IMG/VR virus record: IMGVR_UViG_3300029798_000001 | Reading direction: 5' to 3' (one strand) | Source of the DNA: a virus | Lineage: Duplodnaviria; Caudoviricetes | Length of the DNA stretch: 64,000 nucleotides | Part shown: positions 1 through 64,000 of the stretch, one piece after another | Layout: every line of letters starts with the position of its first letter | How positions within the stretch are numbered: position 1 is the stretch's first letter | Program-made: the position numbers and the translations under genes | Notes under the pieces: generated by a model | Databases searched by the model: none | Told to the model about the DNA's origin: nothing | The model's input: the letters and a program-made list of their open reading frames with translations, nothing else

Positions 1-420
1 GCACAGAGTCTTTGCCGTGTATGGCCCAGCCATTTTACCGCAGATATTGCTGACCAATACGCACACAATCCCGAACGCATTGCCAATCGTGCCTATGCTG
101 GCCGTATGGGCAACGGTGACGAAGCGTCAGGTGATGGATGGAATTATTGCGGTCGCGGACTTATTCAGATTACTGGCCGCAACAACTATCAGGCCTTTGC
201 AGATAGCCTACAGATGAACATTGCGGATGTTCCTGCCTTCCTACAAACATTTGAAGGTGCTATACAATCAGCGACCGCATTTTGGGAAACCAATAATCTT
301 AATCAGTTTGCAGATAGTTGGAACATTCAAAAGCTAAGTATTAAGATCAATGGCGGAGAGTTGGGCTTACCAGAGCGTATTGCTCAATGTAACCATGCAC
401 TTCAAGTATTAAACACGTAA
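1..420 (+). CDS. GH19 chitinase/lysozyme-family endolysin, 5' partial
   Basis: Frame 1 is open from base 1 (AQSLCRVWPSHF...ANRAYAGRMGNGDEASGDGWNYCGRGLIQITGRNNY), with the GH19 GRGxIQxTGxxNY signature; followed by spanin-like genes. Confidence 0.9.
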   Translation, partial: AQSLCRVWPSHFTADIADQYAHNPERIANRAYAGRMGNGDEASGDGWNYCGRGLIQITGRNNYQAFADSLQMNIADVPAFLQTFEGAIQSATAFWETNNLNQFADSWNIQKLSIKINGGELGLPERIAQCNHALQVLNT

Positions 421-422
421 TT

Positions 423-557
423 ATGACAATAGCATTTTTATATCGATGGACTCAAAAATCTACAGGAATGTGGTATGAAGGCTCACGGACTGCTAACGGT
501 AAAGAAATGGATATCGATAATTTTAATAAATGGCTTAAGCGACAAGGAAGTGCATAA
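423..557 (+). pseudogene. Internally deleted GIY-YIG (Seg-like) homing endonuclease remnant
   Basis: 44-aa ORF MTIAFLYRWTQKSTGMWYEGSRTANG...; the start resembles the YxW...TGxxYxGSR opening of Seg-type nucleases but lacks the rest of the domain. Confidence 0.5.
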
Positions 558-1039
558 TGTTAGATATTATCATAAAATACGCAGTTGGTGGTTTTCCAAT
601 TTGGATGTGGCCTGCCTGTGCCGGCGGCAGTGCTGTGATATATTTTTTATTTCATGTTCTTAGTTCGTTACCACAAATTCGTCCATATGCTTTTTTAATC
701 AAACCAGTCAGTGCTATTGTGTTTATGATTAGTATTTTTATGTATGGTGGTGCTGGAGTAGATGCCATCTATAAAGCGGCATTTAAAGAACAACAACAGC
801 AACTTGAGCTGGCCCAACAGGCCAGCACCGATGCTACAAAACAGTTAACAGATGCTTTGGCCGCCAATGAACATTTAGTCAAAGGCCGTAATTATGGAGT
901 TAGTCAAATTATTATAAAAGACACAACCAAGATCAACGCAGATTGTAATCGAATCAACAACGATGCCTGGGAAGATTATAATCGTGCGGTAAAAAATACA
1001 GGTAGCAAACAATTGCCTGCTGCAGGAGCCAAACAATGA
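557..1039 (+). CDS. Inner-membrane spanin-like (Rz) protein
   Basis: N-terminal TM helices, Q/A-rich coiled coil, located after the endolysin and overlapping a lipoprotein gene. Confidence 0.6.
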   Translation: MLDIIIKYAVGGFPIWMWPACAGGSAVIYFLFHVLSSLPQIRPYAFLIKPVSAIVFMISIFMYGGAGVDAIYKAAFKEQQQQLELAQQASTDATKQLTDALAANEHLVKGRNYGVSQIIIKDTTKINADCNRINNDAWEDYNRAVKNTGSKQLPAAGAKQ

Positions 1040-1305
1040 AACAATTAATTGTTATTTTTGTATTTTTATTGACCGCTTGCGCCAACAATAAACCACCTGC
1101 TATTCCCAACTGGCCAACTGTGCCTGCTGATCTGCAACAGCCTGCTGCGGATCTAACACCCCTGGGCGCCAACCAGCATAATTTGTCCGATTTGATCAGC
1201 AATTCAAACGACAATTACACTCAATACTATATTTTAAAAGAAAAGTATGAAGGCTGGCAAAATTGGTATAATGGTCAACAAAAGATATGGCAAGGTCTTA
1301 AATGA
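1036..1305 (+). CDS. Outer-membrane spanin-like (Rz1) lipoprotein
   Basis: Signal peptide with lipobox LTAC, Pro-rich linker (KPPAIPNWPTVP); ATGA overlap with the Rz-like gene. Confidence 0.7.
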   Translation: MKQLIVIFVFLLTACANNKPPAIPNWPTVPADLQQPAADLTPLGANQHNLSDLISNSNDNYTQYYILKEKYEGWQNWYNGQQKIWQGLK

Positions 1306-1706
1306 AAAAGTTATTGTCGGCGGTATTTGTTCTTGCCCTCAACGGATGTGTTGCGTATGATGCTTACATGCTAACATCATTTGACTCAAATGAATACCAA
1401 CTAATGGCACAGATCCGTATTGATGCCAGGCATTTTGCCACCGCTTGTGCCAACCCTGTCATGGGCAAACCCAATGCTGTTGCCATGGCCAATGAAACAG
1501 AGCTGTTTGTGGCCTACAGCGAATACTTGCCACACAATAGCGATGCTGTCAACGCCGCTCGAGCATTGAATGAAATAGCACAAGGACTCAAAGATAGATA
1601 CAACTCGGGCGGTGCTGTTAGCCCGTTATTCTGCAGGTTAAAGTTCAACGGAATAGAACACAGCGCAGATTTAATACAACAAACCTTAGGAAATAGACCA
1701 AGATGA
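1302..1706 (+). CDS. Hypothetical lipoprotein
   Basis: Lipobox LNGC after a hydrophobic stretch. Confidence 0.6.
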   Translation: MKKLLSAVFVLALNGCVAYDAYMLTSFDSNEYQLMAQIRIDARHFATACANPVMGKPNAVAMANETELFVAYSEYLPHNSDAVNAARALNEIAQGLKDRYNSGGAVSPLFCRLKFNGIEHSADLIQQTLGNRPR

Positions 1707-1963
1707 CCATAGATGAAATTAACCAGCAATTGGCCGCATTGGCCAACTGCGGAGACCCACAATTTGCTCAGGCTGCACAGTATGTGGCACAGGCTACTGC
1801 TGCTGCTCAAGCAGGACAAATGAGCCCGCAAGAATTAACAGAAACTCTGCAGGACATGCAACGGCAGATGCAAATCATACAGGACATGGGTCAACTACAA
1901 TTGAAAGAAACCCTGAATACTGTAATCAATGGCCTGATCTTGATTGCCGCTGCGGCAACATGA
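1703..1963 (+). CDS. Hypothetical protein (Q/A-rich helical)
   Basis: ATGA-coupled ORF in the operon. Confidence 0.6.
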   Translation: MTIDEINQQLAALANCGDPQFAQAAQYVAQATAAAQAGQMSPQELTETLQDMQRQMQIIQDMGQLQLKETLNTVINGLILIAAAAT

Positions 1964-1997
1964 ATTTGTAATATAACAACACATAAATAGACGCACC

Positions 1998-3080
1998 ATG
2001 ACAAATAAAGTATTATTCATCCTTAAACGCAGAGAAGATTACAACGCAGTGGAGCACAGTCCACAGGGACTTAGCACGGGCCTGTATAACTCGGCCAGCT
2101 TCATGAAAAACATGTTGGTCAACGCCGGGATTGACGCTGAACTTGAAGTTGCCATTGACAATAATGATATCGATCGACTGGTCACATTACACAAACCAAC
2201 TCATGTGATCATTGAAGCATTATGGGTGGTGCCCAGCAAATTTGCGGTATTGATTCCACTACACCCCACAGTTAGATGGATTGTTCGTCTACACAGTGAA
2301 ATGCCTTTTATGGCCGGCGAAGGCATGGCCATGGATTGGCTTGGAGAATACATTAAATTTCCTGAAATCAGTATTGGGGTAAATGCTCCTAGAATGCTGG
2401 ATGAAATTCGAACATATCTAGCCACTACAACAGATCATACGGAAGAAGAAACAGAAAGTCGCGTGTTTTATTTGCCCAACTACTATCCACAACAGTATAA
2501 CAGCAAAGATCTAGACGAACACAATCGTTATCGTGGCTACAAGTATTGGATTGATGTGGCCTGCTTTGGAGCGGTTCGTCCACTTAAAAACCACATGGTG
2601 CAGGCCGTAGCAGCCATCAAGTATGCTAACCAATACGGTAAACAGCTACGCTTCCACATCAATGCTGGCCGCATTGAAATGAAGGGCGATCCTGTGCTAA
2701 ACAACCTGCGCGGCATGTTTGAGCATCTAAGTGAGCATGGGCATCAACTAATAGCACATCAATGGGCAGTTAGAGAAGAATTCTTAGAACTATGTGCCGA
2801 CATGGACATAGGACTACAAACAAATTTTAGCGAAACATTTAACATTGTTTCGGCTGACTTGATTAGCCAAGGTGTTCCTATTGTTACCAGTAGAGAAATA
2901 CCCTGGAGCAACTGTATATTCAACGCTCGCCCTACAGAAAGTGACGAAATATATCATGCCATGACTAGAGCCTTGGTTTTTCCCAAGGCCAATGTGTGGT
3001 TGCATCAACACAATTTGACCCGTTATACCAATCGAACAGAAAAAATTTGGGTCAAATATTTTAAGGAGCCACAAAAATGA
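1998..3080 (+). CDS. GT-B fold (GT4-like) glycosyltransferase
   Basis: C-terminal GAVRPLKN and ETFNIVSADLISQGVPIV motifs; TAAATA at 1984. Confidence 0.7.
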   Translation: MTNKVLFILKRREDYNAVEHSPQGLSTGLYNSASFMKNMLVNAGIDAELEVAIDNNDIDRLVTLHKPTHVIIEALWVVPSKFAVLIPLHPTVRWIVRLHSEMPFMAGEGMAMDWLGEYIKFPEISIGVNAPRMLDEIRTYLATTTDHTEEETESRVFYLPNYYPQQYNSKDLDEHNRYRGYKYWIDVACFGAVRPLKNHMVQAVAAIKYANQYGKQLRFHINAGRIEMKGDPVLNNLRGMFEHLSEHGHQLIAHQWAVREEFLELCADMDIGLQTNFSETFNIVSADLISQGVPIVTSREIPWSNCIFNARPTESDEIYHAMTRALVFPKANVWLHQHNLTRYTNRTEKIWVKYFKEPQK

Positions 3081-3274
3081 GTAAACATCACTACAAAGTA
3101 AAAACACACCACTGGAGACAAGGTATTTTACACACAGCCGAGCAGGTATTTGAATCATTAGAAGAAGCCATGCAATACGCATTACACGCTGGCGGACACT
3201 CGGTTAAAGTTTATAACGAAAACGATCAATTGATACATCAGACCTCCGGTCAATCCAGCGATACCTATGCTTAG
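3077..3274 (+). CDS. Hypothetical protein
   Basis: Coupled 65-aa ORF. Confidence 0.6.
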   Translation: MSKHHYKVKTHHWRQGILHTAEQVFESLEEAMQYALHAGGHSVKVYNENDQLIHQTSGQSSDTYA

Positions 3275-3314
3275 TTTATTGTAGTAAATATAATAATAAT
3301 AAAAAGGAGCAGGT

Positions 3315-3965
3315 ATGTCACAGTTAAGTGAATACAATCACTCTACCGACAGCGAAAAGAAAAAAGAAGACTGGATGAACAGCAAATGGCGTCCAATGAT
3401 GGGTTGGATGTATATGTGTATCTGTATGTTTGATTTTATGATTGCACCAATTCTTTGGTCCACGATACAAGCACTATTCCACGGTGGTATTACAACACAA
3501 TGGCAACCCCTGACCCTTCAAGGCGGTGGCTTGTTCCATGTGGCCATGGGTGCTGTTATTGGTATTAGCGCATACGGTCGCACACAAGAAAAACTAGAAG
3601 GTGTGGCCGGGTCCAATCAACCCATGGGCACACAGTATGTTCCGCCTGGCGGTATGGGCGGTATGGGCGGTATGGGCAGTATGAACTCAGGACAGGGTGG
3701 AGGATTTAACAATGGCGGATTTAACAATGGGTCGCAGTCAATGGGCAGTGGGTCAACATTTGGCGCACCTTCAACAGGAGGATTCGGAAGTCCAGCACCA
3801 GCATTTGGTAGCACACCGTCTCCAACATTTGGTTCAGCCCCAGCACCAGCATTTGGATCTACGCCAGCACCAGCATTTGGCGCAGCACCAACATTTAATA
3901 CAACACCACCGGTAACTGCCGCAGGCGGGCCAAGTGGTCCAGCGCAATCTTTTCCAGCACTATAA
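3315..3965 (+). CDS. 3-TM holin-family membrane protein with FG-repeat low-complexity tail
   Basis: WRPMMGWMY...LTLQGGGLFHVAMGAVIGISAYGRTQEK typical of the 3-TM holin family; RBS AGGAG; TAAATA at 3285. Confidence 0.7.
   Translation: MSQLSEYNHSTDSEKKKEDWMNSKWRPMMGWMYMCICMFDFMIAPILWSTIQALFHGGITTQWQPLTLQGGGLFHVAMGAVIGISAYGRTQEKLEGVAGSNQPMGTQYVPPGGMGGMGGMGSMNSGQGGGFNNGGFNNGSQSMGSGSTFGAPSTGGFGSPAPAFGSTPSPTFGSAPAPAFGSTPAPAFGAAPTFNTTPPVTAAGGPSGPAQSFPAL
3648..3880 (+). repeat. Coding repeats in the holin tail
   Basis: GGCGGTATG x3 at 3648-3674; CCAGCACCAGCATTTGG x3 at 3792, 3840 and 3864 (PAPAFG). Confidence 0.95.
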
Positions 3966-3975
3966 GGATACAAAA

Positions 3976-4179
3976 ATGATAAAATTATTAGTAACATCGA
4001 ACATAGCCGTTTGGTTATTTGTTGGATTCGAAGTAGCACACGCTGTTGAAACAAAGCAAGTGTGTCACGATGTTGTGGTTAAGGGCAAAACGGTTAATCA
4101 ATGTAAGACTGTTAAAATACACAAAAAAGTAGAAGGTACTCCTGTACCAGACGCACCTGCCAAAAAAGCCAAGAAGTAA
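3976..4179 (+). CDS. Small secreted, Lys-rich protein
   Basis: Signal-like N-terminus ending AHA; two Cys; RBS AAGGA. Confidence 0.55.
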   Translation: MIKLLVTSNIAVWLFVGFEVAHAVETKQVCHDVVVKGKTVNQCKTVKIHKKVEGTPVPDAPAKKAKK

Positions 4180-4208
4180 TTGACATCACCTCAAGCAGAC
4201 AGTATAAT
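4180..4208 (+). promoter_or_regulatory. sigma70 promoter (perfect consensus) for dnaJ
   Basis: TTGACA-17 nt-TATAAT. Confidence 0.9.
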
Positions 4209-4235
4209 TAATATGCTGTCTGCTTTTTCTTTTAT

Positions 4236-5036
4236 ATGACTAACCACTACCAAACTCTCGGCGTTAATCGTGACGCCACCTCGGACGACATTAAACGGGC
4301 TTATCGTCGGCTCGCTAGCCAGCATCATCCTGATAAAGGTGGTGACAAAGTTAAATTCCAAGAATTACAATCAGCATATGCTATATTAAGCGATGATCAA
4401 AAAAGAGCCGAATACGATAACCCAATGAGTAGAAGTAATGGGTTTAATTTTCATACCAATGGCGCTGGCCCGTTTAATTTTGAAAGTATTTTTGATATTT
4501 TTGGCGCCAAATTCCAAAATCCCCATCAGCAACACCATCGTAAGGCACAACATGCCGTAATGACATTATGGATCACCTTACGAGATGTCGCACAAGGCGG
4601 TAATAGAAGTATTAGTGTTGGTACCCACCAAGGCAATATGACAGTGGAAATAGAAATACCCAAGGGTATCAATGACGGCGATAGTATACAATATTCTGGA
4701 ATTGGCCCCGGAGGCATCGATTTAGTAATCACCTATAGAATACACCCAGATCCTAAATGGGCTCGTCAAGGCTCTACCTTACAAACAGAACATACTATAT
4801 CTATTTGGGATTTAATCCTAGGATGTGAGATACCAATAAAAGACATATTGGGTAATAATTTAAGTTTAGCTGTGCCAGCCGGAACACAGCCCGGAACCAC
4901 ACTACGACTACGAGGCCGTGGACTTACTCCTCGTAGCAGTGAAACTGGAGATTTATTGGTTAAGGTACAGGCACAAATCCCTACAGATATCCCACAAGAA
5001 TTATTGGATCATATTACTCAATTCCGCGGTCAATAA
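4236..5036 (+). CDS. Class B J-domain co-chaperone (DnaJ/CbpA-like, no zinc finger)
   Basis: J domain with HPD (HHPDKGGD), G/F-rich linker, DnaJ C-terminal motifs (PAGTQPGTTLRLRGRG, GDLLV). Confidence 0.9.
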   Translation: MTNHYQTLGVNRDATSDDIKRAYRRLASQHHPDKGGDKVKFQELQSAYAILSDDQKRAEYDNPMSRSNGFNFHTNGAGPFNFESIFDIFGAKFQNPHQQHHRKAQHAVMTLWITLRDVAQGGNRSISVGTHQGNMTVEIEIPKGINDGDSIQYSGIGPGGIDLVITYRIHPDPKWARQGSTLQTEHTISIWDLILGCEIPIKDILGNNLSLAVPAGTQPGTTLRLRGRGLTPRSSETGDLLVKVQAQIPTDIPQELLDHITQFRGQ

Positions 5037-5049
5037 ATACCTATAGAGC

Positions 5050-5078
5050 TTGCATTTTGTAATAAAACATAGTATAAT
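5050..5078 (+). promoter_or_regulatory. sigma70 promoter for clpA
   Basis: TTGCAT-17 nt-TATAAT. Confidence 0.75.
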
Positions 5079-5111
5079 AAACATTCGGATAACACATAAT
5101 AAAAGGAATCC

Positions 5112-7388
5112 ATGCAAACTAGTCCAGAAATTGAACAGATACTCGAAAATGCCGTTGGTTTGGCTCGTGAGTACAAACACGAATATGTATTAACCGAACA
5201 TGTGCTACTGGCCTTGATTCGATATAATCCTTTTAGAAAATGCCTAGAAAAATTTGGCACTAATGTTGAGTTGATGGATTCAGAAATATACGCATATCTA
5301 CTCAGTCTAGTTAATTTGGTTACTAATAAAGATGCGCCACCAAAAAAAACTAACGCATTAGAACGCTGTTTTAACCGAGCACTAACACAGGTATTGTTTA
5401 CTGGCCGCCGCCAAGTGGCTACCGCAGATTTATACATGGCCATGATGGCCGAAAACAATAGTCATGCTCATTATTTCCTACTCAAGTACGGAGTTAAAAA
5501 ACAAGAGTTTATGGAATTTTGGCAGGTCCATTATAATCATTCTGATGTTACCTTAAACGATCAACAGGCTACAGAAATACTCACACAGCATTGTTTAGAT
5601 CTTACTAAGTTAGCCAAAGAAGATCGACTAGAACCTATGATTGGTCGTAGTGAAGAACTTGATGAAATGATTACAGTACTAGCACGACGCTTTAAGGCCA
5701 ATGTATTGATGGTTGGTGATCCAGGGGTAGGCAAAACAGCTATCATCGAGGGCCTGGCCCAGGAAATTAATGCAGGACGGGTTCCTGAGTTTTTAAAGGA
5801 TCACGAAGTATGGAGCCTGGAAATTGGTAGCTTGCTCGCCGGTAGTAAGTATCGCGGCGAGTTTGAGGAAAAGTTTAAGGCAGTTATTACAGCTCTGGAA
5901 ACTAAAAAGAAATGTATTTTGTTTATTGACGAAGCACATACAATGATGGGTGCAGGAAGTTCAAGTAACAGCACATTAGACTTTGCAAATATGTTAAAGC
6001 CTGCTATTACCAAAGGTAATTTAAAAGTAGTAGCAAGTACTACCTGGGAAGAATATTATGGATCGTTTGAAAAAGATCGCGCTTTAATGCGTCGCTTCCA
6101 TCGTGTGAGCATTGACGAACCTACTCCAGCAGTAACTGAGCAGATCCTGATTGGACTTAGCCCTAGACTAGAAACATTCCATAATGTATTAATTGATACA
6201 GATGCTATTACAGCAGCCGTGGAGTTAAGTGGCCGCTACATACACGATCGTAAAAATCCAGATAAGAGTATTGATTTGATCGATGGTGCTTGTGCTAAAG
6301 AGCGGGTCAAAGACAAAGGTAATGTTACAGTTAATCGTGATATGATTATGGCGCAGTTAAGTCGTGTAACCAGTGTGCCGTTGGACCGATTGCAAAACGA
6401 ACGCAGTACCAATATTGTTGAGTTAGAAAGTAATATCAAACAAAAGCTCTATGGACAAGATGCCGCAGTTGATGCTGTGCTAGAGCGTGTCTATATTAAC
6501 TTCTCGGGTATTGGTAATCAAAAGCGTCCTATCGCCAGTTATCTATTCCTGGGGCCAACTGGCACAGGTAAAACAGAATTGGCCAAATTGTTAGCAGAAA
6601 ATCTAGATATGAAGTTGCTCAAGTATGATATGAGTGAGTATCAAGAACGGCATACTGTAAGTAGTTTAATCGGAGCACCCCCGGGCTATGTAGGTTTTGA
6701 AGATGGTAATATAGGCGGCGGCAAACTAATATCAGATATTAGTAAAAATCCTTTTAGCATTTTATTATTCGACGAAATCGAAAAGGCACATCCAGATGTA
6801 ATTAACATTATGTTACAAATGTTAGATGAAGCTCGTATCACCAGCAGCAACGGTAAAACCGTGGATCTTAAAAATTGTATCATTATTATGACATCTAATT
6901 TGGGTGCTCGTGATAACGAAAATAATAATATTGGATTTGGACAAAGTTTAGAAAAGACCGGCAGTGAAGACAAGGCTATGAAAGATTTCTTCAAGCCCGA
7001 ACTACGCAATCGTATTGATCAAGTATGTAAGTTTGTTAAACTTGACACCCTGGCAATTAAGAAAGTTGTTATTAAATTTGTAGATGAATTAAAAGCCAGC
7101 TTAGTTGAACGGAACATTCGATTAACTCTAGCCGAGTCAGTCATTGATATGTTAGCCGATAAAGGATATGATAGTAAGATGGGGGCTCGTCCGTTAGGTC
7201 GTAAAATTGACGAGTTAATTCGTGTACCATTGAGTAAACGCATCTTATTTGATCGCTTAGAAAATTGTACAATACATGCCGTTATGAATAATGATCAAGT
7301 TGAGTTTGTTTCGGATGAATCAATCATGCAACCCGGAGTTGATGAAGAAGGATATATAGTACTTGATCAATTTAAACCAACAGTTTAA
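5112..7388 (+). CDS. clpA: ATP-dependent Clp protease ATP-binding subunit ClpA
   Basis: Clp N-domain, two AAA+ modules (GDPGVGKT, GPTGTGKT), ClpP-docking IGF loop (NNIGFG), no ClpB coiled-coil M domain; 758 aa. Confidence 0.9.
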   Translation: MQTSPEIEQILENAVGLAREYKHEYVLTEHVLLALIRYNPFRKCLEKFGTNVELMDSEIYAYLLSLVNLVTNKDAPPKKTNALERCFNRALTQVLFTGRRQVATADLYMAMMAENNSHAHYFLLKYGVKKQEFMEFWQVHYNHSDVTLNDQQATEILTQHCLDLTKLAKEDRLEPMIGRSEELDEMITVLARRFKANVLMVGDPGVGKTAIIEGLAQEINAGRVPEFLKDHEVWSLEIGSLLAGSKYRGEFEEKFKAVITALETKKKCILFIDEAHTMMGAGSSSNSTLDFANMLKPAITKGNLKVVASTTWEEYYGSFEKDRALMRRFHRVSIDEPTPAVTEQILIGLSPRLETFHNVLIDTDAITAAVELSGRYIHDRKNPDKSIDLIDGACAKERVKDKGNVTVNRDMIMAQLSRVTSVPLDRLQNERSTNIVELESNIKQKLYGQDAAVDAVLERVYINFSGIGNQKRPIASYLFLGPTGTGKTELAKLLAENLDMKLLKYDMSEYQERHTVSSLIGAPPGYVGFEDGNIGGGKLISDISKNPFSILLFDEIEKAHPDVINIMLQMLDEARITSSNGKTVDLKNCIIIMTSNLGARDNENNNIGFGQSLEKTGSEDKAMKDFFKPELRNRIDQVCKFVKLDTLAIKKVVIKFVDELKASLVERNIRLTLAESVIDMLADKGYDSKMGARPLGRKIDELIRVPLSKRILFDRLENCTIHAVMNNDQVEFVSDESIMQPGVDEEGYIVLDQFKPTV

Positions 7389-8079
7389 ACTTATTGTTAA
7401 AGATCGATTATTTTATAATCGATTTGAATATGCCATCGGGTTTCACTTAGATGAAGTTAGTTGTCTGCGTGAGCTCGACCATGTTTATATCGATACTATG
7501 ATCGAGCGTCGTATTGCTTGGCGTGAAATAGCACAACAGCGTATTATCGGCCCAGGTAAATCTAATTTGTTTGGACAACAGACCATACTGTCTCGCAGGC
7601 AAAAGGATATTACTGAAAAAACTGTAAGTAATCTACATGAGTTGGCCGATATACTATTAACTACTTCTGCAGATTTTAAATTAGTTGTCAGTGTTAGTAA
7701 CGGGCATGTTTATACCAACGATCGAGCACTGTTTGACCAGCTGGACAATTTAGAATACATAACACACAAAGATTATAGTCGAGCGGTTATCTGTCGGCCA
7801 ACAAATACAATACAATTAAAAAATCCAAAACATCAGTTTCGTAGCTATTTTAAAATGAGTAAATTACCGTACGAACAAAAGGATTATTTAATAAGTTTTT
7901 TATTAAATCAGCCCACAGTTAGAATTAGTCCGGCCCTGGATAGTTGGTTAATTAGTAAATTTCATAGGACCCAGGATTACTTTTTTATTGATCACAACGA
8001 ACAGTCGTGGTTAACCATGCTAAGTTTAGTATGTCCTGGATTAATAAGAAAAACTATGCAGATAATTCAGGCTAAATAG
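7363..8079 (+). CDS. Hypothetical protein
   Basis: 238-aa ORF overlapping the clpA end. Confidence 0.65.
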   Translation: MINLNQQFKLIVKDRLFYNRFEYAIGFHLDEVSCLRELDHVYIDTMIERRIAWREIAQQRIIGPGKSNLFGQQTILSRRQKDITEKTVSNLHELADILLTTSADFKLVVSVSNGHVYTNDRALFDQLDNLEYITHKDYSRAVICRPTNTIQLKNPKHQFRSYFKMSKLPYEQKDYLISFLLNQPTVRISPALDSWLISKFHRTQDYFFIDHNEQSWLTMLSLVCPGLIRKTMQIIQAK

Positions 8080-8085
8080 TTGACT

Positions 8086-8250
8086 ATGGCAAAAATTAAT
8101 CAACAAAATTTGGTAGTAACTTTAAGTAGTTTGATCAAAGATTCAGACCCGGAATCCTTTATTATGTCGGCTGATGTCCTAGAACAACTAGAAGCTGTTA
8201 TTGCTGAACTTGCTGGCGCAGGTGTAATTGTGGAAATTCAACAAGTATGA
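8086..8250 (+). CDS. Small hypothetical protein
   Basis: 54-aa ORF (MAKINQQNLVV...) read manually; TAAATA at 8073; ATGA-coupled to the next gene. Confidence 0.6.
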   Translation: MAKINQQNLVVTLSSLIKDSDPESFIMSADVLEQLEAVIAELAGAGVIVEIQQV

Positions 8251-8615
8251 CAGTCTATACAAATTTAACCCTATTACCGTTAACTGTTAACGGAACACCA
8301 TCAGGTAACTACAATGGCACAAGTACTACATTCATAGGAAATCTTGTTCCTGCGGCCAATTATTATGCTGGGCAAGGAATAGTACAAACACTAACCTACA
8401 CAACCGATGGGTTGGTTGGAGTAATTACTATACAGGCCACACTAGAAGATAATACTCCGCAGGCCGCATGGTTTGATATAGACTCGTATGGCAACGCCAC
8501 AGTTGCTACTACTGGAACGCAATCCAATTCTGTTATTGGCAATTTCACTTATTTGCGGGCACTAATAACAGAGTTTACCGCTGGTAATATCACTATTGTA
8601 ACTACCTCATACTAA
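8247..8615 (+). CDS. Hypothetical beta-rich protein, possibly virion-associated
   Basis: T/G/N-rich; late-promoter operon. Confidence 0.55.
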   Translation: MTVYTNLTLLPLTVNGTPSGNYNGTSTTFIGNLVPAANYYAGQGIVQTLTYTTDGLVGVITIQATLEDNTPQAAWFDIDSYGNATVATTGTQSNSVIGNFTYLRALITEFTAGNITIVTTSY

Positions 8616-8629
8616 TTTAGAAAGATCAT

Positions 8630-9067
8630 ATGACAACTTATCAACTCTCTTGCACGATTGGATCCACCGACACCACCGCTAAACTTGGCCTAGAAATATG
8701 GCTTGATACAAATCAATTATATAATACAGATCATGTAACAGATGTCAGTTTACCGTTGACATTTGATTTAGATGAGGACGAGGCTGCTCACGAACTACGA
8801 TTTGTAATGAAAAATAAAACTGCAGAGCATACACAAATTAACGAAACTGGTGATATTATATCCGATGCGAGACTTACAATTTCCGATCTAGCATTTGATG
8901 AAATTGCGCTGGGGCAACTGTTTATTGATCTAGCAGTATACACCCACGATTTTAATGGCACTCAAGCAGAAGCTCAAACTAAATTCTACGGTGAGATGGG
9001 CTGTAATGGCTCCGTAAGTTTAAAATTTACTAGCCCAATTTATCTATGGCTTTTAGAGCACCTGTGA
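8630..9067 (+). CDS. Hypothetical protein
   Basis: 145-aa ORF in the operon. Confidence 0.6.
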   Translation: MTTYQLSCTIGSTDTTAKLGLEIWLDTNQLYNTDHVTDVSLPLTFDLDEDEAAHELRFVMKNKTAEHTQINETGDIISDARLTISDLAFDEIALGQLFIDLAVYTHDFNGTQAEAQTKFYGEMGCNGSVSLKFTSPIYLWLLEHL

Positions 9068-9083
9068 CACTAAATATGTTACA

Positions 9084-10055
9084 ATGAACTATCTTGTAAT
9101 ATATCCCGGCCGTTTTCACCCTTTTCATCGCGGACATCTAGCCAGCTACGAGTATCTGACTAAAAAATATGGGCCAGAAAATGTCTATATTGCTACTAGC
9201 GATGTACAAGCACCGATTACCAGTCCGTTTAGTTATAGCGATAAAGTAGCGATGATGACTAAGTTGGGTATCCCTGCTAGTCATATTGTGCTAGTTAAAA
9301 ATCCCTATCAGCCAAAAGAAATAACAGATAATTTGCCGGTGGAAGCAAAGAACGATACAGCATTAATATTTGCAGTCAGTGCCAAAGATGGAGATAGATT
9401 TACATTTGGTACTAAAAAGAATGGCGAGCCTAGTTACATTCAACCATTACCAGAAAATCTTAAACAATTACAACCGTTAACTAAACACGCTTATGTTGAT
9501 GTAACTCCTACAGTTAATTTTAAAATCCGAGGAGTAGATGCTAACAGTGCCAGCGAAGTCCGCAAAATGTATCTTAAAGGTAGCGACGCAGACCGTGATC
9601 AAATCATAACAGAATTATACGGTACATATTATCCAGAACTACGAGATATATTTGATAAAAAACTAGGCGTCACAGAACGGGCACAAGGATTTATTAAAGA
9701 AGCCCGTGCTAGTCGTCATCCTTGTGCTGTAATAATCCTGGAAAAAATGTTGCATTTAGAGCGCCTAGCATTAAACGAATATAACGGTATGGCAGAAGGT
9801 GAAGTGATACCCTTTCCTGGAAAAGCTATTCCGCCCGACTTAGACCAAGCACAAAAATTAGCCCGTGAATTAATTGATGCTGCCTACAATGGCCACGGTG
9901 ATCCTGGTCAAAAAACGGCAGATATACGGCAACAATTACAACGCATGGGTTATAGAGTCCGTGGTGCTGGGCGTGGATTTGAACTGGTAAATGATCGATA
10001 TACATTTAAGCAGTTAATTAAGCCCTTTGATTATCTCGAAGAAAAAAAGCATTAA
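9084..10055 (+). CDS. HxGH-family (cytidylyltransferase-like) nucleotidyltransferase with appended C-terminal module
   Basis: PGRFHPFHRGH motif; internal GMAE|G linker near 9786; TAAATA at 9071. Confidence 0.75.
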   Translation: MNYLVIYPGRFHPFHRGHLASYEYLTKKYGPENVYIATSDVQAPITSPFSYSDKVAMMTKLGIPASHIVLVKNPYQPKEITDNLPVEAKNDTALIFAVSAKDGDRFTFGTKKNGEPSYIQPLPENLKQLQPLTKHAYVDVTPTVNFKIRGVDANSASEVRKMYLKGSDADRDQIITELYGTYYPELRDIFDKKLGVTERAQGFIKEARASRHPCAVIILEKMLHLERLALNEYNGMAEGEVIPFPGKAIPPDLDQAQKLARELIDAAYNGHGDPGQKTADIRQQLQRMGYRVRGAGRGFELVNDRYTFKQLIKPFDYLEEKKH

Positions 10056-10116
10056 CAAAATTTTAGCTATCCTGTAAACTAGTGTAAATATTCTACATTT
10101 TACATAAAAGGAAATC

Positions 10117-11022
10117 ATGGCTGAAAAAGACGCAGTACCAACAACACAAACCCCACAAATTAATCAAGTAACCGAAACACCACAACCTGGTGCTAATCAA
10201 ATTCAGGTCAATGTTGATTTTCTAAAAACCACACGAGTTCATATATGTATGCCATGTTACGGGGGCATGCTCACAGAGTCATGCTTTATGAGCTATATTA
10301 AATGGTCCAATGTTTGCCGTCAATTGGGTATTGATTGGACTATGGAAACAATGACTAACGAAAGTCTTATTTCTCGTGCCCGTAATACACTTACTGCTAA
10401 ATTTCTGCATAATAAAGATTCTACACACCTAATGTTTATTGATGCCGATATTGGTTGGGAGCCATGGCATTTGTTAGCCATGTTAAACCGCGATGTGGAT
10501 GTTATTGGTGGATTATACCCAATGAAATCCCTGCCAGTTAAGTGGTGTGTTAATGGCTTTGAAGGTGCCGAAGAAGGCCCAGATGGCCTACAAGAAGTTA
10601 CTAAAACTGGTACAGGATTCTTGTTGATCAAGCGTGATGTATTCTCTAAGTTAGATGCACATCCGGCAGTTAAACCGTTTATGAATGATATTGGATTACC
10701 AGCAGAACTTAATCCGTTTATGAAAACTTACTTCGACACAGCAGTCCGTGAAAATCGCTACTACAGCGAAGATTGGACATTCTGCGAAAACTTCAGGGAT
10801 ATTGGTGGTAAGATTTGGGTAGACAAGCGTATTCTGCTCAGGCACACAGGTACCTATGTATTTGACTTTGCTACCCAGGATCAACTCTACAAAGATCTCC
10901 ATGTATTGGCCTTGGCAAATGGCGCGGCATTACCGGGTGCTGGCGGAGTAGCAGCACCAGTTGATGTACCGGCTGTACCCGCAGCTAAAGTATTAGCATC
11001 AAGTAAAAAGAAAAAGAAGTAA
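10117..11022 (+). CDS. GT-A fold glycosyltransferase-like protein
   Basis: MPCYGG, ISRARN, MFIDADIGW (DxD) and SEDWTFC motifs. Confidence 0.7.
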   Translation: MAEKDAVPTTQTPQINQVTETPQPGANQIQVNVDFLKTTRVHICMPCYGGMLTESCFMSYIKWSNVCRQLGIDWTMETMTNESLISRARNTLTAKFLHNKDSTHLMFIDADIGWEPWHLLAMLNRDVDVIGGLYPMKSLPVKWCVNGFEGAEEGPDGLQEVTKTGTGFLLIKRDVFSKLDAHPAVKPFMNDIGLPAELNPFMKTYFDTAVRENRYYSEDWTFCENFRDIGGKIWVDKRILLRHTGTYVFDFATQDQLYKDLHVLALANGAALPGAGGVAAPVDVPAVPAAKVLASSKKKKK

Positions 11023-11044
11023 TTAGTAATCCTGCTATTATACA

Positions 11045-11070
11045 AGAGCCGCTATCTAAGCGGCTTTTGT
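11045..11070 (+). terminator. Intrinsic terminator
   Basis: AGCCGC-TATCTAA-GCGGCT followed by a T-run. Confidence 0.7.
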
Positions 11071-11090
11071 TTATCCGGTAAATACATACT

Positions 11091-14000
11091 ATGAATATTC
11101 AAGAATTGGATTCCTACAACCTTGGCGATGCTGTTAAGTTTAACAAGAAGTTAAACCCTCGGCTGTGGGGCAAAGACGAACATTTACTGCCGGAAGTGCG
11201 CGATCATCTATTAAAAATAGCCGATGATTTCCGCGAGTTCCTTGGAGTGACCGACCTACAACTAAAAGATATTACTATAAGTGGTTCAAATGCTGCCTAC
11301 ACCTATACTCCACATTCCGACATTGATCTACATTTAGTTGTAGATTTACCCGAAGCAGATGGGTCGGAAGTTTACCGTGAATTATTCGATGCCAAAAAGT
11401 ACCAATATAATGATATGCACCATATTAAAATTGGTGGATATGACATTGAAGTGTATGTACAAGATGCTAACAAGCCACATCGCAGTCAAGGTATCTATTC
11501 TATATTAAACAACCGATGGGTCGATGTACCTAAGCGTCGTCGACCCGAAGTAGATGACATCAGTATACGCAGTAAGTATGAAGATTTAAACCATCGTATT
11601 GAAGACGCGATTAAATCTAATAACCCCGACACAATAGGTGCATTGGCAAAAAAGATCAGCGATCTAAGACAAGCGGGCCTAGATGAACATGGCGAGTTTG
11701 GTCCAGAAAATCTAGCATTTAAAATGTTGCGTAGCCAGGGCATCATACAAAAATTATACGATGCTCGCAATGCCGCCAAAGATCACGAACTAAGTCTTAA
11801 AGAAAAAGCACCTCCAACAAGAGTTACATATGGATTTAAGACTCCGACTGTGGTAGAAGATGTTGGCATGTCGTGGGATGGCGTTAGCCCTAGTACTAAG
11901 ATGTTCCTAAGTGAAACAGAGTCAGACGAAGAAATACTTAAAGACTTTATTGAATTTTGCGTTAAAGAATTAAAAATTGAAAAGATGCCCGCGATCAAGT
12001 TGCGTAAAGATCCGCAATGGCCAGTGGTACACAAAACATTTGGTCGTTATATAAATGACCGGCACTTATTAGAAGTAGCCTGGGGTTCCCGCCATATTAT
12101 GGATGTACTACGCACTGTAGCCCACGAACTTACACATCGTCATCAACACGAGCGTGATGGCAACCGCATGGGACCCGAAGCTGGTGAAACTGGTAGTCCA
12201 TGGGAAAACGAAGCCAATGCCCGTGCCGGCGTACTAATGCGTGACTATGCTAGACTACATCCTGACTATTTTGCTGTAGGACAAGCCCAAGGCTTACACG
12301 CCGATGAGGTAACAGAAGCTTCTGTTATACAAAATCGTTTGCCGCCTAAGTTGGTAATAGGCGGCTATACATTTGTTCTTAATCCAACTACCCGCAATGT
12401 TACTGTTACTCATGGTGGCAAACCTTTTACTACCTACCATTATACTGGACTTAACAACTACGAATCATATGCAGATATTGCTTATCGTAAAATAGATCAA
12501 ACCAAATCAAGCGAGTTGGCAGATATAGCTAAAAGAGATCGTGCCAGCCCCACAGCGGCTCAACGTAGTTTTGAATACCCAACTGATTCCAGATATCAAG
12601 TTGCCATGCCCAATCAAGATCTTGACCAACTATATCGTCAGCACGATCAAGCAACAGCGCAACACGGAATCGTGGGCGGCATTACAGATTTTGGCAAATA
12701 CAGTTCCTTGGCCAAACGACGTAGACAGGCCGCACAAGCACAGGCCGACGAAGTTAAAGAAGCCAATCCAAATCAACAGTTGTCTTTGTATCGACCTGAT
12801 GGCACCACATACCGTGGTGAAAAAATGCCAGTGTTAGATCCAAACGATTTCCACAGTGACACCAATCCTCGAAAGCGTGTTGATCAAGTTACCCATCAAG
12901 ACTTAGCCAACAGGACTGCACCTGACCTGGTGGATCCTATTGAGCGGACTGAACGCAAGATTGACTTGGACCGATTAAAAAATGTAATTCGTGCCAACAT
13001 GAAAGATCTACTGTCAACTGAAACAGCAGTATTAAACATGCGTTACTGGAAAGACTTGACCTTGGAACAAACTGCACAAGCTCTGGGACTCACTCCTGAG
13101 CGTGTAAGACAAATAGAAGCCAAGGCCTTGAGAAAATTGCGGCATTTTTCCAAGAGCGATCAATTAAAACCGTTTGTAGAACCGCGGCTCACATGGCCAG
13201 GCATAAAAGAAGCTGTGGGCTACATTCCTACCGCGGCAGAAAAAAATGATCCTAGATTCAGCATGGCACTTACACAGGATATCCGTCCAGGACAACTAGG
13301 CAAAGAAGCAAACAAATTAAAATTAAAAACCAACAGTCAAGGCCAGCCGCAGATAGCTAATCCCAATGGCCTGTTTGAGAAATTAGCACTAGAGTTAGCA
13401 CAATTTAAAACGGTATCAGAGTCAGTAGAACAGTTAGACGAAGTGCGTATGGCTCCTAGCAACCTAATGCAGTGGGCCACCAGTCCAGAAGCCAAAGGCG
13501 TCCGTGCTGGTTTTGAAGCAGAGTTAATTTTCCGTGACACACAGCGTGATGATGACGAAGACTATGAAATGGAACCCGACTATGATCAAGATGAGCGTTG
13601 CCGTAGTATCAGTCAAGTAATAGACTTTTTTGGCGGTGGTGACTATGGCATGAGTAGTCGTGCATTAAACCGATTGCAGGAACAACTAGATGAAGCCTAC
13701 ATGGAGTGGCTTGATGAACAAATGATCTCTGACTTCAAACACGAAGCCGAAGATTTAATTCGTAAAGTATTAGTTGACGAAGGCGATTGGGATCTTGACA
13801 ACGAAATACAAAAGCAGTTGGCATTGATAGACGACCTAACAGATGACCAAATGAATGCTATTATACAAGCTGGCGAGCGGGCTCCTAAGTTTACAAGCAG
13901 TAAAGAAAAGGTATTATACGCAGAAGCTAATCCGTTATATGAAAAGTATTTAGATGCACAAGAAGAAGCCGAAGACCTGTTAGATGAGTTAGTTCAAGAT

Positions 14001-15851
14001 CATCTTAAAGCACAAGATGGTATTTACGATGCTGCCCTAGATGATTTCCGCGACAATTATTACATTGATGATGATAGTGGGTTTTTTGACGATGCCGGCC
14101 TACGATATATGAGTGACATAGCCAATAACTATGATGCAGAATGGCCCTACATGACCGGCGGTAATTCAGGCTCTGGCAGTCGTGATTGGGATAGCCTTAA
14201 AGATAGTTTAGAAAATACTATTGATATGCCAGTTAAAGTTAGCTCGGGCTATCACAATGCCACACGCAAAGAAGGTTTATGGATTATTGAACCTGATTCA
14301 AGCCTAACACCCGATGACTCCGATGACATGGGACTAGAAATCGTAAGTCCACCTATGCCACTATTGATGGCCCTGGAAAAATTACAAGCAGTCACAGACT
14401 GGGCCAACAGCGATACGGGCAATGCCTACACTAATAGTTCAACTGGCCTACACATGGGCGTTAGTGTTCCATTTAAAGGTGGTGATGTTGACTATCTTAA
14501 ACTAATCCTGTTCCTAGGTGACGAATATGTATTACAGAAGTTTGGTCGCGAAGCCAATACCTACTGTAAATCAGCTATGAGCAAGTTTAAAGAAAATATC
14601 AAAGGTGGTCGTGCTGACCCAGCAGGTGCGCTAAAACTCATGCAACACGGCCTACTTGAACTGGCACATAAAGAAATACAAAAAGGTGTAGGCGATGGCA
14701 AGTATACTTCGGCACATATACAAAACGGCTATATTGAATTCCGTAGTCCAGGTGGTGATTGGTTAGCTGAAGAGTCGGCTGACCCAGAAGTATTACAAAA
14801 CACTATGTTGCGTTTTGCCCGTGCTATGAGTCTTGCCGCTAACCCCAGTGAAGAACGCAGAGAATATGCCAAGAAGTTATACAAGTTAATTGCTCCTGAA
14901 GGTGACAGCGAGTTTGCATTGTTTAGTCAGTTTGCCGCGGGCGAACTCTCAGCAGAACAACTTAAGAAGCGTTGGGCTGAAAAGACCATCGGCACTGAAA
15001 AGAAAATGAATCAGCGTTGGCAATTATTCCAATTTGATAAGATTGCTGACCAATGGTTGCCAGTTCCCGGGCAGAGCTATAATGGCTACTCCGAAGATGA
15101 AGTTAAAAATAGAATATGGAGTAAGTTTGGGCGTGAAGCACTAGACTCCGGCGAATACGAACTACGCAACATGAGTGAAGACCAGCAGTGGGAAGTCTAC
15201 GATGTAAACACTGGTGAGACACTTGAGATTGTTGCAGGTAAGAACAAGGGCGAAGTAGCCGACAAAGTCTACGACAAGTATGCGGAGCAGGGAATTGGAT
15301 TTAATGTTCGACCATACGAAGATCCGGCAACAATGACTCCTCGTGCCAAGTTGGCCAAGCGTATTGCAACCAAGAAACCAGAACCGCAAAAACCTGCACA
15401 GGCTACAAACGAACGCGGTGTTCCTTATTGGGAAGTATATGAACTTGAAACTGGACATGTTGTCCATACTTTACTAAGCGACGATCTACCAGACGCTGTC
15501 ACAGACGCATACAATTGGCTGACTAGCATTGGTGCTGAACAACCAGACCTGTTTAAAGTGCGTCCTAAAATGAATGCCGACACTCCGGTCAAAGACATTG
15601 CACCCGATGTTGCTCAGAACTTTGGAGACGATTCAATGGCCGCCTACGAGAGGAACAGTGATCGCATTGATGCTATCAGAGCCGGACAAAATGCTACAGA
15701 CAGAGTAGGGTCCTGGAGCATATACGATGTTACCTTGGGGCGTGAAATCAGCAGAATGACCGATGTTCCGTGGCAAGAAGCCAGTGATCGTGCCGACATG
15801 CTCGAACGCAGTACTGGACATAATATGTCGGTCAGAGGGTTATCAGCATGA
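11091..15851 (+). CDS. 1586-aa multidomain polyprotein: Pol-beta-type nucleotidyltransferase, HExxH peptidase, sigma70 region 4 HTH, amidoligase, C-terminal repeats
   Basis: SGSN...SDIDL; HELTH...ENEANA; LTLEQTAQALGLTPERVRQIEAKALRKL; EPDSSL/GLEIVSPP/STGLHM/IEFRSPG; TAAATA at 11079. Confidence 0.8.
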   Translation: MNIQELDSYNLGDAVKFNKKLNPRLWGKDEHLLPEVRDHLLKIADDFREFLGVTDLQLKDITISGSNAAYTYTPHSDIDLHLVVDLPEADGSEVYRELFDAKKYQYNDMHHIKIGGYDIEVYVQDANKPHRSQGIYSILNNRWVDVPKRRRPEVDDISIRSKYEDLNHRIEDAIKSNNPDTIGALAKKISDLRQAGLDEHGEFGPENLAFKMLRSQGIIQKLYDARNAAKDHELSLKEKAPPTRVTYGFKTPTVVEDVGMSWDGVSPSTKMFLSETESDEEILKDFIEFCVKELKIEKMPAIKLRKDPQWPVVHKTFGRYINDRHLLEVAWGSRHIMDVLRTVAHELTHRHQHERDGNRMGPEAGETGSPWENEANARAGVLMRDYARLHPDYFAVGQAQGLHADEVTEASVIQNRLPPKLVIGGYTFVLNPTTRNVTVTHGGKPFTTYHYTGLNNYESYADIAYRKIDQTKSSELADIAKRDRASPTAAQRSFEYPTDSRYQVAMPNQDLDQLYRQHDQATAQHGIVGGITDFGKYSSLAKRRRQAAQAQADEVKEANPNQQLSLYRPDGTTYRGEKMPVLDPNDFHSDTNPRKRVDQVTHQDLANRTAPDLVDPIERTERKIDLDRLKNVIRANMKDLLSTETAVLNMRYWKDLTLEQTAQALGLTPERVRQIEAKALRKLRHFSKSDQLKPFVEPRLTWPGIKEAVGYIPTAAEKNDPRFSMALTQDIRPGQLGKEANKLKLKTNSQGQPQIANPNGLFEKLALELAQFKTVSESVEQLDEVRMAPSNLMQWATSPEAKGVRAGFEAELIFRDTQRDDDEDYEMEPDYDQDERCRSISQVIDFFGGGDYGMSSRALNRLQEQLDEAYMEWLDEQMISDFKHEAEDLIRKVLVDEGDWDLDNEIQKQLALIDDLTDDQMNAIIQAGERAPKFTSSKEKVLYAEANPLYEKYLDAQEEAEDLLDELVQDHLKAQDGIYDAALDDFRDNYYIDDDSGFFDDAGLRYMSDIANNYDAEWPYMTGGNSGSGSRDWDSLKDSLENTIDMPVKVSSGYHNATRKEGLWIIEPDSSLTPDDSDDMGLEIVSPPMPLLMALEKLQAVTDWANSDTGNAYTNSSTGLHMGVSVPFKGGDVDYLKLILFLGDEYVLQKFGREANTYCKSAMSKFKENIKGGRADPAGALKLMQHGLLELAHKEIQKGVGDGKYTSAHIQNGYIEFRSPGGDWLAEESADPEVLQNTMLRFARAMSLAANPSEERREYAKKLYKLIAPEGDSEFALFSQFAAGELSAEQLKKRWAEKTIGTEKKMNQRWQLFQFDKIADQWLPVPGQSYNGYSEDEVKNRIWSKFGREALDSGEYELRNMSEDQQWEVYDVNTGETLEIVAGKNKGEVADKVYDKYAEQGIGFNVRPYEDPATMTPRAKLAKRIATKKPEPQKPAQATNERGVPYWEVYELETGHVVHTLLSDDLPDAVTDAYNWLTSIGAEQPDLFKVRPKMNADTPVKDIAPDVAQNFGDDSMAAYERNSDRIDAIRAGQNATDRVGSWSIYDVTLGREISRMTDVPWQEASDRADMLERSTGHNMSVRGLSA

Positions 15852-16807
15852 GAGCCCAAGAGTTTATCTTTGAAGAGTATCAACCGAAGCCTGCAACATT
15901 TGCCGACGGTACTCTTAAGCTGAGCCGTCATTTGTTGACTCGTAGTGCCCAGAGAGAAATTTCCATGCCAGATATAATGGCAGTACTACAACGACTCGAA
16001 GCATTGCGTGGCAAAGATCTACGGCAGTTACCCCCAACTGGTTTTATCGTTAAAACACCAAATGATTTTGAATTGGCTATAATTAAAAGCCAGGATATCA
16101 ATACTAAAAAAATAGAATATGTAGTAGCAACAGTTCGTAAACGATTAACACCTAGCCCAGGCCAACGAATTATATATTTAGAAGATCAAGTAGACGAAGG
16201 CTGGCGAGATGTAGCTGCTGGTGTTGCTACGGCTGGAGCACTGGCTCTAGGATCTCCACAGGCTGATGCTAAAGCTATGCCCGGGCCAGGCCCGTCAATA
16301 CAAGCGCAAGCGGCAATGACACCCGTAGACAAATTACGAACTGCCGCAAAGGCCAATGGCATTCAAGGCACAGAGTTAGCACAATTCCTAGCACAGTGCG
16401 CCCACGAAAGTGCCGATTTTAATAGCATGGAAGAACATGGTGATTCCAATTACTTTGCCAAAAAATACGATCCTAATTATGCTCCAAAGACAGCCAGGAT
16501 ACTGGGCAACACACAAGTTGGTGACGGTGAACGCTACAAGGGCCGTGGCTTTATACAACTAACTGGCCGTGACAATTATACCCGAGCCGGGAAGGCATTG
16601 AACTTACCATTGGCGGATAATCCAGCACTAGCAGCTCGTCCAGATGTTGCCGCTGTGATAGCTGTATGGTATTGGAAGAATCGTGTGGCCAGTAAAGTAA
16701 AGAATTTCCACAACACTCGACAGGTAACCCGTGCTATCAATCCTGCGGCTAAAGGCCTACAATCACGGAAGGATCAATTTAAAGCATATCAGGTGGCCCA
16801 ACGATGA
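15848..16807 (+). CDS. Two-module protein: small RNase-like (BECR/DUF4258-like) module plus GH19 lysozyme
   Basis: AQFLAQCAHES and YKGRGFIQLTGRDNY (GH19, strong); N-module HLLTRSAQREI (weak). Confidence 0.75.
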   Translation: MRAQEFIFEEYQPKPATFADGTLKLSRHLLTRSAQREISMPDIMAVLQRLEALRGKDLRQLPPTGFIVKTPNDFELAIIKSQDINTKKIEYVVATVRKRLTPSPGQRIIYLEDQVDEGWRDVAAGVATAGALALGSPQADAKAMPGPGPSIQAQAAMTPVDKLRTAAKANGIQGTELAQFLAQCAHESADFNSMEEHGDSNYFAKKYDPNYAPKTARILGNTQVGDGERYKGRGFIQLTGRDNYTRAGKALNLPLADNPALAARPDVAAVIAVWYWKNRVASKVKNFHNTRQVTRAINPAAKGLQSRKDQFKAYQVAQR

Positions 16808-17409
16808 GATTATACGAAATAGCCCGCATACCACAAAGCGAACTAGGTGACTGGGGCGATAAGGATACACTTGAGCCAATGACTACTCCGCCCAAGAATC
16901 GTCGACCCCTACCCGGTGGTAGTGGCTACACTTATGCTGTAAACCGAGGCGATCCCGAGTTTATGGAGATTATGATTTTTGAAGGTGACACATTGGCCGC
17001 AGAACTAGATTTATTTGCCACTCTTGACCCGTTAAAGACCTGGCGTGTCGAAACTGTAATAACCGATCCAGACTATCGTGGCAAGGGTTTAGGCAAAGCC
17101 TTGTATGGTATTGCTCTTAACATACTTAAACTTACAATTGAAGCCGGAGAAACACAGACCAAATTTGGACAACAGATGTGGCTTATGTTAAGCAGTATTC
17201 CCGGAGTAGAAGTCCTGGGTTATGCTATGGAATCAACTGATAGGTATCGTCCAAGACCGGGCGATCAAGTGGTAGATAAAAATGATACCTGGACTCGCTA
17301 TACATTCCCTGTAGAGCCCGGACGGCGTAGCATGCGTAGTACACGCCGCGGAACTGGCATTTATAGTAGTCAGTACGTTAGCATGATAGCAAAGTGGACA
17401 GGCCAATGA
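16804..17409 (+). CDS. GNAT-family acetyltransferase
   Basis: Motif A VITDPDYRGKGLGKALY. Confidence 0.75.
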   Translation: MRLYEIARIPQSELGDWGDKDTLEPMTTPPKNRRPLPGGSGYTYAVNRGDPEFMEIMIFEGDTLAAELDLFATLDPLKTWRVETVITDPDYRGKGLGKALYGIALNILKLTIEAGETQTKFGQQMWLMLSSIPGVEVLGYAMESTDRYRPRPGDQVVDKNDTWTRYTFPVEPGRRSMRSTRRGTGIYSSQYVSMIAKWTGQ

Positions 17410-17618
17410 GATTCCAAGAAATCCTCGAAGCTGTAAAAACCAACCCTGGTACAAATTATAAACTATGGGTGGCATCAGTTAAGATCAAACAACCTAACTA
17501 TGTGGGCTATATCGATGTCACTGCTACAGCTCCCAATATCCAAATAGCCCGTACACTAATGAAAGCCCAGTACGGTGTACAAGACTGGGAAATTGGCAGT
17601 ATCAAAGAAGTAAAATAA
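17406..17618 (+). CDS. Small protein with MRxxE(F/I) leader
   Basis: ATG at 17406 overlapping the upstream stop; MRFQEILE. Confidence 0.65.
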   Translation: MRFQEILEAVKTNPGTNYKLWVASVKIKQPNYVGYIDVTATAPNIQIARTLMKAQYGVQDWEIGSIKEVK

Positions 17619-17657
17619 GACTACATACCCACCAAGTAAAATTGCACTAAATACAGC

Positions 17658-17951
17658 ATGACCAAGCAATTTATCCGTTTGCTGTGTGATGTTGATTGTG
17701 AGTGGGAAAGTTTCCCACCCATATATCGTGCCTATGTCAACGACGAATTGTTTGCGGAACGCACCTGGCTGTGGACCGATTGTTATCTCGAAGAACTGTT
17801 TCAGATTGAAGCCGAGCCCGGTGAATACACTATACGCTATGAATTAGTTCCTCCACATCTGGCCCGGCTAACTGTGAAAAATATGCGTGTAGATCACGGC
17901 CCAGGAACCGTGGATAATAATGTATTAAGGATTACCAATGAGACTACATGA
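17658..17951 (+). CDS. Hypothetical protein
   Basis: TAAATA at 17648. Confidence 0.6.
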   Translation: MTKQFIRLLCDVDCEWESFPPIYRAYVNDELFAERTWLWTDCYLEELFQIEAEPGEYTIRYELVPPHLARLTVKNMRVDHGPGTVDNNVLRITNETT

Positions 17952-18150
17952 ATTTGTTGATTTAAAAGAAGACGGCGGTGCCAGCAGTGGAAGCACTTGT
18001 AGCGGCAGTATAGCCCCTGTAGTTACTGCGTTAGGCGGTACGATTAGTAGAAATAGCGGTAGTTTCTTTAGTGGAGTAAGCACCTCAGATCCGACCCCAA
18101 ACACACCTAAAAAATATAAAAAAAAATCTAGGTTTCAGAATAGTCTTTAA
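17938..18150 (+). CDS. Small G/S-rich protein with MRxxEF leader
   Basis: MRLHEFVDLKE; 3' end overlaps the convergent endonuclease gene. Confidence 0.55.
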   Translation: MRLHEFVDLKEDGGASSGSTCSGSIAPVVTALGGTISRNSGSFFSGVSTSDPTPNTPKKYKKKSRFQNSL

Positions 18151-18811
18151 CTATTTTCCAATCTTTATAGATTTCTCTTTTACCTTGTGCTAGTGCTCTT
18201 ATAGGGACTCTTCTAAGTTTTAATTTTTTGCTAAACTCGTAGGGAGTTTCTTTATATTCTTCTCCTGTTTTTTCGTTCTTAAAAACATAAAGGGTATGAT
18301 CATATCCGGGATTATTTTTTCCAATCTTAGATCTTGATCCAAATGTCTTTTTATAATCATCGGTAAAATATCGTCCTTTGGTCCATCCTGTTGGAATTTG
18401 GGTTGTTCCTTTGATCTTTTTGTTTTTACTGCCATTATTAATCCAAATAGTTCCATACATGGGATTATTTTTGCCAGCATTATTAATTACACATTTTTTC
18501 TTAAAGTCTTCTCCGCGATCACGACCCGCTACACCGCCAGGTCCACCGCCAGTTTCACGAATACGATTTGCCCAGGCTGGATCATTGACGATATTCCACA
18601 GATCGCTATAATAACGACCTGTTTGTTTCATTTCTTCTTTGTTTGTAGTTTCGAGTAGTATTTCGGTATTGACATCATACCCATATTCTTCTATATGAGT
18701 AGTCCAATCAACCCCAGATCCTTGGTATTTAAACGGATCTCTTTTTGTTTGTCCTAGGTATTGCAGACCTGTTTTGTTATGGGTCTTTTTGTAAAGGTAG
18801 TAAATACTCAT
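18128..18811 (-). mobile_element. Free-standing GIY-YIG (Seg-like) homing endonuclease, antisense
   Basis: YYLYKKTH...LQYLGQT...YQGSG; NUMOD-like GKNNPMYG and WINNG motifs; own TAAATA and GGAG RBS on the minus strand. Confidence 0.8.
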
Positions 18812-18874
18812 GCTGATTGCTCCTTCAAGCGTTAGAGTAGTTGGATATCCCCATATCGCGAACTACACATAAAC

Positions 18875-18893
18875 ATATTTATGGCATAAATAT
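18875..18893. promoter_or_regulatory. Back-to-back late promoters forming a perfect inverted repeat
   Basis: ATATTTATG-G-CATAAATAT gives CATAAATA on both strands, between the endonuclease (-) and dps (+). Confidence 0.7.
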
Positions 18894-18921
18894 AAAATAT
18901 AATAACATTAAAGGAACAGTT

Positions 18922-19362
18922 GTGTTAGCTGAATTATTAAAAACTCTGCTTGCTAGTCAATTTGCTTACTATTTAAAAGCTACTTTCTTCCATTGGAATT
19001 GCGAAGGAGCAGATTTTTATCAGCTACACAAATTTTTCCAAAAAATTTACGAAGATGCCTATTCTGCTGTAGATACTATAGCTGAAGAAATTCGCACTCT
19101 TGATGAATATGCCCCCGGTAGCTTTGAACGCTTTGCCGAACTTTCACAAATACAAGGACAAACTAAAGTTCCTAGAGCTAGGCTCATGATTGAGGAATTG
19201 TTGGCCGATAGTCAGACCATGATTGATCTACTCAATCAAATATTTGTTGTTGCAACCAAAGAAAACAAACAAGATATTGCTAATTTTATGGCTGAGCGGT
19301 TAACGGCGCAAAACAAATATATGTGGCAGTTAAAAAGTTTCCTAAAAGAAGCAAGGGCATGA
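18922..19362 (+). CDS. dps: Dps/ferritin-like protein
   Basis: FHWNCEGADFYQLHKFFQKIYED...DTIAEEIR; likely GTG start behind the AAGGA RBS. Confidence 0.85.
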   Translation: MLAELLKTLLASQFAYYLKATFFHWNCEGADFYQLHKFFQKIYEDAYSAVDTIAEEIRTLDEYAPGSFERFAELSQIQGQTKVPRARLMIEELLADSQTMIDLLNQIFVVATKENKQDIANFMAERLTAQNKYMWQLKSFLKEARA

Positions 19363-19365
19363 TCC

Positions 19366-20841
19366 GTGTCACAAGACCATAACGATATCTATTCTATTGT
19401 AGAACGTCTTCGTATGCTTGAAGAAGGCTTAAACACGAATCAACGAAGTGTTAATCAACTTTCGGCCACATTTCGACCAAAAACAGTAGCAGTGCTTACT
19501 GCCAAAACTGATCCTAAAAATCCCCTGGCCGGCAAGTTAGTTGGTGGTTGCGAGGAAAGTGAAGAGCTTGATGATGACAATGCTATTAATAATGCAATAG
19601 ATCCAGAAAGAGATCGCAATACTATTGCCTCTGAAAGTCGTGTAGAAGAAGATGTCCTGGATAAAGTTAAAAGTAGTTTTTCAGACTATCTAAAAAGTAT
19701 TGAGGACAAGTATCGAGATTCTCACTTGAAAGATAAAAAACACGAAGATACAGATTTACGAGCAAAAGATAAAACAGATCGGGATCTACGCCCTAAACAA
19801 GTTACTGCCGAAGGCTTAGAACAACAATATCTATGGCACGGGTCAAGACAAAAGATTCCTATGTTAGAACCACGCCAATCAGTAGATACAGGTGGTGCGG
19901 CAGGTAGCAATCAAAATGCTATCTATGCTACAAGTGATCCTAAAGTTGCTATAGCAATGGGACTTACAACTCCTGGTAGCGATACAGGTATGTTCCCTAA
20001 CGATCCTCAGATGGTCTTGTTTAGTGGCAAGATTAGAAAAGGTGAAAATGTTTACCTACACAAGGTGCCGATGAATGGACCTGATGGCAAACCGCAGTTT
20101 GTTCAAGGTGGCAACAGTAGAGAGTGGTATTCCAAGCCAGGTGTTAAAGAAATTAAGCCACTAGAAGTAAAAGCAGTTCCTGTGGACCAGTATCTGAACT
20201 TGATTAGACAAGCAACACCGCAAGATTTAGAACTACAGAAAAAGTATATGAAGCAAGGTATAGCGGAAGCCATCGATACACAGGCATATTATATTGTTAA
20301 TGCTAACAAGAATTATTCAATCTTGGCAGGTCCGTTTGCGTCACGCGAGCAAGGCCGCGCAGAATTTCAAAAAATAATACATCAATATCCTGGCGACTTG
20401 AAAGATCTTAGTTTACTACAAGGTCATGTATTACAGCAATCACAAAAAGATGCACTGGATGAACCAGATAGCAAAGAGCCGTGGCATGGTATTAAAGATC
20501 CTGAGCTATTAAAAGATTTAATTGCTGATGCACAAGTTATGGACTACGATGAGTTCTACGATGAATACAGTAGTATGTTTGATGATCCAGAAGAATTCTG
20601 GGATAACTATCATAACGACGAGCAAGATATAGTAGAAAGCGCACCAGTTAAGACTATTACCAATGAATGTGGGTTGTGGGAAGTGCATGGTGATGATCAT
20701 AGCGGGTTTGCAATTCGCCACGGTAATCGTCAACTACCCACACGCTTTAAAAATTTAGAAGAGGCCGAGTTGGCCTTAGAGATGTTTAATATTCGTCGCC
20801 GTCGGCGTGATGACGCAGCGGATTACATAGACGAAGCATAA
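19366..20841 (+). CDS. Polyprotein containing an ADP-ribosyltransferase-like module
   Basis: LWHGS...LEPR...AIYATSD (HG[ST]...Y[AF]T pattern of ART folds) bounded by TAE|G and QGIAE|A. Confidence 0.65.
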   Translation: MSQDHNDIYSIVERLRMLEEGLNTNQRSVNQLSATFRPKTVAVLTAKTDPKNPLAGKLVGGCEESEELDDDNAINNAIDPERDRNTIASESRVEEDVLDKVKSSFSDYLKSIEDKYRDSHLKDKKHEDTDLRAKDKTDRDLRPKQVTAEGLEQQYLWHGSRQKIPMLEPRQSVDTGGAAGSNQNAIYATSDPKVAIAMGLTTPGSDTGMFPNDPQMVLFSGKIRKGENVYLHKVPMNGPDGKPQFVQGGNSREWYSKPGVKEIKPLEVKAVPVDQYLNLIRQATPQDLELQKKYMKQGIAEAIDTQAYYIVNANKNYSILAGPFASREQGRAEFQKIIHQYPGDLKDLSLLQGHVLQQSQKDALDEPDSKEPWHGIKDPELLKDLIADAQVMDYDEFYDEYSSMFDDPEEFWDNYHNDEQDIVESAPVKTITNECGLWEVHGDDHSGFAIRHGNRQLPTRFKNLEEAELALEMFNIRRRRRDDAADYIDEA

Positions 20842-23800
20842 GGAAAAATAAATGTTTGCATTAGACCTATTCAACACAAAATACGAGAAGTCACTACAAG
20901 AGGGTGCCACAGATAACACGACCGAACATCTGCTTAAACCTCTCCATCTCCGTGCTGCAAACATTCTTACACAGTTGCGTTCCGGACATACTACTCCTGA
21001 AAAAGTAGCGGCCCTTACAAAAGAATATGAAGATTTAGTTGCAGAGCGTATGAGTATTCTTAAAGGTGAACACCCAGAATCAACAAACGAAATGGGTTAC
21101 GGTAGTCTAGGCGAAGATGATATGATTCCAGTTGGTCGTATGCAACCCGGTACACCAGAATATGCTGCCGCCCGTAATCGTTCTGTAAAATACGCAGAGT
21201 TGACACCAGATTACACAGGCGGGCATAAAACTGCTGGCCCTACTACTGTCGGATATAAAAAAGCAACAAACAAACCGTTGGTCCCAGGCGAAGTTGAAGT
21301 GGCGGAAGCCGGATTACCGGGCAATTTACCTCCAGAACAAATTCCGGGTAAAGAAGATTTACTAAAAGGTAAGGGTCGTCAAACTTACGAAGAAAATATA
21401 GACGAAGGGTTTGGCCCTGTTGGTAGTAAGGGATTAATGAATGGCAATTTTGCTACATTTATGAAAGCTCGCCAAAACAGGACACCAGTTACATTAGAAA
21501 TCGGTGGTGAGGAGTTTAGACTTACACCAACAATGATGGATGCTATGGCTAAGAAATATCTTGCAGATAAAGCCGCTAGTGATGCAGCCCCTACTAATCG
21601 AGATATAAAATTAATAGCTGTTAACAATTATCGTGCATTTGGTTATCCACAATTGATGAGAGCATTTATCGACGGTGTTGCTACTCACGACAACACTCCT
21701 CCGGCTAATGTGCCAGGTGAACAGTTGCCAATGTTCGAAAGAACTCAACAGGTTCAAAAAAAAAATTCTAAAAAAGCCGATCCAGATTTAGGTGCCGGTA
21801 CAGCTCGAGATGCGACGGTACAGAGAGAACTTCAAAAGGTTCGGGCCCGCCATCCTAATGCCCGTAGCGATATCGAAGCCCTGGTCAAAGACGAAATAGT
21901 TAATCAAGAACGAGTTGACCAGGAATTGTCTCAACAACAAGATAATATTCAACAACAAACAGCTCAATTAGCACAATTAGGTAGTGTAAATCGACAACAA
22001 GATACAAAAATAAACAGTTTACAGCAACAGTTAGCTACCGCGGTACAGTCTATTAAATCTGCACCCGTTACTCCAGCTACTACAAAACCCGCCAGTATGC
22101 CTGTTAGTAAGCCTGCTAGTGTTGCTCCTGCAACTACTACAGTGCCAAGTAGTATTACAGCAGCATTGCCGGTACCACAGACAGCCAAGGATCAAGAAAT
22201 TTACGATAAAGTTCAAAGTCTCGAAACAGAGCTTAAAGACAAAATTGATGCCATGGCTAGCTGGAATGCTATTGCACAAAAAGATCCTCAATCTAATAAT
22301 GAACTTACAGCACTGCGCAAAGAAGTTGAGCGCACTAAGAAAGAATTACAGCAACAAATTATTAAACTTAAACCAATTAAAAAGAAACCAACAACTCAAG
22401 CTCCGGCGTTATCAGACCCTAATGTAATTGATATAGATGCTTGGGAGGTTCCGGGGATGGCAGTACCCGAAGTGCCTGATAATATAAAAACCGAGCCAGG
22501 AACTGCTACGCCCGCAAAAGAATTACCGATTGATCAATTAGATCACCAAGTTGATACTACTCCATTCGCCGGTGGTACTAAAAACAATCAATGGGGTCCA
22601 AAAAATATGCCAGGTGGCAGATTTACAGTACAAGATGTTGACCCTTACGACATCGGAGTTCATGAAGCTGTTGAACCCGGTGAAGAAATCTCAACAAATG
22701 AATTACTATACCGTGCGGCTGTTGAGTATATGCAACACATGGGCCGCGAAGGTCAGCCAGTTGACTACGAAACAGCCGTTAAGTTGGCAGCCAAACATTA
22801 CCATATTCCTTACCGCCCAGGTATGGTTCCAGAATTACATGCCAAGCGTCAAGAACTAGATGCTAAACTTGATGCGGCTATTAGAGCTCGTCAAGCCGAG
22901 CGTGGTGCCCGTAAACAACGACAACTGGCTCGCACAGCGCCAACTACCCCAGAACAGGAAAAGAAAATGCAAGACTATTGGTCCAAGAATGCGCCACAGG
23001 CTACAAGAGTAAAAGCACCAACACGAAGTTTAGAAGAAAATCAACAGTTACATGTCGGTGATCCTATTGTTGTTACAGCACCCAACGAGTTTGAAGGTAA
23101 GACTGGTGAGATCTACGACTTTGCGCCAAGTGGCAAGTTTGTTATTGTCAACTTGTACAATCACGGCAAACACAGTATGCACCTAAGTGATGTTGAATAC
23201 AATCAATATGCCAACGACCAAGATGAGAAAGAATTTTGGAATGGTGATAAAGAAGTTAATGAAAGCAATATGAGTGAGTTAGATGCAATGCGTCAAGATC
23301 TTGAATTAATGAATGATCGCCAATTTAAAGTTGCCTATGGTATAAGCAAGGTAGCATTTAGGCAAAAGTATCGTGCATTATTGAATCCAGCACCTCAACA
23401 AGATGTTCCGGTAGAAGAAGGATGGCAAGACTTCAACAAGGTAGAGCCATATGCTGTTTGTTTAGCTGGCAAGCCTGTTAAGAAGTTTGACTACTATGAA
23501 GAAGCTCGCCGCTTCCACGATAACTGGAAGAAGAAGTTGTACCGCGAAGGCAACAAAGAAAAAGCAGATAAGATTACCTTGATGCCCATCATGGACGAAG
23601 GTGATGATCAGAATGGTCAACCTAGGGCTGGATTACCTGCAAATTTTGCAAACAGAATAATGGCATTAGATTTTCCACAAAGAAAAATATTTAGAGATTA
23701 TATAAATTCATTTAACAAAATTCGCCAGGCATCGGCCGATCTTAATAAGATGTTGGCTGGATTTCCTAAAGATATTATTGACGCTTATCAACAGTTAACT

Positions 23801-25144
23801 CCTGAGCAACAACAGTCAGTGTCAATGGTGTTAGAACCTGGTTGGGAAGAAGAAAACCAACTGGTACAAAAATATAAAAATGGAGTTGTAAAAAAACAAG
23901 GCGTGACAGAAGCTGGTAGCCCAGCACAACAGGCTGCCATCGCCATTGCTATGAAGCGGGCTGGTAAGAAACCTAAGCAAGCAGATGAGGGACAATTTAG
24001 CGTCACTGATGATCCATCTGCACATATTAAAGTATTATTTCTTAAAACAATAAACGGAAATGAATATCGTTTGGTAAAACAAGGCGGTGTGTATAAGATT
24101 TATGTAAACAGAAGTAAGAAAACCAAACAAGAATTTCCATCTTTTGACCTTGCTAAAAAAGCATTACAACAATTATTATTAAATGCAGTGAATACAGATG
24201 AAGCGTATACACCAAGTCCAGCTAAACCGTTTCGCAATCCTAGAGGCTTTAATAAACAAGGCACAGGTGTAGGCAATAAATTAGCACAACAAACTCGTGC
24301 TGAGTTAGCAAACATACAACCAAGGAAAGGTACACCGGTTCCAGCCAAAGAATTTGCTCAAGGTGTTTTGAAAGATTTAAAGAAGGTGAATGTAAAAGAA
24401 GCAGAAGGTAGTTGGATTGTGTATGATCCCGAAACCAAACAGATCAAGAAGCGTTTTAAAACACACACCGCAGGCAAGAGCTATGCTCAAACTCACGGCC
24501 TAGGATTTGCCAGTAGTGAATACTACTTTGACCGTGTTAAAGAACCGGTTAATGAACTTGATGTTAATACCTTAAAGAGTTATGCAGACAAGCGTGGAGC
24601 ACAAGTGGCCGCAATGAAGGCCGACAATCCTAATCCTCAAACAGGCAGTAAAGAATGGGTTCAACAAGCTGTTCCGGCACAACAAGTAGGTCTTGCAAAT
24701 CGTAAGATTGCTCGTAAAGAACGCCAGCAAGGTGTGGCGGAGGACTGGATTGATGACGATGCCGCAGAGCCATTGGCCAAATACTTTGCTGACTTATACT
24801 ATGGCGATTTTAGTGCTACTATGAAAGTTAAACTAACCTCACACATTTATCAAGCTATTCAAAACGGTGAGTTGAGTATTGAACAACTTAAAGCTGACAT
24901 TGATATGTTGGAAAAAGAAAAAGGCATTAAAGAGCAAGGTGTGGCGGAAGGCAAGGGTCTGGCTAAGAAGGTAAAGATTGTTAAAGGTCCAGATGCAGGC
25001 AAGACAGGTTGGATTAGAGAAGTTAAACATGGTGCTTTCAAAGGTGCTCCAAAAACTTATTATATTGATTTAGATGATGGTGGTCAGGCAAATAACTTAC
25101 CGGCCACAGCATTACGATTAGTTAAAGAACAAGGCATGGCGGAA
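20254..25144 (+). repeat. Dispersed 15-nt repeat CAAGG(T/C)RTRRC(G/A)GA(A/G) encoding QG(V/M/I)(A/T)E
   Basis: Copies at 20254, 23897, 24728, 24935 and 25130; partial copies at 21299 and 9786. Confidence 0.9.
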
Positions 25145-25930
25145 GGCTATACTCCGGATACAAACTATTCTTATACTATTGTAGGCAACGGTGACGAATC
25201 TAAAGCGTATGATAGTAAAGAAGAAGCGCGAGATGCCATGCGTAAACTTGGCGCTGGTTATAAGATTAAACGCAAGCCACGCACAAGTGCTCGTAGTGTT
25301 AAAAAACATTTTAGTAATCGCAATATGGAACTTGGTGAAACACACGAACCACAGAAGTTTATTGTTACTATCAATGGTAAAGCCACTAGCCCACTATACC
25401 CAGATATGGCAGATAAATTATACATAGCGGCCAAGCGGGCACAACCTAATGCTCGTGTTGAAAAGACTGTGGCACAAACTACGGAGCGTCAAAAAGGTAT
25501 TGATCGTGTTAAAGCTGGCTACGGTGATGAAGATGCATTAGAATTACATGAACAACTGCCATCAACACCGCCGGCTAATCGCAAAGAGTATTTAGATCAA
25601 CGCGATAAGTTATTCCGTATGTTGGCAGTTGACACCAACCCAGTTAATAAGCAGATTATTAAACAGGCATTAAAAGATTTAGACAATCGATATGGTTCTA
25701 TAAAAAATCCAGTAAATGAAGAAAATAGCACCAGCAGTGAAGCTGTTGAAATAGCCCTAATTCGTCGTGTATTAGTAGCACATACTGATTTAATCATGGA
25801 TTTTGGTCTTGACAAGGTTACACAAGCCATCGAGGAAGTTGCTTACAATGTTGGTGATGTGGATGAAATCGGCACCAGTGATGTTAGTGGCTGGATCCAT
25901 CAAGTCAAACAAATACTCGGTGTTGAATGA
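20852..25930 (+). CDS. 1692-aa modular polyprotein with many xxE|G/A/S linkers, coiled coil and two KOW/SH3-like modules
   Basis: Repeated QGVAE/QGMAE/QGVTE, VNE, VEE, IDE and MDE boundaries; VGDPIVVTAPNEFEGKTGEI and VKIVKGPDAGKTGWI resemble KOW. Confidence 0.75.
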   Translation: MFALDLFNTKYEKSLQEGATDNTTEHLLKPLHLRAANILTQLRSGHTTPEKVAALTKEYEDLVAERMSILKGEHPESTNEMGYGSLGEDDMIPVGRMQPGTPEYAAARNRSVKYAELTPDYTGGHKTAGPTTVGYKKATNKPLVPGEVEVAEAGLPGNLPPEQIPGKEDLLKGKGRQTYEENIDEGFGPVGSKGLMNGNFATFMKARQNRTPVTLEIGGEEFRLTPTMMDAMAKKYLADKAASDAAPTNRDIKLIAVNNYRAFGYPQLMRAFIDGVATHDNTPPANVPGEQLPMFERTQQVQKKNSKKADPDLGAGTARDATVQRELQKVRARHPNARSDIEALVKDEIVNQERVDQELSQQQDNIQQQTAQLAQLGSVNRQQDTKINSLQQQLATAVQSIKSAPVTPATTKPASMPVSKPASVAPATTTVPSSITAALPVPQTAKDQEIYDKVQSLETELKDKIDAMASWNAIAQKDPQSNNELTALRKEVERTKKELQQQIIKLKPIKKKPTTQAPALSDPNVIDIDAWEVPGMAVPEVPDNIKTEPGTATPAKELPIDQLDHQVDTTPFAGGTKNNQWGPKNMPGGRFTVQDVDPYDIGVHEAVEPGEEISTNELLYRAAVEYMQHMGREGQPVDYETAVKLAAKHYHIPYRPGMVPELHAKRQELDAKLDAAIRARQAERGARKQRQLARTAPTTPEQEKKMQDYWSKNAPQATRVKAPTRSLEENQQLHVGDPIVVTAPNEFEGKTGEIYDFAPSGKFVIVNLYNHGKHSMHLSDVEYNQYANDQDEKEFWNGDKEVNESNMSELDAMRQDLELMNDRQFKVAYGISKVAFRQKYRALLNPAPQQDVPVEEGWQDFNKVEPYAVCLAGKPVKKFDYYEEARRFHDNWKKKLYREGNKEKADKITLMPIMDEGDDQNGQPRAGLPANFANRIMALDFPQRKIFRDYINSFNKIRQASADLNKMLAGFPKDIIDAYQQLTPEQQQSVSMVLEPGWEEENQLVQKYKNGVVKKQGVTEAGSPAQQAAIAIAMKRAGKKPKQADEGQFSVTDDPSAHIKVLFLKTINGNEYRLVKQGGVYKIYVNRSKKTKQEFPSFDLAKKALQQLLLNAVNTDEAYTPSPAKPFRNPRGFNKQGTGVGNKLAQQTRAELANIQPRKGTPVPAKEFAQGVLKDLKKVNVKEAEGSWIVYDPETKQIKKRFKTHTAGKSYAQTHGLGFASSEYYFDRVKEPVNELDVNTLKSYADKRGAQVAAMKADNPNPQTGSKEWVQQAVPAQQVGLANRKIARKERQQGVAEDWIDDDAAEPLAKYFADLYYGDFSATMKVKLTSHIYQAIQNGELSIEQLKADIDMLEKEKGIKEQGVAEGKGLAKKVKIVKGPDAGKTGWIREVKHGAFKGAPKTYYIDLDDGGQANNLPATALRLVKEQGMAEGYTPDTNYSYTIVGNGDESKAYDSKEEARDAMRKLGAGYKIKRKPRTSARSVKKHFSNRNMELGETHEPQKFIVTINGKATSPLYPDMADKLYIAAKRAQPNARVEKTVAQTTERQKGIDRVKAGYGDEDALELHEQLPSTPPANRKEYLDQRDKLFRMLAVDTNPVNKQIIKQALKDLDNRYGSIKNPVNEENSTSSEAVEIALIRRVLVAHTDLIMDFGLDKVTQAIEEVAYNVGDVDEIGTSDVSGWIHQVKQILGVE

Positions 25931-26568
25931 GATTTGGTGAATTTAAACGAGCCAGCCAAGAACACCTTGACGAAATTCTAGTTCGTTTATGTGCTATGGT
26001 GGTTGACGGTCAGAAGAAAGACCCTGACCATTATGGCATGGTTGCTGCTGCGGTATTAGATCCTGATAATAATTGTGTTGCGGCTACTAGTTATAATGAA
26101 GATGGCAAGTGGGTGCATGCCGAGAGGGCGGCAATAGATGCATATCATAGTCGTGGTGGCCGTATTCCAGCCGGCAGTATTATTATTACAACCTGTAGTC
26201 CATGTAGTGAAAAAATGGATGACCGCTACAGTGAAAGTTGCACAGACTTAATTAATGATACAGGTGTAGACTTAGTCTATGCTGGCTATGAAGATCCCAC
26301 CCAACATGCAGAGCAGGCCAAGTTCAAGGTTGAAGTGTCCGACAATCCAAAGATACACGAACTATGCCATGTATTTGCATCAACCTTTATGGACAAAGAA
26401 GCGGCACAGTTAGATGAACTCAGCTTCTTAGGATCGCCATGCACCAAAGACTGTTCGGGTCATCGTGCTGGCTATGCCTGGAGCCAAAGCAAAGGTGGGC
26501 GTGTTGCCCAAAGTCCTTTTAGTCCTAGTTTCAATAATGGTAGCCAACTTCAAGTGGATGGTAAGTAG
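25927..26568 (+). CDS. Zn-dependent deaminase (CDA/dCMP deaminase superfamily) with C-terminal Cys module
   Basis: VHAERAA (HxE) and CSPC...C motifs; MRFGEF leader. Confidence 0.75.
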   Translation: MRFGEFKRASQEHLDEILVRLCAMVVDGQKKDPDHYGMVAAAVLDPDNNCVAATSYNEDGKWVHAERAAIDAYHSRGGRIPAGSIIITTCSPCSEKMDDRYSESCTDLINDTGVDLVYAGYEDPTQHAEQAKFKVEVSDNPKIHELCHVFASTFMDKEAAQLDELSFLGSPCTKDCSGHRAGYAWSQSKGGRVAQSPFSPSFNNGSQLQVDGK

Positions 26569-26652
26569 AGTTATGAACGAATACCCAGTATACCCAGAAC
26601 AACAAGGTGAGGAGGATCGACCAGTCCTTCCTTACTCACCTGTTTAAAGAAT

Positions 26653-26726
26653 AGCCTTAGGACCGCACTAGTTGCGAGGCTGGGTGGTTACTACCCTGGG
26701 TCATCCGATTCGCTACCGGAATCCCA
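26653..26726 (+). ncRNA. Candidate structured RNA
   Basis: GC-rich intergenic island with nested stems AGCC/GGCT, CGCA/TGCG, GGGTGG/CTACCC, TGGG/CCCA and TCCG/CGGA. Confidence 0.35.
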
Positions 26727-26750
26727 AAAAGTAACTTTACTAAAATATCA

Positions 26751-26778
26751 TTGACTTTCTAAAATAATACTGTATAAT
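26751..26778 (+). promoter_or_regulatory. sigma70 promoter
   Basis: TTGACT-16 nt-TATAAT. Confidence 0.7.
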
Positions 26779-26803
26779 AGTAAGACTTACTTAGGAGATT
26801 TAT

Positions 26804-27064
26804 ATGTCAGACCGTATTTTTACAGCAGAAGAGACCAAAAAACTTAATCAAATCATAAATGAGGGAATTCAAGTCACAATGGAAATCGAAACTCTTCAAG
26901 GTGGATTAACTGATACCGTAAAAGCAATTTCGGAAGAACTCAACATTAAACCATCTATCCTCAAAAAAGCAATCCGCCTGGCACATAAATCAGAATTTGG
27001 CCGTGAGCAGGATGATCACAGTTTGCTCGAGCAAATACTTACACAAGTAGGTAAGACACTATAA
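26804..27064 (+). CDS. Small DNA-binding protein, T4 DsbA/GapR-like
   Basis: 86-aa helical protein with LTDTVKAISEELNIKPSILKKAIRL, next to the polymerase. Confidence 0.55.
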   Translation: MSDRIFTAEETKKLNQIINEGIQVTMEIETLQGGLTDTVKAISEELNIKPSILKKAIRLAHKSEFGREQDDHSLLEQILTQVGKTL

Positions 27065-27142
27065 ATATTGTTTTACAACAGCGAGTCGCTCACGTTACGA
27101 ACATGAATCAAGGTCAGTGGGCCATAAGCCACAAGGAGAAGA

Positions 27143-29293
27143 ATGAGTTTTGTAGATGCACTTTTTGATCGTGAACACGATCGTATCCATGTAGTTGAGC
27201 GCCGAGACGGTGAGCGGGTATACAAAGAATACCCTGCAAATTTTGTATTCTATTATGAAGACCCTCGTGGCAAGTTTCAAAGTATATTTGGCACACCGGT
27301 AAGTCGTTTTAGCTCACGTAACAATAAAGAATTCCGCAAAGAACTTAGGATACAATCAGGCAAGAAATTATTTGAATCTGATATCAATCCTGTATTTCGG
27401 TGCCTTGAAGAAAACTACAAAGGGCAAGACGGTCCAAAACTTAATGTAGCGTTCTTTGACATTGAGGTGGACTTTGATCCTGAGCGCGGATTTAGCCGCC
27501 CAGAGGATCCATTTAATGCTATCACTGCCATTTCAGTTTACCTACAGTGGTTAGAGCAAATGGTCACCTTGGTAATTCCACCTAAGCATATGAGCAAAGA
27601 AACAGCTCAAGAAATTGCCAACGAGTTTGAAAACACAATCATATTCACTGAAGAAGGAGAACTGTTAAAAACATTCCTAGACTTAATCGAAGATGCAGAT
27701 GCATTGTCGGGTTGGAACTCAGAAGGATTTGATATACCGTACACTGTCAACCGTGTAACTCGTATACTAAGTAAAGATGATACCCGCAGGTTTTGCTTAT
27801 GGAATCAATATCCCAAGAAGCGTACATTTGAACGCTTTGGTGCAGAAAACGAAACTTACGATTTGATTGGTCGTGTACATATGGATTATATGCAATTGTA
27901 TCGAAAATATACATATGAAGAACGCCATAGTTACAGTTTAGATGCCATTGCTGAATATGAACTACAAGAAACTAAAACAGTGTTCGAAGGCACACTGGAT
28001 CAATTATACAATCAAAACTTTAAAACATTTATTGAGTATAATCGACAAGATACAATGATTCTTGCCAAGTTAGATAAGAAACTAAAATTTTTAGATCTAG
28101 CCAACACCTTGGCACATGAAAATACTGTGCTATTGCAAACTACTATGGGTGCCGTGGCTGTGACAGAACAGGCCATTATCAATGAGGCACACGAGCGTAG
28201 TATGGTTGTTCCTAATCGTAAGGAACGCTATTCGGATGAAGATACACAAGCGGCCGGTGCCTATGTTGCTTATCCACGCAAGGGTATACATGAGTATGTA
28301 GGATCAATTGATATTAACTCACTATATCCAAGTGCTATTCGTGCGCTTAATATGGGTCCAGAAACTATTGTGGGGCAACTCCGTCCTACAATGACCGATC
28401 GTTATATTGCCGATAAGATGCGTAGTGGAAGTAGTTTTGCCGCAGCGTGGGAAGGCCTGTTTGGATCATTAGAATATGAAGCTGTAATGGCCAGTGAGCG
28501 CGGCACAGAGATTACAGTAGATTGGCAAGGTGGTGAAGATTCTGTACACAGTGCGGCAGAAGTTTGGAAGATGATTTTTGATTCTAACCAACCATGGATG
28601 CTTAGTGCCAACGGTACAATCTTTACCTATGAAAAAGAAGCAATTATTCCGGGATTGTTAAAACGCTGGTACGCCGAGCGGAAAGAAATGCAGTCCAAAC
28701 TTAAAGAATGTAAAAATGCAGAAGACGAAGAATATTGGGATAAACGACAACTCGTTAAAAAGATTAACCTTAACAGTCTCTATGGTGCTATCCTTAACCC
28801 TGGTTGCCGCTTTTTTGATAAGCGCATTGGACAATCTACCACACTAACCGGTCGTGCTATCGCCAAGCACATGGACGCCTATGTAAATGAATGTATCACT
28901 GGCAAGTATGACCATGTAGGCGAATCAATTATTTACGGTGACAGTGTAACCGGCAATACTCTTATTAAGACTGATTCTGGAGAAATAGCTATTGAAGAAT
29001 TATTTAGACAGACTCCTGAACATTGTATTATTGGTGACAAGGAATATGCTACTGGAGCATTGGCCAAAGTTGTGGGATTTAATGCGTATGAAGATTCTCC
29101 TATAATGAGCAATATATCGTACGTAATGCGACACAAAACAAAAAAGAAACTGTACAAAATTACGCTAGAAAATAATAAGTCAGTCACTGTAACCGAAGAT
29201 CATAGTATAATGGTAGATCGTGACGGATTCCTAATGGAAGTAAAACCCAATGACATCTTGGGTAAAGATTTAATTATCAGTCTGAATACATAA
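27143..29293 (+). CDS. Family B DNA polymerase N-terminal half fused to split-intein N-fragment
   Basis: Exonuclease DIE and YNxxxFD-type motifs, SIDINSLYPS, KINLNSLYG, then IYGD followed by intein SVTG...TEDH; TATAAATA at 27060; RBS AAGGAG. Confidence 0.95.
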   Translation: MSFVDALFDREHDRIHVVERRDGERVYKEYPANFVFYYEDPRGKFQSIFGTPVSRFSSRNNKEFRKELRIQSGKKLFESDINPVFRCLEENYKGQDGPKLNVAFFDIEVDFDPERGFSRPEDPFNAITAISVYLQWLEQMVTLVIPPKHMSKETAQEIANEFENTIIFTEEGELLKTFLDLIEDADALSGWNSEGFDIPYTVNRVTRILSKDDTRRFCLWNQYPKKRTFERFGAENETYDLIGRVHMDYMQLYRKYTYEERHSYSLDAIAEYELQETKTVFEGTLDQLYNQNFKTFIEYNRQDTMILAKLDKKLKFLDLANTLAHENTVLLQTTMGAVAVTEQAIINEAHERSMVVPNRKERYSDEDTQAAGAYVAYPRKGIHEYVGSIDINSLYPSAIRALNMGPETIVGQLRPTMTDRYIADKMRSGSSFAAAWEGLFGSLEYEAVMASERGTEITVDWQGGEDSVHSAAEVWKMIFDSNQPWMLSANGTIFTYEKEAIIPGLLKRWYAERKEMQSKLKECKNAEDEEYWDKRQLVKKINLNSLYGAILNPGCRFFDKRIGQSTTLTGRAIAKHMDAYVNECITGKYDHVGESIIYGDSVTGNTLIKTDSGEIAIEELFRQTPEHCIIGDKEYATGALAKVVGFNAYEDSPIMSNISYVMRHKTKKKLYKITLENNKSVTVTEDHSIMVDRDGFLMEVKPNDILGKDLIISLNT
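28943..29293 (+). mobile_element. Split intein N-fragment (116 aa, Ser1)
   Basis: Starts after YGD with SVTGNTLI; block B VTEDHS; ends at a stop codon. Confidence 0.9.
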
Positions 29294-29320
29294 ATACTAT
29301 GAAGATAGGAGTATCATCAT

Positions 29321-30280
29321 ATGCCAACATGTTTAGAGTGCGGGTATTCAGCCCCAAGATTACAGTGGACACACTTCAAATACAAATGTACCGGAAAATT
29401 CAAAAACGGTAATGAGTATATGTCCGCACACCCCGGTAGTGAGATAATAGATCCAGAATTAAAGAAAAAATACGGGTTTACACTTGACTCGGCTGTCAAA
29501 AAGTATGGTGCTGTGGAAGGTCAAAAACGATGGAATGAGTATTGTGATGCGCAGGCAACCACTAATACTTTTGAATACAAACATGAAAAATACGGTTGGA
29601 CCCGTGAACAGTTTGACGAGTACAATTCATCAAGAGCAGTAACCATTGCAAACATGATCAAACGACATGGTGAAGAAATTGGAGTTGCTAAATGGCAAGA
29701 ATATTGCGAACGACAAGGATATACCAATACCAAAGAATATTTTATTGAAAAGTACGGTGCAATCATTGGCGTTAAAAAATATATTGAGGTTAACAAGAAA
29801 AAGAAAAACCCACACGACCCGGTGAGTATTTCTGAAAAATTAGGAATTACCTTGGACGAGGCGGTAGACATTATCTTGTCGAGAGAAAATTCTGGAAGAA
29901 GATATATTAGTAATCTTGAAGAAGAATTTACAAACATGCTTGAAGATAAAGTAGGACCACTTGACTATACCTCAGCTAAACGACCATTTGGCAAATGGTC
30001 TCATTTATTGAATACCTATGTTGTATATGATATAAAACACGGCAATTGCATTATTGAATTCAATGGTGATTACTGGCATGCTAATCCCAACATTTATGCT
30101 GGCACCGCTACAATAAGAGGTGTCCCGGCGGTTGATATATGGCGCCAGAATGTGTTAAAATTACAAACAGCACAGGATTTGGAATTCAAAACCCTAGTGG
30201 TTTGGGAAACAGAATTTCGAAATGATAAAGTTGGAACAATTAATAAGGTAGCAGAATGGATATTACAAGAACAACCGTAA
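29321..30280 (+). mobile_element. Free-standing Vsr-like/PD-(D/E)xK homing endonuclease between the polymerase halves
   Basis: N-terminal CxxC...H zinc finger, repeated KYG..G..(R/K)W.EY units, C-terminal IEFNGDYWH and VVWE; TAAATA at 29291; RBS AGGAG. Confidence 0.85.
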
Positions 30281-30381
30281 AAAGTATTGATTGTCTCGGT
30301 GAGGTGGATGACTATGTGTATGATCTCAGTATAGAAGATCAAGATCCTTATTTTTTTGCCAATGACATATTGGTGCATAAT
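30256..30381 (+). mobile_element. Split intein C-fragment (42 aa, ends HN, +1 = Thr)
   Basis: Block F VYDLSI and block G HN. Confidence 0.9.
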
Positions 30382-31239
30382 ACCGACTCGTGTTATTTCA
30401 CTGCATACCCTGTGTTGCAAAAAGAAATCGAAGCTGGTACAATGTCTTGGTCGAAAGAAATTGCGGTACAATTATATAACTCTATTGCCGACCAAGTTAA
30501 TGATAGCTTTCCAGGATTTATGGAACAAGCATTTCATGTACCTAGAGAAATGGGCGAAGTGATCAAAGGTGGGCGAGAGATTGTCGCAAGTAAAGGGCTG
30601 TTTATTACCAAGAAGCGGTATGCTGTATTGTATTATGATAAAGAAAATAAGCGTGTAGATACCCACGGTAGTCCTGGTAAAGTAAAAGCCATGGGCCTTG
30701 ATTTAAAAAGATCAGATACTCCCAAGGTTATTCAAGAATTTTTAAGCGAGATTCTCGACGAGGTACTCACAGGCTCCACCAGAGATCAGGTTATTGAAAA
30801 GATCCGCGAATTTAAGTATATTTTTAAAGAGAGGCCGGGTTGGGAGAAGGGTAGTCCTAAGCGTGTAAACAACTTAACCAAATATGGTAAGGAAGAAGAA
30901 AGATTAGGCAAAGCCAATATGCCAGGACATGTCCGTGCTGCACTTAATTGGAATAATCTTCGCAGGATGAATGGCGACAAATATAGTTTACAGATTGTTG
31001 ATGGCATGAAAACAATTGTATGTAAACTAAAATCTAATCCACTTGGCTGGACTAGCATTGGTTACCCTACTGACGAAACACATTTGCCACAATGGTTTAA
31101 AGAGTTGCCGTTTGATGACACCGAAATGGAAGCCACTGTAGTTGATCAAAAGCTAGACAATTTATTAAGTGTATTAGAATGGGACTTGGCCAGTGCTACT
31201 AACACTAAAAATATTTTTCAAACATTGTTCGAGTGGTAA
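30256..31239 (+). CDS. Split-intein C-fragment fused to DNA polymerase B C-terminal half
   Basis: VYDLSI...ILVHN then TDS completes YGDTDS; KKRYA motif downstream. Confidence 0.95.
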   Translation: MDITRTTVKSIDCLGEVDDYVYDLSIEDQDPYFFANDILVHNTDSCYFTAYPVLQKEIEAGTMSWSKEIAVQLYNSIADQVNDSFPGFMEQAFHVPREMGEVIKGGREIVASKGLFITKKRYAVLYYDKENKRVDTHGSPGKVKAMGLDLKRSDTPKVIQEFLSEILDEVLTGSTRDQVIEKIREFKYIFKERPGWEKGSPKRVNNLTKYGKEEERLGKANMPGHVRAALNWNNLRRMNGDKYSLQIVDGMKTIVCKLKSNPLGWTSIGYPTDETHLPQWFKELPFDDTEMEATVVDQKLDNLLSVLEWDLASATNTKNIFQTLFEW

Positions 31240-31240
31240 T

Positions 31241-32173
31241 ATGAAACTTAGCAACCTTATTAATTATCGTAATCAGTTAAATGCGTTATCGGCGACATCG
31301 GTATTGGAAACAGCCAATGTTGAGCTTGATAAAGTATTACATCTTGTTGACACCGAACCTGAGTTGATGAGTTTAGTTACCCATGATCTTGATCAACAAT
31401 ATGCAACTATACAACAGGCATTCATTAATTTTGAAACAGACCTTAATAATTTAAAAACCCAACTACAAGTAAAAATTGAAGAGGCAGAACGGCCATGGAT
31501 CCAAGAAGGGTATAATATGTACGACAAAGGAGAAGTAGATTATGTTAATACTATCCTTACTACCCGCAAAGATAATTCAGTAGATTCAACTCCGTTCCGT
31601 GCAAAACTGAATCAATATGCTAACTGGAAATATCCAGCAATGATCATTCGACCCGGCCTAGAAACATTTATTGAAGATATGGTAGCCTACGATCCTCTTT
31701 ACATTGTAGATCTATCCTATGATTTTTTACGACCTGCCATGGATCGATTTAATAAACAATACCAAAATCGACTGAGACTGTATGTTGTTAAAGAAGATCT
31801 TGACGCTGGAATATTAAATAAATTACCCAACGAACAATTTGGTATCTGTCTTGCTTACAATTATTTTAATTTTAGACCATTAGAAATAATTAAAAAATAT
31901 TTAGAAGAAATATATCAAAAACTTAAACCAGGTGGTATTTTTGTGTTTACCTTTAATGACTGTGATCGTCGTAGTGCAGTTGAATTAGTTGAAAACCATT
32001 ATTGTTGTTATACTCCAGGACATATTATTCGAGAATTAATTTCAACTGTAGGTTACGAAATTACCTATTCCTGGAACGACGACGGTCCGAGCACCTGGAT
32101 TGAAATACGAAAACCCGGTGAGCTGGATTCGTTAAAAGGTGGGCAAACCCTAGCAAAAATATTACCAAAGTAG
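31241..32173 (+). CDS. Class I SAM-dependent methyltransferase-like protein
   Basis: C-terminal YNYFNF...LKPGGIFVFT; N-terminal coiled coil. Confidence 0.6.
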   Translation: MKLSNLINYRNQLNALSATSVLETANVELDKVLHLVDTEPELMSLVTHDLDQQYATIQQAFINFETDLNNLKTQLQVKIEEAERPWIQEGYNMYDKGEVDYVNTILTTRKDNSVDSTPFRAKLNQYANWKYPAMIIRPGLETFIEDMVAYDPLYIVDLSYDFLRPAMDRFNKQYQNRLRLYVVKEDLDAGILNKLPNEQFGICLAYNYFNFRPLEIIKKYLEEIYQKLKPGGIFVFTFNDCDRRSAVELVENHYCCYTPGHIIRELISTVGYEITYSWNDDGPSTWIEIRKPGELDSLKGGQTLAKILPK

Positions 32174-32202
32174 TTGCAAAATCTAAATAAACCCTGTACA
32201 AT
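32174..32202 (+). promoter_or_regulatory. Nested sigma70 and late promoter
   Basis: TTGCAA-17-TACAAT with TAAATA (32184) in the spacer. Confidence 0.7.
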
Positions 32203-32222
32203 AAACAAATAAGGAGAATTAC

Positions 32223-32945
32223 ATGAGAGATCACTTACTAGACTTAGTAGAACACACTTACGACTTAGGTTGCATTGACCTAGTTAAAATTACTGGTGAT
32301 GATAAATCTACCGCAATTGCAGGAATATCTGAAGACCGTAGTGTTATTGTCGATGGAACATTTGCTGGCCCCGTGGCAGACTTTATCGGCACTTTTGGTA
32401 TGCCAAATTTAAGTAAATTGAAAATTTTATTAAATTTAGAGCCCTACAGAGAAAATGCCAAACTTGCTATTACACGCAAGGACACAGGTGCATTAGATCA
32501 ACTAACATTTGAAAATGCCACTGGCGATTTTAAAAATAGTTATCGTTTTATGGCAACTGAAGTTATTAACGAAAAGTTAAAAAATGTTAAAATGAAACCA
32601 GTTAACTGGAATTTTGAATTTGAGCCGACTGTTGCGTCTATACAGAGACTAAAAATGCAAGCTAGTGCTAATGCCGAAGAATTAAACTTTAAGGCCAAGA
32701 CAGATGGTACTGATTTGAAATTTTATTTTGGTGATCACTCAACTCATGCAGGTAACTTTGTATTCCAGGCCAGCGTAGGTGGAACACTCAAGCGTGAATG
32801 GGCATGGCCAGTTAAGACAATCATTAGTATTCTTGATTTAACCGGTGACAAAGTTATGCGCATTAGTGATGATGGTATTGCTGAAATCACTGTTGATTCG
32901 GGCCTGGCTGTTTATAGCTATAAGATTCCAGCGCAATCTAAATAA
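32223..32945 (+). CDS. Putative sliding clamp (gp45-like)
   Basis: 240-aa two-domain alpha/beta pattern in the replication cluster; no catalytic motif; call based on size and context. Confidence 0.5.
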   Translation: MRDHLLDLVEHTYDLGCIDLVKITGDDKSTAIAGISEDRSVIVDGTFAGPVADFIGTFGMPNLSKLKILLNLEPYRENAKLAITRKDTGALDQLTFENATGDFKNSYRFMATEVINEKLKNVKMKPVNWNFEFEPTVASIQRLKMQASANAEELNFKAKTDGTDLKFYFGDHSTHAGNFVFQASVGGTLKREWAWPVKTIISILDLTGDKVMRISDDGIAEITVDSGLAVYSYKIPAQSK

Positions 32946-32949
32946 GTTA

Positions 32950-34671
32950 ATGACCCAAGATAACTTAACTGCTAAACAACTCGGACCAGATGGGCAAAGC
33001 CAATATGCCGTTTTTCTCCCGGCCATCAGTGGCTTCTATGCTACTTACATAGGTAAACAGCGTGATCCTGTTAATGGTCCATATGTAGATCCCAAAACCC
33101 GCATGCCCGCTGGTATGAAAGATATGGAAATGATGAACTGGCTTAATAGTTCCAAAGGCCTATTTCCATACAAATGGTCCTTGTACTCGGGTGGCCACGC
33201 CAACTTAGACCTTACTAAGCAAGACTGGTCTGAAGACATGGTTCGTAATTGCGAACCCGGCACAGTCATGTTAGGTGACTCGGGTGGATTCCAGATTGCC
33301 AAAGGCTTATGGGAAGGTGAGTGGCGTGATCCAACTAGCCCTGCGGTGTTAGCAAAGATGGTCGAACTCAAGGCCAACGGGATCGAACATGTGCTAGATC
33401 TTAAACCAGACGGCACCGCAAAGCATGATAAAAATGGCAACAAAAAGTATGCCAAAATTGATCATGTTAAGAACTACCAGAACTTGCTAGATGCCGCACA
33501 GAAGAAACGAGAAGCAGTGGTTAAGTGGTTAGATGGTGTTTCAGATTATGGCATGACCCTAGATATACCAACTTGGGTTATACATGACAAGAATGCCAGC
33601 GACAAGTGTGGTATTACTACACTAGAAGAAGCAGTGGCCGCAACCAAGTATAATAATGATTACTATATGCGTCATCGTAAGGGTGCTCGGAACGGTGGCA
33701 TGAAGGTGTTGAATGTTCTACAAGGTGCTAACCATGCCGATGCTGATCGTTGGTATGATACTATGAAACACTATTGTGATCCTACTGTATATCCAGACAC
33801 ACACTTTGATGGTTGGTCCATGGGCGGTCAGAACATGTGTGATGTGCATTTGGTATTACGCAGACTTGTGGCACTACGGCATGATGGATTACTTAAAGAA
33901 GGTGTCCATGATTGGATGCACTTCCTAGGCACAAGTAAATTAGAATGGGCAGTATTACTCACAGACATTCAACGAGCTGTTCGCAAGTATGTTAACCCAA
34001 GTTTTACTATTAGTTTTGACTGTGCTAGTCCATTCCTTGCTACTGCCAATGGACAAGTGTATCACCACATTGATCTGCCACACAACGACAAATGGTGTTA
34101 TCGTATGAGTCCTATTGCTGATGATAAAAAGTATAGCACAGACACACGCCCATATGGTCAAGCGGTGGTGGCAGATGGATTGGTTGATCACTTTGATGAA
34201 AGTCCAATTAGTCTACAGTTACAAATGAAAGATGTTTGTTATTACCAACCCGGCATGTTAAACAAAATTGGCAAAGAAGGTAAGACATCGTGGGATAGTT
34301 TTAGTTACGCATTATTAATGGGCCATAATGTTTGGATGCACCTAGAAGCGGTTCAGCGGGCCAATCGTGAATATGATAACGGATCATATCCTGCTATGAT
34401 GTGGGATCAAAACGGTGATCATACACGATTTAAAGATATAGTTGAAGCTATTTTTGCTACTCCAGATCGTGCGGAAGCCGAAGCCATTATCGAAAGTTAT
34501 GACCGCTACTGGATGGACATTGTAGGTACTCGTGGGTTCAAAGGTAAGAAAGCCAAAAATGCACACAGCCAATTTAATGCATTGTTTGACGAAGTCGCTC
34601 CGGCACACGGCGAAAGTGAAGACGAAATAGAATTTGACGAATCAAAATTAAATAATTTAGAGGCCCTATGA
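32950..34671 (+). CDS. TGT-fold transglycosylase, DpdA-like
   Basis: DSGGFQI, TLDIP, VLQG, SMGG, HFLG and SFDCASP motifs of the tRNA-guanine transglycosylase barrel, with insertions. Confidence 0.75.
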   Translation: MTQDNLTAKQLGPDGQSQYAVFLPAISGFYATYIGKQRDPVNGPYVDPKTRMPAGMKDMEMMNWLNSSKGLFPYKWSLYSGGHANLDLTKQDWSEDMVRNCEPGTVMLGDSGGFQIAKGLWEGEWRDPTSPAVLAKMVELKANGIEHVLDLKPDGTAKHDKNGNKKYAKIDHVKNYQNLLDAAQKKREAVVKWLDGVSDYGMTLDIPTWVIHDKNASDKCGITTLEEAVAATKYNNDYYMRHRKGARNGGMKVLNVLQGANHADADRWYDTMKHYCDPTVYPDTHFDGWSMGGQNMCDVHLVLRRLVALRHDGLLKEGVHDWMHFLGTSKLEWAVLLTDIQRAVRKYVNPSFTISFDCASPFLATANGQVYHHIDLPHNDKWCYRMSPIADDKKYSTDTRPYGQAVVADGLVDHFDESPISLQLQMKDVCYYQPGMLNKIGKEGKTSWDSFSYALLMGHNVWMHLEAVQRANREYDNGSYPAMMWDQNGDHTRFKDIVEAIFATPDRAEAEAIIESYDRYWMDIVGTRGFKGKKAKNAHSQFNALFDEVAPAHGESEDEIEFDESKLNNLEAL

Positions 34672-34874
34672 ATACCCATTTAGAACATAGATTAACGCAT
34701 TTAGAAAAAGAACATGTACAGTTAGATAAGCGTATTGATGGGTTAGAAGCAACCGGTGTGTTTGACGATACTGTTTTAGAAGTTTTGAAGAAGCAACGGT
34801 TGCATATTAAAGACGAAATTGTTAAAATTAAACTTAAGATGGCCTATGATACCGGTGCTAACGAAAGTGACTAA
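34668..34874 (+). CDS. DUF465/YdcH-like small coiled-coil protein
   Basis: LEKEHVQLDKRI...LKKQRLHIKDEI. Confidence 0.7.
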   Translation: MNTHLEHRLTHLEKEHVQLDKRIDGLEATGVFDDTVLEVLKKQRLHIKDEIVKIKLKMAYDTGANESD

Positions 34875-35939
34875 TTGAACCGCAAAAACTTTTGTGCTGC
34901 TCCGTGGGCTGGACTTAGCTTAGATCCAGATGGTCAAGCTAAACTTTGTTGTATTAGTCAAGATCGAGTTCCATTGCAGGAGTTTGGTCATGCAAAATCT
35001 TTGTCTAAGTTTGTAGAAATTCGGCAGGCGTTTATTAACGACCAACAACACACAAATTGTAGTGCTTGCTGGCAACGCGAAGAAGTTAATACTAATTGGG
35101 AAAGTCGTCGTAGCATTTATCAACATGATGATTTTCATCATAATCTCAATTCGGCCACAGATTTTCAACTTGAACATTTAGATTTGCGCTGGAGCAATAC
35201 TTGTAATCTTAATTGTGTGTATTGCAGTTCAACTTTCAGTAGTCGATGGGCTGAATTACAAGGAAAAAAACAAAGTTTTAAAATATCCCCCACAGTGACA
35301 GATTTGGATTTGGCCAATCTTAAAATATTACAACTGGCAGGTGGTGAGCCTTTGTTGATTAAAGAAAATCTAGGTATATTGGAACGTTTAAATAAAGTAA
35401 ATCCTAATGTTAGTATCGAAGTCACAACCAATCTGACCATGATCAACAATAATCGTATCTATGATAATTTAAAGCAGTTTGATAATGTGACTTGGATAGT
35501 CAGTTTTGAATCAACTGAGAAACGGTTTGAATACATTAGAAATGGTGCTAGGTGGGATGACTTTTATAATAATTTAAATAAGTTGGCCATGGATTTTATG
35601 GACATACAAGTAACTATGGTTTATTTTCCACTAAGTGGGTTAGGCATTACTAATGCAATACAAGTGGCGTTGGAATTTACTTCTCCGGATAATGTGTTTT
35701 TGGTCAGTCAATCTGGAGGACACGGATTTGACAATCTAAGTCGCTCTGCGTTACAATACATAAAACAACATAATTTAGACCAACTAATACAGTTACCCGA
35801 TATTTTACAGACACGTTTACAAGATCAAATATTATCTGCTACAACGCAACAGACCGAAACACTATTACCGTTGTATGATAAATTTGATCAGCTTATTAAC
35901 CAAAATCACCGTTTACTTTTCTCGGAGTTATATGAATAG
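34875..35939 (+). CDS. Radical SAM protein with Cys-rich N-terminal (SPASM/twitch-like) region
   Basis: SNTCNLNCVYC (CxxxCxxC), AGGEPLL; TTG start. Confidence 0.85.
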   Translation: MNRKNFCAAPWAGLSLDPDGQAKLCCISQDRVPLQEFGHAKSLSKFVEIRQAFINDQQHTNCSACWQREEVNTNWESRRSIYQHDDFHHNLNSATDFQLEHLDLRWSNTCNLNCVYCSSTFSSRWAELQGKKQSFKISPTVTDLDLANLKILQLAGGEPLLIKENLGILERLNKVNPNVSIEVTTNLTMINNNRIYDNLKQFDNVTWIVSFESTEKRFEYIRNGARWDDFYNNLNKLAMDFMDIQVTMVYFPLSGLGITNAIQVALEFTSPDNVFLVSQSGGHGFDNLSRSALQYIKQHNLDQLIQLPDILQTRLQDQILSATTQQTETLLPLYDKFDQLINQNHRLLFSELYE

Positions 35940-36447
35940 AGCAGGACATGAAGAAATAAGTTTCTTTATAGGAACTGAAGTAGAGCACACCATTGCGTTT
36001 GGTCTGAAGACCTTGTTTGTGGTAGGCCTACAAGACGCACAGATCGTCCAACAAGAAGCTAAAAACAACAAGTGTGAGCATATCTATTTTGGTGCTGACC
36101 AAAGTTTTCCAGCCTTAGACAAGAATGATGGTGATGCTTGGCAGGAATGGGAATACATGGTGCAGTCATGCTTGGAGGCAGGATGGTTATGCACTCTTGA
36201 CCTAGATCATGCACAGGCAGAAGGCCTATTAGAATCCGGCCTAGTAGAGTTCCATAATTTTGTTCCAATGATCAGTGTCAAACTTCCCTATATAAAACAG
36301 TTTGGATACCATGCCACTCTTAAAATTGATGATAGAGATTTCGCGGCAACAAACCCAGGCGTGTGGTGTCACAGCCTACACGACTTACAAAATAAAGAAG
36401 TGTTTACTGACTGGTCTAAATATACCAAGGACGAAGTGATACAATGA
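35932..36447 (+). CDS. Hypothetical protein in the modification cluster
   Basis: Likely start ATG 35932 behind GGAG. Confidence 0.6.
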   Translation: MNRAGHEEISFFIGTEVEHTIAFGLKTLFVVGLQDAQIVQQEAKNNKCEHIYFGADQSFPALDKNDGDAWQEWEYMVQSCLEAGWLCTLDLDHAQAEGLLESGLVEFHNFVPMISVKLPYIKQFGYHATLKIDDRDFAATNPGVWCHSLHDLQNKEVFTDWSKYTKDEVIQ

Positions 36448-37028
36448 AGAATCCTACAAAAGTTAAAGTTTTTAAACTTGCCGGTCAATTGATCGGGCAA
36501 GAATTACCTACTAATCAAGGCGGACATGCCGGTCGTGCCGCTGAAGATTTGGTCGAACAATTACTAGGCATGTCTCTTAACAGAGGTAAAGGCACTGATG
36601 TTAAAATCTGGGGCTGGGAAATTAAAACTAGAAAACGTACAGCCACCAGTGCGCAAACAGTATGCACCGTAAGTACAAATGATGTTAAGATATTACCATA
36701 CAAACTAAGTCCAGTGTATGAAAAATTCCAACAACAGTTAAGGATTTATACTAATGCATTAGACATAATCGACGAAGCAATAGTAGTCGACTTTGATCAA
36801 CCTCACATACAAGATTTAATTGAAAAAGCATACGAGCATGGTAGGAAACAGATTATTAACAATCCTGATATAGGATATACTGAATATTCTGGCCACTGGG
36901 GATACTTTGAACAATGTCATTTACCAAATTCCACAGCATACTCTTTTAGGATTAGCGGTGCTGATATGGACAAGTTAGAAGATATGGCACAATCTACATA
37001 CAATGAATTATTTGAGGAGGCAGAATAA
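36444..37028 (+). CDS. PD-(D/E)xK restriction-endonuclease-like nuclease
   Basis: GRAAE...GTD...WEIKT pattern, similar to the MutH/Sau3AI/NaeI-type core. Confidence 0.55.
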   Translation: MKNPTKVKVFKLAGQLIGQELPTNQGGHAGRAAEDLVEQLLGMSLNRGKGTDVKIWGWEIKTRKRTATSAQTVCTVSTNDVKILPYKLSPVYEKFQQQLRIYTNALDIIDEAIVVDFDQPHIQDLIEKAYEHGRKQIINNPDIGYTEYSGHWGYFEQCHLPNSTAYSFRISGADMDKLEDMAQSTYNELFEEAE

Positions 37029-37375
37029 TGAGAAATTGGTTAAGACAGAAATTAATTAATATATTAATAGACGATGGCTCAGAGCCCGAGAAGAATGCCC
37101 GGCAACGACCTGCCACAATAAATCGTGCAAATCGAGGTAGTGGTAGTATTAGTGTTTGCTTGGATAACGGAGTTGATGATAGCCCAAGTGGAATTGATCT
37201 TCCGGATCCTATTGTGTTTAAGGTACAGGCAGTATCTGGAGGAACAGTGGTAGAAACTAAGTGGTACGACTACAAAAAAGACGAGCAACGGGTTAAACTG
37301 CATATCATCACCCAAGAGGAAAACTTATCCGAATCTATTGGTAAAATTGTAACTATGGAACTACTACAAAAATGA
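37028..37375 (+). CDS. Hypothetical protein
   Basis: Coupled ORF. Confidence 0.6.
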   Translation: MRNWLRQKLINILIDDGSEPEKNARQRPATINRANRGSGSISVCLDNGVDDSPSGIDLPDPIVFKVQAVSGGTVVETKWYDYKKDEQRVKLHIITQEENLSESIGKIVTMELLQK

Positions 37376-37815
37376 TACAAGAAGAACGCAACACCGTAGA
37401 AAGAGTTATAGCAGCTGCAGATAGGAAAATCTGGGTGACTTTCAAGAAGGAAGGAATCCATCGTTATCCTGCTGCCGCGACAGATCCGTTATTATGCACC
37501 GCTGGTGAATATGATGTTAGCTTTTTGGCTAATCCGCACAGACATATTTTCTGGTTTAAAGTTTGGATAGATGTATTTCATTCTAATAGAGATTTGGAAT
37601 TTATTCAATTTAAGCGTTGGTTAGAGAGTTTATATAGTAAAGATATTTTACAATTAGATTTTAAAAGCGTAGAGATGATTGCCGATGACCTATATATACA
37701 AATAGCCGATCGCTATCCTAATCGTGCTGTAGTAATTGAAGTATCCGAAGACGGCGAGAACGGATGCTCCATTAGTTATAACCTTACTCGTCCAACACAA
37801 TCAATTGTAATTTAA
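37372..37815 (+). CDS. QueD-like T-fold protein, DpdL-type (candidate CDG decarboxylase)
   Basis: LANPHRHIF matches LxxxHRHxF; terminal VSEDGENG T-fold motif; lacks the QueD catalytic Cys. Confidence 0.7.
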   Translation: MIQEERNTVERVIAAADRKIWVTFKKEGIHRYPAAATDPLLCTAGEYDVSFLANPHRHIFWFKVWIDVFHSNRDLEFIQFKRWLESLYSKDILQLDFKSVEMIADDLYIQIADRYPNRAVVIEVSEDGENGCSISYNLTRPTQSIVI

Positions 37816-37825
37816 AGGAAACATC

Positions 37826-38053
37826 ATGGGCAAACCCCAACACCGTGTAAACCCAAGAGCTCTTCAAGCATTTGAAGATTTGTCAACCTACTTGGAATTC
37901 TGCGTAAACTACGGATATCGTTATAACGAAGCCGACTTGTATAACTTTAAGAGTTATGCATGGCAACAGTACAACAAGTTTACACAAGGTAAGAACGCCA
38001 AGAACATGTGGGAAGAAGATACCCGCAGATTCTCAGGATATCGCCGTGCGTAA
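37826..38053 (+). CDS. Hypothetical protein
   Basis: 75-aa ORF with RBS AAGGA. Confidence 0.6.
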   Translation: MGKPQHRVNPRALQAFEDLSTYLEFCVNYGYRYNEADLYNFKSYAWQQYNKFTQGKNAKNMWEEDTRRFSGYRRA

Positions 38054-39248
38054 GTTATTCTACATGGGGATTGAAAAAATAGAATCCCGTTACACTTTAC
38101 AACTAACTGAATGGAATCGGCGTGTATTTGATCGCCGAGGATTAGATGTTGTGTATGTTGATGGTGCAAACATTGACAATACACAGAGTATCTCAGTCGG
38201 ACAAGTGTTAGATGCACACGGTCGTAGTTACTTTAGTATGAGTCAAATGATGAATCTTGTTAAGATGATGAAAGCAGGAGAAGTTACAAGCGACGATATT
38301 ATCTACTTTGAAGACATGTTTACTGTTGGTATTGAAAGCCTACCATATATCCTTGATCAAATAGATCCAAAGTATAGGCCAAAGATTTTTGTTAGATGTT
38401 TGGCCCAATCGGTGGATCCGGATGACTTTGTTCATGTGTGGGGCATGGCGGAATGGATGTCGACTTATGAAAAAATGGTCAACTGTTTTGTTACGGGCGT
38501 CTTAGCCACTAACGAAGAGATGGTGGCTCATATGCGTATTGCCGGGTGGTCAGCTCCTATCTACAATATTTCAGGCCTGGCATTTGGCAAGGAAGAAGTT
38601 CTAGAGCGTATAGGTGGCTCGCAAAATATTCGACCGTTTGACCAACGTAAAATGCGTGTGGGCTTTGCCGCTAGGTTTGACCAAGAGAAGCAACCAGGAT
38701 TCTTTATGGACTTAATTGAGATGTATTATAGTCAAGGTCGTCATAAGGATATTGAATTTGCTGTGTTCCAAGGTGGCCCATTACGCAGTAATAATCCTGA
38801 ATATATTGATCGGGCTCGTCGATTAGAAGCAGAAGGTCGACTTAAAATTTATGAAGGGTTAAAGAAAAATGACTACTATAATTTACTCAATGATACTCGT
38901 GTTTTGTTTAATTGCGCTTTACAAGACTGGGTCTCAAACACCGTTTCTGAAGCTGATACTCTTGGAAGTAATGTGCTTTATCCTGCTTATCGAAGTTTCC
39001 CAGAGACTTTTGCAGATGATCCAAACCGCTTATATGTCCCTTGGAGCATTAATGATGCTTATCACAAGTTAGAAAACTTGTTACAGGAACCCCATCACAA
39101 CCAGGGCTTGATTAGTGACTGGACTGATGGCACCGTAGATCGAGTTGTAGACATCTTAGAAGGCAAGGGCGAATCTTGGAATCGCGCAGGCAATCGTTAT
39201 CGTGATCATGTAAGTCAAGCCAAGTATCAACTAAGGAATAATAAATGA
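38046..39248 (+). CDS. GT-B fold glycosyltransferase
   Basis: FAARFDQEKQP and QDWVSNTVSEAD motifs; likely GTG start at 38046. Confidence 0.75.
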   Translation: MRKLFYMGIEKIESRYTLQLTEWNRRVFDRRGLDVVYVDGANIDNTQSISVGQVLDAHGRSYFSMSQMMNLVKMMKAGEVTSDDIIYFEDMFTVGIESLPYILDQIDPKYRPKIFVRCLAQSVDPDDFVHVWGMAEWMSTYEKMVNCFVTGVLATNEEMVAHMRIAGWSAPIYNISGLAFGKEEVLERIGGSQNIRPFDQRKMRVGFAARFDQEKQPGFFMDLIEMYYSQGRHKDIEFAVFQGGPLRSNNPEYIDRARRLEAEGRLKIYEGLKKNDYYNLLNDTRVLFNCALQDWVSNTVSEADTLGSNVLYPAYRSFPETFADDPNRLYVPWSINDAYHKLENLLQEPHHNQGLISDWTDGTVDRVVDILEGKGESWNRAGNRYRDHVSQAKYQLRNNK

Positions 39249-40198
39249 AGGTAATGGTAACTGGGGCCGCTGGATATATCGGCGGCGAAACGCTATTAAA
39301 ATTAGTGGATGCCGGGCACGAGGTGTTAGGGGTTGATATTCGCATGCCACCGGAGTATTTGTTAAGGGTGCTAGGAATCTGGTGGCACACTGGTGATTTT
39401 GCTGGCGAGGTTGGCCTAGAAACTATTAAAATGTTTCAACCTGAGGTAATTATCCATTGTGCTGGTACTAGCCTAGTAGGGCCTAGCGTACTCAATCCTA
39501 GATTGTATTATGATAATAATTTTGTTAAAACTAAAATATTATTAGATTATCTTATTGATAATAAGTTAAATCATATTCGAGTTATTTTTAGTTCTAGTGC
39601 CGCTGTGTACGGTGAACCTATAATGACACCATGTGATGAAGTAGATCCTACCTTACCGGTAAGTCCATATGGCGAAAGCAAGTTAATGATCGAGTGGATG
39701 CTATCTAATTACGCTCGGTCTTATGATTTAAATTATGTAGCATTTCGTTACTTTAATGCCTGTGGTGCAGATAGTCAAGGGCGACACGGGCAAGAACCTG
39801 GAGCGACACATATTATTGCCAGAGTACTGGAAGCTATTAAAAACGATCAAGATTTTACTTTGTACGGTACTCGGTATCCTACACCAGATGGTACTTGTAT
39901 TCGTGATTATATTCATGTGGAGGATTTAGCTGCCGCACATATTAGAGCAGTAGAAAAAGATATTACAGCAGGAATTTATAATCTTGGAAATAATACAGGC
40001 CACAGCAATCTTGAAATTATCCAGGCCGCTGCAAGAATTACAAACAAGGATGTGGGTGTATTGCATGGAGAACCAAGGACGGGCGATCCAGCGATGTTAA
40101 CCGCCCGTGCTGATAAATTCCAAAAATTATCTGGGTGGGTTCCTACATTTGGGTTAGATAGTATTATACAGCACGCCTGGAGCTGGTATAATAGATGA
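39245..40198 (+). CDS. galE: UDP-glucose 4-epimerase
   Basis: TGAAGYIG, SSSAAVYG, YGESK, FRYFNACGA and DGTCIRDYIHVEDLA. Confidence 0.9.
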   Translation: MKVMVTGAAGYIGGETLLKLVDAGHEVLGVDIRMPPEYLLRVLGIWWHTGDFAGEVGLETIKMFQPEVIIHCAGTSLVGPSVLNPRLYYDNNFVKTKILLDYLIDNKLNHIRVIFSSSAAVYGEPIMTPCDEVDPTLPVSPYGESKLMIEWMLSNYARSYDLNYVAFRYFNACGADSQGRHGQEPGATHIIARVLEAIKNDQDFTLYGTRYPTPDGTCIRDYIHVEDLAAAHIRAVEKDITAGIYNLGNNTGHSNLEIIQAAARITNKDVGVLHGEPRTGDPAMLTARADKFQKLSGWVPTFGLDSIIQHAWSWYNR

Positions 40199-40788
40199 GT
40201 TTTCAAACACTATTTGATTTTGAATTGGCATTAGCCAAATATACCGGCGCACCGTATGCGGTTGTTACTGATGGATGTACCCACGCATTGGAATTATGCT
40301 TTAGGCATGATCAAATAAAAAAAACAGCATTTACACCTTTTACCTATCTTAGCATTCCTATGCTAATGCATCATTTAGGTATTGAATACCAGTTTCATAA
40401 CGAAAGTCATAGACAACATACATGGACCGGTGAGTATCATTTTGAAGGCACTAGAATTTGGGATAGTGCTCGCAGACTAGAACACGGAATGTATAAGAAG
40501 GGATTTATGCAATGCCTAAGTTTTGGCTGGACTAAACCATTGCAAATAGGCAAGGTTGGTGCTATTTTATTAGATGATTATGAAGCATACAAAAAGTTTA
40601 GTCGTCAACGAGCAGACGGGCGCGATCTAAATATTCCATGGGAAAAAGAAACACAGTTAATCTTGGGTTACCATTACTGCCCTACATTAGAATTATGTGC
40701 TAAGGGGTTAGAGTTGTTACCAACTATTATTCCTCAATCACAATCTGCAGTTTATCCAGACTGTAGAAAAATTTCATTTGCACCTTGA
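40195..40788 (+). CDS. Short DegT/DnrJ-like PLP-dependent protein
   Basis: AVVTDGCTHAL, DSARR and CLSFGWTKPL (PLP Lys); shorter than the full-length enzymes. Confidence 0.7.
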   Translation: MSFQTLFDFELALAKYTGAPYAVVTDGCTHALELCFRHDQIKKTAFTPFTYLSIPMLMHHLGIEYQFHNESHRQHTWTGEYHFEGTRIWDSARRLEHGMYKKGFMQCLSFGWTKPLQIGKVGAILLDDYEAYKKFSRQRADGRDLNIPWEKETQLILGYHYCPTLELCAKGLELLPTIIPQSQSAVYPDCRKISFAP

Positions 40789-40813
40789 CACGGTCCTAAA
40801 TAACTGTTACAAT
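40785..40813 (+). promoter_or_regulatory. Nested sigma70 and late promoter for folE
   Basis: TTGACA-17-TACAAT with TAAATA (40797) in the spacer. Confidence 0.75.
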
Positions 40814-40833
40814 AGCAATATATCGGAGAATAA

Positions 40834-41580
40834 ATGAAATTAGAACCAGTAACACTAGATAACATCGACGAAGGTGGTTACCAAGATCACGAAATGAACT
40901 TAGCCGACTCTATCCGCCGTCAAATGAAGCGTGATAAGAAACGCTTTTGGGCAGGTGATAACATTAGCGATTATGTAGACGATTATCGCAAGCAAATATT
41001 AATCAACGAAGCAACTGTAGCATTTGAAAGTGTATTAGATGCATTGTTAATTGATCGTGAAAACGATCCTAACTCAAAAGGCACAGCACATCGCTTGGCC
41101 AAGATGTATTACAACGAAATTATGGGAGGTCGATATGATCCAGCTCCTAGCGCAACAGCTTTTCCAAACGATTCAGCGGATAGATATGAAGGTATGTTGG
41201 TTGTGCGTAGCGAGTTGCGTAGTATGTGTAGCCATCATCATCAACCTGTGTCTGGTGTTGCTTACATTGGAATTATTGCAGCCAATAAACTTATTGGCCT
41301 TAGCAAATATACTCGTATCGCTCAGTGGTGTGCTCGTCGTGGCACACTTCAAGAAGAACTATGTAATGACATTGCCCGCGAAATAATGCGAGCAACTGAT
41401 AGTGAGAATGTCGGTGTGTATATACAAGCTCAACATGGGTGTTGTGAAAATAGGGGCATAATGGCACACTCTAGTCTAACACAGACCACAGTATTAAAAG
41501 GTGTATTTCAAAGAGACCCAGGAACTAAGAAAGAGTTCATGGACAATATCAAACTACAACAGGACTTTGCCCCTAGATGA
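40834..41580 (+). CDS. folE: GTP cyclohydrolase I
   Basis: SMCSHH, GLSKY, LQE and HGCCENRG motifs. Confidence 0.95.
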   Translation: MKLEPVTLDNIDEGGYQDHEMNLADSIRRQMKRDKKRFWAGDNISDYVDDYRKQILINEATVAFESVLDALLIDRENDPNSKGTAHRLAKMYYNEIMGGRYDPAPSATAFPNDSADRYEGMLVVRSELRSMCSHHHQPVSGVAYIGIIAANKLIGLSKYTRIAQWCARRGTLQEELCNDIAREIMRATDSENVGVYIQAQHGCCENRGIMAHSSLTQTTVLKGVFQRDPGTKKEFMDNIKLQQDFAPR

Positions 41581-42296
41581 AAATATTAGACAATCTAAAT
41601 TTAGAATTTAGAGAAGCAGTATATATGAATGGCCCAGGACAATGGTTGTGGCCAAAAGATGATCAGCAGTGTTGGAATTATTTTAACACCAGTGAAAAGA
41701 CACTGTTTGACAGCAAAGGGAAAACCCCCTATCACTTACCACACGATATTATAGAATTATTACCAGTTAACAGACGAGATCTTATTTTTCAAGCAGGTGG
41801 CAATGGTGGATTGTATCCATCAATCTATGCAGAATTCTTTAAACAGGTTATAACATTTGAACCGCATTATAGATGGTTTGCTTGTTTGAGTATAAATGCC
41901 CCCGAGGATAATGTTTTTAAATATCGTGCGGCATTAGGAAATGATAACGAACCTATACAAATTGTAATACCCGATAACAATATGGGAGGTATGTATATGC
42001 AACCCGATGGTATCATTCCTAAGTTAAAAATTGATTCATTTGGATTAAATCCAGATCTAATACACCTAGATATCGAAGGTGCAGAATATGATGCCTTGTG
42101 TGGTGCTGTAGAAACCATTAAAAGATCTAGTCCGGCAATTGTTCTTGAATGGGATAGCGGCATTATGCGTAGGTTTGGATATTCAAGTGGTGTCCTTGAA
42201 CAATTTTTTAAAGATAACAATTATGTTTTACAAAAATCCTGGCCAAGAGATCGTGCCTATGTACATGAAAGTAATTATAAAGAGGAATTAAAATGA
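41577..42296 (+). CDS. FkbM-family methyltransferase
   Basis: QAGGNGG, TFEP and HLDIEGAE. Confidence 0.75.
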   Translation: MKILDNLNLEFREAVYMNGPGQWLWPKDDQQCWNYFNTSEKTLFDSKGKTPYHLPHDIIELLPVNRRDLIFQAGGNGGLYPSIYAEFFKQVITFEPHYRWFACLSINAPEDNVFKYRAALGNDNEPIQIVIPDNNMGGMYMQPDGIIPKLKIDSFGLNPDLIHLDIEGAEYDALCGAVETIKRSSPAIVLEWDSGIMRRFGYSSGVLEQFFKDNNYVLQKSWPRDRAYVHESNYKEELK

Positions 42297-42427
42297 TGAA
42301 CGCAAAAGATTTAGCAGATCAATTGATCGATTGTGCTAAAAATCTACAAGAGTTTTGTGTTCCGGCTATGACTCGGGCCGAGGCCGAAAGTCGTGTCGAT
42401 GCCCGGTTAAACGGTCAACGAGTGTGA
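42293..42427 (+). CDS. Small hypothetical protein
   Basis: 44-aa ORF behind RBS GAGGA, overlapping the ferredoxin start. Confidence 0.4.
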   Translation: MMNAKDLADQLIDCAKNLQEFCVPAMTRAEAESRVDARLNGQRV

Positions 42428-42750
42428 CCTATGTTGTAGCAGAAGGATGTATTCTCTGTAAGCATACTGATTGTGTTGATGTTTGTCCGGTAGATTGTTT
42501 TGTAGAGGGGCCAAACTTTTTGGCTATTGATCCTGACGGGTGTATTGACTGTGCGGTGTGTGTTCCAGAATGTCCAGAAAATGCCATCTACGCCGAAGAC
42601 GATGTTCCGGAAGATCAAAAGCAATTTATTGCAATCAATGCCGAACTGGCTAAGATTTGGAAACCTATTACCAAATCTAAAGACTCTATGCCCGAAGCTG
42701 AAAAATGGGCCGGTGTTGCTAATAAACTACAGTATCTAAAACGCAGTTGA
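42424..42750 (+). CDS. fdxA: 7Fe ferredoxin (FdxA family)
   Basis: TYVV..C..CK.TDCVDVCPVDCF...CIDCAVCVPECP; GTG start. Confidence 0.9.
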   Translation: MTYVVAEGCILCKHTDCVDVCPVDCFVEGPNFLAIDPDGCIDCAVCVPECPENAIYAEDDVPEDQKQFIAINAELAKIWKPITKSKDSMPEAEKWAGVANKLQYLKRS

Positions 42751-42775
42751 CCCAAAAATAGTTATTTGTTATAAT
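42747..42775 (+). promoter_or_regulatory. sigma70 promoter
   Basis: TTGACC-17-TATAAT. Confidence 0.8.
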
Positions 42776-42807
42776 AGTTGTATGATCAATTATTATAGAC
42801 TATAATC

Positions 42808-45420
42808 GTGAAGAAAAAAACTGTATTCCGTCGTACTGCCATGGCCATAGCGGTATCTACCGTTTTCTTATTATCAGCTTGTGGTGGAGGAGGTGGTGGA
42901 GGAGGAGGTGGAGGTTCCAGCCCTTCATATACTAAACCAGATACACCTACTCAGTATTATAGTTCTGGCACCCTGGCCAATTATGGATTTACCGCTGGGT
43001 CACGCTCGACGGTTCCTTACAGCACTCCTACTCTAGTCAGCACATTTAATCCTTACTCTGCGGATTCTAAGACCACTAACGTCAGCCAACAATATGTAGT
43101 AAATAATTTAACCGGCGATGGCGCCGATGATATGATTATCACTGGTCGTGCCACCCAACCGACTACTGCCGCAAACTGGACCAATTCTTCTATACAACTG
43201 TTCAATTGGGAAAACGGTCAGTTTGTTAATAATACAGCCAAGTGGTTTGCTTCTGGCACCAACTCTATTTTGGGGACTGATCCTACAGTGCAGTTTGCTG
43301 ATTTTTTCCATACCGGTCATACTGACATGTTGATCAGTCCCAGCACCGATATGCAATGGTTTGGATCCAGTGGTATTAGCCAAGCATGGTTATTTAAAAA
43401 TACAGGTAATCAATTTAATTTAAACACTATCGATCTTGGTGCACAAGTATGGGGGCACGGTGCTACCATTGCCGACTTGACCAAGACCGGCTGGATGGAT
43501 GCTATTATCACCGACTATGGTCCCAATACCACTTTCTTAATGAACAATCGCGTAAACGGATTTACAGTATATCAAGCAACCGGTAAAAATGATCTTTACT
43601 GGGGCACAAGTAGTATAGCAGCCGCAGACTTTATGAACAATGGTTCAACACAAATAGTAGCCACAGACAGCACCTGTGCAAATGGTAGTAATATGCTTGG
43701 TTGCGGAGCATCTACTACTAAAATGTATTCTTGGGCTATTGATCCTGTTACTAATAAACTTAGTATTAACTGGGCACAGGACTTACCAACTCCTATTCTA
43801 GGTAACAGTAGTCATAATTATCTGGTTATTAACTACGACTTCCTTAGCAACGGAAATCAAGATTTAATTGTGTTTAGCCAACCTAATTTGAGTTCTGTTA
43901 AACAATCAGCCATACAATTTTTACAAAACGACGGGCATGGCAATTTTACCGACGTGACCAGCAGTATGTTAGTGGGCTACAATACCAATACCTACGGCAC
44001 ATACCATCCACAATTTGTAGATCTTGGCAATGGTCAAATGAGTATGATAGTAAGTCAGCAAGATTATTCGGGCACAGCAAATAGTAGCACACAAATCTTA
44101 ATTAAACAAAGTGCCACAGGTCCGTATGTGTCAGCGTTTCAAAATATTATCACAGATTTTGCCAGCCAGGCCAATTTGATTGCCAGCAGTAGTAACAGTG
44201 GAAATCAAGTTGCTATAGTTAAAGATGCTAGTAAAAATTTATATCTAGTAAGCACTCTACAGTTCCAAGGTAACGCTAATAGTCCAATGCGGATGAGCAC
44301 CTATCTGAGTTTAATTGGCGGCAGTATAAGCACTACTACTGCCCAGGCCGCATTTAATCAAGTCAAGGCCGTGTGGCCTTGGATGAGTCCGGCCCAGGTC
44401 AACCAAGTTTTAGCGCAAACATCTAGTAGCTACATGACCGACGCCGGCGTCGGATTGGTATTAAATCCTGATAAGATGCTGAACCCAGTGGGCGCAATGA
44501 GCGTAGCTACTAGATCTGGTGCCATGCCCTTGTCTGGAGGTATTGCCGGTGTTAATCTTGGCGGCATGAATCAGCTACAGGCCTTTGACAGTCTTGGTCG
44601 CAACTATACAGTAAATTTTGCTAACAGTAATTACACAGGCCCTAACAGTTTTAACACCAACACCGAACATATCGATCAGTATAATATGACCAGTCACACA
44701 GAATACTTGTTAAACGGCCCTACTAATACAGTATATTCACCCATAGGTGCCATGCGCCTAGGGTATGAAAATCGTAATCCGTTTAACACCATGGGTGCTC
44801 CTGTAGCTCCTCGAGAGTTCGGTGACCAGTCCGGTAATCAAGGATTGTACTTGGGTATGACGCAACCTAAGCAGTGGAGTTTTGGCCTGCCCGAAATATA
44901 CCGTAATGGTAACTTCTCAACTGGCCTACAATATACCAGCCTTAACACCAACCCCTGGGTAAACTTCACTGGAGCATTTGGTTCAGTTAGTAATAGTGGC
45001 ACTCTTGAACAAGTAGCGACCTACGCACGAGACGGATTTAGTGTGCAGGGTGCCATCATGCGGACCACTACTAATTTTAGATCTGGTATGGTCACTGACG
45101 TAACTCCAATTACAGCGGCCTGGGCTGAAACCGGTTATAGATATCGCGAAGATCCGTTTGGTGATCTGGGTGTTTATGTGGGTGTTAAACCGGTAGTCCT
45201 AAATGGTAGTGTAACAGCGATCTTGCCAACCGGTGTTGACAATGCTGGCAATACCGTATATACTACAAACAAGATGGGTATTGCGAGTAACACTACTCCA
45301 TACCTTAGAGTTTTATACACTGGTGTTATTGATCGCAACAATGGCTATAGATTAAGTGGAATGACCACTCAAGACGGTTTCTACCGCGCAATGGCCGAAT
45401 ATAGATATACATTTAATTAA
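42808..45420 (+). CDS. Large surface lipoprotein: Gly linker, FG-GAP/VCBS-like repeats, probable C-terminal beta-barrel
   Basis: Lipobox LSAC plus 11 Gly; LTGDGADDMII, DFFHTGHTDML, DFMNNGSTQIV and DFLSNGNQDLI repeats; ends in amphipathic strands AEYRYTFN. Confidence 0.65.
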   Translation: MKKKTVFRRTAMAIAVSTVFLLSACGGGGGGGGGGGSSPSYTKPDTPTQYYSSGTLANYGFTAGSRSTVPYSTPTLVSTFNPYSADSKTTNVSQQYVVNNLTGDGADDMIITGRATQPTTAANWTNSSIQLFNWENGQFVNNTAKWFASGTNSILGTDPTVQFADFFHTGHTDMLISPSTDMQWFGSSGISQAWLFKNTGNQFNLNTIDLGAQVWGHGATIADLTKTGWMDAIITDYGPNTTFLMNNRVNGFTVYQATGKNDLYWGTSSIAAADFMNNGSTQIVATDSTCANGSNMLGCGASTTKMYSWAIDPVTNKLSINWAQDLPTPILGNSSHNYLVINYDFLSNGNQDLIVFSQPNLSSVKQSAIQFLQNDGHGNFTDVTSSMLVGYNTNTYGTYHPQFVDLGNGQMSMIVSQQDYSGTANSSTQILIKQSATGPYVSAFQNIITDFASQANLIASSSNSGNQVAIVKDASKNLYLVSTLQFQGNANSPMRMSTYLSLIGGSISTTTAQAAFNQVKAVWPWMSPAQVNQVLAQTSSSYMTDAGVGLVLNPDKMLNPVGAMSVATRSGAMPLSGGIAGVNLGGMNQLQAFDSLGRNYTVNFANSNYTGPNSFNTNTEHIDQYNMTSHTEYLLNGPTNTVYSPIGAMRLGYENRNPFNTMGAPVAPREFGDQSGNQGLYLGMTQPKQWSFGLPEIYRNGNFSTGLQYTSLNTNPWVNFTGAFGSVSNSGTLEQVATYARDGFSVQGAIMRTTTNFRSGMVTDVTPITAAWAETGYRYREDPFGDLGVYVGVKPVVLNGSVTAILPTGVDNAGNTVYTTNKMGIASNTTPYLRVLYTGVIDRNNGYRLSGMTTQDGFYRAMAEYRYTFN

Positions 45421-45421
45421 T

Positions 45422-45790
45422 ATGACAACATTACTAGACACACAAGAAGCAGGCATTGCACCCTGGATTGATAAGATAAAAGATCATCCATTGGTTGCAG
45501 TATACCTAGACCGATATCCTTGCACTCCCGGACATAGATTATATGTGCCTAAAGACGATAATCCAAATTGGATTGTGCAGGCCATGGAACAAGCCCTAGC
45601 CGACGGTAATCATATGGTAGAACAAGGTGAGTGTGATGGGTTTAACATTGGTTTTAATTCTGGCACAGCAGCTGGACAGACTGTTATGTATCCTCACGTT
45701 CATCTTATTCCACGCAGAGCGGGCGATGTAGAAGATCCAGTAGGTGGCGTTAGAAATACAATACCCGGTAAAGGAAACTATAAGAAATGA
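45422..45790 (+). CDS. HIT-family nucleotide hydrolase
   Basis: AGQTVMYPHVHLIPR. Confidence 0.9.
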   Translation: MTTLLDTQEAGIAPWIDKIKDHPLVAVYLDRYPCTPGHRLYVPKDDNPNWIVQAMEQALADGNHMVEQGECDGFNIGFNSGTAAGQTVMYPHVHLIPRRAGDVEDPVGGVRNTIPGKGNYKK

Positions 45791-45948
45791 TTATTGAATT
45801 AATTGGAACTTGGATAGTTATTGGATTCTTTACAGCAATTGGATGGGGCACTGCTCAAAAAACTGTAGTGGAGCCATACATTAATCCAGCAATTGACAAA
45901 GTAATGCCTCCAGTAAAACCAGAAGCACCTACTGAACAAACTAAATAA
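45787..45948 (+). CDS. Small membrane protein
   Basis: 53-aa ORF with one TM segment, read manually. Confidence 0.5.
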   Translation: MIIELIGTWIVIGFFTAIGWGTAQKTVVEPYINPAIDKVMPPVKPEAPTEQTK

Positions 45949-45969
45949 ATTCACTAAGAAAGAGATTAA

Positions 45970-46203
45970 ATGGCACAAGACAGAACTTTTACACTCGAAT
46001 TGAAAAATGATCAAACGATCACTTTGAAGTTTTCACCGATTGAATCTACCGGCGATCGCTTATGGCAGATGTTTGCAACTACAGAAGCACTCGATATTGT
46101 GGAACAACTGATTAGTCAAGGTGCTGATACTAGCACTAAGTCGGCTAGAAAAACAGCGCCAGATCCTGGTGCAGTCACAGTCACACCCAAAAAGAAAAAG
46201 TAA
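45970..46203 (+). CDS. Hypothetical protein
   Basis: 77-aa ORF. Confidence 0.55.
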   Translation: MAQDRTFTLELKNDQTITLKFSPIESTGDRLWQMFATTEALDIVEQLISQGADTSTKSARKTAPDPGAVTVTPKKKK

Positions 46204-46208
46204 ACAAC

Positions 46209-46275
46209 ACCGGCCTTTACGGCGTCACCCCGGTATACAAACTCTGCCGCCTATGCTATAATCTAACATAGGAGA
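46209..46275 (+). promoter_or_regulatory. Candidate structured leader (pseudoknot plus SD-sequestering hairpin), or extended -10 promoter
   Basis: ACCGG/CCGGT stem; loop GGCG complementary to CGCC at 46248; CCTATG/CATAGG hairpin covering AGGAG; TGCTATAAT at 46254. Confidence 0.4.
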
Positions 46276-46330
46276 ATATATTTAAAACTACCATAGTATG
46301 ATAAATAAAGTTAGACTATGGAGAGTTGAA

Positions 46331-47179
46331 ATGTATTATCTTATGATAAAAGAGATTGAACAAACAGGGTTAAAATACCTCTGTAAACGAAAACAATACA
46401 AAGACCCATTAGACCACATCAAATACAAGGGGTCCGGTAAACTTTGGAGACGCACTTTAAATGCTCATCCAGAGTATACACTAAAAACAACTGTATTAGG
46501 ATTGTATGATAAAAACGACCTAGCAAAATATGGTCTATATTATAGCAATCTATACAACATAGTTGAATCAAAAGAGTGGGCAAACTTGATGCCTGAAGTA
46601 GGAGCCGGCGGACAAACTCACAAAGGAACCCATCCATACAAGAATATTGAAACAGGTGCTATTGTGTATAGAACGGAATGCCCAGAGGGACACGAGCCAT
46701 TCTTTAACACACAAAAAGAAACCAGAGTTATACACAACCCATTGACAGGCGAGTCTAAAAAGGTCGAGCCAACTGCTATTACTCCAGAAGGGTGGGTAGA
46801 TGGCGGTGTTAAAGGCAAATCATATGGACCAAAAAAAGGACAGACTAAAGTTTATCATAATGGCAAACATAAGATTTATATCAAACACGGAGATCCTGTT
46901 CCGGAAGGATTTGAGCCCGGTGTCCATTATACAGGAACTACCAAAGGAAGAGTAGGGTGCCATAATCCACTTACTAAAGAAAAACGGTATATTGATAAAA
47001 ATGATCTTGTCCCGGAAGGATTTGTAGTAGGGCTCACTCCGACTACTGGCAAAAAAATAAGCACTCCGTTTGGAGTATTTAATAGCGTAACTGAGTGTAT
47101 GGCAAATACAAAGTTGACAAGATACGCTATTGAGTGTAAAATTAAAACAGAAAACAATTGGTTTTATATAAAGGATTAA
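46331..47179 (+). mobile_element. Free-standing GIY-YIG (Seg-like) homing endonuclease
   Basis: YYLMIK...TGLKYLCK...YKGSGKLW; three HN...PEG(W/F)..G repeats; TAAATA at 46302. Confidence 0.75.
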
Positions 47180-47180
47180 A

Positions 47181-47678
47181 ATGACATACCCAGCAATTCA
47201 AAAAAAGTATATGAGCACAAAAGAATATAAAGATGCCTTTCCTGTGGCATATCGCCAATGGCGAGATGATGGCAAATGTTCTATCGTTCACGGCTATGCG
47301 TTAACCGTTCGATTCTTTTTTGAATCGGATGAGTTAGATGTCCGGAACTGGGTTCAAGATTACGGCGGACTTCGCCCACTTAAAGAGCAATTAGAAGAAT
47401 GGTTTGATCATCGTTTATTAGTAGCCATTGACGACCCTCATAAAGATTTATTAGTAGCATTACACGATGCCGGTATTGCTAAGATTACAGAAGTAGAAAA
47501 GACCGGATGCGAAGGTATTGCTGACTTCTTATACGAATATGTAAACACTATCTTCTTACCAAGTTATGGTAAAGCAGAAGCAGAGCGTATTTGGTGTTGT
47601 CGAGTAGAGGTTCGTGAAACACAAAGCAATATGGCAATGCGGCAAGGGCATCGAGAGTGGAATGAATTCACAGATTAA
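47181..47678 (+). CDS. queD: 6-carboxy-5,6,7,8-tetrahydropterin synthase
   Basis: CSIVHGY, WVQDYGGL, FDHRLL, GCEGIA and VRETQSN. Confidence 0.85.
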   Translation: MTYPAIQKKYMSTKEYKDAFPVAYRQWRDDGKCSIVHGYALTVRFFFESDELDVRNWVQDYGGLRPLKEQLEEWFDHRLLVAIDDPHKDLLVALHDAGIAKITEVEKTGCEGIADFLYEYVNTIFLPSYGKAEAERIWCCRVEVRETQSNMAMRQGHREWNEFTD

Positions 47679-47687
47679 GAAAAATAT

Positions 47688-47912
47688 ATGAACGAGAAGA
47701 TTAATGGACTTTGGGACAAGGCTGTTACCTTGGTTGAACAAGAACCAGATGGGGATTGGTCGTTAGATACAATTAAAGACAAGTTCGCCGAGTTGATTGT
47801 TAAAGAATGTATTGGTATTTTAGAACCGAAAAGTAGATATATGGGCGAAGGTCCCGAAGTATTAAAAGATAAGATTAGACAGATTAACCGACATTTCGGA
47901 GTTGAAGAATGA
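47688..47912 (+). CDS. Hypothetical protein
   Basis: 74-aa ORF between queD and the queD remnant. Confidence 0.55.
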   Translation: MNEKINGLWDKAVTLVEQEPDGDWSLDTIKDKFAELIVKECIGILEPKSRYMGEGPEVLKDKIRQINRHFGVEE

Positions 47913-48007
47913 AGATATGGTGCTACTGTGTTGAAGTTCGTGAAACACAAAGCAATATGGCATTTCGTGAAAGCCACAGAGAGTGGTGCGAAGATTTATT
48001 TGCTTAA
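47909..48007 (+). pseudogene. Orphaned 3' end of a second queD allele
   Basis: KIWCYCVEVRETQSNMAFRESHREW versus queD RIWCCRVEVRETQSNMAMRQGHREW; 27-nt identity between 47610-47636 and 47936-47962. Confidence 0.85.
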
Positions 48008-48034
48008 TAAACGGCGCATATAAATATTCGCACT

Positions 48035-48853
48035 ATGTCAAATGAATACAAAATAGCAGTTATACTACCTACACGGGGCCGCACTGCGGCATTAACACAC
48101 AGTCTCGTCGGACTATTAGAAAAAGCCGCGGATCTGGACCAGATACAGGTATTGTTAGGCTTGGACACGGACGATACAGTAGGCATTAAACATTTCCAAG
48201 AATCATTACAACCCCAGTTAGATGATATGGGCGTGGCCTATACCGCCATGACATTCGAACCCATGGGCTACAGTCGTCTTAACGAATACATCAATACCCT
48301 GAGTAAAGAGTCTAGTGCAGATTGGATCTTTTTTTGGAACGATGATGCCTTGATGGAGAGTGACAATTGGGATTTAGAAATTGTTAAACGCACCGGTGAA
48401 TTTAAATTACTAGCAGTTCACACCCATAACGACCATCCTTATAGTATATTTCCAATCGTTCCAAGAGAATGGTTAGATGTCGTCGGCCATTTAAGTTTAC
48501 ACAGTATGACTGATGCTTGGCTAAGTCAAATTGCTTTCATGATAGATATTTGGGAACGTATCGATGTGCATGTTGTCCATGATCGGGCCGACCTTACTGG
48601 TAATAATTTAGATGCTACTTATAAACAAAGAGAACTACTAGAAGGCAATCCTAGTAATCCTAGAGATTTTCATAATCCTAGCATGACTGTATTGCGTATG
48701 CAAGAATGTGAAAAATTATCAATTTATATGAAATCGATAGGATTAGATACTACCTGGTGGAAAAATGTTAAACTTAGCAAACAAGACCCTTGGGAAAAAT
48801 TAAACCTTAACGATCCAAATGGCCAAATGAGACAGTTTCAATTTAAACCCTGA
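48035..48853 (+). CDS. GT2-family glycosyltransferase
   Basis: VILPTRGR, LDTDD and FFWNDD; TATAAATA at 48019. Confidence 0.8.
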   Translation: MSNEYKIAVILPTRGRTAALTHSLVGLLEKAADLDQIQVLLGLDTDDTVGIKHFQESLQPQLDDMGVAYTAMTFEPMGYSRLNEYINTLSKESSADWIFFWNDDALMESDNWDLEIVKRTGEFKLLAVHTHNDHPYSIFPIVPREWLDVVGHLSLHSMTDAWLSQIAFMIDIWERIDVHVVHDRADLTGNNLDATYKQRELLEGNPSNPRDFHNPSMTVLRMQECEKLSIYMKSIGLDTTWWKNVKLSKQDPWEKLNLNDPNGQMRQFQFKP

Positions 48854-49566
48854 TGAAATACCAAGTCACCACCCGGCATGGTCAAATGATACTGCCCTAC
48901 GCTAATGATTACATTGCACAACAATTAATTAGTAATGGCGAGTATGAATGGTATGTAGTAGATATTATTAAACAGCTTAGTCAAGGACATGCCACAGGAA
49001 TCATATTAGATATTGGGGCAAATATTGGAACAATGTGTTTGCCGTTAGCAAGAGATTTTCCTAATTATCAAATACATGCATTTGAAATACAGCCAAGATT
49101 GCTCAAAACTATAAAAGAAAATATCCAGCTCAATGGATTAACTAATATTGTATTATACGAACACGGGCTTGGAAATATAGTTGATATTATATCCATCAGA
49201 CAACCGGTTTATGATTCTGCTACCAATATCGGAGCACTCAGTTTAAATCCATTGGTGTGGGAACATAGTGATATTAGTGTTGGGCACGGTGATGCTATTG
49301 ACATTAATGTCGTTCCTCTTGATTCTATAAAGTTTGATATTCCTATTAGATGTATAAAATTAGATGTCGAAGGATATGAACGATTGGTGATTGAGGGTGC
49401 TGTTGAAACTCTTAAACAACATAACTACCCGCCAATAGTTTACGAACTATGGGGATACAATGCTTGGTGGAAAGAGGAAGCTAAAAAATTAAAAGACCTA
49501 TTGATTCAGTTAGGATATACTGATTTTAAACAAATCGATGATACCGGAATTGCTATACACCCATGA
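48853..49566 (+). CDS. FkbM-family methyltransferase
   Basis: LDIGANIG, AFE and IKLDVEGYE. Confidence 0.85.
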   Translation: MKYQVTTRHGQMILPYANDYIAQQLISNGEYEWYVVDIIKQLSQGHATGIILDIGANIGTMCLPLARDFPNYQIHAFEIQPRLLKTIKENIQLNGLTNIVLYEHGLGNIVDIISIRQPVYDSATNIGALSLNPLVWEHSDISVGHGDAIDINVVPLDSIKFDIPIRCIKLDVEGYERLVIEGAVETLKQHNYPPIVYELWGYNAWWKEEAKKLKDLLIQLGYTDFKQIDDTGIAIHP

Positions 49567-50288
49567 AAAATTATCTTGTAAAAAGTCTTTTTAAAATTAA
49601 AGATCCTGATTGGAAAATATTAGATCGAAGTTACGAAAAAAATATGTATGAAAACTACATAGAGATGCATCGTCTTAGTGTTGCCAGTTATAAAAAATAT
49701 TTAAAAGGCGACTGGGAATTAAAATTTATAACTGGTAATTGTGATCATATTAATCAGGCTTTTGAAAATACTTTCTGGGCTATACATGATTTGTGGCACA
49801 AAGAACCATGTAATATTCTGTATACCGACCCAGATACAGTAGCCATCAAGGATGTTGATCTGTGGGATCAATACGACCGTTTTATGATGTTTAATCATAC
49901 AGATCCAAAGTCATTGACTACTAATAACATATACAATAAACAGTTTGATAATTTTTTCAATGCTGGTGTACGATATTTTCCATCTACAATGACCGCAGAT
50001 ACTTGGAAATTAGGGACAGCGATTGCAAAAAACTGGGATTATACAACCTACAATACTGAACAAATTATCCTAAATGACATGTTATGGAATCAAGGTATCG
50101 GCCTAAAAGAAATTATAGACCCAACTATGGCTTATCAGGTTTTAACTTTAGACGAAGCGCAAAGTGATATATGGAATAACAGTAAGTTGAGCCAGGCAAA
50201 AATTCTACATTTTCATAGCAGCAGAGATTCGTTTTCCCGGCGAGAAATTATGAAACAAATTTCTCAAGCCCACGGAACAATTTGTTGA
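49563..50288 (+). CDS. Nucleotide-diphospho-sugar transferase-like protein
   Basis: LYTDPD (DxD), FNAGV, EQIILN and ILHF. Confidence 0.65.
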   Translation: MKNYLVKSLFKIKDPDWKILDRSYEKNMYENYIEMHRLSVASYKKYLKGDWELKFITGNCDHINQAFENTFWAIHDLWHKEPCNILYTDPDTVAIKDVDLWDQYDRFMMFNHTDPKSLTTNNIYNKQFDNFFNAGVRYFPSTMTADTWKLGTAIAKNWDYTTYNTEQIILNDMLWNQGIGLKEIIDPTMAYQVLTLDEAQSDIWNNSKLSQAKILHFHSSRDSFSRREIMKQISQAHGTIC

Positions 50289-50313
50289 CTTTATCTTAAT
50301 ATTGCGTTATAAT
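50285..50313 (+). promoter_or_regulatory. sigma70 promoter
   Basis: TTGACT-17-TATAAT. Confidence 0.8.
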
Positions 50314-50319
50314 AGTAAC

Positions 50320-50868
50320 ATGAAAAAAGTATATTACTCCTGGCAAGATGTTGAGAATCAGACTCAAGAGATCCTACGTCAGCTACAGCGTGATGCTTGG
50401 GTTCCTGATTATGTAGTCGGACTCACCCGGGGCGGATTGGTTCCGGCTAACCTAATTAGTCAGTACTTAGAATGCCCAATGGAAACTCTTAAAGTAAGCC
50501 TACGAGATGATAATAGCTCTCCCGAAAGTAACTTATGGATGGCCGAAGAAGCATTTGGGTATGTTCCAAAAGATGAACAGATATTATCTGAATTTGATTA
50601 TGCTATTACAGCCAAAAAAATCCTCATTATTGATGACATCAATGATAGCGGTGCCACATTAAATTGGATCAAGCAAGATTGGATGAGTGGGTGCTTGCCA
50701 GGGCATGAGCGTTGGAAAGGTGTTTGGGGTAATAATGTCCGTGTCGCCACCTTAGTAGATAACGAAGCAAGTGCTAGTGAATTAAATGTTAGTTATTCAG
50801 CCGTCGGCCTAAATAAGGCTGAAGAAGATTCGTGGATTGTTTTTCCTTGGGAAGATTGGTGGAAGTGA
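50320..50868 (+). CDS. Type I phosphoribosyltransferase (Gpt/Hpt-like)
   Basis: VVGLTRGGLVP, PRPP loop ILIIDDINDSGAT and WIVFPWE. Confidence 0.85.
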   Translation: MKKVYYSWQDVENQTQEILRQLQRDAWVPDYVVGLTRGGLVPANLISQYLECPMETLKVSLRDDNSSPESNLWMAEEAFGYVPKDEQILSEFDYAITAKKILIIDDINDSGATLNWIKQDWMSGCLPGHERWKGVWGNNVRVATLVDNEASASELNVSYSAVGLNKAEEDSWIVFPWEDWWK

Positions 50869-51296
50869 GATTACTAGCTAAAATTATATTGATTTTTTTA
50901 TTTGGTCTAAATACATCCTGGGCCGACACCTGGATTAGCATTGGCGGTGGCACTTATCATACTTGTGAAACTTGTGGGTATAACGGTGTTAATCCGGGAT
51001 TAGGAATACAAACCGACTATTCAAAAGACTTGCGTTTTGTGGCAGGTGGATATTATAATAGCTACTATAAAGCTAGTTTTTATGGTGGCGGTGCTTGGCA
51101 ACCAATACAGTACGAAATAATTAAAGTTGGAATAGTTGGCGGTGTAATATCAAACTATAATAATCTACGGGTGCCACTAATGGCATTACCCGTTATTAGT
51201 ATAGAAGGTGAGCTACTAGGTATTGACATTATGGGTATTCCGACAATAACAAACCATTCTGGTATTATAACTGCAAATTTAAAATTTAAATTATGA
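50865..51296 (+). CDS. Small outer-membrane beta-barrel (PagP-like)
   Basis: Signal peptide, NPGLG and GYYNSY strands, terminal FKL; GTG start. Confidence 0.45.
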   Translation: MRLLAKIILIFLFGLNTSWADTWISIGGGTYHTCETCGYNGVNPGLGIQTDYSKDLRFVAGGYYNSYYKASFYGGGAWQPIQYEIIKVGIVGGVISNYNNLRVPLMALPVISIEGELLGIDIMGIPTITNHSGIITANLKFKL

Positions 51297-52153
51297 AAAT
51301 TAAAGTAAGCGAATTATTTTATAGTCTACAAGGCGAGGGTCGCTTTGTTGGAGTGCCTAGTGTATTCTTACGCACTTATGGTTGCAATTTTACCTGCTCC
51401 GGATTCGGTTGCAAGCCCGGCGAAAAATCTACAGGCGCAGACGATGTAGCTGAAGTGGTTCATATGTATAATAACTTCTTAGAGTTGCCACTGGTTGAAA
51501 CCGGCTGTGATAGCTACGCATCTTGGCATCCAGCATTCAAGCATCTGAGCCCTACATACGAAACAGCAGATCTAGTAGAAAAGATGCTAGAACTAACTCC
51601 TAACAATATGTGGGCCCAGAATAATGGCAATGATGTACATTTGGTAATTACAGGTGGTGAACCTTTGCTAGGGTGGCAACGTGCCTATGCAGAATTATTA
51701 AGTCATCCACGTATGGCAGATTTAAAGAATATTACATTTGAAACAAATGGTACTCAAGAATTACACGCAGACTTTAAACTGTATTTGATTAAATGGGCTC
51801 AAGAGGTTCCGGGTCGCGAAGTTACATTTAGTGTTAGTGCCAAATTAAGTGCGTCGGGAGAAACTTGGGCGGATGCAATTAAGCCAGAGATTGTGAAGAG
51901 CTATCAATTATATGGACACACCTATCTTAAGTTTGTTGTTGAAACCGAAGAACATGTGGATGAAGCTGTTCGTGCTGTGGATGCGTTTCGCAAAGGTGGG
52001 TTTACTGGTGTAGTTTATTTGATGCCGCAAGGCGGTGTCGTTAAACCGTATGAAAGTAATAAACTAAACATTGCCAACATCTGCGTTGAGCGTGGGTGGA
52101 ACTATAGTCCACGTCTACACGTTGACCTTTGGGGCAACGGATGGGGCAAGTAA
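51293..52153 (+). CDS. queE: 7-carboxy-7-deazaguanine synthase (radical SAM)
   Basis: FYSLQGEG..VG.PSVFLR..GCNFTC...CD, ITGGEPL, ETNGT and SPRLH. Confidence 0.9.
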   Translation: MKIKVSELFYSLQGEGRFVGVPSVFLRTYGCNFTCSGFGCKPGEKSTGADDVAEVVHMYNNFLELPLVETGCDSYASWHPAFKHLSPTYETADLVEKMLELTPNNMWAQNNGNDVHLVITGGEPLLGWQRAYAELLSHPRMADLKNITFETNGTQELHADFKLYLIKWAQEVPGREVTFSVSAKLSASGETWADAIKPEIVKSYQLYGHTYLKFVVETEEHVDEAVRAVDAFRKGGFTGVVYLMPQGGVVKPYESNKLNIANICVERGWNYSPRLHVDLWGNGWGK

Positions 52154-52443
52154 AAGTAAGGTACGGAATGTTCCCACAAGGATTATACAATATAAATCAT
52201 ATGCCAATGCCCATGGAAATTTACATGCCAACTGACTACGATGACAAACGATTTCTAAGTCAAAATGATATAGAACTTGTCTGGTGCTTGTGGCCAAGGC
52301 GTTGTCAGGTTAGTCGCAAATGGATGTGGCTAACATTAGCTTACCGTGCCAGGTATGTTATAACTGGACCAGGGGATCCTGCTATATGGACACGGTGGTA
52401 CAGCAACACAGAAATGTTAATATTAAAATTAAAAGGGTATTAA
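52129..52443 (+). CDS. Hypothetical protein (start uncertain)
   Basis: ORF filling the queE-nadE gap. Confidence 0.5.
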   Translation: MGQRMGQVKVRYGMFPQGLYNINHMPMPMEIYMPTDYDDKRFLSQNDIELVWCLWPRRCQVSRKWMWLTLAYRARYVITGPGDPAIWTRWYSNTEMLILKLKGY

Positions 52444-53232
52444 ATGACTACATTCACAACAGAAGATAGATTATCAGCAACTAATCTACTACAAGATCGC
52501 ATTACCGACTGGATCAAAAACTATGCTCAACAGGCTGGTATGAAGTCATTAGTGATAGGTATCAGTGGTGGCATTGATAGTGCTGTAGTTAGTGCCTTAT
52601 GTGCTCGCACTGGATTGAATACGGTTGCTGTGTCTATGCCCATTCGCCAGCGTCCGGATCTACACGATTTAAGTATGCGTCAAGGTGCTTGGCTAGCCAA
52701 CAACTTTGATAATGTTCGTCACGAAATTATTGATTTAACTACAACCTTCGATGAGTTTGAACGTCGTCTTGCTACCTATCCTAACGAACTAGGACTAGCA
52801 AACAGTCGTAGTCGCTTGCGTATGGTTACGCTGTATCAAATTGCACAGAGCGTACAAGGAATCGTAGTAGGCACAGGCAACAAAGTAGAAGATTTTGGTG
52901 TAGGATTCTATACCAAGTATGGCGATGGTGGTGTAGACATTAGTCCTATTGCTGACTGTTACAAAACTGAAGTATGGCAAATGGGCCGTGAGCTTGGTGT
53001 ACTCGAAGACATCATCAATGCGGCTCCTACAGATGGACTTTGGGATGATGGTCGCACTGACGAAGATCAACTAGGTGGACTTAGCTACGCTGATTTAGAA
53101 ATGGCAATGCAAGTAGACGAGGCTGGTATGACCATATATGATCCAGCAATACAGGATATTGTAGAGAAATATCGTGCGATCCGTAGTCGCAGTCTACACA
53201 AGATGAATCCAATTCCGATATTTAAGAAGTAG
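52444..53232 (+). CDS. nadE: NH3-dependent NAD+ synthetase
   Basis: ISGGIDS, RSRLRM, GTGNKVE, FYTKYGDGGVD and PTDGL. Confidence 0.9.
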   Translation: MTTFTTEDRLSATNLLQDRITDWIKNYAQQAGMKSLVIGISGGIDSAVVSALCARTGLNTVAVSMPIRQRPDLHDLSMRQGAWLANNFDNVRHEIIDLTTTFDEFERRLATYPNELGLANSRSRLRMVTLYQIAQSVQGIVVGTGNKVEDFGVGFYTKYGDGGVDISPIADCYKTEVWQMGRELGVLEDIINAAPTDGLWDDGRTDEDQLGGLSYADLEMAMQVDEAGMTIYDPAIQDIVEKYRAIRSRSLHKMNPIPIFKK

Positions 53233-53304
53233 AAATTTTGGTCTGGTATCAAAACTACGATAAATTATAGTCTGTAGTATTCAAATATCATATCAAGGAC
53301 AAAA

Positions 53305-54549
53305 ATGAAACGATGCAAGGTGGGGTTTGTAGGAATTGGAAAATTAGGGCTCGATTGTGCCGAAGTATTTGCTGAAAAACACGAAGTTCGCGGTTACGAT
53401 ATATATCCACGCACTAGTGACACTGTAACAGTATGTAGTATCGAGGAAGTAGTCAACGAAAGCGAATGGATTTTTATCGCTGTTCCTACTCCGCATGCTG
53501 AAGGCTACGATGGATCTGTTCCGTCAAGTCACATGACTCCAAAAGACTTTGGGCATGATGCTGTTATTGATTCTATTAATAATATAAACAAGTATGCTAC
53601 AACTCCTAAAAAAGTTGTATTGATTAGTACAGTATTACCAGGCACTACTCGCAAGAAGTTTGTACCACTACTAGATCCCAAACATCAGTTTGTTTACAAT
53701 CCGTATTTGATTGCCATGGGGTCGGTTAAGTGGGATATGGTTAATCCTGAAATGATTATGTTGGGCACAGAGGATGGTAGTTTAACTGGGGTTGCTGGTG
53801 AACTCAAAGAACTGTATGAAACCATCATGCAAAATAACCCACGCTACGAAGTTGGCACATGGGACGAGTGTGAAGCTATTAAGATTTTCTACAACACATT
53901 TATTAGTGCCAAGGTTGGCCTAGTTAATATGGTACAAGACTTTGCTATGAAGATTGGTAATATCAATGTTGATGTGGTTACAGATGCCTTGGCTAAAAGT
54001 ACAATGCGTATCATGGGGCCCAAGTATATGACAGCGGGCATGGGTGATGCTGGCGCTTGTCATCCTCGTGATAACATTGCCCTGCGTTGGTTAGCTGAAG
54101 AATACGACATCGGCTATGACTTGTTTGACACAGTCATGCATGCCAGAGAAATACAGGCAAGAAACTTAGCTGAATTTTTAGTTATACAAGCTACCAAATC
54201 CAATTTGCCTATTGTAATTCACGGTAAAGCCTATAAACCAGATGTTGAATATTGTATTGGTAGTTACAGTACTCTTGTTGGGTTCTATGTTAAAGAATGT
54301 GGATTTGCTGTAAGTTATGTTGATCCGCTTGCTGACAATCAAGATGAGGTAGTTGCCACAGTAGATACCCCGGCAGTATTTTTATGGGCACATAATCGTA
54401 AGATCACTTACGAGTATACTGGCGACCAATTAGATACCCAACCATATTGTCCAATTTTGCCAGGATCGATTATTGTTGATCCATGGCGCAAATTACCCAT
54501 TGACATGCCGGGTATTAATGTAGTACACTATGGTAATACACGACAATAG
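53305..54549 (+). CDS. UDP-glucose/GDP-mannose dehydrogenase family
   Basis: GIGKLG, IAVPTP, IKIFYNTF, GAC and AYKPD. Confidence 0.85.
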   Translation: MKRCKVGFVGIGKLGLDCAEVFAEKHEVRGYDIYPRTSDTVTVCSIEEVVNESEWIFIAVPTPHAEGYDGSVPSSHMTPKDFGHDAVIDSINNINKYATTPKKVVLISTVLPGTTRKKFVPLLDPKHQFVYNPYLIAMGSVKWDMVNPEMIMLGTEDGSLTGVAGELKELYETIMQNNPRYEVGTWDECEAIKIFYNTFISAKVGLVNMVQDFAMKIGNINVDVVTDALAKSTMRIMGPKYMTAGMGDAGACHPRDNIALRWLAEEYDIGYDLFDTVMHAREIQARNLAEFLVIQATKSNLPIVIHGKAYKPDVEYCIGSYSTLVGFYVKECGFAVSYVDPLADNQDEVVATVDTPAVFLWAHNRKITYEYTGDQLDTQPYCPILPGSIIVDPWRKLPIDMPGINVVHYGNTRQ

Positions 54550-54557
54550 GAAACCCC

Positions 54558-54947
54558 ATGGGAATATTTGACATATTTAAAAAGAAAAAATCAGAAGTTA
54601 AAGCAGAGCCAAAACCAAAAAAAGCTCCTGTAAAAACTGAAAAAGAGATAGCCACAGAAAAAGGCGAAGCGTATGTTAATATTCTAAGCATGGATGTTGA
54701 TCCTGAAAATATCAGCGCAGGAGCATTTGAATTAGATTGGAATGAAAAGTTTGTAGCTGATCTAGTTCGCCACGGTTACATGATGGATAAAAACGATACC
54801 GATGCTGATATTGTTGACCGTTGGTTCACTGCTGTATGCCGTAATGTTGTACTTGAAACTTGGGAACAAGAACAAGCAATGAATCCCGAGCGTGATCGCG
54901 TAGTTAAAAGTCGCAACATAGGTGACGGTCTTTCTGAGGTTAGCTAA
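54558..54947 (+). CDS. Hypothetical protein
   Basis: 129-aa ORF with RBS AGGA. Confidence 0.6.
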   Translation: MGIFDIFKKKKSEVKAEPKPKKAPVKTEKEIATEKGEAYVNILSMDVDPENISAGAFELDWNEKFVADLVRHGYMMDKNDTDADIVDRWFTAVCRNVVLETWEQEQAMNPERDRVVKSRNIGDGLSEVS

Positions 54948-55001
54948 TGCGACCGTTGCCAGTTGAGCCGTATCTAAAAGTTTACATGTTAGTCAAGCAA
55001 G

Positions 55002-55109
55002 ATGGAACATATCATAAAAAATAATAAAGAATTTAAATACAAACCCCATTTGTCTATGAATGGTGGCAAAACTGAATGCTTATCAAAGGAAATTAAAAAT
55101 GATTTTTAA
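55002..55109 (+). pseudogene. Possible C-terminal remnant of a T5orf172/MUG113-type nuclease
   Basis: 35-aa ORF ...FKYKP...GGKTECL resembles the family C-terminal G.TE.F motif. Confidence 0.3.
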
Positions 55110-55578
55110 CAAGATTGCTGAATTAAAAAAGCAAGGTAAGAAAATTGGCATTACTTTTAGTACGTTTGATTTAGGGCCACACGCAGGGCACGTGGCTATG
55201 CTTGCCGAAGCAAAGAATCACTGTGATTACTTAATATGCGGCTTGCAAACTGATCCAACTATTGATCGTCCAGATACTAAAAATGCACCTGTGCAAAGTA
55301 TCGTAGAGCGTCAAATTCAATTGGCTGCTTGCCGTTATGTAGACGAGGTAGTAGTGTATCAAACAGAACAAGATTTAATTGACTTACTATTAATCCTCCC
55401 ATTGGATATTCGTGTACTTGGTGTTGAGTACGAAGCCAAAGAGTTTACTGGCAAGCGTGAAGGATATAGTCGTGGTATTGAACATATCTTTAACGGTCGT
55501 GATCACTCATTCTCTAGTTCAGGTCTACGTAGTCGTGTGGTAGAGGCTGAAACTATAAAACTACTCAAGAAACAATGA
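55099..55578 (+). CDS. Cytidylyltransferase (TagD-like)
   Basis: TFDLGPHAGH (HxGH), CRYVDEVV and SSSGLR. Confidence 0.85.
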   Translation: MIFNKIAELKKQGKKIGITFSTFDLGPHAGHVAMLAEAKNHCDYLICGLQTDPTIDRPDTKNAPVQSIVERQIQLAACRYVDEVVVYQTEQDLIDLLLILPLDIRVLGVEYEAKEFTGKREGYSRGIEHIFNGRDHSFSSSGLRSRVVEAETIKLLKKQ

Positions 55579-56279
55579 TTCTATTTGTAAATGGCGACAG
55601 TCATACCGCAGCGGCCGAAGCAGTTAATCCTCATGCCTTTGCCATGGACGATGGTGCTTTATTTTATCTAGGTCGTAGTCCACACCCTGATAATTTATCG
55701 GTTAGTTGGGGGAAATTATTAAGTCTAGCATTACACAGTGGGTTTCATTGTGCCGCAGAAAGTGCCAGCTCAAATGCTAGAATCTTAAGAACTACTCGTG
55801 CTTGGGTAGCAGAACATAAAAATAATCTACAAGATATTTTAATTGTTATACAATGGTCTACTTGGGAACGAGAAGAATGGGAATACAATGGTATTACCTA
55901 TCAAGTTAACGGTAGTGGCATTGACCATATTCCGCAGGAATTGCAAGAGAAATATAAACAATATATTATCGGAATAGACTGGCATCAAAAGACCCAAGAA
56001 GCGCATAATCAAATTTGGGAATTCCACCAAGAACTAATAGTCCAAAATATACCTCATATATTCTTTAATGGTAACAATGATTTTTCATCCATTACAGATC
56101 AAAAGGAATGGGGCAATAACTATATCGGCCCATACGATCCAGCCAGTACATACGATGCTCAAATTCGTAATGCTGGATTTGAAACTGTAGCCCCCAATTC
56201 ATGCCATTTTGGTAAAGATGCCCATGCATGGTGGTTTAAATATATCCTTAATTACATTATCAAACATAAGTTTATTTGA
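55575..56279 (+). CDS. SGNH-hydrolase-like protein
   Basis: NGDSHT, SN..I and a late D..H-like motif. Confidence 0.55.
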   Translation: MILFVNGDSHTAAAEAVNPHAFAMDDGALFYLGRSPHPDNLSVSWGKLLSLALHSGFHCAAESASSNARILRTTRAWVAEHKNNLQDILIVIQWSTWEREEWEYNGITYQVNGSGIDHIPQELQEKYKQYIIGIDWHQKTQEAHNQIWEFHQELIVQNIPHIFFNGNNDFSSITDQKEWGNNYIGPYDPASTYDAQIRNAGFETVAPNSCHFGKDAHAWWFKYILNYIIKHKFI

Positions 56280-56304
56280 CAAAGTCAGTAGAATCTGTTA
56301 TACT
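56276..56304 (+). promoter_or_regulatory. sigma70 promoter
   Basis: TTGACA-17-TATACT. Confidence 0.8.
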
Positions 56305-56310
56305 AGTATT

Positions 56311-57312
56311 ATGAAATATGTCTTAATTGATACCGCAAATCTCTTCTTCCGTGCCAGACACGGTGCTTTCCGTGCCAGCGATACTTGGGAAAAGATTGGA
56401 TTTGCACTTCATATTACCCTAATGGCCGCTAACAAAATGGCCCGTAGGTTTGAAGCAGATCACGTGGTTTTTGCCTTAGAAGGGCGTAGTTGGCGTAAGG
56501 ATATGTATAAACCTTACAAAAATAACCGTGCTGTAGCCCGAGCTGCCCTAACTGAAGAGCAAGCAGAAGAAGATAAGATGTTCTGGGAAACGTATGATTC
56601 TTTGACTAAATACTTGTCTGAAAGGACCAATTGCTCAGTCATTAGGTGCCCAACAGCAGAAGGTGACGATATCATTGCTCGCTGGATTGCATTACATCCC
56701 CGAGACGAACATGTAGTAATTTCAAGCGATACTGACTTTGTGCAGTTGCTTGCTTCAAATGTTAAACAATATAACGGAATTACAGACGAATTACACACTA
56801 TAGAAGGAATCTTCGATGCCAAAGGTAAACCAGTTATTGACAAAAAAAGCAAGGAGCCTAAGACTATTCCTGATCCGCAGTGGCTTCTCTTCGAGAAGTG
56901 TATGCGCGGTGACAGCTCAGATAATGTCTTCTCGGCATTCCCTGGCGTTCGGACGAAAGGTACCAAAAACAAAGTCGGCCTACAAGAAGCGTATTCTGAC
57001 AAGGATAAAAAAGGTTACAGTTGGAACAACCTTATGCTGCAAAGATGGACTGACCCAGACGGTGTTGAGCATCGTGTCCTAGATGATTACGAACGCAATC
57101 GTACGCTAATTGATTTAACAGCACAACCAGAAGAAATTAAACAAGTAGTAGACACTTGCATTCGTGAGCAGATTAGTCACAAAGACATTGGGCAAGTCGG
57201 TGTGCGTTTTATGCAGTTCTGCGGAAAATATGAATTAAACAAGTGTAGCGAGTCAGCCGATTCATTTGGTCGGTGGTTGAATGAAACTTATAAAGGCGTG
57301 TTAAATGGCTAA
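56311..57312 (+). CDS. rnh: T4-type RNase H / 5'-3' flap exonuclease
   Basis: LIDTAN, EGDDII, SSDTDF and GDSSDNV. Confidence 0.9.
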   Translation: MKYVLIDTANLFFRARHGAFRASDTWEKIGFALHITLMAANKMARRFEADHVVFALEGRSWRKDMYKPYKNNRAVARAALTEEQAEEDKMFWETYDSLTKYLSERTNCSVIRCPTAEGDDIIARWIALHPRDEHVVISSDTDFVQLLASNVKQYNGITDELHTIEGIFDAKGKPVIDKKSKEPKTIPDPQWLLFEKCMRGDSSDNVFSAFPGVRTKGTKNKVGLQEAYSDKDKKGYSWNNLMLQRWTDPDGVEHRVLDDYERNRTLIDLTAQPEEIKQVVDTCIREQISHKDIGQVGVRFMQFCGKYELNKCSESADSFGRWLNETYKGVLNG

Positions 57313-57496
57313 GGACATTTTTTGGGTCACAGTGACATTTGGTATTTTAATTGCAATATTAACATTAGTATTACTACCAGGTAGCAACGGTAGTGTAGTT
57401 GTTGTACAATATGATTGCCGGATATTGATCGGTGGTTGGCATCCAGATGTGCCAGTAGCAGTACAAGAAGAATGTAGGAAAAGGAGTAACAAATGA
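57305..57496 (+). CDS. Small membrane protein
   Basis: One TM segment, coupled ORF. Confidence 0.5.
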   Translation: MAKDIFWVTVTFGILIAILTLVLLPGSNGSVVVVQYDCRILIGGWHPDVPVAVQEECRKRSNK

Positions 57497-57945
57497 CACT
57501 AATAGCTCTACCAGTAGTAGACAAACAATATTGGATTTTAAAAGATAACGACCGCAAGGTTGGTAATGTAGAAGCCTGTGCAGGCGGCTATCAAGTTAAA
57601 ATCAACAATCAGATAGCACAATATAAAACTATCAAGATGGTCGAACAGCGAGTTAACATACATTTTGAACCATTGGCTAAACCTATAAAAATAAAAACAC
57701 CAACTAACTTAGTACACGGGTATCCTGTGCCGGGTCGCATGTATAATCCTATGTGGGATCTTTCACAAAAATTACCTGTCTATACCAAGACTGCCAAAAG
57801 TAAAAGTTGGTTTTCTGCTGGATGGTATCGGGTAAAGAAAGGTCGTGCGTGGCAAGTACTACAAGGACCAAAACTAATTATGTTACAACGATATCCATAT
57901 CACGGTCCGTTCCATTTAAAAGAGGAAGCACAGAGTCATGACTAA
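57493..57945 (+). CDS. Hypothetical protein
   Basis: Coupled ORF. Confidence 0.6.
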   Translation: MTLIALPVVDKQYWILKDNDRKVGNVEACAGGYQVKINNQIAQYKTIKMVEQRVNIHFEPLAKPIKIKTPTNLVHGYPVPGRMYNPMWDLSQKLPVYTKTAKSKSWFSAGWYRVKKGRAWQVLQGPKLIMLQRYPYHGPFHLKEEAQSHD

Positions 57946-58306
57946 TCCATTCCGTGATTCAGAAAAATTTATGATTTCTTGTGGACAAACAGTAGGCGAG
58001 GAAAATGTCAATCAGTATAAACTATACCTAGACTTAATCAACGAAGAAGTACAAGAGCTTAAAGACTCAACCACACCAGTAGACGACCTTGATGCATTAG
58101 TTGATATTTTAGTTGTTACTATAGGTGCTATCCATTCGATGGGTGCCGACGGTGAAGGTGCCTGGAGAGAAGTCATGTCAACTAACTTTGCTAAGATCGA
58201 TAGGGTAACCGGTAAAGTTCGCAAGCGTGAAGATGGTAAGGTATTAAAACCCGAAGGGTGGACTGCTCCTGACTTAATGAAATATGTAAACAGGAATCAT
58301 CAATGA
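57938..58306 (+). CDS. MazG-like all-alpha NTP pyrophosphohydrolase
   Basis: LINEEVQEL, DALVDILVV, STNFAK and DGKVLKP. Confidence 0.8.
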   Translation: MTNPFRDSEKFMISCGQTVGEENVNQYKLYLDLINEEVQELKDSTTPVDDLDALVDILVVTIGAIHSMGADGEGAWREVMSTNFAKIDRVTGKVRKREDGKVLKPEGWTAPDLMKYVNRNHQ

Positions 58307-58512
58307 GCATTTACCTACAAAAGTTTGTGGACCGTGTTAGAGGGCTAGAGGCTCGCGGAGCCAAAGACTTTACTATGAGCATGGCAGATGCCAAAGACTT
58401 GCACGCCGATATTACTAGACTGCTTATTGACCTGCAAACCCTGCGTGAACAAGCACTAACAACACCAACAGAAGAAGTAATTACAATTAAAATGGACGGT
58501 GGAACTTTCTAA
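58303..58512 (+). CDS. Hypothetical protein
   Basis: Coupled ORF. Confidence 0.6.
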   Translation: MSIYLQKFVDRVRGLEARGAKDFTMSMADAKDLHADITRLLIDLQTLREQALTTPTEEVITIKMDGGTF

Positions 58513-58554
58513 AAGTACCTATATTTTAGCATAAATAAATGTAGGAGTATTATA

Positions 58555-58842
58555 ATGTCCAGACCAAAGCCTACAGTACTAGTCGAAATAACTAACAAGT
58601 CTACCTATAAGACCGAGCAGGTATTGTCCAGCGAGGGTATATGGGCGGTATTTTTTGATAGTAACCCGATTAACCTCAAGACCAGCAATTTATTGGTGCA
58701 ATATCCCGGTCCCAAATATAAAAAAGTTTCGTTCTCTAATCCTGGGCATGCTATTAACCTCGCCCGCAAACTTAACACACAATTTAAAACAGAAAAGTTT
58801 TCTGTGGTATTACTCACAGCCGGCGACAAAGTTTATCCATAA
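58555..58842 (+). CDS. Hypothetical protein
   Basis: RBS AGGAG; TAAATA at 58532. Confidence 0.65.
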   Translation: MSRPKPTVLVEITNKSTYKTEQVLSSEGIWAVFFDSNPINLKTSNLLVQYPGPKYKKVSFSNPGHAINLARKLNTQFKTEKFSVVLLTAGDKVYP

Positions 58843-58843
58843 T

Positions 58844-59215
58844 GTGCGTAATAAAAAGAAACTTACAGAAGAACTAGTTAAGCAACTAGATCCTGAACTC
58901 GGACGTACAGTCAAGAGATCATTACATACCTGGTGGTTTAATATACGAAATAACGGCGGCATGAGATTAACCACTGCTGGCTATCGTGTATTTTGTGATG
59001 AGTTAGATCTTACTTATTATGAATTTTCTATCAATAATCCGCACGATTTTAATCAACATATGATATTAGAATTAGATAGCAAATTACAAATGCCGTACTA
59101 CATTCACGCGACTAAAGGGATACCCAAAAAGATTGTATTTTTTGGTAGCCAGGAAGCTATTATGGTTAATTTGTACGGCGATCTTAAAAAGTATCTTGAC
59201 AACTACGAGCCCTAG
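58844..59215 (+). CDS. Hypothetical protein
   Basis: Likely GTG start at 58844, immediately after the upstream stop. Confidence 0.55.
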   Translation: MRNKKKLTEELVKQLDPELGRTVKRSLHTWWFNIRNNGGMRLTTAGYRVFCDELDLTYYEFSINNPHDFNQHMILELDSKLQMPYYIHATKGIPKKIVFFGSQEAIMVNLYGDLKKYLDNYEP

Positions 59216-59224
59216 TGTTATACT
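59196..59224 (+). promoter_or_regulatory. sigma70 promoter for the tRNA
   Basis: TTGACA-17-TATACT, ending 10 nt upstream of the tRNA. Confidence 0.85.
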
Positions 59225-59233
59225 GTTATTGTT

Positions 59234-59311
59234 GGGCGGTTAGCATAGTAGGTTAATGCCGGCGACTCATAATCGTCAGAGTGATAGGTTCAAATCCTTC
59301 ACCGCCCACCA
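59234..59311 (+). tRNA. tRNA with CAT anticodon (elongator Met or lysidine Ile2)
   Basis: GGGCGGT/ACCGCCC acceptor stem, GCAT/ATGC D-stem, anticodon loop CTCATAA, TTCAAAT T-loop, encoded CCA; G1:C72 excludes the initiator. Confidence 0.9.
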
Positions 59312-59331
59312 AATAAGGTAAATACTAGACC

Positions 59332-59499
59332 GTGGAACAGCAAAAGAAACCCGTTAACCAGTATTACTATTCCGAAAAAGAATGGGCAAGATTGGGTTGT
59401 GGCCCGTTGCCCGACGAGCGTGATCGTTCTAAATTACTAGATGCTCATGCAAAAGGTAATCCAAAGGTTGACAATAATATAGTAAAAGGATATAATTAA
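59332..59499 (+). CDS. Small hypothetical protein
   Basis: 55-aa GTG-start ORF read manually; TAAATA at 59319. Confidence 0.45.
   Translation: MEQQKKPVNQYYYSEKEWARLGCGPLPDERDRSKLLDAHAKGNPKVDNNIVKGYN
59468..59496 (+). promoter_or_regulatory. sigma70 promoter (perfect consensus) upstream of cspA
   Basis: TTGACA-17-TATAAT. Confidence 0.85.
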
Positions 59500-59618
59500 C
59501 GATCATGATATGGTTAGCTATTTTTATTATCGGCGCTGTTGCAATGTATTTGTTAATTGAGCTAAAAGATTGGCTCGACAATGATCAGTAGTTAAAATTT
59601 AAAAGGAAGTATAGTAAA

Positions 59619-59822
59619 ATGGCATTTGGTAAAGTAAAATGGTTTAACGACGCAAAAGGTTTTGGTTTTATTACCCCCGATGGTGGTGGTGAAGATTTGT
59701 TTGCACATTTCTCAGCAATCGGTGGAAGTGGATTTAAAACTCTTAAAGAGAATCAAGCGGTACAGTTTGATGTAACGCAAGGCCCAAAAGGCAAACAAGC
59801 ATCGAATATTATACCTGCGTAA
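59619..59822 (+). CDS. cspA: Cold-shock protein
   Basis: [15 protein letters not shown] (RNP1) and LFAHFSAI (RNP2). Confidence 0.97.
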
Positions 59823-59919
59823 GCTGGTACTAACAGAATTGTTGTAACGTGGGCGCAGGGGTTAAATCCTGCGGACCATTTAGGTTGATTTTTAATTCGT
59901 TTTCTGCTACAATAGTAGT

Positions 59920-60531
59920 ATGAGAGTAAAGAATTTTGAGGTCGATTTAGATTCTGTAGAAGATTGCCAAAAGCTAATTAATCGACTTAAAAGTAATATA
60001 GGCGAACTTCGAATATTAACACACGGCTCTAAAAAGCAAAGAGTCCGTTCTGTATTTGAAGCTTGTCAAAAGATATACAATACCGATATCAGCGACTTGT
60101 ATCGTCATTTAGATTTGGATCCAAACCCGATTTATTATGTCTATACACATTCGGAACCTTCTAAAAAGATTGCTATAGGCAAAAACGGTATCAGTACTTT
60201 TGCGGCGACATTAGGAATGGAGTTAATTCCGTTCTATGTAGGCAAGGGTGTTGGCGATAGAGCTTACGATTTAAACCGCAACGAGACGCATCGTAAAGTA
60301 AGACAAAAACTTCAGCAGTTCGGGCAGGAAGTATCTGTTAAAATATTAAAATCTGGACTTACTGAGATGGGAGCATTAATATTAGAATCTAAATTAATCG
60401 ATATGTTCGGACTAATAGCTTCGGGCGGTAAATTAGTAAATTTGGACGAAGGTGTAAATAGTAAAGAACGACGCTTAAAATATAAAGACGAGCTTCGTGA
60501 GATAAGTATGTTATATAAGAATTCTGTCTGA
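59920..60531 (+). mobile_element. GIY-YIG nuclease adjacent to the tmRNA gene
   Basis: YYVY...PFYVGKG.G.RA...ALILE..LI...LVN; promoter TTGATT-17-TACAAT at 59885-59913. Confidence 0.75.
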
Positions 60532-60870
60532 AGTTAGACTGAAAGCTATGCAAGACGCGGAGTGGTGCCCGCCACCTCCACCACAAGCATACTGTGATGC
60601 GTTACCCAGCGTGAAGTTAAGAGGGTGAAAACAGTATGCTTTTGATGGGGGTGTATAATCCTTTCGATTGTGTAGGAAGTAAGAATAATTAGGAATCGGT
60701 AGGCGATGACCGTATAAATCAAGCAAATCTCGTAAATGCAAACGCAAATACAGGCGAAGTAACTGTTTCGGGCAAGGGCGTTAAGTTCTCTGCTCGTACA
60801 GCGAAAGCCGAATCTTTCGCAGTTTAATCACCGCGATTGCGGAGTTATCCGTAGAAACAGAAAATAACAG
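60520..60870 (+). ncRNA. ssrA: Circularly permuted two-piece tmRNA (outer ends approximate)
   Basis: Acceptor piece ...GACGCGG-AGTGGTGC-CCGC-CACCTCC-A-CCA (to 60583) precedes the coding piece GGGGGTG (60647); G3.U70 pair; CTATGCAA/TTGTGTAG helix; resume context TAAAT|GCAAAC; tag ORF 60738-60827. Confidence 0.85.
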
Positions 60871-60896
60871 ATAGGGGCTTCGGCCCCTATTCTTTT
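60871..60896 (+). terminator. Intrinsic terminator after the tmRNA
   Basis: ATAGGGGC-TTCG-GCCCCTAT followed by TCTTTT. Confidence 0.85.
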
Positions 60897-60927
60897 GACA
60901 AAATAATACAAAAATAAGACTTTTCTA

Positions 60928-60956
60928 TTGCTCTGCAACGACAAATACTATATACT
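60928..60956 (+). promoter_or_regulatory. sigma70-like promoter for glnK-amtB
   Basis: TTGCTC-17-TATACT. Confidence 0.6.
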
Positions 60957-60983
60957 AGTAGTATTAATCACGAAAGGCATATT

Positions 60984-61322
60984 ATGAAATTAATCACAGC
61001 AGTAATCAAGCCCTTTAAACTAGACGAAGTTCGAGAAGGTCTAGCCGAGGTTGGCATCACTGGGTTAACTGTAACAGAAGTCAAAGGCGTTGGGCGGCAA
61101 AAAGGCCATACCGAGTTGTATCGCGGTGCTGAGTATGTAGTAGATTTTTTACCCAAGGTTAAAGTCGAAGCAATCGTTGAGGAGGGCTTAGTTGATCGTG
61201 CTATTGAGGCCATTATCAAATCTTCCAAGACCGGTAAAATTGGTGACGGTAAGATTTGGGTTACCGCAATTGAAGGCCTGGTTCGTATTCGTACAGGTGA
61301 ATCTGGAAAGGATGCAGTATAA
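60984..61322 (+). CDS. glnK: P-II nitrogen regulatory protein
   Basis: 112 aa; KPFKLDEV, RQKGHTELYRGAEY (Tyr51), TGKIGDGKI and RIRTGE; directly upstream of amtB. Confidence 0.97.
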   Translation: MKLITAVIKPFKLDEVREGLAEVGITGLTVTEVKGVGRQKGHTELYRGAEYVVDFLPKVKVEAIVEEGLVDRAIEAIIKSSKTGKIGDGKIWVTAIEGLVRIRTGESGKDAV

Positions 61323-62698
61323 TGAAAAAATTACTAACAGCATTAGCATTGTTCGCAGTATCGGCAGTGGCATTGGCCGCAGATGCTCCGGTGCCTAACC
61401 CGGGTAATACCGCTTGGGTATTGACTAGTACAATCTTAGTAACACTCATGGCTATTCCAGGCCTTGCATTGTTCTATGGTGGACTAGTTCGTAGTAAAAA
61501 TATGTTGAGTGTGCTCATGCAGACCTTTGTAGTATTTGCTCTCATGGGTGTTCTTTGGACGGTGTTTGGTTACACACTAGCATTTACAGCAGGTACACCA
61601 TTTATTGGTAGTATTGACAAGTTGTTCTTGTTGGGTATTACTCCGGACTCTGTAGCGGCAACATTTAGTAAAGGTGTTGTTATTCCTGAGTTTAGTTTTG
61701 TAGCCTTTCAACTTACCTTTGCCGCAATCACTCCGGCACTGATTATTGGTGCGTTTGCCGAGCGTGTTAAGTTTGGCGCCTTGTTGGCATTTATTACCAT
61801 TTGGTTTATCTTTGCTTACTTGCCCATGGCACACATGGTTTGGTATTGGGACGGCCCTGATGCTATTACCAGTGCCGCCACATTAGAAGCAGTCACTAAT
61901 TCAGCAGGCTGGTTGTGGGCCAAGGGTGCTTTAGACTTTGCCGGAGGTACAGTAGTTCATATCAATGCTGGTATTGCTGGCTTGGTTGGTGCTATCATGT
62001 TAGGCCGTCGTGTTGGTCTTGGTAAAGAAAATATGAGTCCACACTCATTGACACTTACTATGGTTGGTGCCGCATTGTTGTGGGTAGGTTGGTTTGGCTT
62101 CAACGCTGGATCTAATCTCGAAGCCACAGGTGTTGCTGCTCTTGCAGTTGTAAACACAATGGTTGCCACAGCAATGGCTGTATTAAGTTGGTCTGGAGTT
62201 GAGAAGTTGTTCAAAGGTAAAGCAAGTATGTTAGGGGCCGCATCTGGTGCTGTAGCAGGCTTGGTTGCGATTACTCCTGCTGCTGGTTTTGTAGGACCGA
62301 TTGGTGCGTTAGTAATTGGGTTGGTTGTTAGTCCGATTTGTTTTTTCTTTGTTGACAAAGTTAAACGCACATTTGGGTACGATGACGCACTTGATGTATT
62401 TGGTATTCACGGTGTAGGTGGTATTGTTGGTGCTATCCTCACTGGAGTGTTTGTTGCTCCATACCTAGGTGGTACTGGTGTATACGACTATGTGGCCAAC
62501 AAGGTAGCAGACTTCGATATGGTGGCTCAACTTACAGCTCAATTATGGGCAGTGGGTACAGCCGTAGTGTTAAGCGGTGTAGTATCCGTAGTAGCATTCA
62601 AGTTAATTGACCTAGTCATTGGCCTGCGTGTTCCAGAAGAAGATGAACGAGAAGGGTTGGACATCACTTCACACGGTGAAACAGCGTATCACAATTAA
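61322..62698 (+). CDS. amtB: Ammonium transporter
   Basis: Signal peptide; FQLTFA, HMVW, DFAGGTVVH, WFGFNAGS, DVFGIHG and EREGLD...HGE. Confidence 0.97.
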   Translation: MKKLLTALALFAVSAVALAADAPVPNPGNTAWVLTSTILVTLMAIPGLALFYGGLVRSKNMLSVLMQTFVVFALMGVLWTVFGYTLAFTAGTPFIGSIDKLFLLGITPDSVAATFSKGVVIPEFSFVAFQLTFAAITPALIIGAFAERVKFGALLAFITIWFIFAYLPMAHMVWYWDGPDAITSAATLEAVTNSAGWLWAKGALDFAGGTVVHINAGIAGLVGAIMLGRRVGLGKENMSPHSLTLTMVGAALLWVGWFGFNAGSNLEATGVAALAVVNTMVATAMAVLSWSGVEKLFKGKASMLGAASGAVAGLVAITPAAGFVGPIGALVIGLVVSPICFFFVDKVKRTFGYDDALDVFGIHGVGGIVGAILTGVFVAPYLGGTGVYDYVANKVADFDMVAQLTAQLWAVGTAVVLSGVVSVVAFKLIDLVIGLRVPEEDEREGLDITSHGETAYHN

Positions 62699-62711
62699 AG
62701 TAGTCGTTAAT

Positions 62712-62745
62712 GATAAAAAGGTGGCATTTCTGCCACCTTTTTATC
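62712..62745. terminator. Bidirectional terminator-like hairpin
   Basis: 15-bp perfect stem GATAAAAAGGTGGCA-TTTC-TGCCACCTTTTTATC. Confidence 0.85.
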
Positions 62746-62820
62746 GTGGGTCAGTAAAAACCACTAAATATTATTCACGGGACATATATCTATGCCCTAT
62801 CTTAAAAGGAAATAAATCAA

Positions 62821-63564
62821 ATGAAAAAAGTACTATTAGCAATTCTTGCTCTGGCTGGCATTACCGCGGCTCACGCTCAGGTAACTGGCAATTTAGGGTT
62901 AGCTTCTGACTACCGCTTCCGTGGTATCAGTCAAAGCCAAAATGCTCCTGCTGTTCAGGGCGGCGTTGACTATGCTCACTCTAGTGGTTTGTATATTGGT
63001 AACTGGAACTCATCAGTTTCTAGCCAAGTATATACAAATGGCGCTGGTGTTGAGTCTGACTTGTACGCAGGTTGGAAAAAAGATATTTACAAAGGTCTGA
63101 CATTGGATGTTGGTTCTTATAACTATTTCTATCCTCGTGCTACAGCAGCAAAAACTGGTTCAAACTTTGATACTTATGAAGCATTCTTAGGTTTAGGGTA
63201 TGGTCCTTTAGCTGTTAAGTATAGCCAAACACTGGGCAACGGTTACTTCGGTACTGTTAATGCCAAAAACTCAAACTACACAGGTGCTGATGTAAATCAA
63301 TCCTTTGAGCCACTAAGTGATACGTTGAAAGACTTGAGCTTCCTAGCTCACTATGGTCATACTTCGGTTGCTAATAGTTCTAACTTAAACTACAACGACA
63401 TGAATGTTGGTCTAGGTTATGTATTGCCAAAAGATTGGAATATTGCTGCCAGGTACTATACTAATAGTTCAATGACCAGCACTTTCCAAAATGCTAACAA
63501 TGTAAATGGACAGAAACTTTACAAAAATGCAGTTGTCGCAACATTGACAAAAACATTTGAATAA
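62821..63564 (+). CDS. TorF-family (TIGR02001-like) outer-membrane porin
   Basis: Signal peptide, SDYRFRGISQS...PAVQGGVDY, GNWNSSV, ESDLYAG and terminal TKTF; TAAATA at 62765. Confidence 0.85.
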   Translation: MKKVLLAILALAGITAAHAQVTGNLGLASDYRFRGISQSQNAPAVQGGVDYAHSSGLYIGNWNSSVSSQVYTNGAGVESDLYAGWKKDIYKGLTLDVGSYNYFYPRATAAKTGSNFDTYEAFLGLGYGPLAVKYSQTLGNGYFGTVNAKNSNYTGADVNQSFEPLSDTLKDLSFLAHYGHTSVANSSNLNYNDMNVGLGYVLPKDWNIAARYYTNSSMTSTFQNANNVNGQKLYKNAVVATLTKTFE

Positions 63565-63579
63565 TTATTCAATGTAACC

Positions 63580-63606
63580 AAAAAGGGCTCTTCGGAGCCT
63601 TTTTTT
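63580..63606 (+). terminator. Intrinsic terminator
   Basis: GGCTC-TTCG-GAGCC core stem followed by a T-run. Confidence 0.85.
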
Positions 63607-63614
63607 ACGGCTGG

Positions 63615-63643
63615 TTGACCTTATACACTAACTAGTATATACT
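63615..63643 (+). promoter_or_regulatory. sigma70 promoter
   Basis: TTGACC-17-TATACT. Confidence 0.7.
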
Positions 63644-63714
63644 GAGCACTTAGTTAAAAATATTTTAGGAAATTAGCAAATATAGGGGTTGACAAAGTAT
63701 AAATAACCCTACAT

Positions 63715-64000
63715 ATGAAACGAGCAATAATTCTAGGATGTAGTCACGCAGCCGGTACCGAAATAGATAATGGCCGTACCTGTAGTTACCCAGTTAAAAT
63801 TGCAGAACAGCTAGGATACACTCCGGAAAATTATGCCATTGCCGGTGGCAGTAATGATGCGATGTTTCGCATATATGAAGAACAACACCCAAGTCTTGAT
63901 AGTGCTGATATAATTATAGCCTGTTGGTCTGGCTACAATCGTACAGAGATTTGGAATGATAAAATCAAAAACTGGCAAGCTCTTGCTCCCGGTAAAACAG
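63715..64000 (+). CDS. SGNH-hydrolase-like protein, 3' partial
   Basis: ILGCSHAAG, GGSND and WSGYNR; TATAAATA at 63698. Confidence 0.6.
   Translation, partial: MKRAIILGCSHAAGTEIDNGRTCSYPVKIAEQLGYTPENYAIAGGSNDAMFRIYEEQHPSLDSADIIIACWSGYNRTEIWNDKIKNWQALAPGKT

What the first reader, a model, noticed from the sequence alone, without database searches (positions are those of the whole stretch)
3315..3965. Holin-family protein with a nucleoporin-like FG-repeat tail
Seen: after the membrane domain, about 120 disordered residues with GGM x3, GGFNN x2 and six FG dipeptides spaced about 8 aa apart (TFG, GFG, PAFG x3), built from exact 17-nt DNA repeats. Established: spaced FG/PxFG repeats form selective condensate barriers in nuclear pores. 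Inference: the tail may self-associate to time hole formation or gate a large membrane lesion; an FG-gated phage pore would be unusual.
Basis: partly seen in the sequence, partly recalled or inferred. Interest (0 to 1): 0.6.

Follow-up and report, generated by a model that had tools for sequence, protein, structure and literature searches.

The report
Phage holin with charge-free FG tail
A large uncultured phage encodes a hole-forming lysis protein (holin) with a real, conserved, charge-free FG-rich disordered tail, but across its relatives the constant part is a short peptide at the very end of the tail that tracks the phage's cell-wall enzyme and may tether it to the holin.

Summary
ORF 3315-3965 (216 aa) is a two-helix holin core (Pfam PF11351 above its cut-off; PHROG holin). 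It is followed by about 120 residues with no charged residue, three GGM, two GGFNN and six FG spaced 7-8 residues apart, encoded by exact DNA repeats. It lies in a lysis cassette with a GH19-like endolysin and spanin-like genes.

All 120 closest relatives keep the PAPAFG repeats. In the wider family (969 clusters) FG is patchy: 46% of motif-bearing tails have three or more FG and 34% have none.

Two features are conserved:
- a nearly charge-free, aromatic-studded linker of variable length;
- a C-terminal peptide, G-K-x-x-P...[Q/D/E]-P-x-[L/I]-COOH.

That peptide co-occurs with the GH19-like endolysin (37 loci with both, 0 with the peptide only, 2 with the enzyme only, 9 with neither). Its divergence follows the endolysin's more than its own membrane core's. 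A co-fold of the pair gave weak support (0.59; best control 0.02).

Best reading: a cytoplasmic tether ending in a docking peptide, probably for the endolysin. FG cohesion as a lysis timer is possible but untested, and an FG-gated pore has no support. This is a new variant of a known kind. The same tail was noted by first readers on five other genomes.

The parts
3315..3965 (+). Holin gene, 216 aa (P0001)
   Evidence: ORF; PF11351 at 32.5 bits against a cut-off of 24.8; phrog_3427 holin.
3315..3392 (+). N-terminal cytoplasmic segment, aa 1-26 (K/R-rich, ending in the conserved W-R-P)
   Evidence: 5 K+R. Across 60 family members the N-flank has a mean of 3.9 K+R against 0.3 in the loop.
3393..3479 (+). 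Transmembrane helix 1, aa 27-55
   Evidence: Hydropathy peak; AF2 helix 12-54 with pLDDT 85-90; invariant Y33, C37, D40 and P45.
3480..3521 (+). Short periplasmic loop, aa 56-69 (conserved W-Q-P-L-T-L-Q)
   Evidence: No charged residue; nearly invariant W63, P65, T67, L68 and Q69.
3522..3578 (+). Transmembrane helix 2, aa 70-88 (G-G-G-L-F-H...)
   Evidence: Hydropathy; start of AF2 helix 66-98; invariant G70, G72, H75 and G79.
3579..3593 (+). Invariant juxtamembrane motif R-T-Q-E-K, aa 89-93
   Evidence: R89, E92 and K93 are invariant in 60 sequences. The motif is present in 146 of 150 sequences checked (149 representatives plus the query).
3603..3914 (+). Charge-free disordered linker, aa 97-200
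   Evidence: No D, E, K or R. Almost no secondary structure; pLDDT about 50. No Pfam hit.
3648..3683 (+). 9-nt tandem repeat x4 encoding GGM x3
3698..3730 (+). 15-nt tandem repeat x2 encoding GGFNN x2
3759..3881 (+). FG region, aa 149-189: six FG at 7-8 residue spacing; includes the 24-nt repeat 3792-3880 and three exact 17-mers
   Evidence: Against L011, pN/pS over the aligned codons 129-193, which include this region, is 0.38.
3915..3962 (+). Conserved C-terminal peptide, aa 201-216 (here ...G-G-P-S-G-P-A-Q-S-F-P-A-L; close relatives have G-K-P-S-G-P...)
   Evidence: pLDDT rises to 74. The motif is shared by FG and non-FG tails. It co-occurs with the GH19-like endolysin and co-varies with it.
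1..420 (+). 3' part of the GH19-like endolysin gene, cut by the window edge; candidate partner of the tail peptide
   Evidence: phrog_181 endolysin at 1.3e-46. 100% identical to the C-terminal 139 aa of the 203-aa L011 endolysin, which has no N-terminal signal or TM segment.
557..1039 (+). 160-aa membrane protein with a coiled-coil-like C-terminal half (i-spanin-like by position)
   Evidence: Sequence; conserved position after the endolysin in L005 and L006; no family hit.
1036..1305 (+). 89-aa lipoprotein, o-spanin-like
   Evidence: Lipobox-like N-terminus; phrog_16495 Rz-like spanin at 1.8e-4.
3976..4179 (+). Small 67-aa protein with a signal-peptide-like N-terminus, directly after the holin
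   Evidence: first in-frame ATG of ORF 3934..4179. A small gene holds this position in relatives. Function unknown.
4193..4225 (+). Terminator-like hairpin (14-bp stem plus T run) that closes the lysis unit before dnaJ

Best explanation
The gene encodes the holin of a large uncultured phage. It is a two-helix, N-in/C-in member of the PF11351 holin family. It would accumulate in the inner membrane and open holes that release a soluble GH19-like endolysin encoded in the same cassette.

Its roughly 125-residue C-terminal tail lies in the cytoplasm and has two functional layers:
1. A long, flexible, nearly charge-free linker studded with aromatic residues. In this clade these take the form of PAPAFG repeats, kept and resized by repeat slippage.
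2. A conserved C-terminal peptide (G-K-x-x-P...[Q/D/E]-P-x-[L/I]-COOH) that acts as a docking motif.

The most likely partner is the endolysin. It would then be held under the membrane at the holin and released, or carried through, when the hole opens. The FG/aromatic stickers may add weak tail-tail cohesion that favours holin clustering.

Shown here: family membership, cassette context, disorder, the conservation patterns and the co-occurrence. Inferred: topology, docking, the partner's identity and any effect on lysis timing.
For: Holin identity:
- PF11351 scores above its gathering cut-off and the PHROG hit is 'holin'.
- A PF11351 member, ICP1 TeaA, has measured holin activity (PMC7182436).
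- The endolysin and spanin-like genes are upstream here and in relatives. In many IMG/VR loci the endolysin abuts the holin, with gaps of 4-14 nt.
- The endolysins have no signal or TM segment, so they need a holin.

Topology:
- K+R averages 3.9 in the N-flank, 0.3 in the loop and 2.5 in the C-flank across 60 members.

Disorder:
- Almost no secondary structure and pLDDT about 50 for residues 99-200.

Conservation of the tail:
- All 120 closest homologs keep the FG repeats and the C-terminal peptide.
- 28 of 90 long-tail representatives end in P-x-[LIVM], against 2% at internal positions.
- Linkers of 82 motif-bearing tails have a median of 1.1% charged and 8% aromatic residues.
- K34 is at least 90% conserved and P43 is invariant in 45 C-termini.

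Partner:
- In 48 distinct loci, motif against GH19-like endolysin gives 37 with both, 0 motif only, 2 enzyme only and 9 neither. Fisher p = 3e-8, not phylogeny-corrected.
- Loci that keep dnaJ and clpA but have a different protein at the endolysin's place also lack the motif.
- Divergence of the last 14 residues correlates with endolysin divergence (r = 0.43; partial r = 0.41 given the holin core, p = 2e-4). The correlation with its own core is 0.21, with DnaJ 0.32 and with ClpA 0.28.
- Co-fold of the endolysin with the last 45 tail residues: verdict 'weak support', score 0.59, best of 3 controls 0.02. The mark was reached by 58 of 80 solved complexes and 2 of 110 mismatched pairs. At 0.60 or under it was reached by only 7 of those 80 solved complexes and by both mismatches that passed. 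Runs agree in at least 40% of contacts and the partner's pLDDT is at least 45. My own alignments were used, so these counts hold only roughly.
Against: - No experiment exists on this protein. Binding is a prediction, and the co-fold pass is of the weak class ('more often wrong than right unless the guess was likely beforehand').
- The co-occurrence and Mantel statistics are not phylogeny-corrected. All genes sit in one syntenic block of one phage lineage.
- The query itself has G where relatives have the nearly invariant K of the motif.
- The canonical view is that endolysins leave through holin holes without binding the holin.
- The PF11351 match covers only profile positions 51-122, and only two helices are present where the family name says three.
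- A distant homolog in phage PA5oct is annotated as a virion 'structural protein' from mass spectrometry. In T4-like loci the gene sits among tail and packaging genes.
Confidence: 0.45

Rival explanations
1. First reader's model. The FG tail is a cohesive, nucleoporin-like domain. Tail-tail association, as a 2-D condensate under the membrane, sets the time of holin raft formation, or an FG mesh gates the lesion. This is not exclusive of the docking model.
For: - Residues 97-216 are charge-free, with six evenly spaced FG.
- FG is kept in all 120 closest homologs.
- Linkers across motif-bearing relatives are nearly charge-free with about 8% aromatic residues. This is a sticker-and-spacer make-up.
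- The region containing the FG repeats (codons 129-193) has pN/pS of 0.38, below 1.
- FG-rich tails appear in at least 4 places on the core tree.
Against: - 28 of 82 motif-bearing tails have no FG and 4 have no aromatic residue, yet they keep the cassette and the C-terminal peptide.
- The tails match no Pfam family, the nucleoporin FG models included.
- The tail has only 6 FG, against dozens in FG nucleoporins (the latter from general knowledge).
- A cytoplasmic tail under a micron-scale hole has no obvious gating role.
- No tool here can test phase behaviour.
Confidence: 0.15
2. The C-terminal peptide docks something other than the endolysin. Candidates are the neighbouring phage chaperones (class-B-like DnaJ and ClpA-like ATPase, by analogy with the G/M/P-rich tail and terminal peptide of eukaryotic Hsp70), an antiholin, or a host factor or protease for which it is a degron.
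For: - dnaJ lies 225-420 nt downstream of the holin in most related loci, and clpA follows it.
- The motif co-occurs with dnaJ: 34 with both, 3 motif only, 6 dnaJ only, 5 neither (p = 0.01).
- Motif divergence correlates with DnaJ divergence at r = 0.32.
- The GGM repeats recall chaperone tails (from memory, not tested).
- A conserved small secreted-type protein follows the holin.
Against: - Six loci keep dnaJ and clpA without the motif, and three distinct motif-bearing loci lack dnaJ within 10 kb.
- A strong terminator-like hairpin separates the holin unit from dnaJ in the window, overlapping a perfect sigma-70-type consensus match.
- The correlation is lower than with the endolysin.
- These pairs were not co-folded, because only one job was allowed.
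Confidence: 0.22
3. The tail is functionally neutral low-complexity sequence produced by replication slippage. Only the membrane core matters.
For: - The repeats are exact at the DNA level.
- Tail length varies from 10 to about 160 residues in the family.
- The window and L011 differ by indels of 24, 3 and 36 nt in the linker.
- Cultured jumbo-phage homologs have short or different tails.
Against: - The C-terminal peptide is conserved across very different linkers.
- The linkers keep a narrow composition, with a median of 1.1% charged residues.
- FG is retained with synonymous changes between the window and L011, and tail pN/pS is 0.28.
Confidence: 0.06
4. The protein is not a holin. It is instead a virion-associated or infection-stage membrane protein of large phages, for example part of an ejection or superinfection-exclusion apparatus.
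For: - The PA5oct homolog is annotated as a structural protein from ESI-MS/MS.
- Homologs in T4-like contigs lie between tail-tube, small-terminase and baseplate genes.
- Only part of the PF11351 profile is matched.
Against: - In this lineage the gene is consistently in or next to the endolysin-spanin cassette.
- No other holin candidate was found in the window's cassette.
- Family members have shown holin activity.
- Holin genes inside late structural operons are known, for example T4 gene t (general knowledge).
- Membrane proteins can contaminate virion preparations.
Confidence: 0.08

Closest known systems
PF11351 / TCDB GTA-holin family (R. capsulatus GTA holin; Vibrio phage ICP1 TeaA)
   Same: Significant profile match to the last two-thirds of the family model. 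It is a small inner-membrane protein encoded with an endolysin. TeaA collapses the PMF and lyses cells (PMC7182436).
   Different: It has two helices, not three, and lacks the N-terminal third of the model. It carries a roughly 125-residue charge-free disordered tail with a conserved terminal peptide. Among the 48 related representatives with tails of 20 residues or fewer, most carry a long N-terminal extension and a 10-residue tail.
Class II holins (two TM helices, N-in/C-in; e.g. lambdoid S21-type)
   Same: Predicted helical hairpin with both ends in the cytoplasm.
   Different: No sequence relationship was tested. Classical holins have short, highly charged C-terminal tails (general knowledge); here residues 97-216 carry no charge. 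The endolysin is soluble, not a SAR type, so a large-hole holin is expected rather than a pinholin.
T4 holin T
   Same: A holin with a large non-membrane domain that binds a partner protein to control lysis (general knowledge; PMC11413866 and PMC12162936 are listed). The ICP1 family member TeaA is also regulated by an antiholin.
   Different: T's extra domain is folded and periplasmic and binds the antiholin RI. Here the extra part is disordered and cytoplasmic, and it ends in a short linear motif.
Cohesive FG domains of nucleoporins (Nup98/Nup62-type)
   Same: Charge-poor and G/S/T/P/A/N-rich, with regularly spaced FG including PAFG/GFG-type motifs. The comparison with nucleoporins is from general knowledge.
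   Different: No profile similarity. Only 6 FG in about 50 residues. Membrane-anchored on a phage holin. FG is replaced by W/Y motifs, or is absent, in many relatives.
Phage AP1 HolAP-LysAP
   Same: Precedent for a reported direct holin-endolysin interaction, by bacterial two-hybrid (PMC8879335).
   Different: That is a probable pinholin with an endolysin that carries its own membrane segment. The families are unrelated, and no tether or terminal docking peptide is described.

Membership tests
PF11351 GTA_holin_3TM | Score above Pfam's gathering cut-off | tested here: met
   32.5 bits against 24.8, E 1.3e-7, but only profile positions 51-122 of 123 are matched. Most homologs are precomputed as PF11351.
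PF11351 GTA_holin_3TM | Three transmembrane helices | tested here: not met
   Two hydrophobic helices only. Relatives with N-terminal extensions of 43-132 residues probably carry the third.
Holins (functional class) | Small membrane protein encoded with an endolysin that lacks its own export signal | tested here: met
   The endolysin is 2.9 kb upstream here, 1.3-1.8 kb upstream in L005 and L006, and abutting in many loci. It has no signal or TM segment.
Holins (functional class) | Timed, lethal permeabilisation of the inner membrane | not testable with these tools
   Shown only for the family member TeaA (PMC7182436).
Holins (classical anatomy) | Short, highly charged cytoplasmic C-terminal tail | tested here: not met
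   The tail is 128 residues. All four charges lie in R-T-Q-E-K-L-E and residues 97-216 are uncharged.
FG nucleoporin repeat domains | Match to the Pfam nucleoporin FG repeat profiles | tested here: not met
   No Pfam family up to E = 10 for four FG-rich tails.
FG nucleoporin repeat domains | Disordered, charge-poor sequence with many spaced FG motifs | tested here: met
   Six FG at 7-8 residue spacing and no charges; pLDDT about 50. The number of FG is small.
FG nucleoporin repeat domains | Cohesive phase formation and selective permeability | not testable with these tools
   Needs purified protein.
Short linear docking motif (C-terminal) | Conserved peptide at the end of a non-conserved disordered region, with a partner that co-varies | tested here: inconclusive
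   Conservation is met. Co-occurrence is 37 both, 0 motif only, 2 enzyme only, 9 neither. The Mantel partial r is 0.41. The co-fold gave weak support at 0.59 against a best control of 0.02. No binding has been measured.

The most novel reading that the evidence does not exclude
Holins of this widespread uncultured phage lineage use a nucleoporin-like, charge-free aromatic/FG tail to form a cohesive layer under the inner membrane. That layer both nucleates holin rafts, acting as the lysis clock, and concentrates the endolysin through the C-terminal docking peptide. This would be a membrane-tethered condensate that couples enzyme loading to hole formation, and a bacterial-virus example of FG-type phase behaviour.
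Probability: 0.12. Interest if true: 0.8.

Novelty: new variant of a known kind. Interest (0 to 1): 0.55.

Why it matters
In the textbook model, holins and soluble endolysins do not touch, and holin tails are short and charged. Here a large, environmentally common phage lineage has replaced that tail with a long charge-free disordered tether that ends in a conserved peptide tracking the endolysin. The lineage is large: thousands of database proteins and contigs of 200-360 kb.

If the peptide docks the endolysin, lysis in these phages includes a recruitment step that nobody has described. It would also offer a simple handle for testing how holin clustering is timed. The FG-rich versions give a compact, natural, membrane-anchored system for asking whether FG-type cohesion works outside eukaryotic nuclear pores. 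If none of this holds, it is an ordinary holin with a decorative low-complexity tail.

Tried and rejected
- Near-identical DNA in 50,697 phage records: none. The phage is uncultured. No whole genome is held for the window.
- tblastn in cultured phages found only the membrane core, in the jumbo phages Phosso, Atu_ph07, PA5oct and relatives, and NCTB. Their tails are short or Q/Y/P-rich, so they do not inform on FG.
- Tail alone against Pfam up to E = 10: nothing.
- Tail against the ESM Atlas: no usable feature hit, and the structural rows are meaningless for a disordered segment.
- Literature search for holin with FG repeat: no paper links the two.
- Hsp70-tail-mimic / DnaJ-docking idea: considered because of the GGM repeats and the adjacent class-B-like J protein, then demoted. 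The motif tracks the endolysin better than DnaJ, and a terminator-like hairpin, overlapping a consensus promoter match, separates the units. It was not co-folded, because only one job was allowed.
- Periplasm-spanning tail (TonB- or spanin-like): rejected on the positive-inside pattern and on the soluble cytoplasmic endolysin.
- Core phylogeny: the careful tree did not finish, and the quick tree on 94 columns is poorly resolved (80 of 148 forks open). Only the 'at least 4 places' statement is used.
- dN/dS rests on one pair of sequences and is only indicative.

Full report
**1. The observation**

ORF 3315..3965 on the + strand encodes 216 residues. Residues 6-89 match Pfam PF11351, GTA_holin_3TM, at E 1.3e-7 and 32.5 bits against a gathering cut-off of 24.8. 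Only profile positions 51-122 of 123 are covered. PHROGs gives phrog_3427, 'holin'.

The DNA repeats are a 9-nt unit x4 (3648-3683), a 15-nt unit x2 (3698-3730) and a 24-nt unit x3.7 (3792-3880). An exact 17-mer is present three times, against none expected. Shuffling the tail gives 2.3 FG on average, and P(6 or more) = 0.011.

Residues 97-216 contain no charged residue at all. AlphaFold2 on a 60-sequence alignment gives two helices (12-54 and 66-98, pLDDT 79-90). The tail from residue 99 has almost no secondary structure, with pLDDT about 50 up to residue 200. Confidence rises to 74 over the last 16 residues.

**2. Context**

The window belongs to a large uncultured phage. There is no near DNA match in 50,697 phage records and no genome is held. 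Related contigs reach 200-360 kb.

Upstream lie:
- the 3' part of a GH19-like endolysin at 1..420 (phrog_181, 1.3e-46);
- a 160-aa membrane/coiled-coil protein;
- an 89-aa lipoprotein with a weak Rz-like spanin hit;
- a second lipoprotein and an 86-aa tail-anchored-type protein.

In relatives L005 and L006 the same order runs straight into the holin. The window has an extra 360-aa and 65-aa gene pair in between.

Among 80 IMG/VR loci the endolysin is usually within a few kb upstream and often abuts the holin, at 4-14 nt. The endolysins start with soluble sequence and have no signal or membrane segment, so they need a hole-forming holin. A PF11351 member, ICP1 TeaA, has been shown to collapse the PMF and lyse cells (PMC7182436).

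The positive-inside pattern over 60 members gives K+R of 3.9 in the N-flank, 0.3 in the loop and 2.5 in the C-flank. This places both ends, and so the tail, in the cytoplasm.

**3. Survey of homolog tails**

A word-index search gave 6,632 hits. The best 120 (51-100% identity) all keep PAPAFG-type repeats, with 3-9 FG, and a conserved end: G-K-P-S-G-P-A-Q-S-F-P-A-L or G-Q-K-V-V-P-Q-A-T-Q-P-M-L. So FG is conserved in the near clade.

An exhaustive HMMER search with the core alone (residues 1-105) found 969 representative clusters. Their tails run from 10 to about 134 residues. An invariant juxtamembrane R-[TGS]-[QK]-E-K follows helix 2.

FG-rich tails are a minority of the representatives. On a poorly resolved core tree they fall in at least four places.

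A terminal peptide recurs across very different linkers. 28 of 90 long tails end in P-x-[LIVM]-COOH, against 2% at internal positions. 27 of 90 fit G-[KRQ]...P...P-x-[LIVMRQ]-COOH. In 45 aligned C-termini the K is at least 90% conserved and the penultimate-region P is invariant.

Over 82 distinct motif-bearing tails:
- linker length is 26-140 residues;
- charged residues have a median of 1.1%;
- aromatic residues have a median of 8%;
- G/S/T/P/A/N/Q make up about 80%;
- 38 tails have three or more FG, 28 have none and 4 have no aromatic residue.

The family-level constants are therefore a charge-free, polar, aromatic-studded tether and a terminal peptide. FG is the commonest flavour, not a requirement.

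Between the window and L011 the linker differs by indels of 24, 3 and 36 nt. The aligned codons 129-193, which contain the FG repeats, carry synonymous changes, with pN/pS of 0.38. The core has 0.06 and the C-terminal part 0.22 (one pair only).

**4. What the terminal peptide may bind**

In 48 distinct loci with enough flank, the motif and the GH19-like endolysin occur together in 37. The motif occurs alone in 0. The enzyme occurs alone in 2, and both of those end in a motif-like ...P-H-P-E-I. Neither occurs in 9 (Fisher p = 3e-8, not corrected for phylogeny).

The motif-negative loci are of several kinds:
- Some are T4-like contigs where the gene sits among DNA-end-protector, tail-tube, small-terminase and baseplate genes. 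These carry other conserved endings (D-P-P-x-R-N-x-R-x-D-L, or A-D-P-D-S-V-F-D-R-G).
- Others keep the downstream dnaJ-clpA pair. They have a phrog_13138 protein at the endolysin's position and a different holin ending.

With dnaJ the association is weaker: 34 both, 3 motif only, 6 dnaJ only, 5 neither.

Divergence of the last 14 holin residues correlates with endolysin divergence at r = 0.43 to 0.46. The partial r given the holin core is 0.41, p = 2e-4. The correlation is lower with its own membrane core (0.20-0.21), with DnaJ (0.32) and with ClpA (0.28).

One co-fold was run, with an alignment of 45 endolysins and an alignment of the matching 45-residue tail ends. The verdict was 'weak support':
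- The score was 0.59 and the best of 3 controls was 0.02.
- The mark was reached by 58 of 80 solved complexes and 2 of 110 mismatched pairs.
- At 0.60 or under it was reached by only 7 of those 80 solved complexes and by both mismatches that passed.
- The runs agree in at least 40% of contacts, and the partner's pLDDT is at least 45.
- My own alignments were used, so the counts hold only roughly.

A reported holin-endolysin contact exists for the unrelated phage AP1 pair (PMC8879335).

**5. Mechanism proposed**

The protein is a two-helix, N-in/C-in holin. Its cytoplasmic tail is a flexible uncharged tether ending in a docking peptide, most likely for the endolysin. This would concentrate the enzyme at the sites where holes open. 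A tether of 70-140 residues could even let bound enzyme reach the wall through the hole.

Aromatic/FG stickers may add weak cohesion between tails and so influence the critical clustering that triggers holins.

Shown: family, cassette, disorder, conservation and co-occurrence. Inferred: topology, docking, partner and effect on timing. I put about 0.85 on 'holin', 0.7 on 'terminal peptide is a docking motif', 0.4 on 'the partner is the endolysin', and 0.1-0.15 on a functional FG-cohesion role.

**6. Rivals**

The composition fits, but FG-free relatives and the lack of any test keep it low. A gate in the lesion has no support.
- Docking of DnaJ/ClpA, an antiholin, or a host factor or degron. This is possible. 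It is weakened by the contingency tables and by a strong terminator-like hairpin overlapping a 12/12 sigma-70 consensus match between the holin unit and dnaJ.
- Neutral slippage product. This is contradicted by the conserved ending and the narrow linker composition.
- Not a holin. The PA5oct homolog is annotated as a virion protein from mass spectrometry, and the gene has structural-module neighbours in T4-like contigs. This is outweighed by the cassette context in this lineage.

**7. Known families and novelty**

The core is a member of PF11351 by score, though not by the nominal three helices. The tail is not a member of any Pfam family. Its likeness to cohesive FG nucleoporin domains is compositional only.

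I found no paper linking holins and FG repeats or describing such tails. This is a new variant of a known kind.

The scan's first readers flagged the same kind of tail on five other genomes, with no follow-up. This fits the wide distribution seen here.

Noticed in passing
window 4180-4225: A perfect sigma-70 consensus (TTGACA, 17 nt, TATAAT; 12 of 12) at 4180-4208 overlaps a 14-bp-stem terminator-like hairpin with a T run at 4193-4225, between the small ORF after the holin and dnaJ. It looks like a transcription-unit boundary and restart.
   Followed up: no
window 4236-5036 and 5112-7388: The phage encodes a class-B-like J protein (J domain, G/F-rich stretch and DnaJ_C, with no zinc finger detected) and a 758-aa ClpA-like double-AAA protein. 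The pair is conserved downstream of the holin in most related loci, sometimes with a peptide deformylase between them. Their divergences correlate at r = 0.91.
   Followed up: partly
window 1998-3274: A 360-aa ORF and a 65-aa ORF with no family hit sit between the lysis genes and the holin. Relatives L005 and L006 have a single 94-117-aa gene there instead.
   Followed up: no
window 557-1963: The cassette holds a 160-aa protein with several hydrophobic segments plus a coiled-coil-like half, two consecutive lipoproteins (89 and 134 aa) and an 86-aa protein with a C-terminal hydrophobic anchor. Only the 89-aa one has a (weak) spanin hit. The roles of the others are open.
   Followed up: partly
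L016, L028, L062, L070; L026, L038, L065: Holin-core homologs in T4-like contigs, lying between tail-tube, small-terminase and baseplate genes, carry other conserved C-terminal endings (D-P-P-x-R-N-x-R-x-D-L, or A-D-P-D-S-V-F-D-R-G) after variable linkers. These may be alternative docking peptides for other partners.
   Followed up: partly
L001:3001-3525 (Sinorhizobium phage Phosso): The cultured jumbo-phage homolog has a roughly 65-residue Q/Y/P/N-rich, prion-like tail instead of FG. Atu_ph07, PA5oct and NCTB have short tails. The PA5oct protein is annotated as a structural protein from ESI-MS/MS.
   Followed up: partly
window 1-420 against L011:1930-2538; window 3315-3965 against L011:6051-6767: The endolysin fragment is 100% identical in protein to L011's, yet the holin gene differs at 43% of synonymous sites in its core and by three indels in the tail. 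This points to mosaic recombination inside the lysis cassette.
   Followed up: partly
window 3648-3683: The GGM x3 run resembles, from memory, the GGM tail of GroEL and the GGMP repeats of Hsc70. This was not tested.
   Followed up: no
window 11091-15851 and 20852-25930: Two giant ORFs (1,586 and 1,692 aa). The first has a weak sigma-factor-like stretch (phrog_351, residues 612-732). The second is almost unannotated.
   Followed up: no
window 59234-59311: A single tRNA-Met (CAT) gene.
   Followed up: no

Follow-up and report, generated by a model that had tools for sequence, protein, structure and literature searches.

Candidate capsid-targeted cargo polyproteins built of exchangeable cassettes in an uncultured jumbo phage

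The prohead proteases of T4, phiKZ, and SPN3US cleave their substrates after a Glu that is preceded by a short motif (PMC9026906). The capsid-targeting sequence (CTS) of T4 has been viewed as a means, shaped by evolution, of bringing diverse proteins into the head (Mullaney & Black 1996; PMC9026906). The phages phiKZ, 201phi2-1, and SPN3US (gp175/gp245) have diverged gp21 homologues with such cleavage and eject many internal head proteins, some of whose propeptides are cut at several sites (PMC5694885, PMC10052503). Multidomain packaged "polyvalent proteins" were already proposed by Iyer, Burroughs, Anand, de Souza, and Aravind in 2017 (PMC5512222); these are giant, extensively mosaic proteins that unite numerous unrelated domains of the conflict type (zincin-like peptidase, GNAT, lysozyme, BECR-type RNase, ART, nucleotide enzymes) and predicted head packaging and injection. 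That proposal includes autoprocessing by an MPTase domain, and it specifies neither a cleavage motif between domains nor a joint in the DNA. Our search of the literature on phage polyproteins cut by prohead proteases found nothing relevant.

Here, we describe a gene cluster in a 64,000-nt stretch of DNA from a giant, T4-related member of the Caudoviricetes (IMG/VR record IMGVR_UViG_3300029798_000001), which we refer to as the window. We consider it fairly probable that the cluster encodes capsid-targeted cargo precursors cut by a prohead protease, i.e., a polyprotein version of both the T4 internal proteins and Aravind's "polyvalent proteins." The long proteins are likely to be packaged in the head, cleaved into pieces, and injected, since they consist of small swappable modules that end in the Glu motif of head proteases and since neighboring genes carry T4-like capsid-address tags. 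As with T4 IPI, IPII, IPIII, and Alt, there is an N-terminal leader of about 10 residues with a hydrophobic-x-Glu end, a gp21-type S77 protease (here in relatives), and cargo that is small and variable, looks non-essential, and comprises enzymes among others. Unlike T4 cargo, which comes from separate genes with one terminal cut (two in Alt), up to ~19 cassettes with internal sites are joined per ORF, and the leaders of ORFs I and H are of other types. The phiKZ-type systems differ in removing N-terminal propeptides from single mature proteins, in lineage, in their motif (A/S/G-x-E), and in having no cassette arrays. Compared with the polyvalent proteins of 2017, the joints here fit a prohead protease, most modules are 50-130 aa without known domains, and CTS-like leaders lie nearby. 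ORF A, with NTase-like, HExxH, sigma region 4, and Amidoligase_2 modules, and ORF B, with a weak N-terminal DUF4258/BECR-like domain plus GH19, have the makeup of polyvalent proteins, i.e., 2-15 unrelated conflict-type domains in a portal-terminase phage.

A variable locus with CTS-like leaders has a parallel in the hyperplastic ip1 locus of T-even phages, reportedly described by Repoila et al. in 1994 (cited in PMC9026906 as ref. 69), where different small genes are said to share a common CTS-like leader, a pattern interpreted as an arms race with host restriction. There, the genes are separate and small rather than fused cassettes, and we know of no description of linker-mediated in-frame exchange at that locus.

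All genes of the cluster are on the plus strand. The polyvalent polyprotein ORF A (11091-15851; 1586 aa) is followed by ORFs B (15848-16807; 319 aa), C (16804-17409; 201 aa), and D (17406-17618; 70 aa), a 97-aa ORF (E, 17658-17951) that has no leader and is conserved in the relative G001, and ORF F (17938-18150; 70 aa). A Dps/ferritin-like gene with a GTG start (18922-19362) is the first of a run with ORFs H (19366-20841; 491 aa), I (20852-25930; 1692 aa), and J (25927-26568; 213 aa). The pairs A/B, B/C, C/D, and I/J overlap by ATGA, while E/F share 14 nt instead. Replication and metabolic genes surround the cluster, which in G001 is ~185 kb from the head genes. TAAATA elements are found 6 nt 5' of the ORF A ATG (11079-11084, with a terminator-like hairpin just upstream), 4 nt 5' of the ATG of the 97-aa ORF (17648), and 29 nt 5' of the Dps-like gene (18887). 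The three large ORFs, the ATGA-coupled ORFs, and the TAAATA elements that the initial annotation described are all present.

In G001, TAAATA-N4-8-ATG also occurs 5' of the portal gene, one small head gene, and the ORF A orthologue. This shorter layout is the only informative form of the element: TATAAATA as such was not enriched (3 copies vs 7.4 expected), and scans for sigma-70 promoters and terminators gave chance-level results. The PA5oct omics paper holds no data on processing or TAAATA promoters. We infer that the cluster is expressed late.

The initial annotation named eleven xxE sites as module boundaries. Counts of the loose motif [VILAM]xE[GASD] were at the level of shuffled sequences (11 vs 10.5 in A, 14 vs 10.1 in I, and 7 vs 3.1 in H) and so were uninformative; the evidence therefore had to rest on motif positions. 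Among IMG/VR relatives and 150 metagenomic representatives of 1423 matches, modules of A, H, and I appear repeatedly, in dozens of contexts unrelated to one another. Across 28 IMG/VR loci, homology breakpoints cluster at Glu sites, with 33% of 1173 internal breakpoints within 3 aa of [VILM]xE vs 12.5 +/- 1% at random positions. Eight of the eleven named sites coincide with comparative boundaries, while FLSE↓T, QLDE↓V, and VLVDE↓G (arrow, candidate cleavage site) fall inside conserved blocks; EVKE↓A had no comparator.

The identity of the boundary residue is nearly invariant. For the best documented module, the 60-aa cassette I857-916 (23420-23599), Glu occupies P1 in 66/66 distinct contexts on the upstream side and in 57/59 on the downstream side, and other module ends that could be projected exactly have Glu at P1 in 32/32 and 13/13 distinct contexts. 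A junction logo of 226 distinct joints has E at P1 and V/L/M/I/F/T at P3 in ~97% (V 41%, L 21%, M 20%), followed at P1' by G (47%), D (18%), A (12%), or S (11%) and occasionally by Pro or Met. Among the 150 representatives, QGVAE is the commonest 5-mer (136 times), and strong sites are spaced at a median of 79 aa.

ORFs H and I show how such cassettes are arranged. H has a conserved helical N-terminal part (1-149) with a leader ending in MLEE↓G and a conserved C-terminal module (425-491); cassettes 150-301 and 302-424 sit between VTAE↓G and DIVE↓S, and both are missing from orthologues. The single-sequence AlphaFold model of H (pLDDT 39.7) is usable at the C-module only, where its sole confident domain starts at 427, directly after DIVE↓S. 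I has a conserved leader (MFALDLFN...SLQE↓G), a conserved C-module (1624-1692), and, in the stretch from residue 729 to 1623, at least 14 cassettes (26-127 aa), each with a hydrophobic-x-E end; coiled-coil and low-complexity stretches also occur. The mapped candidate cleavage sites of I include E804, E856, E916, E1297, E1366, and E1431, and those of H are E149, E301, and E424. The model of I715-935, based on a 100-row alignment, includes two confident small domains (807-846 and 864-914), with confidence collapsing at VPVEE↓G and past IMDE↓G; I857-916 is modeled as a confident, compact domain between low-confidence linkers. The modeled domains thus stop at the xxE sites rather than spanning them, consistent with the initial annotation. 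A fold search with I715-935 gave no credible known fold (best PDB Z 4.4, ClpS-like ~4.2), and the BFVD matches were only uncharacterized proteins of uncultured phages, some amidoligase- or deaminase-bearing. Pfam searches at E<=1 gave nothing significant for most cassettes. Separately, I1110-1500 contains repeated similar modules, which were misaligned in the MAFFT fragment alignment.

ORF A is modular as well. Its modules are an NTase-like module (aa 1-243; match to phrog_36119, E 3e-39), an HExxH module (~258-409), a module without a known domain (410-557), a sigma-70 region 4 cassette (558-707), a small conserved module (708-777), an amidoligase block (778-~1270), and C-terminal small repeated W-x-(V/I)-Y-(D/E) domains. 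The sigma cassette (12762-13211) lies between EVKE↓A and GIKE↓A; region 4 (PF04545) spans aa 641-685 (E 1.6e-14; 53.6 bits vs a Pfam gathering cut-off of 24.1), and the Pfam search found no sigma region 2 beside it. Eleven homology breakpoints fall at 703-708, the right edge of this cassette, and relatives lack residues 410-707, precisely from EVTE↓A to GIKE↓A. Amidoligase_2 scored 25.4 bits in Pfam (cut-off 22). The "peptidase" consists of an HExxH motif and a downstream Glu only, with DUF3920 as the best Pfam match (E 0.03). Against 50,697 phage records, A matched through its NTase and amidoligase modules only, while neither megablast with the region nor tblastn with I and J produced a match, and no cultured phage with I or J homologues was found in these records.

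The smaller ORFs connect the cluster to the phage head. ORF starts of the form M[RK]xxE[FIL] occur on either strand of the 64 kb only in B (MRAQEFIFE↓E), C (MRLYEI), D (MRFQEILE↓A), F (MRLHEFVDLKE↓D), and J (MRFGEF). The B leader resembles the N-terminus MKTYQEFIAE↓A of T4 IPIII/IPII (read from NC_000866), and the D orthologue in G001 begins with MRFQEIVE↓A. In G001, the leader marks the syntenic cluster plus three genes of 126-133 aa between the tail-tube and large-terminase genes (e.g., MRAREFIAE↓G). In each of the relatives G001, G002, and G003, there are genes for an S77 gp21-type prohead protease (E 1e-24 to 1e-25 and 6e-24 to 2e-25), a gp23-like capsid protein with ELLE↓G and ALLE↓G in its N-terminus, and a gp55-like late sigma factor. 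Complete relatives are 344 kb and include portal and terminase genes, with a dedicated scaffold and core adjoining the protease gene. In G001, the protease gene lies at 89211-89861 and the scaffold, core, and capsid genes at 88.4-92.2 kb. A prohead protease is predicted for the window's phage from these relatives, in which the segments that align to A, H, and I have 50-93% amino acid identity.

Conservation of the commonest linker extends to its DNA. This linker is encoded by the 15-nt sequence CAAGGTGTGGCGGAG (QGVAE↓D at 24728-24742), with further copies at 20254-20268, 23897-23911, 24935-24949, and 25130-25144, and an identical 15-mer is used at 9/17 distinct QGVAE sites. Within QGVAE, Ala is encoded by GCG in 76% (7% overall), Val by GTG in 71% (20% overall), and Gly by GGT in 94% (43% overall). 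Because silent codon positions are fixed, part of the conservation of the linker is for DNA, not protein. In L005, a relative with 95-99% identity, the sequence switches from I to H inside the 15-mer, and one whole 129-codon cassette is missing in L005 and L006. With cassettes exchanged exactly within the 15-mer in this relative, the joint doubles as a site of in-frame recombination. We tentatively propose, at somewhat less than even confidence, that QGVAE serves two purposes, as a head-protease site and as a fixed 15-nt exchange joint, in an intra-ORF cassette system with integron-like logic through which uncultured jumbo phages shuffle a library of injected small proteins. The group concerned is large, with no fewer than 1400 protein clusters (50% identity), and many cassettes would be undiscovered anti-defense or host-takeover factors active before phage transcription.

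The same data might be read as recombination joints only, with proteins that work uncut and a linker that is a DNA joint for in-frame exchange and no protease site. The fixed codons and shared 15-mer, the L005 crossover, and the cassette absent from L005/L006 would all be expected. However, most joints differ from QGVAE, and the 66 sequences upstream of I857-916 have just the Glu and a hydrophobic P3 in common, which a DNA repeat does not explain. Furthermore, the P-side motif moves with the upstream module, as a protease tag should, and the leaders match the T4 CTS. We therefore regard this explanation as unlikely.

It is also quite unlikely that the polyproteins are scaffold or core filler, cut by the prohead protease into fragments that exit at maturation like the T4 gp22/gp67 peptides, with no injected effectors. 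T4 core proteins are indeed cut to many fragments that mostly leave the head (PMC9026906), and the long helical N-terminal part of H and the coiled-coil and low-complexity stretches of I would suit such a role. Yet enzymes and a sigma region 4 domain are found among the modules, which are hypervariable and have been shuffled among close relatives, a pattern typical of conflict genes rather than scaffolds, and the folded 7-9-kDa modules are the size of T4 IPI, which stays in the head. The relatives, moreover, already have their own scaffold and core. Unpackaged precursors cut in the cytoplasm, for which the HExxH module of A, the MPTase-mediated processing of polyvalent proteins predicted by Iyer et al. 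2017 (PMC5512222), and a Lon-like protease gene 4 kb upstream of the cluster (5112-7388) could be cited, are similarly improbable, as H and I contain no peptidase domain, strict P1 Glu with hydrophobic P3 follows the specificity documented for gp21-type proteases, and the CTS-like leaders and IP-like genes in the G001 structural region indicate the head.

Returning to packaged precursors cut after Glu, all of our computational tests agree with this reading: the invariant P1 Glu, the CTS-like leaders, the S77 protease and gp55-like sigma of the relatives, the TAAATA element at the portal gene, and the ends of the AlphaFold domains. Speaking against it are the lack of an M-R-x-x-E-F leader in A (which starts with MNIQEL), the distance of the cluster from head genes, Pro or Met at P1', the unenriched loose motif, the DNA-level conservation of the linker, and the exit of most small T4 products from the head. 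If the reading holds, the precursors would be expressed from T4-late-type TAAATA promoters and incorporated into the prohead core, with the 6-12-residue leaders of B, C, D, F, and J (M-R-x-x-E-F/I ... hydrophobic-x-E) acting as the equivalent of the T4 CTS and H and I using their own conserved leaders. A gp21-type S77 prohead protease would then cut after Glu of the hydrophobic-x-Glu joints (consensus Q-G-V-A-E↓G) and release NTase-like, HExxH, amidoligase, lysozyme, GNAT, and deaminase enzymes, a sigma region 4 domain in free form, and many proteins of 50-130 aa without an assigned function. The fragments would be retained in the head and delivered to the cell together with the DNA, like T4 IPI-III and Alt. 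Since related phages exchange, gain, and lose whole cassettes in frame at a fixed 15-nt joint, this payload would be recombined like a cassette array.

If correct, the head cargo of T4-related jumbo phages would be a large, rapidly recombined cassette library rather than a handful of internal proteins. Hydrophobic-x-Glu joints together with a CTS-like leader would allow cargo to be predicted straight from metagenomes, and this rule would delimit hundreds of small stand-alone candidates against restriction, CRISPR, and other defenses. Unlike the 2017 proposal, it would give the "polyvalent proteins" a concrete processing mechanism, and the 15-nt joint would be a rare coding linker under selection both as protein and as DNA.

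Finally, of the domains listed in the initial annotation, the NTase-like, sigma region 4, and amidoligase assignments hold, and Pfam upholds the GH19 lysozyme of B, the GNAT acetyltransferase of C, and the cytidine/dCMP deaminase of J. KOW in I (~1373-1391) falls short, at 18.1 bits against a gathering cut-off of 22.3. For the "ART" label of H150-301, there was no Pfam match at E<=1 and no meaningful PDB sequence match; a language-model (Atlas) feature gave a weak lead to an Arr-type ART (0.86), and the single-sequence fold had a pLDDT of ~30. F has a basic low-complexity tail, and in relatives C corresponds to the C-terminal module of 380-680-aa proteins.

We consider it rather probable that the region at 11091-26568 encodes a T4-like internal-protein system in polyprotein form, a packaged, cut and co-travelling cargo. 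Capsid-addressed precursors would be cleaved by the prohead protease, and the products, enzymes plus many small proteins, would be carried along with the DNA. The cluster would also be a specific example of the "polyvalent proteins" (Iyer et al. 2017, PMC5512222). For these, packaging and autoprocessing by an MPTase were predicted, and joints were not defined; in contrast, our reading invokes the prohead protease and joints at Glu. Our literature search found no paper on prohead-protease-delimited polyproteins in phages.

The source of the window is an uncultured jumbo phage, represented by part of its genome, with a DNA polymerase ~50% identical to those of PA5oct, Atu_ph07, and SCTP-2. No cultured phage with these cluster genes was found among 50,697 phage records. 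The region consists of three gene runs, all on the plus strand: gene A (11091-15851, 1586 aa), B (15848-16807, GH19 lysozyme), C (16804-17409, GNAT), and D (17406-17618, 70 aa), linked in series through ATGA overlaps; an ORF of 97 aa followed by F (17938-18150, 70 aa); and a Dps-like gene followed by H (19366-20841, 491 aa), I (20852-25930, 1692 aa), and J (25927-26568, deaminase). A TAAATA element precedes the first gene of each run at a distance of a few bases to 29 nt.

Several of these genes begin with a putative capsid address. A scan of both strands of the window for ATGs that open a stretch of 50 codons or more found M-[RK]-x-x-E-[FIL] starts in B, C, D, F, and J only. The N-termini of B (MRAQEFIFE/E; slash, putative cut) and D (MRFQEILE/A) can be compared with that of T4 IPIII and IPII (MKTYQEFIAE/A); the 10-residue T4 leader alone is enough for packaging and is taken off by gp21 (PMC9026906). 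In a complete related genome (G001, 344 kb), the syntenic cluster also carries an M-R-x-x-E-type leader. Between its tail-tube and large-terminase genes are three tandem 126-133-aa genes (127896-129949; 7896-9946 in the related locus L047) with the leaders MRAREFIAE/G, MRAVEFITE/A, and MRAKEFIRE/D; these genes appear to be the direct equivalents of those for T4 internal proteins. The polyproteins have other leader classes: a conserved I-type leader, MFALDLFN...L-x-E/G, is found in 63 of 136 Met-starting representatives, and MNLLDIFE/G is one further example.

G001 and two other long related genomes all have a gene for a gp21-type prohead protease (Peptidase_S77), which adjoins genes for portal, core, scaffold, and a gp23-like capsid protein with ELLE/G and ALLE/G in its N-terminus. 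Prohead proteases of both T4 and phiKZ types all cleave after Glu, with a short motif before it (PMC9026906). Rival explanations are that the proteins are scaffold-like filler, driven out of the head, or that a different protease processes them in the cytoplasm; we regard each as improbable beside the reading as packaged cargo. All three genomes also encode a gp55-like late sigma, and the layout TAAATA-N4-8-ATG is present in G001 at the portal gene, at one small gene of the head, and at the orthologue of A, so the label "late" appears reasonable for the cluster. If TAAATA is the -10 element of a gp55-type late promoter, the mRNAs would have almost no 5' leader or none at all.

The initial annotation had proposed that xxE sites bound the domains. 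By count, [VILAM]xE[GASD] in the window ORFs is at the level of shuffled sequence, with no excess; the motif is clearly non-random by position. As judged by comparison with ORFs of 28 related IMG/VR loci, A, H, I, and their relatives are mosaics. Relatives of A jump from residue ~400 to 708, missing the stretch from EVTE/A to GIKE/A; those of H are ~200 aa and lack everything between VTAE/G and DIVE/S; and segments of I reappear in different orders. A [VILM]xE site is within 3 aa of 33% of the 1173 internal homology breakpoints (random positions, 12.5 ± 1%).

A phmmer search with residues 700-1692 of I against 1.84 billion representatives gave 1423 protein hits, of which 789 had E ≤ 1e-10; many of the hits are polyproteins, as long as 1646 aa, in which multiple distinct stretches match. 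In the best 150 of these 1423, Glu ends all 66 distinct contexts upstream of the 60-aa cassette I857-916, whose own last residue is Glu at the projected position in 57 of 59 downstream contexts; other cassettes gave 32/32, 13/13, and 10/10. In the same 150 proteins, a pooled logo of 226 joints has V/L/M at P3 (82%), D/A at P2, Glu at P1, and G/D/A/S at P1', the top 5-mer is QGVAE (136 times), and the median spacing of strong sites is 79 aa. Three sites of the initial annotation (FLSE/T, QLDE/V, and VLVDE/G) fall inside conserved blocks rather than at module boundaries.

Structure predictions agree with this placement. AlphaFold, run on I715-935 with a 100-row alignment, predicts two small confident domains, a three-helix domain (807-846) and a beta-beta-alpha-alpha-beta domain (864-914), and confidence drops sharply at VPVEE/G and past IMDE/G. 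In the single-sequence model of H, which is poor overall, the sole confident domain starts at residue 427, two residues past DIVE/S. Predicted domains thus stop at the sites; domains that spanned them would have refuted the annotation by its own criterion. Most cassettes have no recognizable family or fold by Pfam or by fold searches with the I715-935 model. Two domain labels of the annotation are putative: KOW (I, about 1373-1391) scores 18.1 bits, below the Pfam cut-off of 22.3, and ART (H150-301) has no Pfam hit at E ≤ 1 and no meaningful sequence match in the PDB, with a weak language-model lead to Arr-type ART.

The commonest linker is also conserved as DNA. Codons are nearly fixed across 17 distinct QGVAE sites, nine of which share an identical 15-mer: Ala is GCG in 76% (7% overall in these ORFs), Val is GTG in 71% (20%), and Gly is GGT in 94% (43%). 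The related locus L005, 95-99% identical to the window in aligned parts, matches I up to the 15-mer and then continues as the H cassette 302-424, with the crossover within the 15-mer; L005 and a second locus, L006, are without one entire 129-codon I cassette, from LGE/T to VNE/E. The QGVAE joint therefore doubles as an in-frame exchange point. That the proteins stay uncut and the linkers serve recombination only is nevertheless improbable, because most joints are not QGVAE and have in common only Glu and a hydrophobic P3, a pattern that a DNA repeat is unable to account for as a whole.

Other features of the window can be noted. The Dps/ferritin-like gene (18922-19362, +; Pfam Ferritin, E 8e-23) at the head of the H-I-J run keeps this position in G001. 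A GIY-YIG homing endonuclease (227 aa, 18128-18811, -), with the N-terminus IYYLY...GLQYLGQT, NUMOD3-like repeats, and lower GC, is inserted between F and the Dps-like gene, splitting the second run from the third; G001 has none at the corresponding position. Located 4 kb upstream of the cluster is a gene for a phage-type Lon-like ATP-dependent protease (758 aa, 5112-7388, +; phrog_4871, E 1e-234). The family B DNA polymerase (27143-31239, +) is in two ORFs of 716 and 327 aa, with a 319-aa ORF (phrog_22677) in between, and a tRNA-Met (CAT) gene is at 59234-59311 (+). TAAATA lies just 4-8 nt 5' of an ATG, without a Shine-Dalgarno sequence, at 1984, 9071, 11079, 17648, 48021, and 63700 (+), and 36 G001 genes, including the portal gene, have this close layout. 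A small repeated domain, W-x-(V/I)-Y-(D/E)-x-x-(T/L)-G, without a Pfam match, occurs in A (aa 1301-1586), I (aa 1184-1236), and H (aa 425-491); among the representatives it is the abundant "TGSWIVYD" cassette.

Follow-up and report, generated by a model that had tools for sequence, protein, structure and literature searches.

A T4-like N-terminal leader as a candidate capsid-targeting tag on putative cargo proteins of an uncultured giant phage

[quoted passage not shown] Packaged T4 cargo ranges from 8 to 76 kDa. The CTS is found on IPI, IPII and IPIII, and similar N-terminal propeptides occur on Alt and gp24 (PMC9026906, PMC3012670). Within the T4 leader, targeting needs residues 4 and 7 and processing needs residues 8 and 10 (PMC9026906). 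Ejection proteins with long N-terminal propeptides have been described in phiKZ-like giant phages such as 201phi2-1, phiKZ and SPN3US (PMC5694885, PMC10052503). A third body of work concerns the polyvalent proteins of phages and conjugative elements (Iyer, Burroughs, Anand, de Souza and Aravind 2017; PMC5512222).

Here we describe a short leader in a 64,000-nucleotide stretch of viral DNA (IMGVR_UViG_3300029798_000001; Caudoviricetes), hereafter the window. The phage is uncultured, giant and T4-related, and its DNA polymerase places it on the Rak2/PA5oct/Atu_ph07 side. No close cultured relative was found, and the complete genome of a relative, G001, encodes a DNA polymerase that is 89% identical. 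The tag can be written M-R-(hydrophobic)-x-E-(F/I)-(I/V/L)-x-E, and we consider it likely to be the form that the T4 CTS takes in this lineage. We found no paper describing this leader.

A leader shared by unrelated proteins

Six N-termini quoted in an earlier note on this DNA were all confirmed at their positions. Five are strict cases, namely MRAQEFIFE (15848), MRLYEIA (16804), MRFQEILE (17406), MRLHEFVDLKE (17938) and MRFGEF (25927), and the sixth is the looser MNIQEL (11091). An additional loose leader, MFALDLF, begins at 20852 and fits the common register M-x-x-x-[ED]-[LFI]. In nucleotides the strict tag reads ATG AGA nnn nnn GAR followed by TTT, ATA or ATC, which gives M-R-x-x-E-(F/I) in protein. 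The codons at positions 3 and 4 differ among the strict cases, and thus conservation is at the protein level. All five strict tags begin at Met1; in the gene at 17406, the start codon sits 12 nt into the longest ORF.

The motif is concentrated at gene starts within one block. Six-frame translation of the window gave ten occurrences of M[RK]xxE[FILVM], and only the five strict cases are starts of real genes. The motif is N-terminal in 5 of 80 called genes versus 2 of 434 internal methionines (P about 3e-4), and it is likewise rare at internal methionines of G001 (8/1906). Half of the ten plus-strand genes in block 11091–26568 are tagged, versus none of the 70 genes elsewhere in the window (Fisher P = 1e-5). 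The earlier note had asked whether the motif might be equally common in early genes; none of the window's replication, nucleotide or lysis genes carries the strict tag. Its description of the carriers as otherwise unrelated also holds, as no BLASTP match at E<0.01 was found among nine block proteins beyond residue 12. Apart from the tag, two of the five proteins are small and basic, and the other three are a GH19 lysozyme, a GNAT and a deaminase.

All features of the block described here are on the plus strand. A TAAATA hexamer, the T4-type late promoter core (11079–11084), precedes the first putative cargo gene (11091–15851) by 6 nt. This gene encodes a 1586-aa multidomain protein of the 'polyvalent' type with the loose leader MNIQEL. 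This protein has an N-terminal nucleotidyltransferase-like domain (phrog_36119, 2.8e-39), matches to Sigma70_r4 (1.6e-14) and Amidoligase_2 (1.5e-5), and an HExxH motif (HELTH), visible by sequence reading near residue 350, that may mark a zincin-like metallopeptidase (MPTase) domain. Residues 1032–1267 match gp196 of Agrobacterium phage Atu_ph07 (MRWQDI...), a virion protein with 14 peptides whose gene adjoins the portal gene and whose amidoligase domain is homologous to the 1586-aa protein.

The next gene (15848–16807; leader at 15848–15874) encodes a 319-aa protein of pI 9.7 composed of the leader, an N-terminal module, a hydrophobic segment rich in Gly and Ala, and a GH19 lysozyme domain (Glyco_hydro_19, 1.7e-11; phrog_181 endolysin, 7.5e-41). 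Its relatives in L001, L003 and L005 retain the leader. Because a separate GH19-like ORF lies with membrane and lipoprotein genes at 106–1706, the 319-aa protein is a second wall hydrolase. A 201-aa GNAT acetyltransferase-domain protein follows (16804–17409; MRLYEI at 16804–16821), its Acetyltransf_1 match (5.1e-5) passing the curated cut-off. The first of two 70-aa proteins, basic with a pI of 9.3 (17406–17618; MRFQEILE at 17406–17429), belongs to the third family of leader proteins in relatives, all nine distinct members of which carry the leader. A 97-aa gene without the leader (17658–17951) is preceded by a TAAATA core at 17648–17653, an arrangement that recurs in G001 (148340). The second 70-aa protein (17938–18150; leader at 17938–17970) is Gly/Ser-rich with a basic tail and a pI of 9.7. 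It belongs to the first family, whose 12 distinct members of 58–70 aa are all tagged; the G001 orthologue starts MRASEFIVE.

Downstream lies a Ferritin/Dps-like gene (18841–19362; Ferritin, 8.3e-23; phrog_3636), whose true start is probably downstream of a TAAATA at 18887. The gene at 19366–20841 encodes a 491-aa protein that begins MSQDHNDIYSIVE... and is without the strict leader. Sequence profile searches of this protein gave no match. In an AlphaFold2 model built on 25 homologues (mean pLDDT 79.5), the region at about residues 150–280 is predicted to fold as an ADP-ribosyltransferase (ART): members of that superfamily dominate among the structural matches listed. They include Tpt1/KptA (Z 7.1–8.3; best Z 8.3, rmsd 4.0, 91 residues aligned) and Arr (Z 5.9–6.9), as well as pertussis/cholera-type A subunits and PARPs, these Z values being modest and the fold assignment being at the level of structure only. 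The ART-fold protein is an untagged member of the same operon. The 1692-aa protein with the loose leader MFALDLF (20852–25930) has no known family, and its G001 orthologue starts MLSLDLF. The last gene of the block (25927–26568; MRFGEF at 25927–25944) adjoins the replication genes and encodes a 213-aa protein with a cytidine/dCMP-deaminase-type zinc domain (dCMP_cyt_deam_1, 3.9e-10). A start of the form M-[RK]-x-[ST/G]-[DE]-F is present in 107 of its best 120 homologues (57–99% identical). Deaminases are usually early metabolic enzymes, which counts against reading this protein as cargo.

TAAATA occurs directly upstream both of the leading genes of the cargo operons and of head and tail genes. 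In G001 it lies within 60 nt upstream of 75 of 421 genes; the portal, head, tail and baseplate genes are among these, as is the orthologous cargo gene. The full T4 octamer TATAAATA showed no enrichment. Late timing of the block is suggested by the 6-nt motif alone.

Likeness to the T4 leader and links to the virion

The earlier note's comparison with the T4 CTS is borne out at the targeting residues and, in three of the five genes, at the cleavage residues, the tag being one residue shorter. The T4 record gives MKTYQEFIAE for IPII and IPIII, MKTFKEFTST for IPI, MAKINELLRE for gp24 and MELITELFDE for Alt. The window tag aligns to the T4 leader with a one-residue deletion, so that its positions 3, 6, 7 and 9 are the counterparts of T4 residues 4, 7, 8 and 10. 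Across the five genes, the counterpart of Y/F4 is A, L, F, L and F, and that of F7 is F, I, I, F and F; as aligned, the tag agrees with the T4 CTS at its targeting residues. The acidic-aromatic pair of the T4 leader is kept. The hydrophobic-x-Glu site (I8-x-E10 in T4) is present in three of the five genes (MRAQEFIFE, MRFQEILE and MRLHEFVDLKE). It is missing at positions 7–9 of the GNAT (MRLYEIARI) and the deaminase (MRFGEFKRA), where Glu5 is the sole option.

A control in T4 with a regular expression of similar length returned 15 N-terminal matches. Six are IPI–III, gp24, Alt and alt.-1, a duplicate of the Alt N-terminus, and two more are the baseplate proteins gp48 and gp54. With a precision of about 50% in T4 and a tag of only 6–9 residues, single genes are uncertain; the deaminase and the GNAT are the most uncertain as cargo because the second Glu site is missing.

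In related lake phages the leader occurs on 112 distinct proteins in at least 23 sequence families, across which R/K, E/D and F/I/L interchange. Positions that the search pattern left free are still biased: of 105 leaders, 94 have A, L, I, F or Y at position 3, 58 have I, V or L at position 7 and 32 have E at position 9. A hydrophobic-x-Glu site with Glu at 8–11 is found in 47% of 114 leader N-termini versus 7% of 1346 others. A syntenic block in G001 carries MNIHEL, MRAQEL, MRASEF, MLSLDLF, MRYQEI and MRISDF. A look-alike N-terminus, MKLS[END]L, stands on a 310-aa protein with a weak methyltransferase-like match, which is encoded downstream of the DNA polymerase; this look-alike counts against the packaging inference.

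The head module was read in the relatives G001 and G002 as a proxy for the window phage. Both encode a Peptidase_S77 prohead protease (1.6e-26 and 4.9e-27) within the T4 gene order portal-core-protease-scaffold-MCP, and the G001 MCP starts MSQELLEG...ALLEG. The small conserved gene after the portal is tagged in PA5oct (MKINDIITE, a virion protein), Atu_ph07 (MKLTELFNPLTE, also in the virion) and G001 (MILKEIYE).

Comparison of the motif with a virion proteome, the check proposed earlier, was run in two cultured relatives, Atu_ph07 and PA5oct, and came out favourable, although virion proteomes cannot separate the head interior from the tail or surface. In Atu_ph07, scored against its published virion proteome, 21 of 29 proteins with N-terminal M[RK]xx[EDQ][LIFMV] belong to the virion versus 100 of 800 others (OR 18, P = 9e-13). 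Adding x(1,2)E to the pattern gave 16 of 17 versus 105 of 812 (OR 108, P = 2.6e-13); both P values overstate independence, as the 24 virion proteins with a tag form 12 sequence families and include 13 paralogues. In PA5oct, where membership comes from the ESI-MS/MS note in the sequence record, 5 of 10 tagged ORFs are virion proteins versus 93 of 461 genome-wide, and the other half of the tagged ORFs fall outside the virion list.

Proposed route and competing explanations

Clustering in the window, T4 likeness and the virion link in two relatives all favour the earlier proposal of a packaging tag. The tag is probably a diverged capsid-targeting leader that marks packaged, and probably injected, cargo. 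By analogy with T4, we infer late timing, core binding, cleavage, a head-interior location and ejection. Block 11091–26568 would be transcribed late from TAAATA-type promoters. While the prohead assembles, the N-terminal tag would bind its scaffold core, and tagged proteins would be enclosed as the shell forms. A T4-type (S77) prohead protease would cut after the Glu of the hydrophobic-x-Glu site, at position 8–11 where present and otherwise possibly at Glu5. The mature proteins would remain with the DNA and be ejected into the next host. The cargo likely comprises the second GH19 wall hydrolase, the GNAT, the deaminase-fold enzyme and the two small basic proteins, and the 1586-aa and 1692-aa giants with looser tags probably also belong to it. 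These cargo types have counterparts among effectors that are known, or predicted, to be packaged: lysozyme, GNAT and ART proteins, and polyvalent proteins with a metallopeptidase domain (PMC5512222; T4 Alt).

The tag might instead dock its proteins onto a virion structure that is external or belongs to the tail, for example fibres, whiskers or the baseplate; the proteins would then be on the surface and neither enclosed nor cleaved. That virion proteomes cannot place proteins within the particle favours this idea, as do the two baseplate matches in the T4 control and the largest tagged family of Atu_ph07, gp53–63, which lies within CDS 31–76, a region related by its authors to the unusual structural proteins of a whiskered phage. 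Nonetheless, surface docking is unlikely: the tagged proteins of the window, being enzymes and tiny basic proteins, do not resemble adhesins, and the GNAT, the deaminase-fold protein and the ART-fold neighbour must reach the cytoplasm to act. The tag also matches the T4 head-core signal at functional residues, carries a head-protease site, and recurs in type on the small gene between portal and head protease. This same site and the strong virion link are not predicted if the tag is recognized by another phage machine, a ClpB-like unfoldase/DnaJ or a radical-SAM/SPASM maturase, for remodelling, degradation or modification. Genes for DnaJ and a ClpB-type AAA+ protein do lie at 4236–7388, upstream of the block by 4 kb, and in G001 they stand between tagged genes; the window also has a SPASM/radical-SAM gene at 34875–35939. 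Many such enzymes occur in the clade, and a tagged 64-aa gene of G001 (331268) directly precedes one. However, such tags occur in PA5oct, T4 and Atu_ph07, of which the first two gave no SPASM match and the third one below threshold (E 0.0026), and none of the eight SPASM matches of G001 falls in its cargo block at 130–155 kb. We regard this alternative as very unlikely.

Finally, the tag could have no function at the protein level and be a by-product of translational coupling, favourable early codons or chance in a short pattern. Four of the five tagged genes overlap the upstream stop as ATGA, which forces a second codon starting with A, and T4 has five N-terminal matches in the window register without a known packaging role, including uvsY. 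However, among the window's 23 ATGA-overlap starts AGA is found only in these four, and only one of the others, at 1703 (MTIDEI), has [ED][FIL] at positions 5–6. The fifth gene and several relatives are tagged without such an overlap, and residue classes are kept while the codons at positions 3–4 vary. Together with the clustering and the virion link, these observations leave a functionless tag extremely improbable. The further suggestion of a usable protein-loading tool adds little, because a T4 CTS tool already exists.

Comparison with described packaging systems

The 1586-aa chain resembles polyvalent proteins in joining nucleotidyltransferase, HExxH, sigma-70 region 4 and amidoligase elements. 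It carries two or more effector-type domains on one polypeptide, as polyvalent proteins do, and its amidoligase part has a homologue among virion proteins. Its neighbours (GNAT, lysozyme and ART-fold) are domain types predicted to be packaged and injected (PMC5512222). Unlike polyvalent proteins, most effectors in the window are separate genes, each tagged. The polyvalent study infers packaging from gene context and does not name a short N-terminal address tag, and 'amidoligase' and 'sigma factor' are absent from its text (PMC5512222).

In phiKZ-like phages, head-internal ejected proteins are targeted by propeptides, and a T4-gp21-related protease cuts after Glu, which is comparable to the route proposed here. 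The two groups share giant size, and the phiKZ-like phages carry many virion proteins. However, phiKZ-like propeptides are mostly longer than 100 residues and lack a shared short motif, whereas the window tag is T4-like in being short, in being shared and in its place at the extreme N-terminus, and DNA polymerase places the phage outside the phiKZ group.

T4 itself offers the closest parallel. In both phages 6–11 residues at Met1 stand on unrelated proteins, and the leaders share the pattern basic-(x)-hydrophobic-x-acidic-aromatic-aliphatic-x-Glu. The window tag differs in being one residue shorter, in having Arg (AGA) in place of Lys-Thr, and in carrying the second Glu in only three of five genes and about half of relatives. 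The window's putative cargo is mostly enzymes, its looser tags stand on multidomain proteins of 1586 and 1692 aa that greatly exceed T4 cargo in size, and its genes, known here from sequence alone, are grouped in a single block next to the DNA polymerase gene, all unlike T4. The untagged ART-fold protein of the operon recalls T4 Alt. As in T4, small basic proteins are among the putative cargo, and a close relative of the window phage encodes a T4-family prohead protease and head module.

A block of genes with a common start

The source of the window is a giant, uncultured relative of phage T4. Its DNA polymerase shares ∼50% identity with the enzymes of Pseudomonas phage PA5oct and of Sinorhizobium phage Phosso, and 41–45% with those of Salicola phage SCTP-2 and Agrobacterium phage Atu_ph07. 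A megablast search of 15000–27000 returned no DNA-level match in cultured phages. The polymerase gene (27143–31239, plus strand) is in two pieces, of 716 and 327 aa, with a 319-aa ORF between them whose phage family (phrog_22677) has no known function; Atu_ph07 and PA5oct likewise have polymerase genes that are split or interrupted. Elsewhere, genes for a nitrogen-regulatory P-II protein (3.5e-29) and an ammonium transporter (9.3e-112) follow one another at 60984–62698 (plus strand), a host-type nitrogen uptake pair. A radical-SAM gene (34875–35939, plus strand) has a weak N-terminal SPASM match (E 0.008), and its paralogue in the complete related genome G001 scores 8.4e-14. G001 and a second complete relative, G002, hold 8 and 10 SPASM matches, roughly half of them above the family cut-off.

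Ten plus-strand genes fill 11091–26568, interrupted only by a single minus-strand ORF. As the earlier note had claimed, five of them share the start M-R-x-x-E-(F/I). Domain searches identify a GH19 lysozyme domain in the 319-aa protein at 15848 (MRAQEFIFE), a GNAT domain in the 201-aa protein at 16804 (MRLYEIA) and a cytidine/dCMP-deaminase-type domain in the 213-aa protein at 25927 (MRFGEF). The other two proteins have 70 aa each, one basic (17406, MRFQEILE) and one Gly/Ser-rich with a basic tail (17938, MRLHEFVDLKE). Two giant proteins, of 1586 aa at 11091 (MNIQEL) and 1692 aa at 20852 (MFALDLF), carry looser leaders in the same register. The proteins are otherwise unrelated, as had also been proposed: past residue 12, no mutual similarity is detectable among the block proteins.

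The 1586-aa protein combines nucleotidyltransferase, HExxH, sigma-70 region 4 and amidoligase parts. In cyanophage S-CRM01, standalone homologues of the nucleotidyltransferase domain sit amid replication genes, so this domain by itself is not a virion marker. The 1692-aa protein found no match by tblastn. Matches of the GH19 protein in cultured phages are confined to its C-terminal part, and thus no cultured orthologue bears the leader; another GH19-like ORF lies in the lysis cassette at 106–1706. Between its N-terminal module and the GH19 domain, the protein (15848–16807) has a Gly/Ala-rich hydrophobic segment, AAGVATAGALALGSPQADA (residues ∼119–141), that looks like a signal or membrane-anchor segment. 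A relative in the lake-phage locus L001 has a similar segment directly after the leader.

The 491-aa protein at 19366–20841 (plus strand) lacks the strict leader and yielded nothing usable by sequence in Pfam or among PDB sequences. Its structural model (pLDDT 79.5) has an ADP-ribosyltransferase (ART)-fold core at residues ∼150–280. Structural matches are mostly from the ART superfamily, and the best in the fold search are Tpt1/KptA (Tpt1 Z 8.3) and Arr (Z 6.9). No homologues of the ART-like part were present in the loci collected for comparison, and the pairwise match to Atu_ph07 gp381 reaches only E 0.007. T4 packages an ART-fold protein, Alt, which the 491-aa protein recalls; it sits inside the putative cargo operon and may be a counterpart of Alt.

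The interrupting minus-strand ORF (18128–18811, 227 aa) lies between the second 70-aa gene, which it overlaps by 23 nt, and a ferritin/Dps-like gene. It has no Pfam match, and its N-terminus resembles, by eye, a GIY-YIG homing endonuclease. Nothing matching it occurs at the corresponding spot in G001 (148624–149242), so it looks like a mobile insertion. The ferritin/Dps-like gene (18841–19362, plus strand; 8.3e-23) lies midway in the putative cargo operon; in the window as in G001, it comes immediately after the gene for the small tagged protein. Just upstream of the block, at 4236–7388 (plus strand), are genes for two proteins, DnaJ (266 aa) and a double AAA+ protein of ClpB/ClpA type (758 aa); in G001 the same pair (133504–136625) lies between tagged genes. 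The two are possible folders or unfolders of cargo.

The tag in relatives and in published virion proteomes

Relatives were IMG/VR contigs with a related GH19 protein or DNA polymerase. Counted over the window and 85 related loci, distinct tagged proteins number 112 and fall into 23 sequence families. Runs of consecutive genes begin alike, for example MRARDY, MRAQDFLIE, MRAKEFIVE, MRAYQFLLE and MRAQEFTKQLDE in L001, and MRFKEF, MRAREF, MRARDFITE, MKSREVITE and MKAREF in a second lake-phage locus, L005. Positions left free in the search pattern are also biased, with A/L/I/F/Y at position 3 in 94 of 105, I/V/L at position 7 in 58 of 105 and Glu at position 9 in 32 of 105. A hydrophobic-x-Glu sequence with its Glu at 8–11 is present in 47% of 114 tagged and 7% of 1346 other N-termini; the sequences are inter-related, which inflates the P value of this contrast. 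Among the best deaminase homologues, 107 of 120 keep M-[RK]-x-[S/T/G]-[D/E]-F. A 310-aa protein downstream of the polymerase (31241–32173, plus strand; G001 164605–165609) starts MKLSNLINY, and in 11 relatives MKLS[DE]L, which is tag-like without the closing Glu. It has a weak tRNA-methyltransferase-like match (phrog_4752, 5.6e-5), and is either additional cargo or a spurious hit of the pattern.

G001, a 337,119 bp IMG/VR record with terminal repeats, encodes a DNA polymerase 89% identical to that of the window. The genes of its syntenic block start MNIHEL, MRAQEL, MRASEF, MLSLDLF, MRYQEI and MRISDF. Its head module follows the T4 order: portal, small core gene (starting MILKEIYE), 286-aa core-like gene, prohead protease (Peptidase_S77, 1.6e-26), scaffold and major capsid protein, the last beginning MSQELLEG...ALLEG. 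In the morphogenesis region of G001 (321129–324413), two proteins start MKNFQEYLAE and MKSLKDYITE, in exact T4 register. The former matches a virion structural protein family, and the two starts compare with the T4 leaders MKTYQEFIAE and MKTFKEFTST. In G001, 75 of 421 genes, among them head, tail and baseplate genes and those heading cargo operons, have TAAATA, the core hexamer of the T4 late promoter, in the 60 nt before them. The window has this hexamer at 17648, at 18887 and at 11079, where it precedes the 1586-aa gene by 6 nt. The complete late promoter of T4, TATAAATA, shows no enrichment (3 observed, 7.4 expected), and a scan for sigma-70 promoters and terminators gave background levels. 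The hexamer by itself offers a weak hint of late expression of the block.

The earlier note had called for comparing the motif with a virion proteome, and this could be carried out in Atu_ph07, a phage with a 490-kb genome and a published ESI-MS/MS virion proteome (Table S5; PMC6102473). The 140 table rows were assigned to ORFs by molecular weight, 127 of them in consistent genome order. Proteins matching M[RK]xx[EDQ][LIFMV] were in the virion in 21 of 29 cases, against 100 of 800 others (odds ratio 18, P 9e-13). Extending the pattern by x(1,2)E bore out the association, with 16 of 17 in the virion against 105 of 812 others (odds ratio 108, P 2.6e-13). About one in five mapped virion proteins starts with the tag. 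By sequence, the 24 tagged ones sort into 12 families, 13 of the 24 belonging to a single paralogue family (gp53–63, gp408 and gp482, of MRWEQLTE type). Among the others are gp196 (MRWQDISSKKLTE), with an amidoligase domain homologous to residues 1032–1267 of the 1586-aa protein and a gene adjoining the portal gene; gp199, the small gene after the portal; and gp381, with a weak match to a polyvalent-protein ART domain. In PA5oct, where virion membership was read from ESI-MS/MS notes in the GenBank record, 5 of 10 tagged ORFs are flagged as virion proteins, compared with 93 of 461 genome-wide. The flagged tagged ORFs again take in the small gene after the portal. The Atu_ph07 and PA5oct papers make no mention of N-terminal motifs, propeptides or paralogues. 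This quantitative link of the tag to published virion proteomes is new here.

An unrelated flavobacterial phage, Maribacter phage Molly_1 (MT732451.1), carries a leader of its own on five neighbouring genes at 11495–16557: MKTGKIKTLIES, MNLKTLVETDKS, MNLKSLVESNKP, MKPEEIKSLVES and MKTTELKSLIES. One of these proteins is a homologue of the window's nucleotidyltransferase domain.

Probable capsid targeting and its alternatives

Could the common start reflect translational coupling, codon bias or chance? This is very improbable. In all five genes the codons are ATG AGA nnn nnn GAR, then TTT, ATA or ATC; codons 3 and 4 vary, so the kept feature is the peptide. The pattern M[RK]xx[ED][FILMVY] fits 5 of 80 called gene starts and 2 of 434 internal methionines of the window (P ∼3e-4), and tagged genes make up 5 of 10 in the block against 0 of 70 elsewhere (Fisher P = 1e-5). 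In four of the five, the start does overlap the upstream stop as ATGA, an arrangement in which the second codon must begin with A. However, of the window's 23 ATGA overlaps these four alone have AGA, and the acidic-then-hydrophobic pair at positions 5–6 recurs in a single other one (1703, MTIDEI). Coupling is therefore not the explanation of the tag.

Two further readings accept the tag as a functional peptide. As an external docking peptide, it would be compatible with the virion proteomes; what makes this reading unlikely is the kind of cargo, together with the protease site and the resemblance to T4. Quite improbable is a signal for the nearby ClpB-like and DnaJ proteins or for a radical-SAM/SPASM enzyme. 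Such enzymes are encoded in the window and in G001, but SPASM matches are absent from PA5oct and T4 and sub-threshold in Atu_ph07. Within the G001 block there is no SPASM match either, and a radical-SAM/SPASM maturase was rejected for the block.

The tag is probably the capsid-targeting leader of this lineage, marking packaged cargo; by analogy with T4 we infer packaging, cleavage, head location and ejection. In this scheme, synthesis of the tagged proteins would be late; they would attach to the scaffold core and become enclosed, the S77 protease would trim them behind the Glu, and the trimmed proteins would exit with the DNA. Capsid targeting fits what the block contains: a second GH19 protein, a GNAT, small basic proteins, a multidomain protein and an ART-fold protein. 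These domain types are ones predicted to be packaged by Iyer et al. (PMC5512222). A broader and more tentative proposal, close to evenly balanced, is that the tag serves T4-related giant phages as a general address code legible from sequence alone.

If the tag does direct proteins to the head interior, the genome of any uncultured relative would allow its injected effectors to be listed. In this phage they would comprise a wall hydrolase, a GNAT, a deaminase-fold enzyme, small DNA-associated proteins and two giant multidomain proteins, one of which would bring in a sigma-factor DNA-binding region. Lineages would have their own dialects (MKTYQEF in T4, MRAxEF here, MRWxQLTE in Atu_ph07 and MK(I/L)x(D/E)I in PA5oct), which would track co-evolution with each phage's scaffold core. 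Giant phage particles contain 90–130 different proteins and, to our knowledge, neither a function nor a sorting rule is known for most of these. Were the leader the sorting rule in this branch, the packaged and injected proteins of uncultured phages would become predictable from sequence. The deaminase, GNAT and ART-fold proteins would be candidates for first-minute host takeover or counter-defence, and the question would be directly testable in laboratory-grown Atu_ph07 and PA5oct.

Comparison with T4

The T4 record gives N-termini of MKTYQEFIAE for IPII and IPIII, MKTFKEFTST for IPI, MAKINELLRE for gp24 and MELITELFDE for Alt. The first 10 residues of IPIII are enough for incorporation, with targeting chiefly through residues 4 and 7 and processing through 8 and 10 (review of Black's work, PMC9026906). 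The capsid-targeting sequence (CTS) was suggested there as a possible general loading route for varied proteins in T4-like phages (PMC9026906; also PMC3012670). M-R-(A/L/F)-x-E-(F/I)-(I/V)-x-E aligns to M-K-T-(Y/F)-x-E-F-I-x-E with one residue deleted after position 2. In this alignment, the window's tag appears to keep the residues that matter in T4, in agreement with the resemblance claimed in the earlier note.

As a control, a regex of similar length matched 15 N-termini among 267 T4 ORFs. Six of the 15 are IPI–III, gp24, Alt and alt.-1, which duplicates the Alt N-terminus; baseplate proteins account for another two. A tag this short thus predicts well but not perfectly, and calls on single genes deserve matching caution. 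The 54-aa hypothetical protein gp61.1 of T4 (NC_000866, 18966–19130) starts MKTFKEFIKE, a near-IPI leader; its gene adjoins the primase gene amid replication genes.

Literature searches returned nothing relevant on a CTS outside T-even and phiKZ-like phages, and no paper was found describing a leader of CTS type in these lake phages or the Rak2/PA5oct/Atu_ph07 branch. The two small basic tagged proteins of the window recall the T4 internal proteins. The CTS principle is textbook T4 biology, established since the 1990s, so the leader described here would bring new cargo and a new lineage under a known mechanism.
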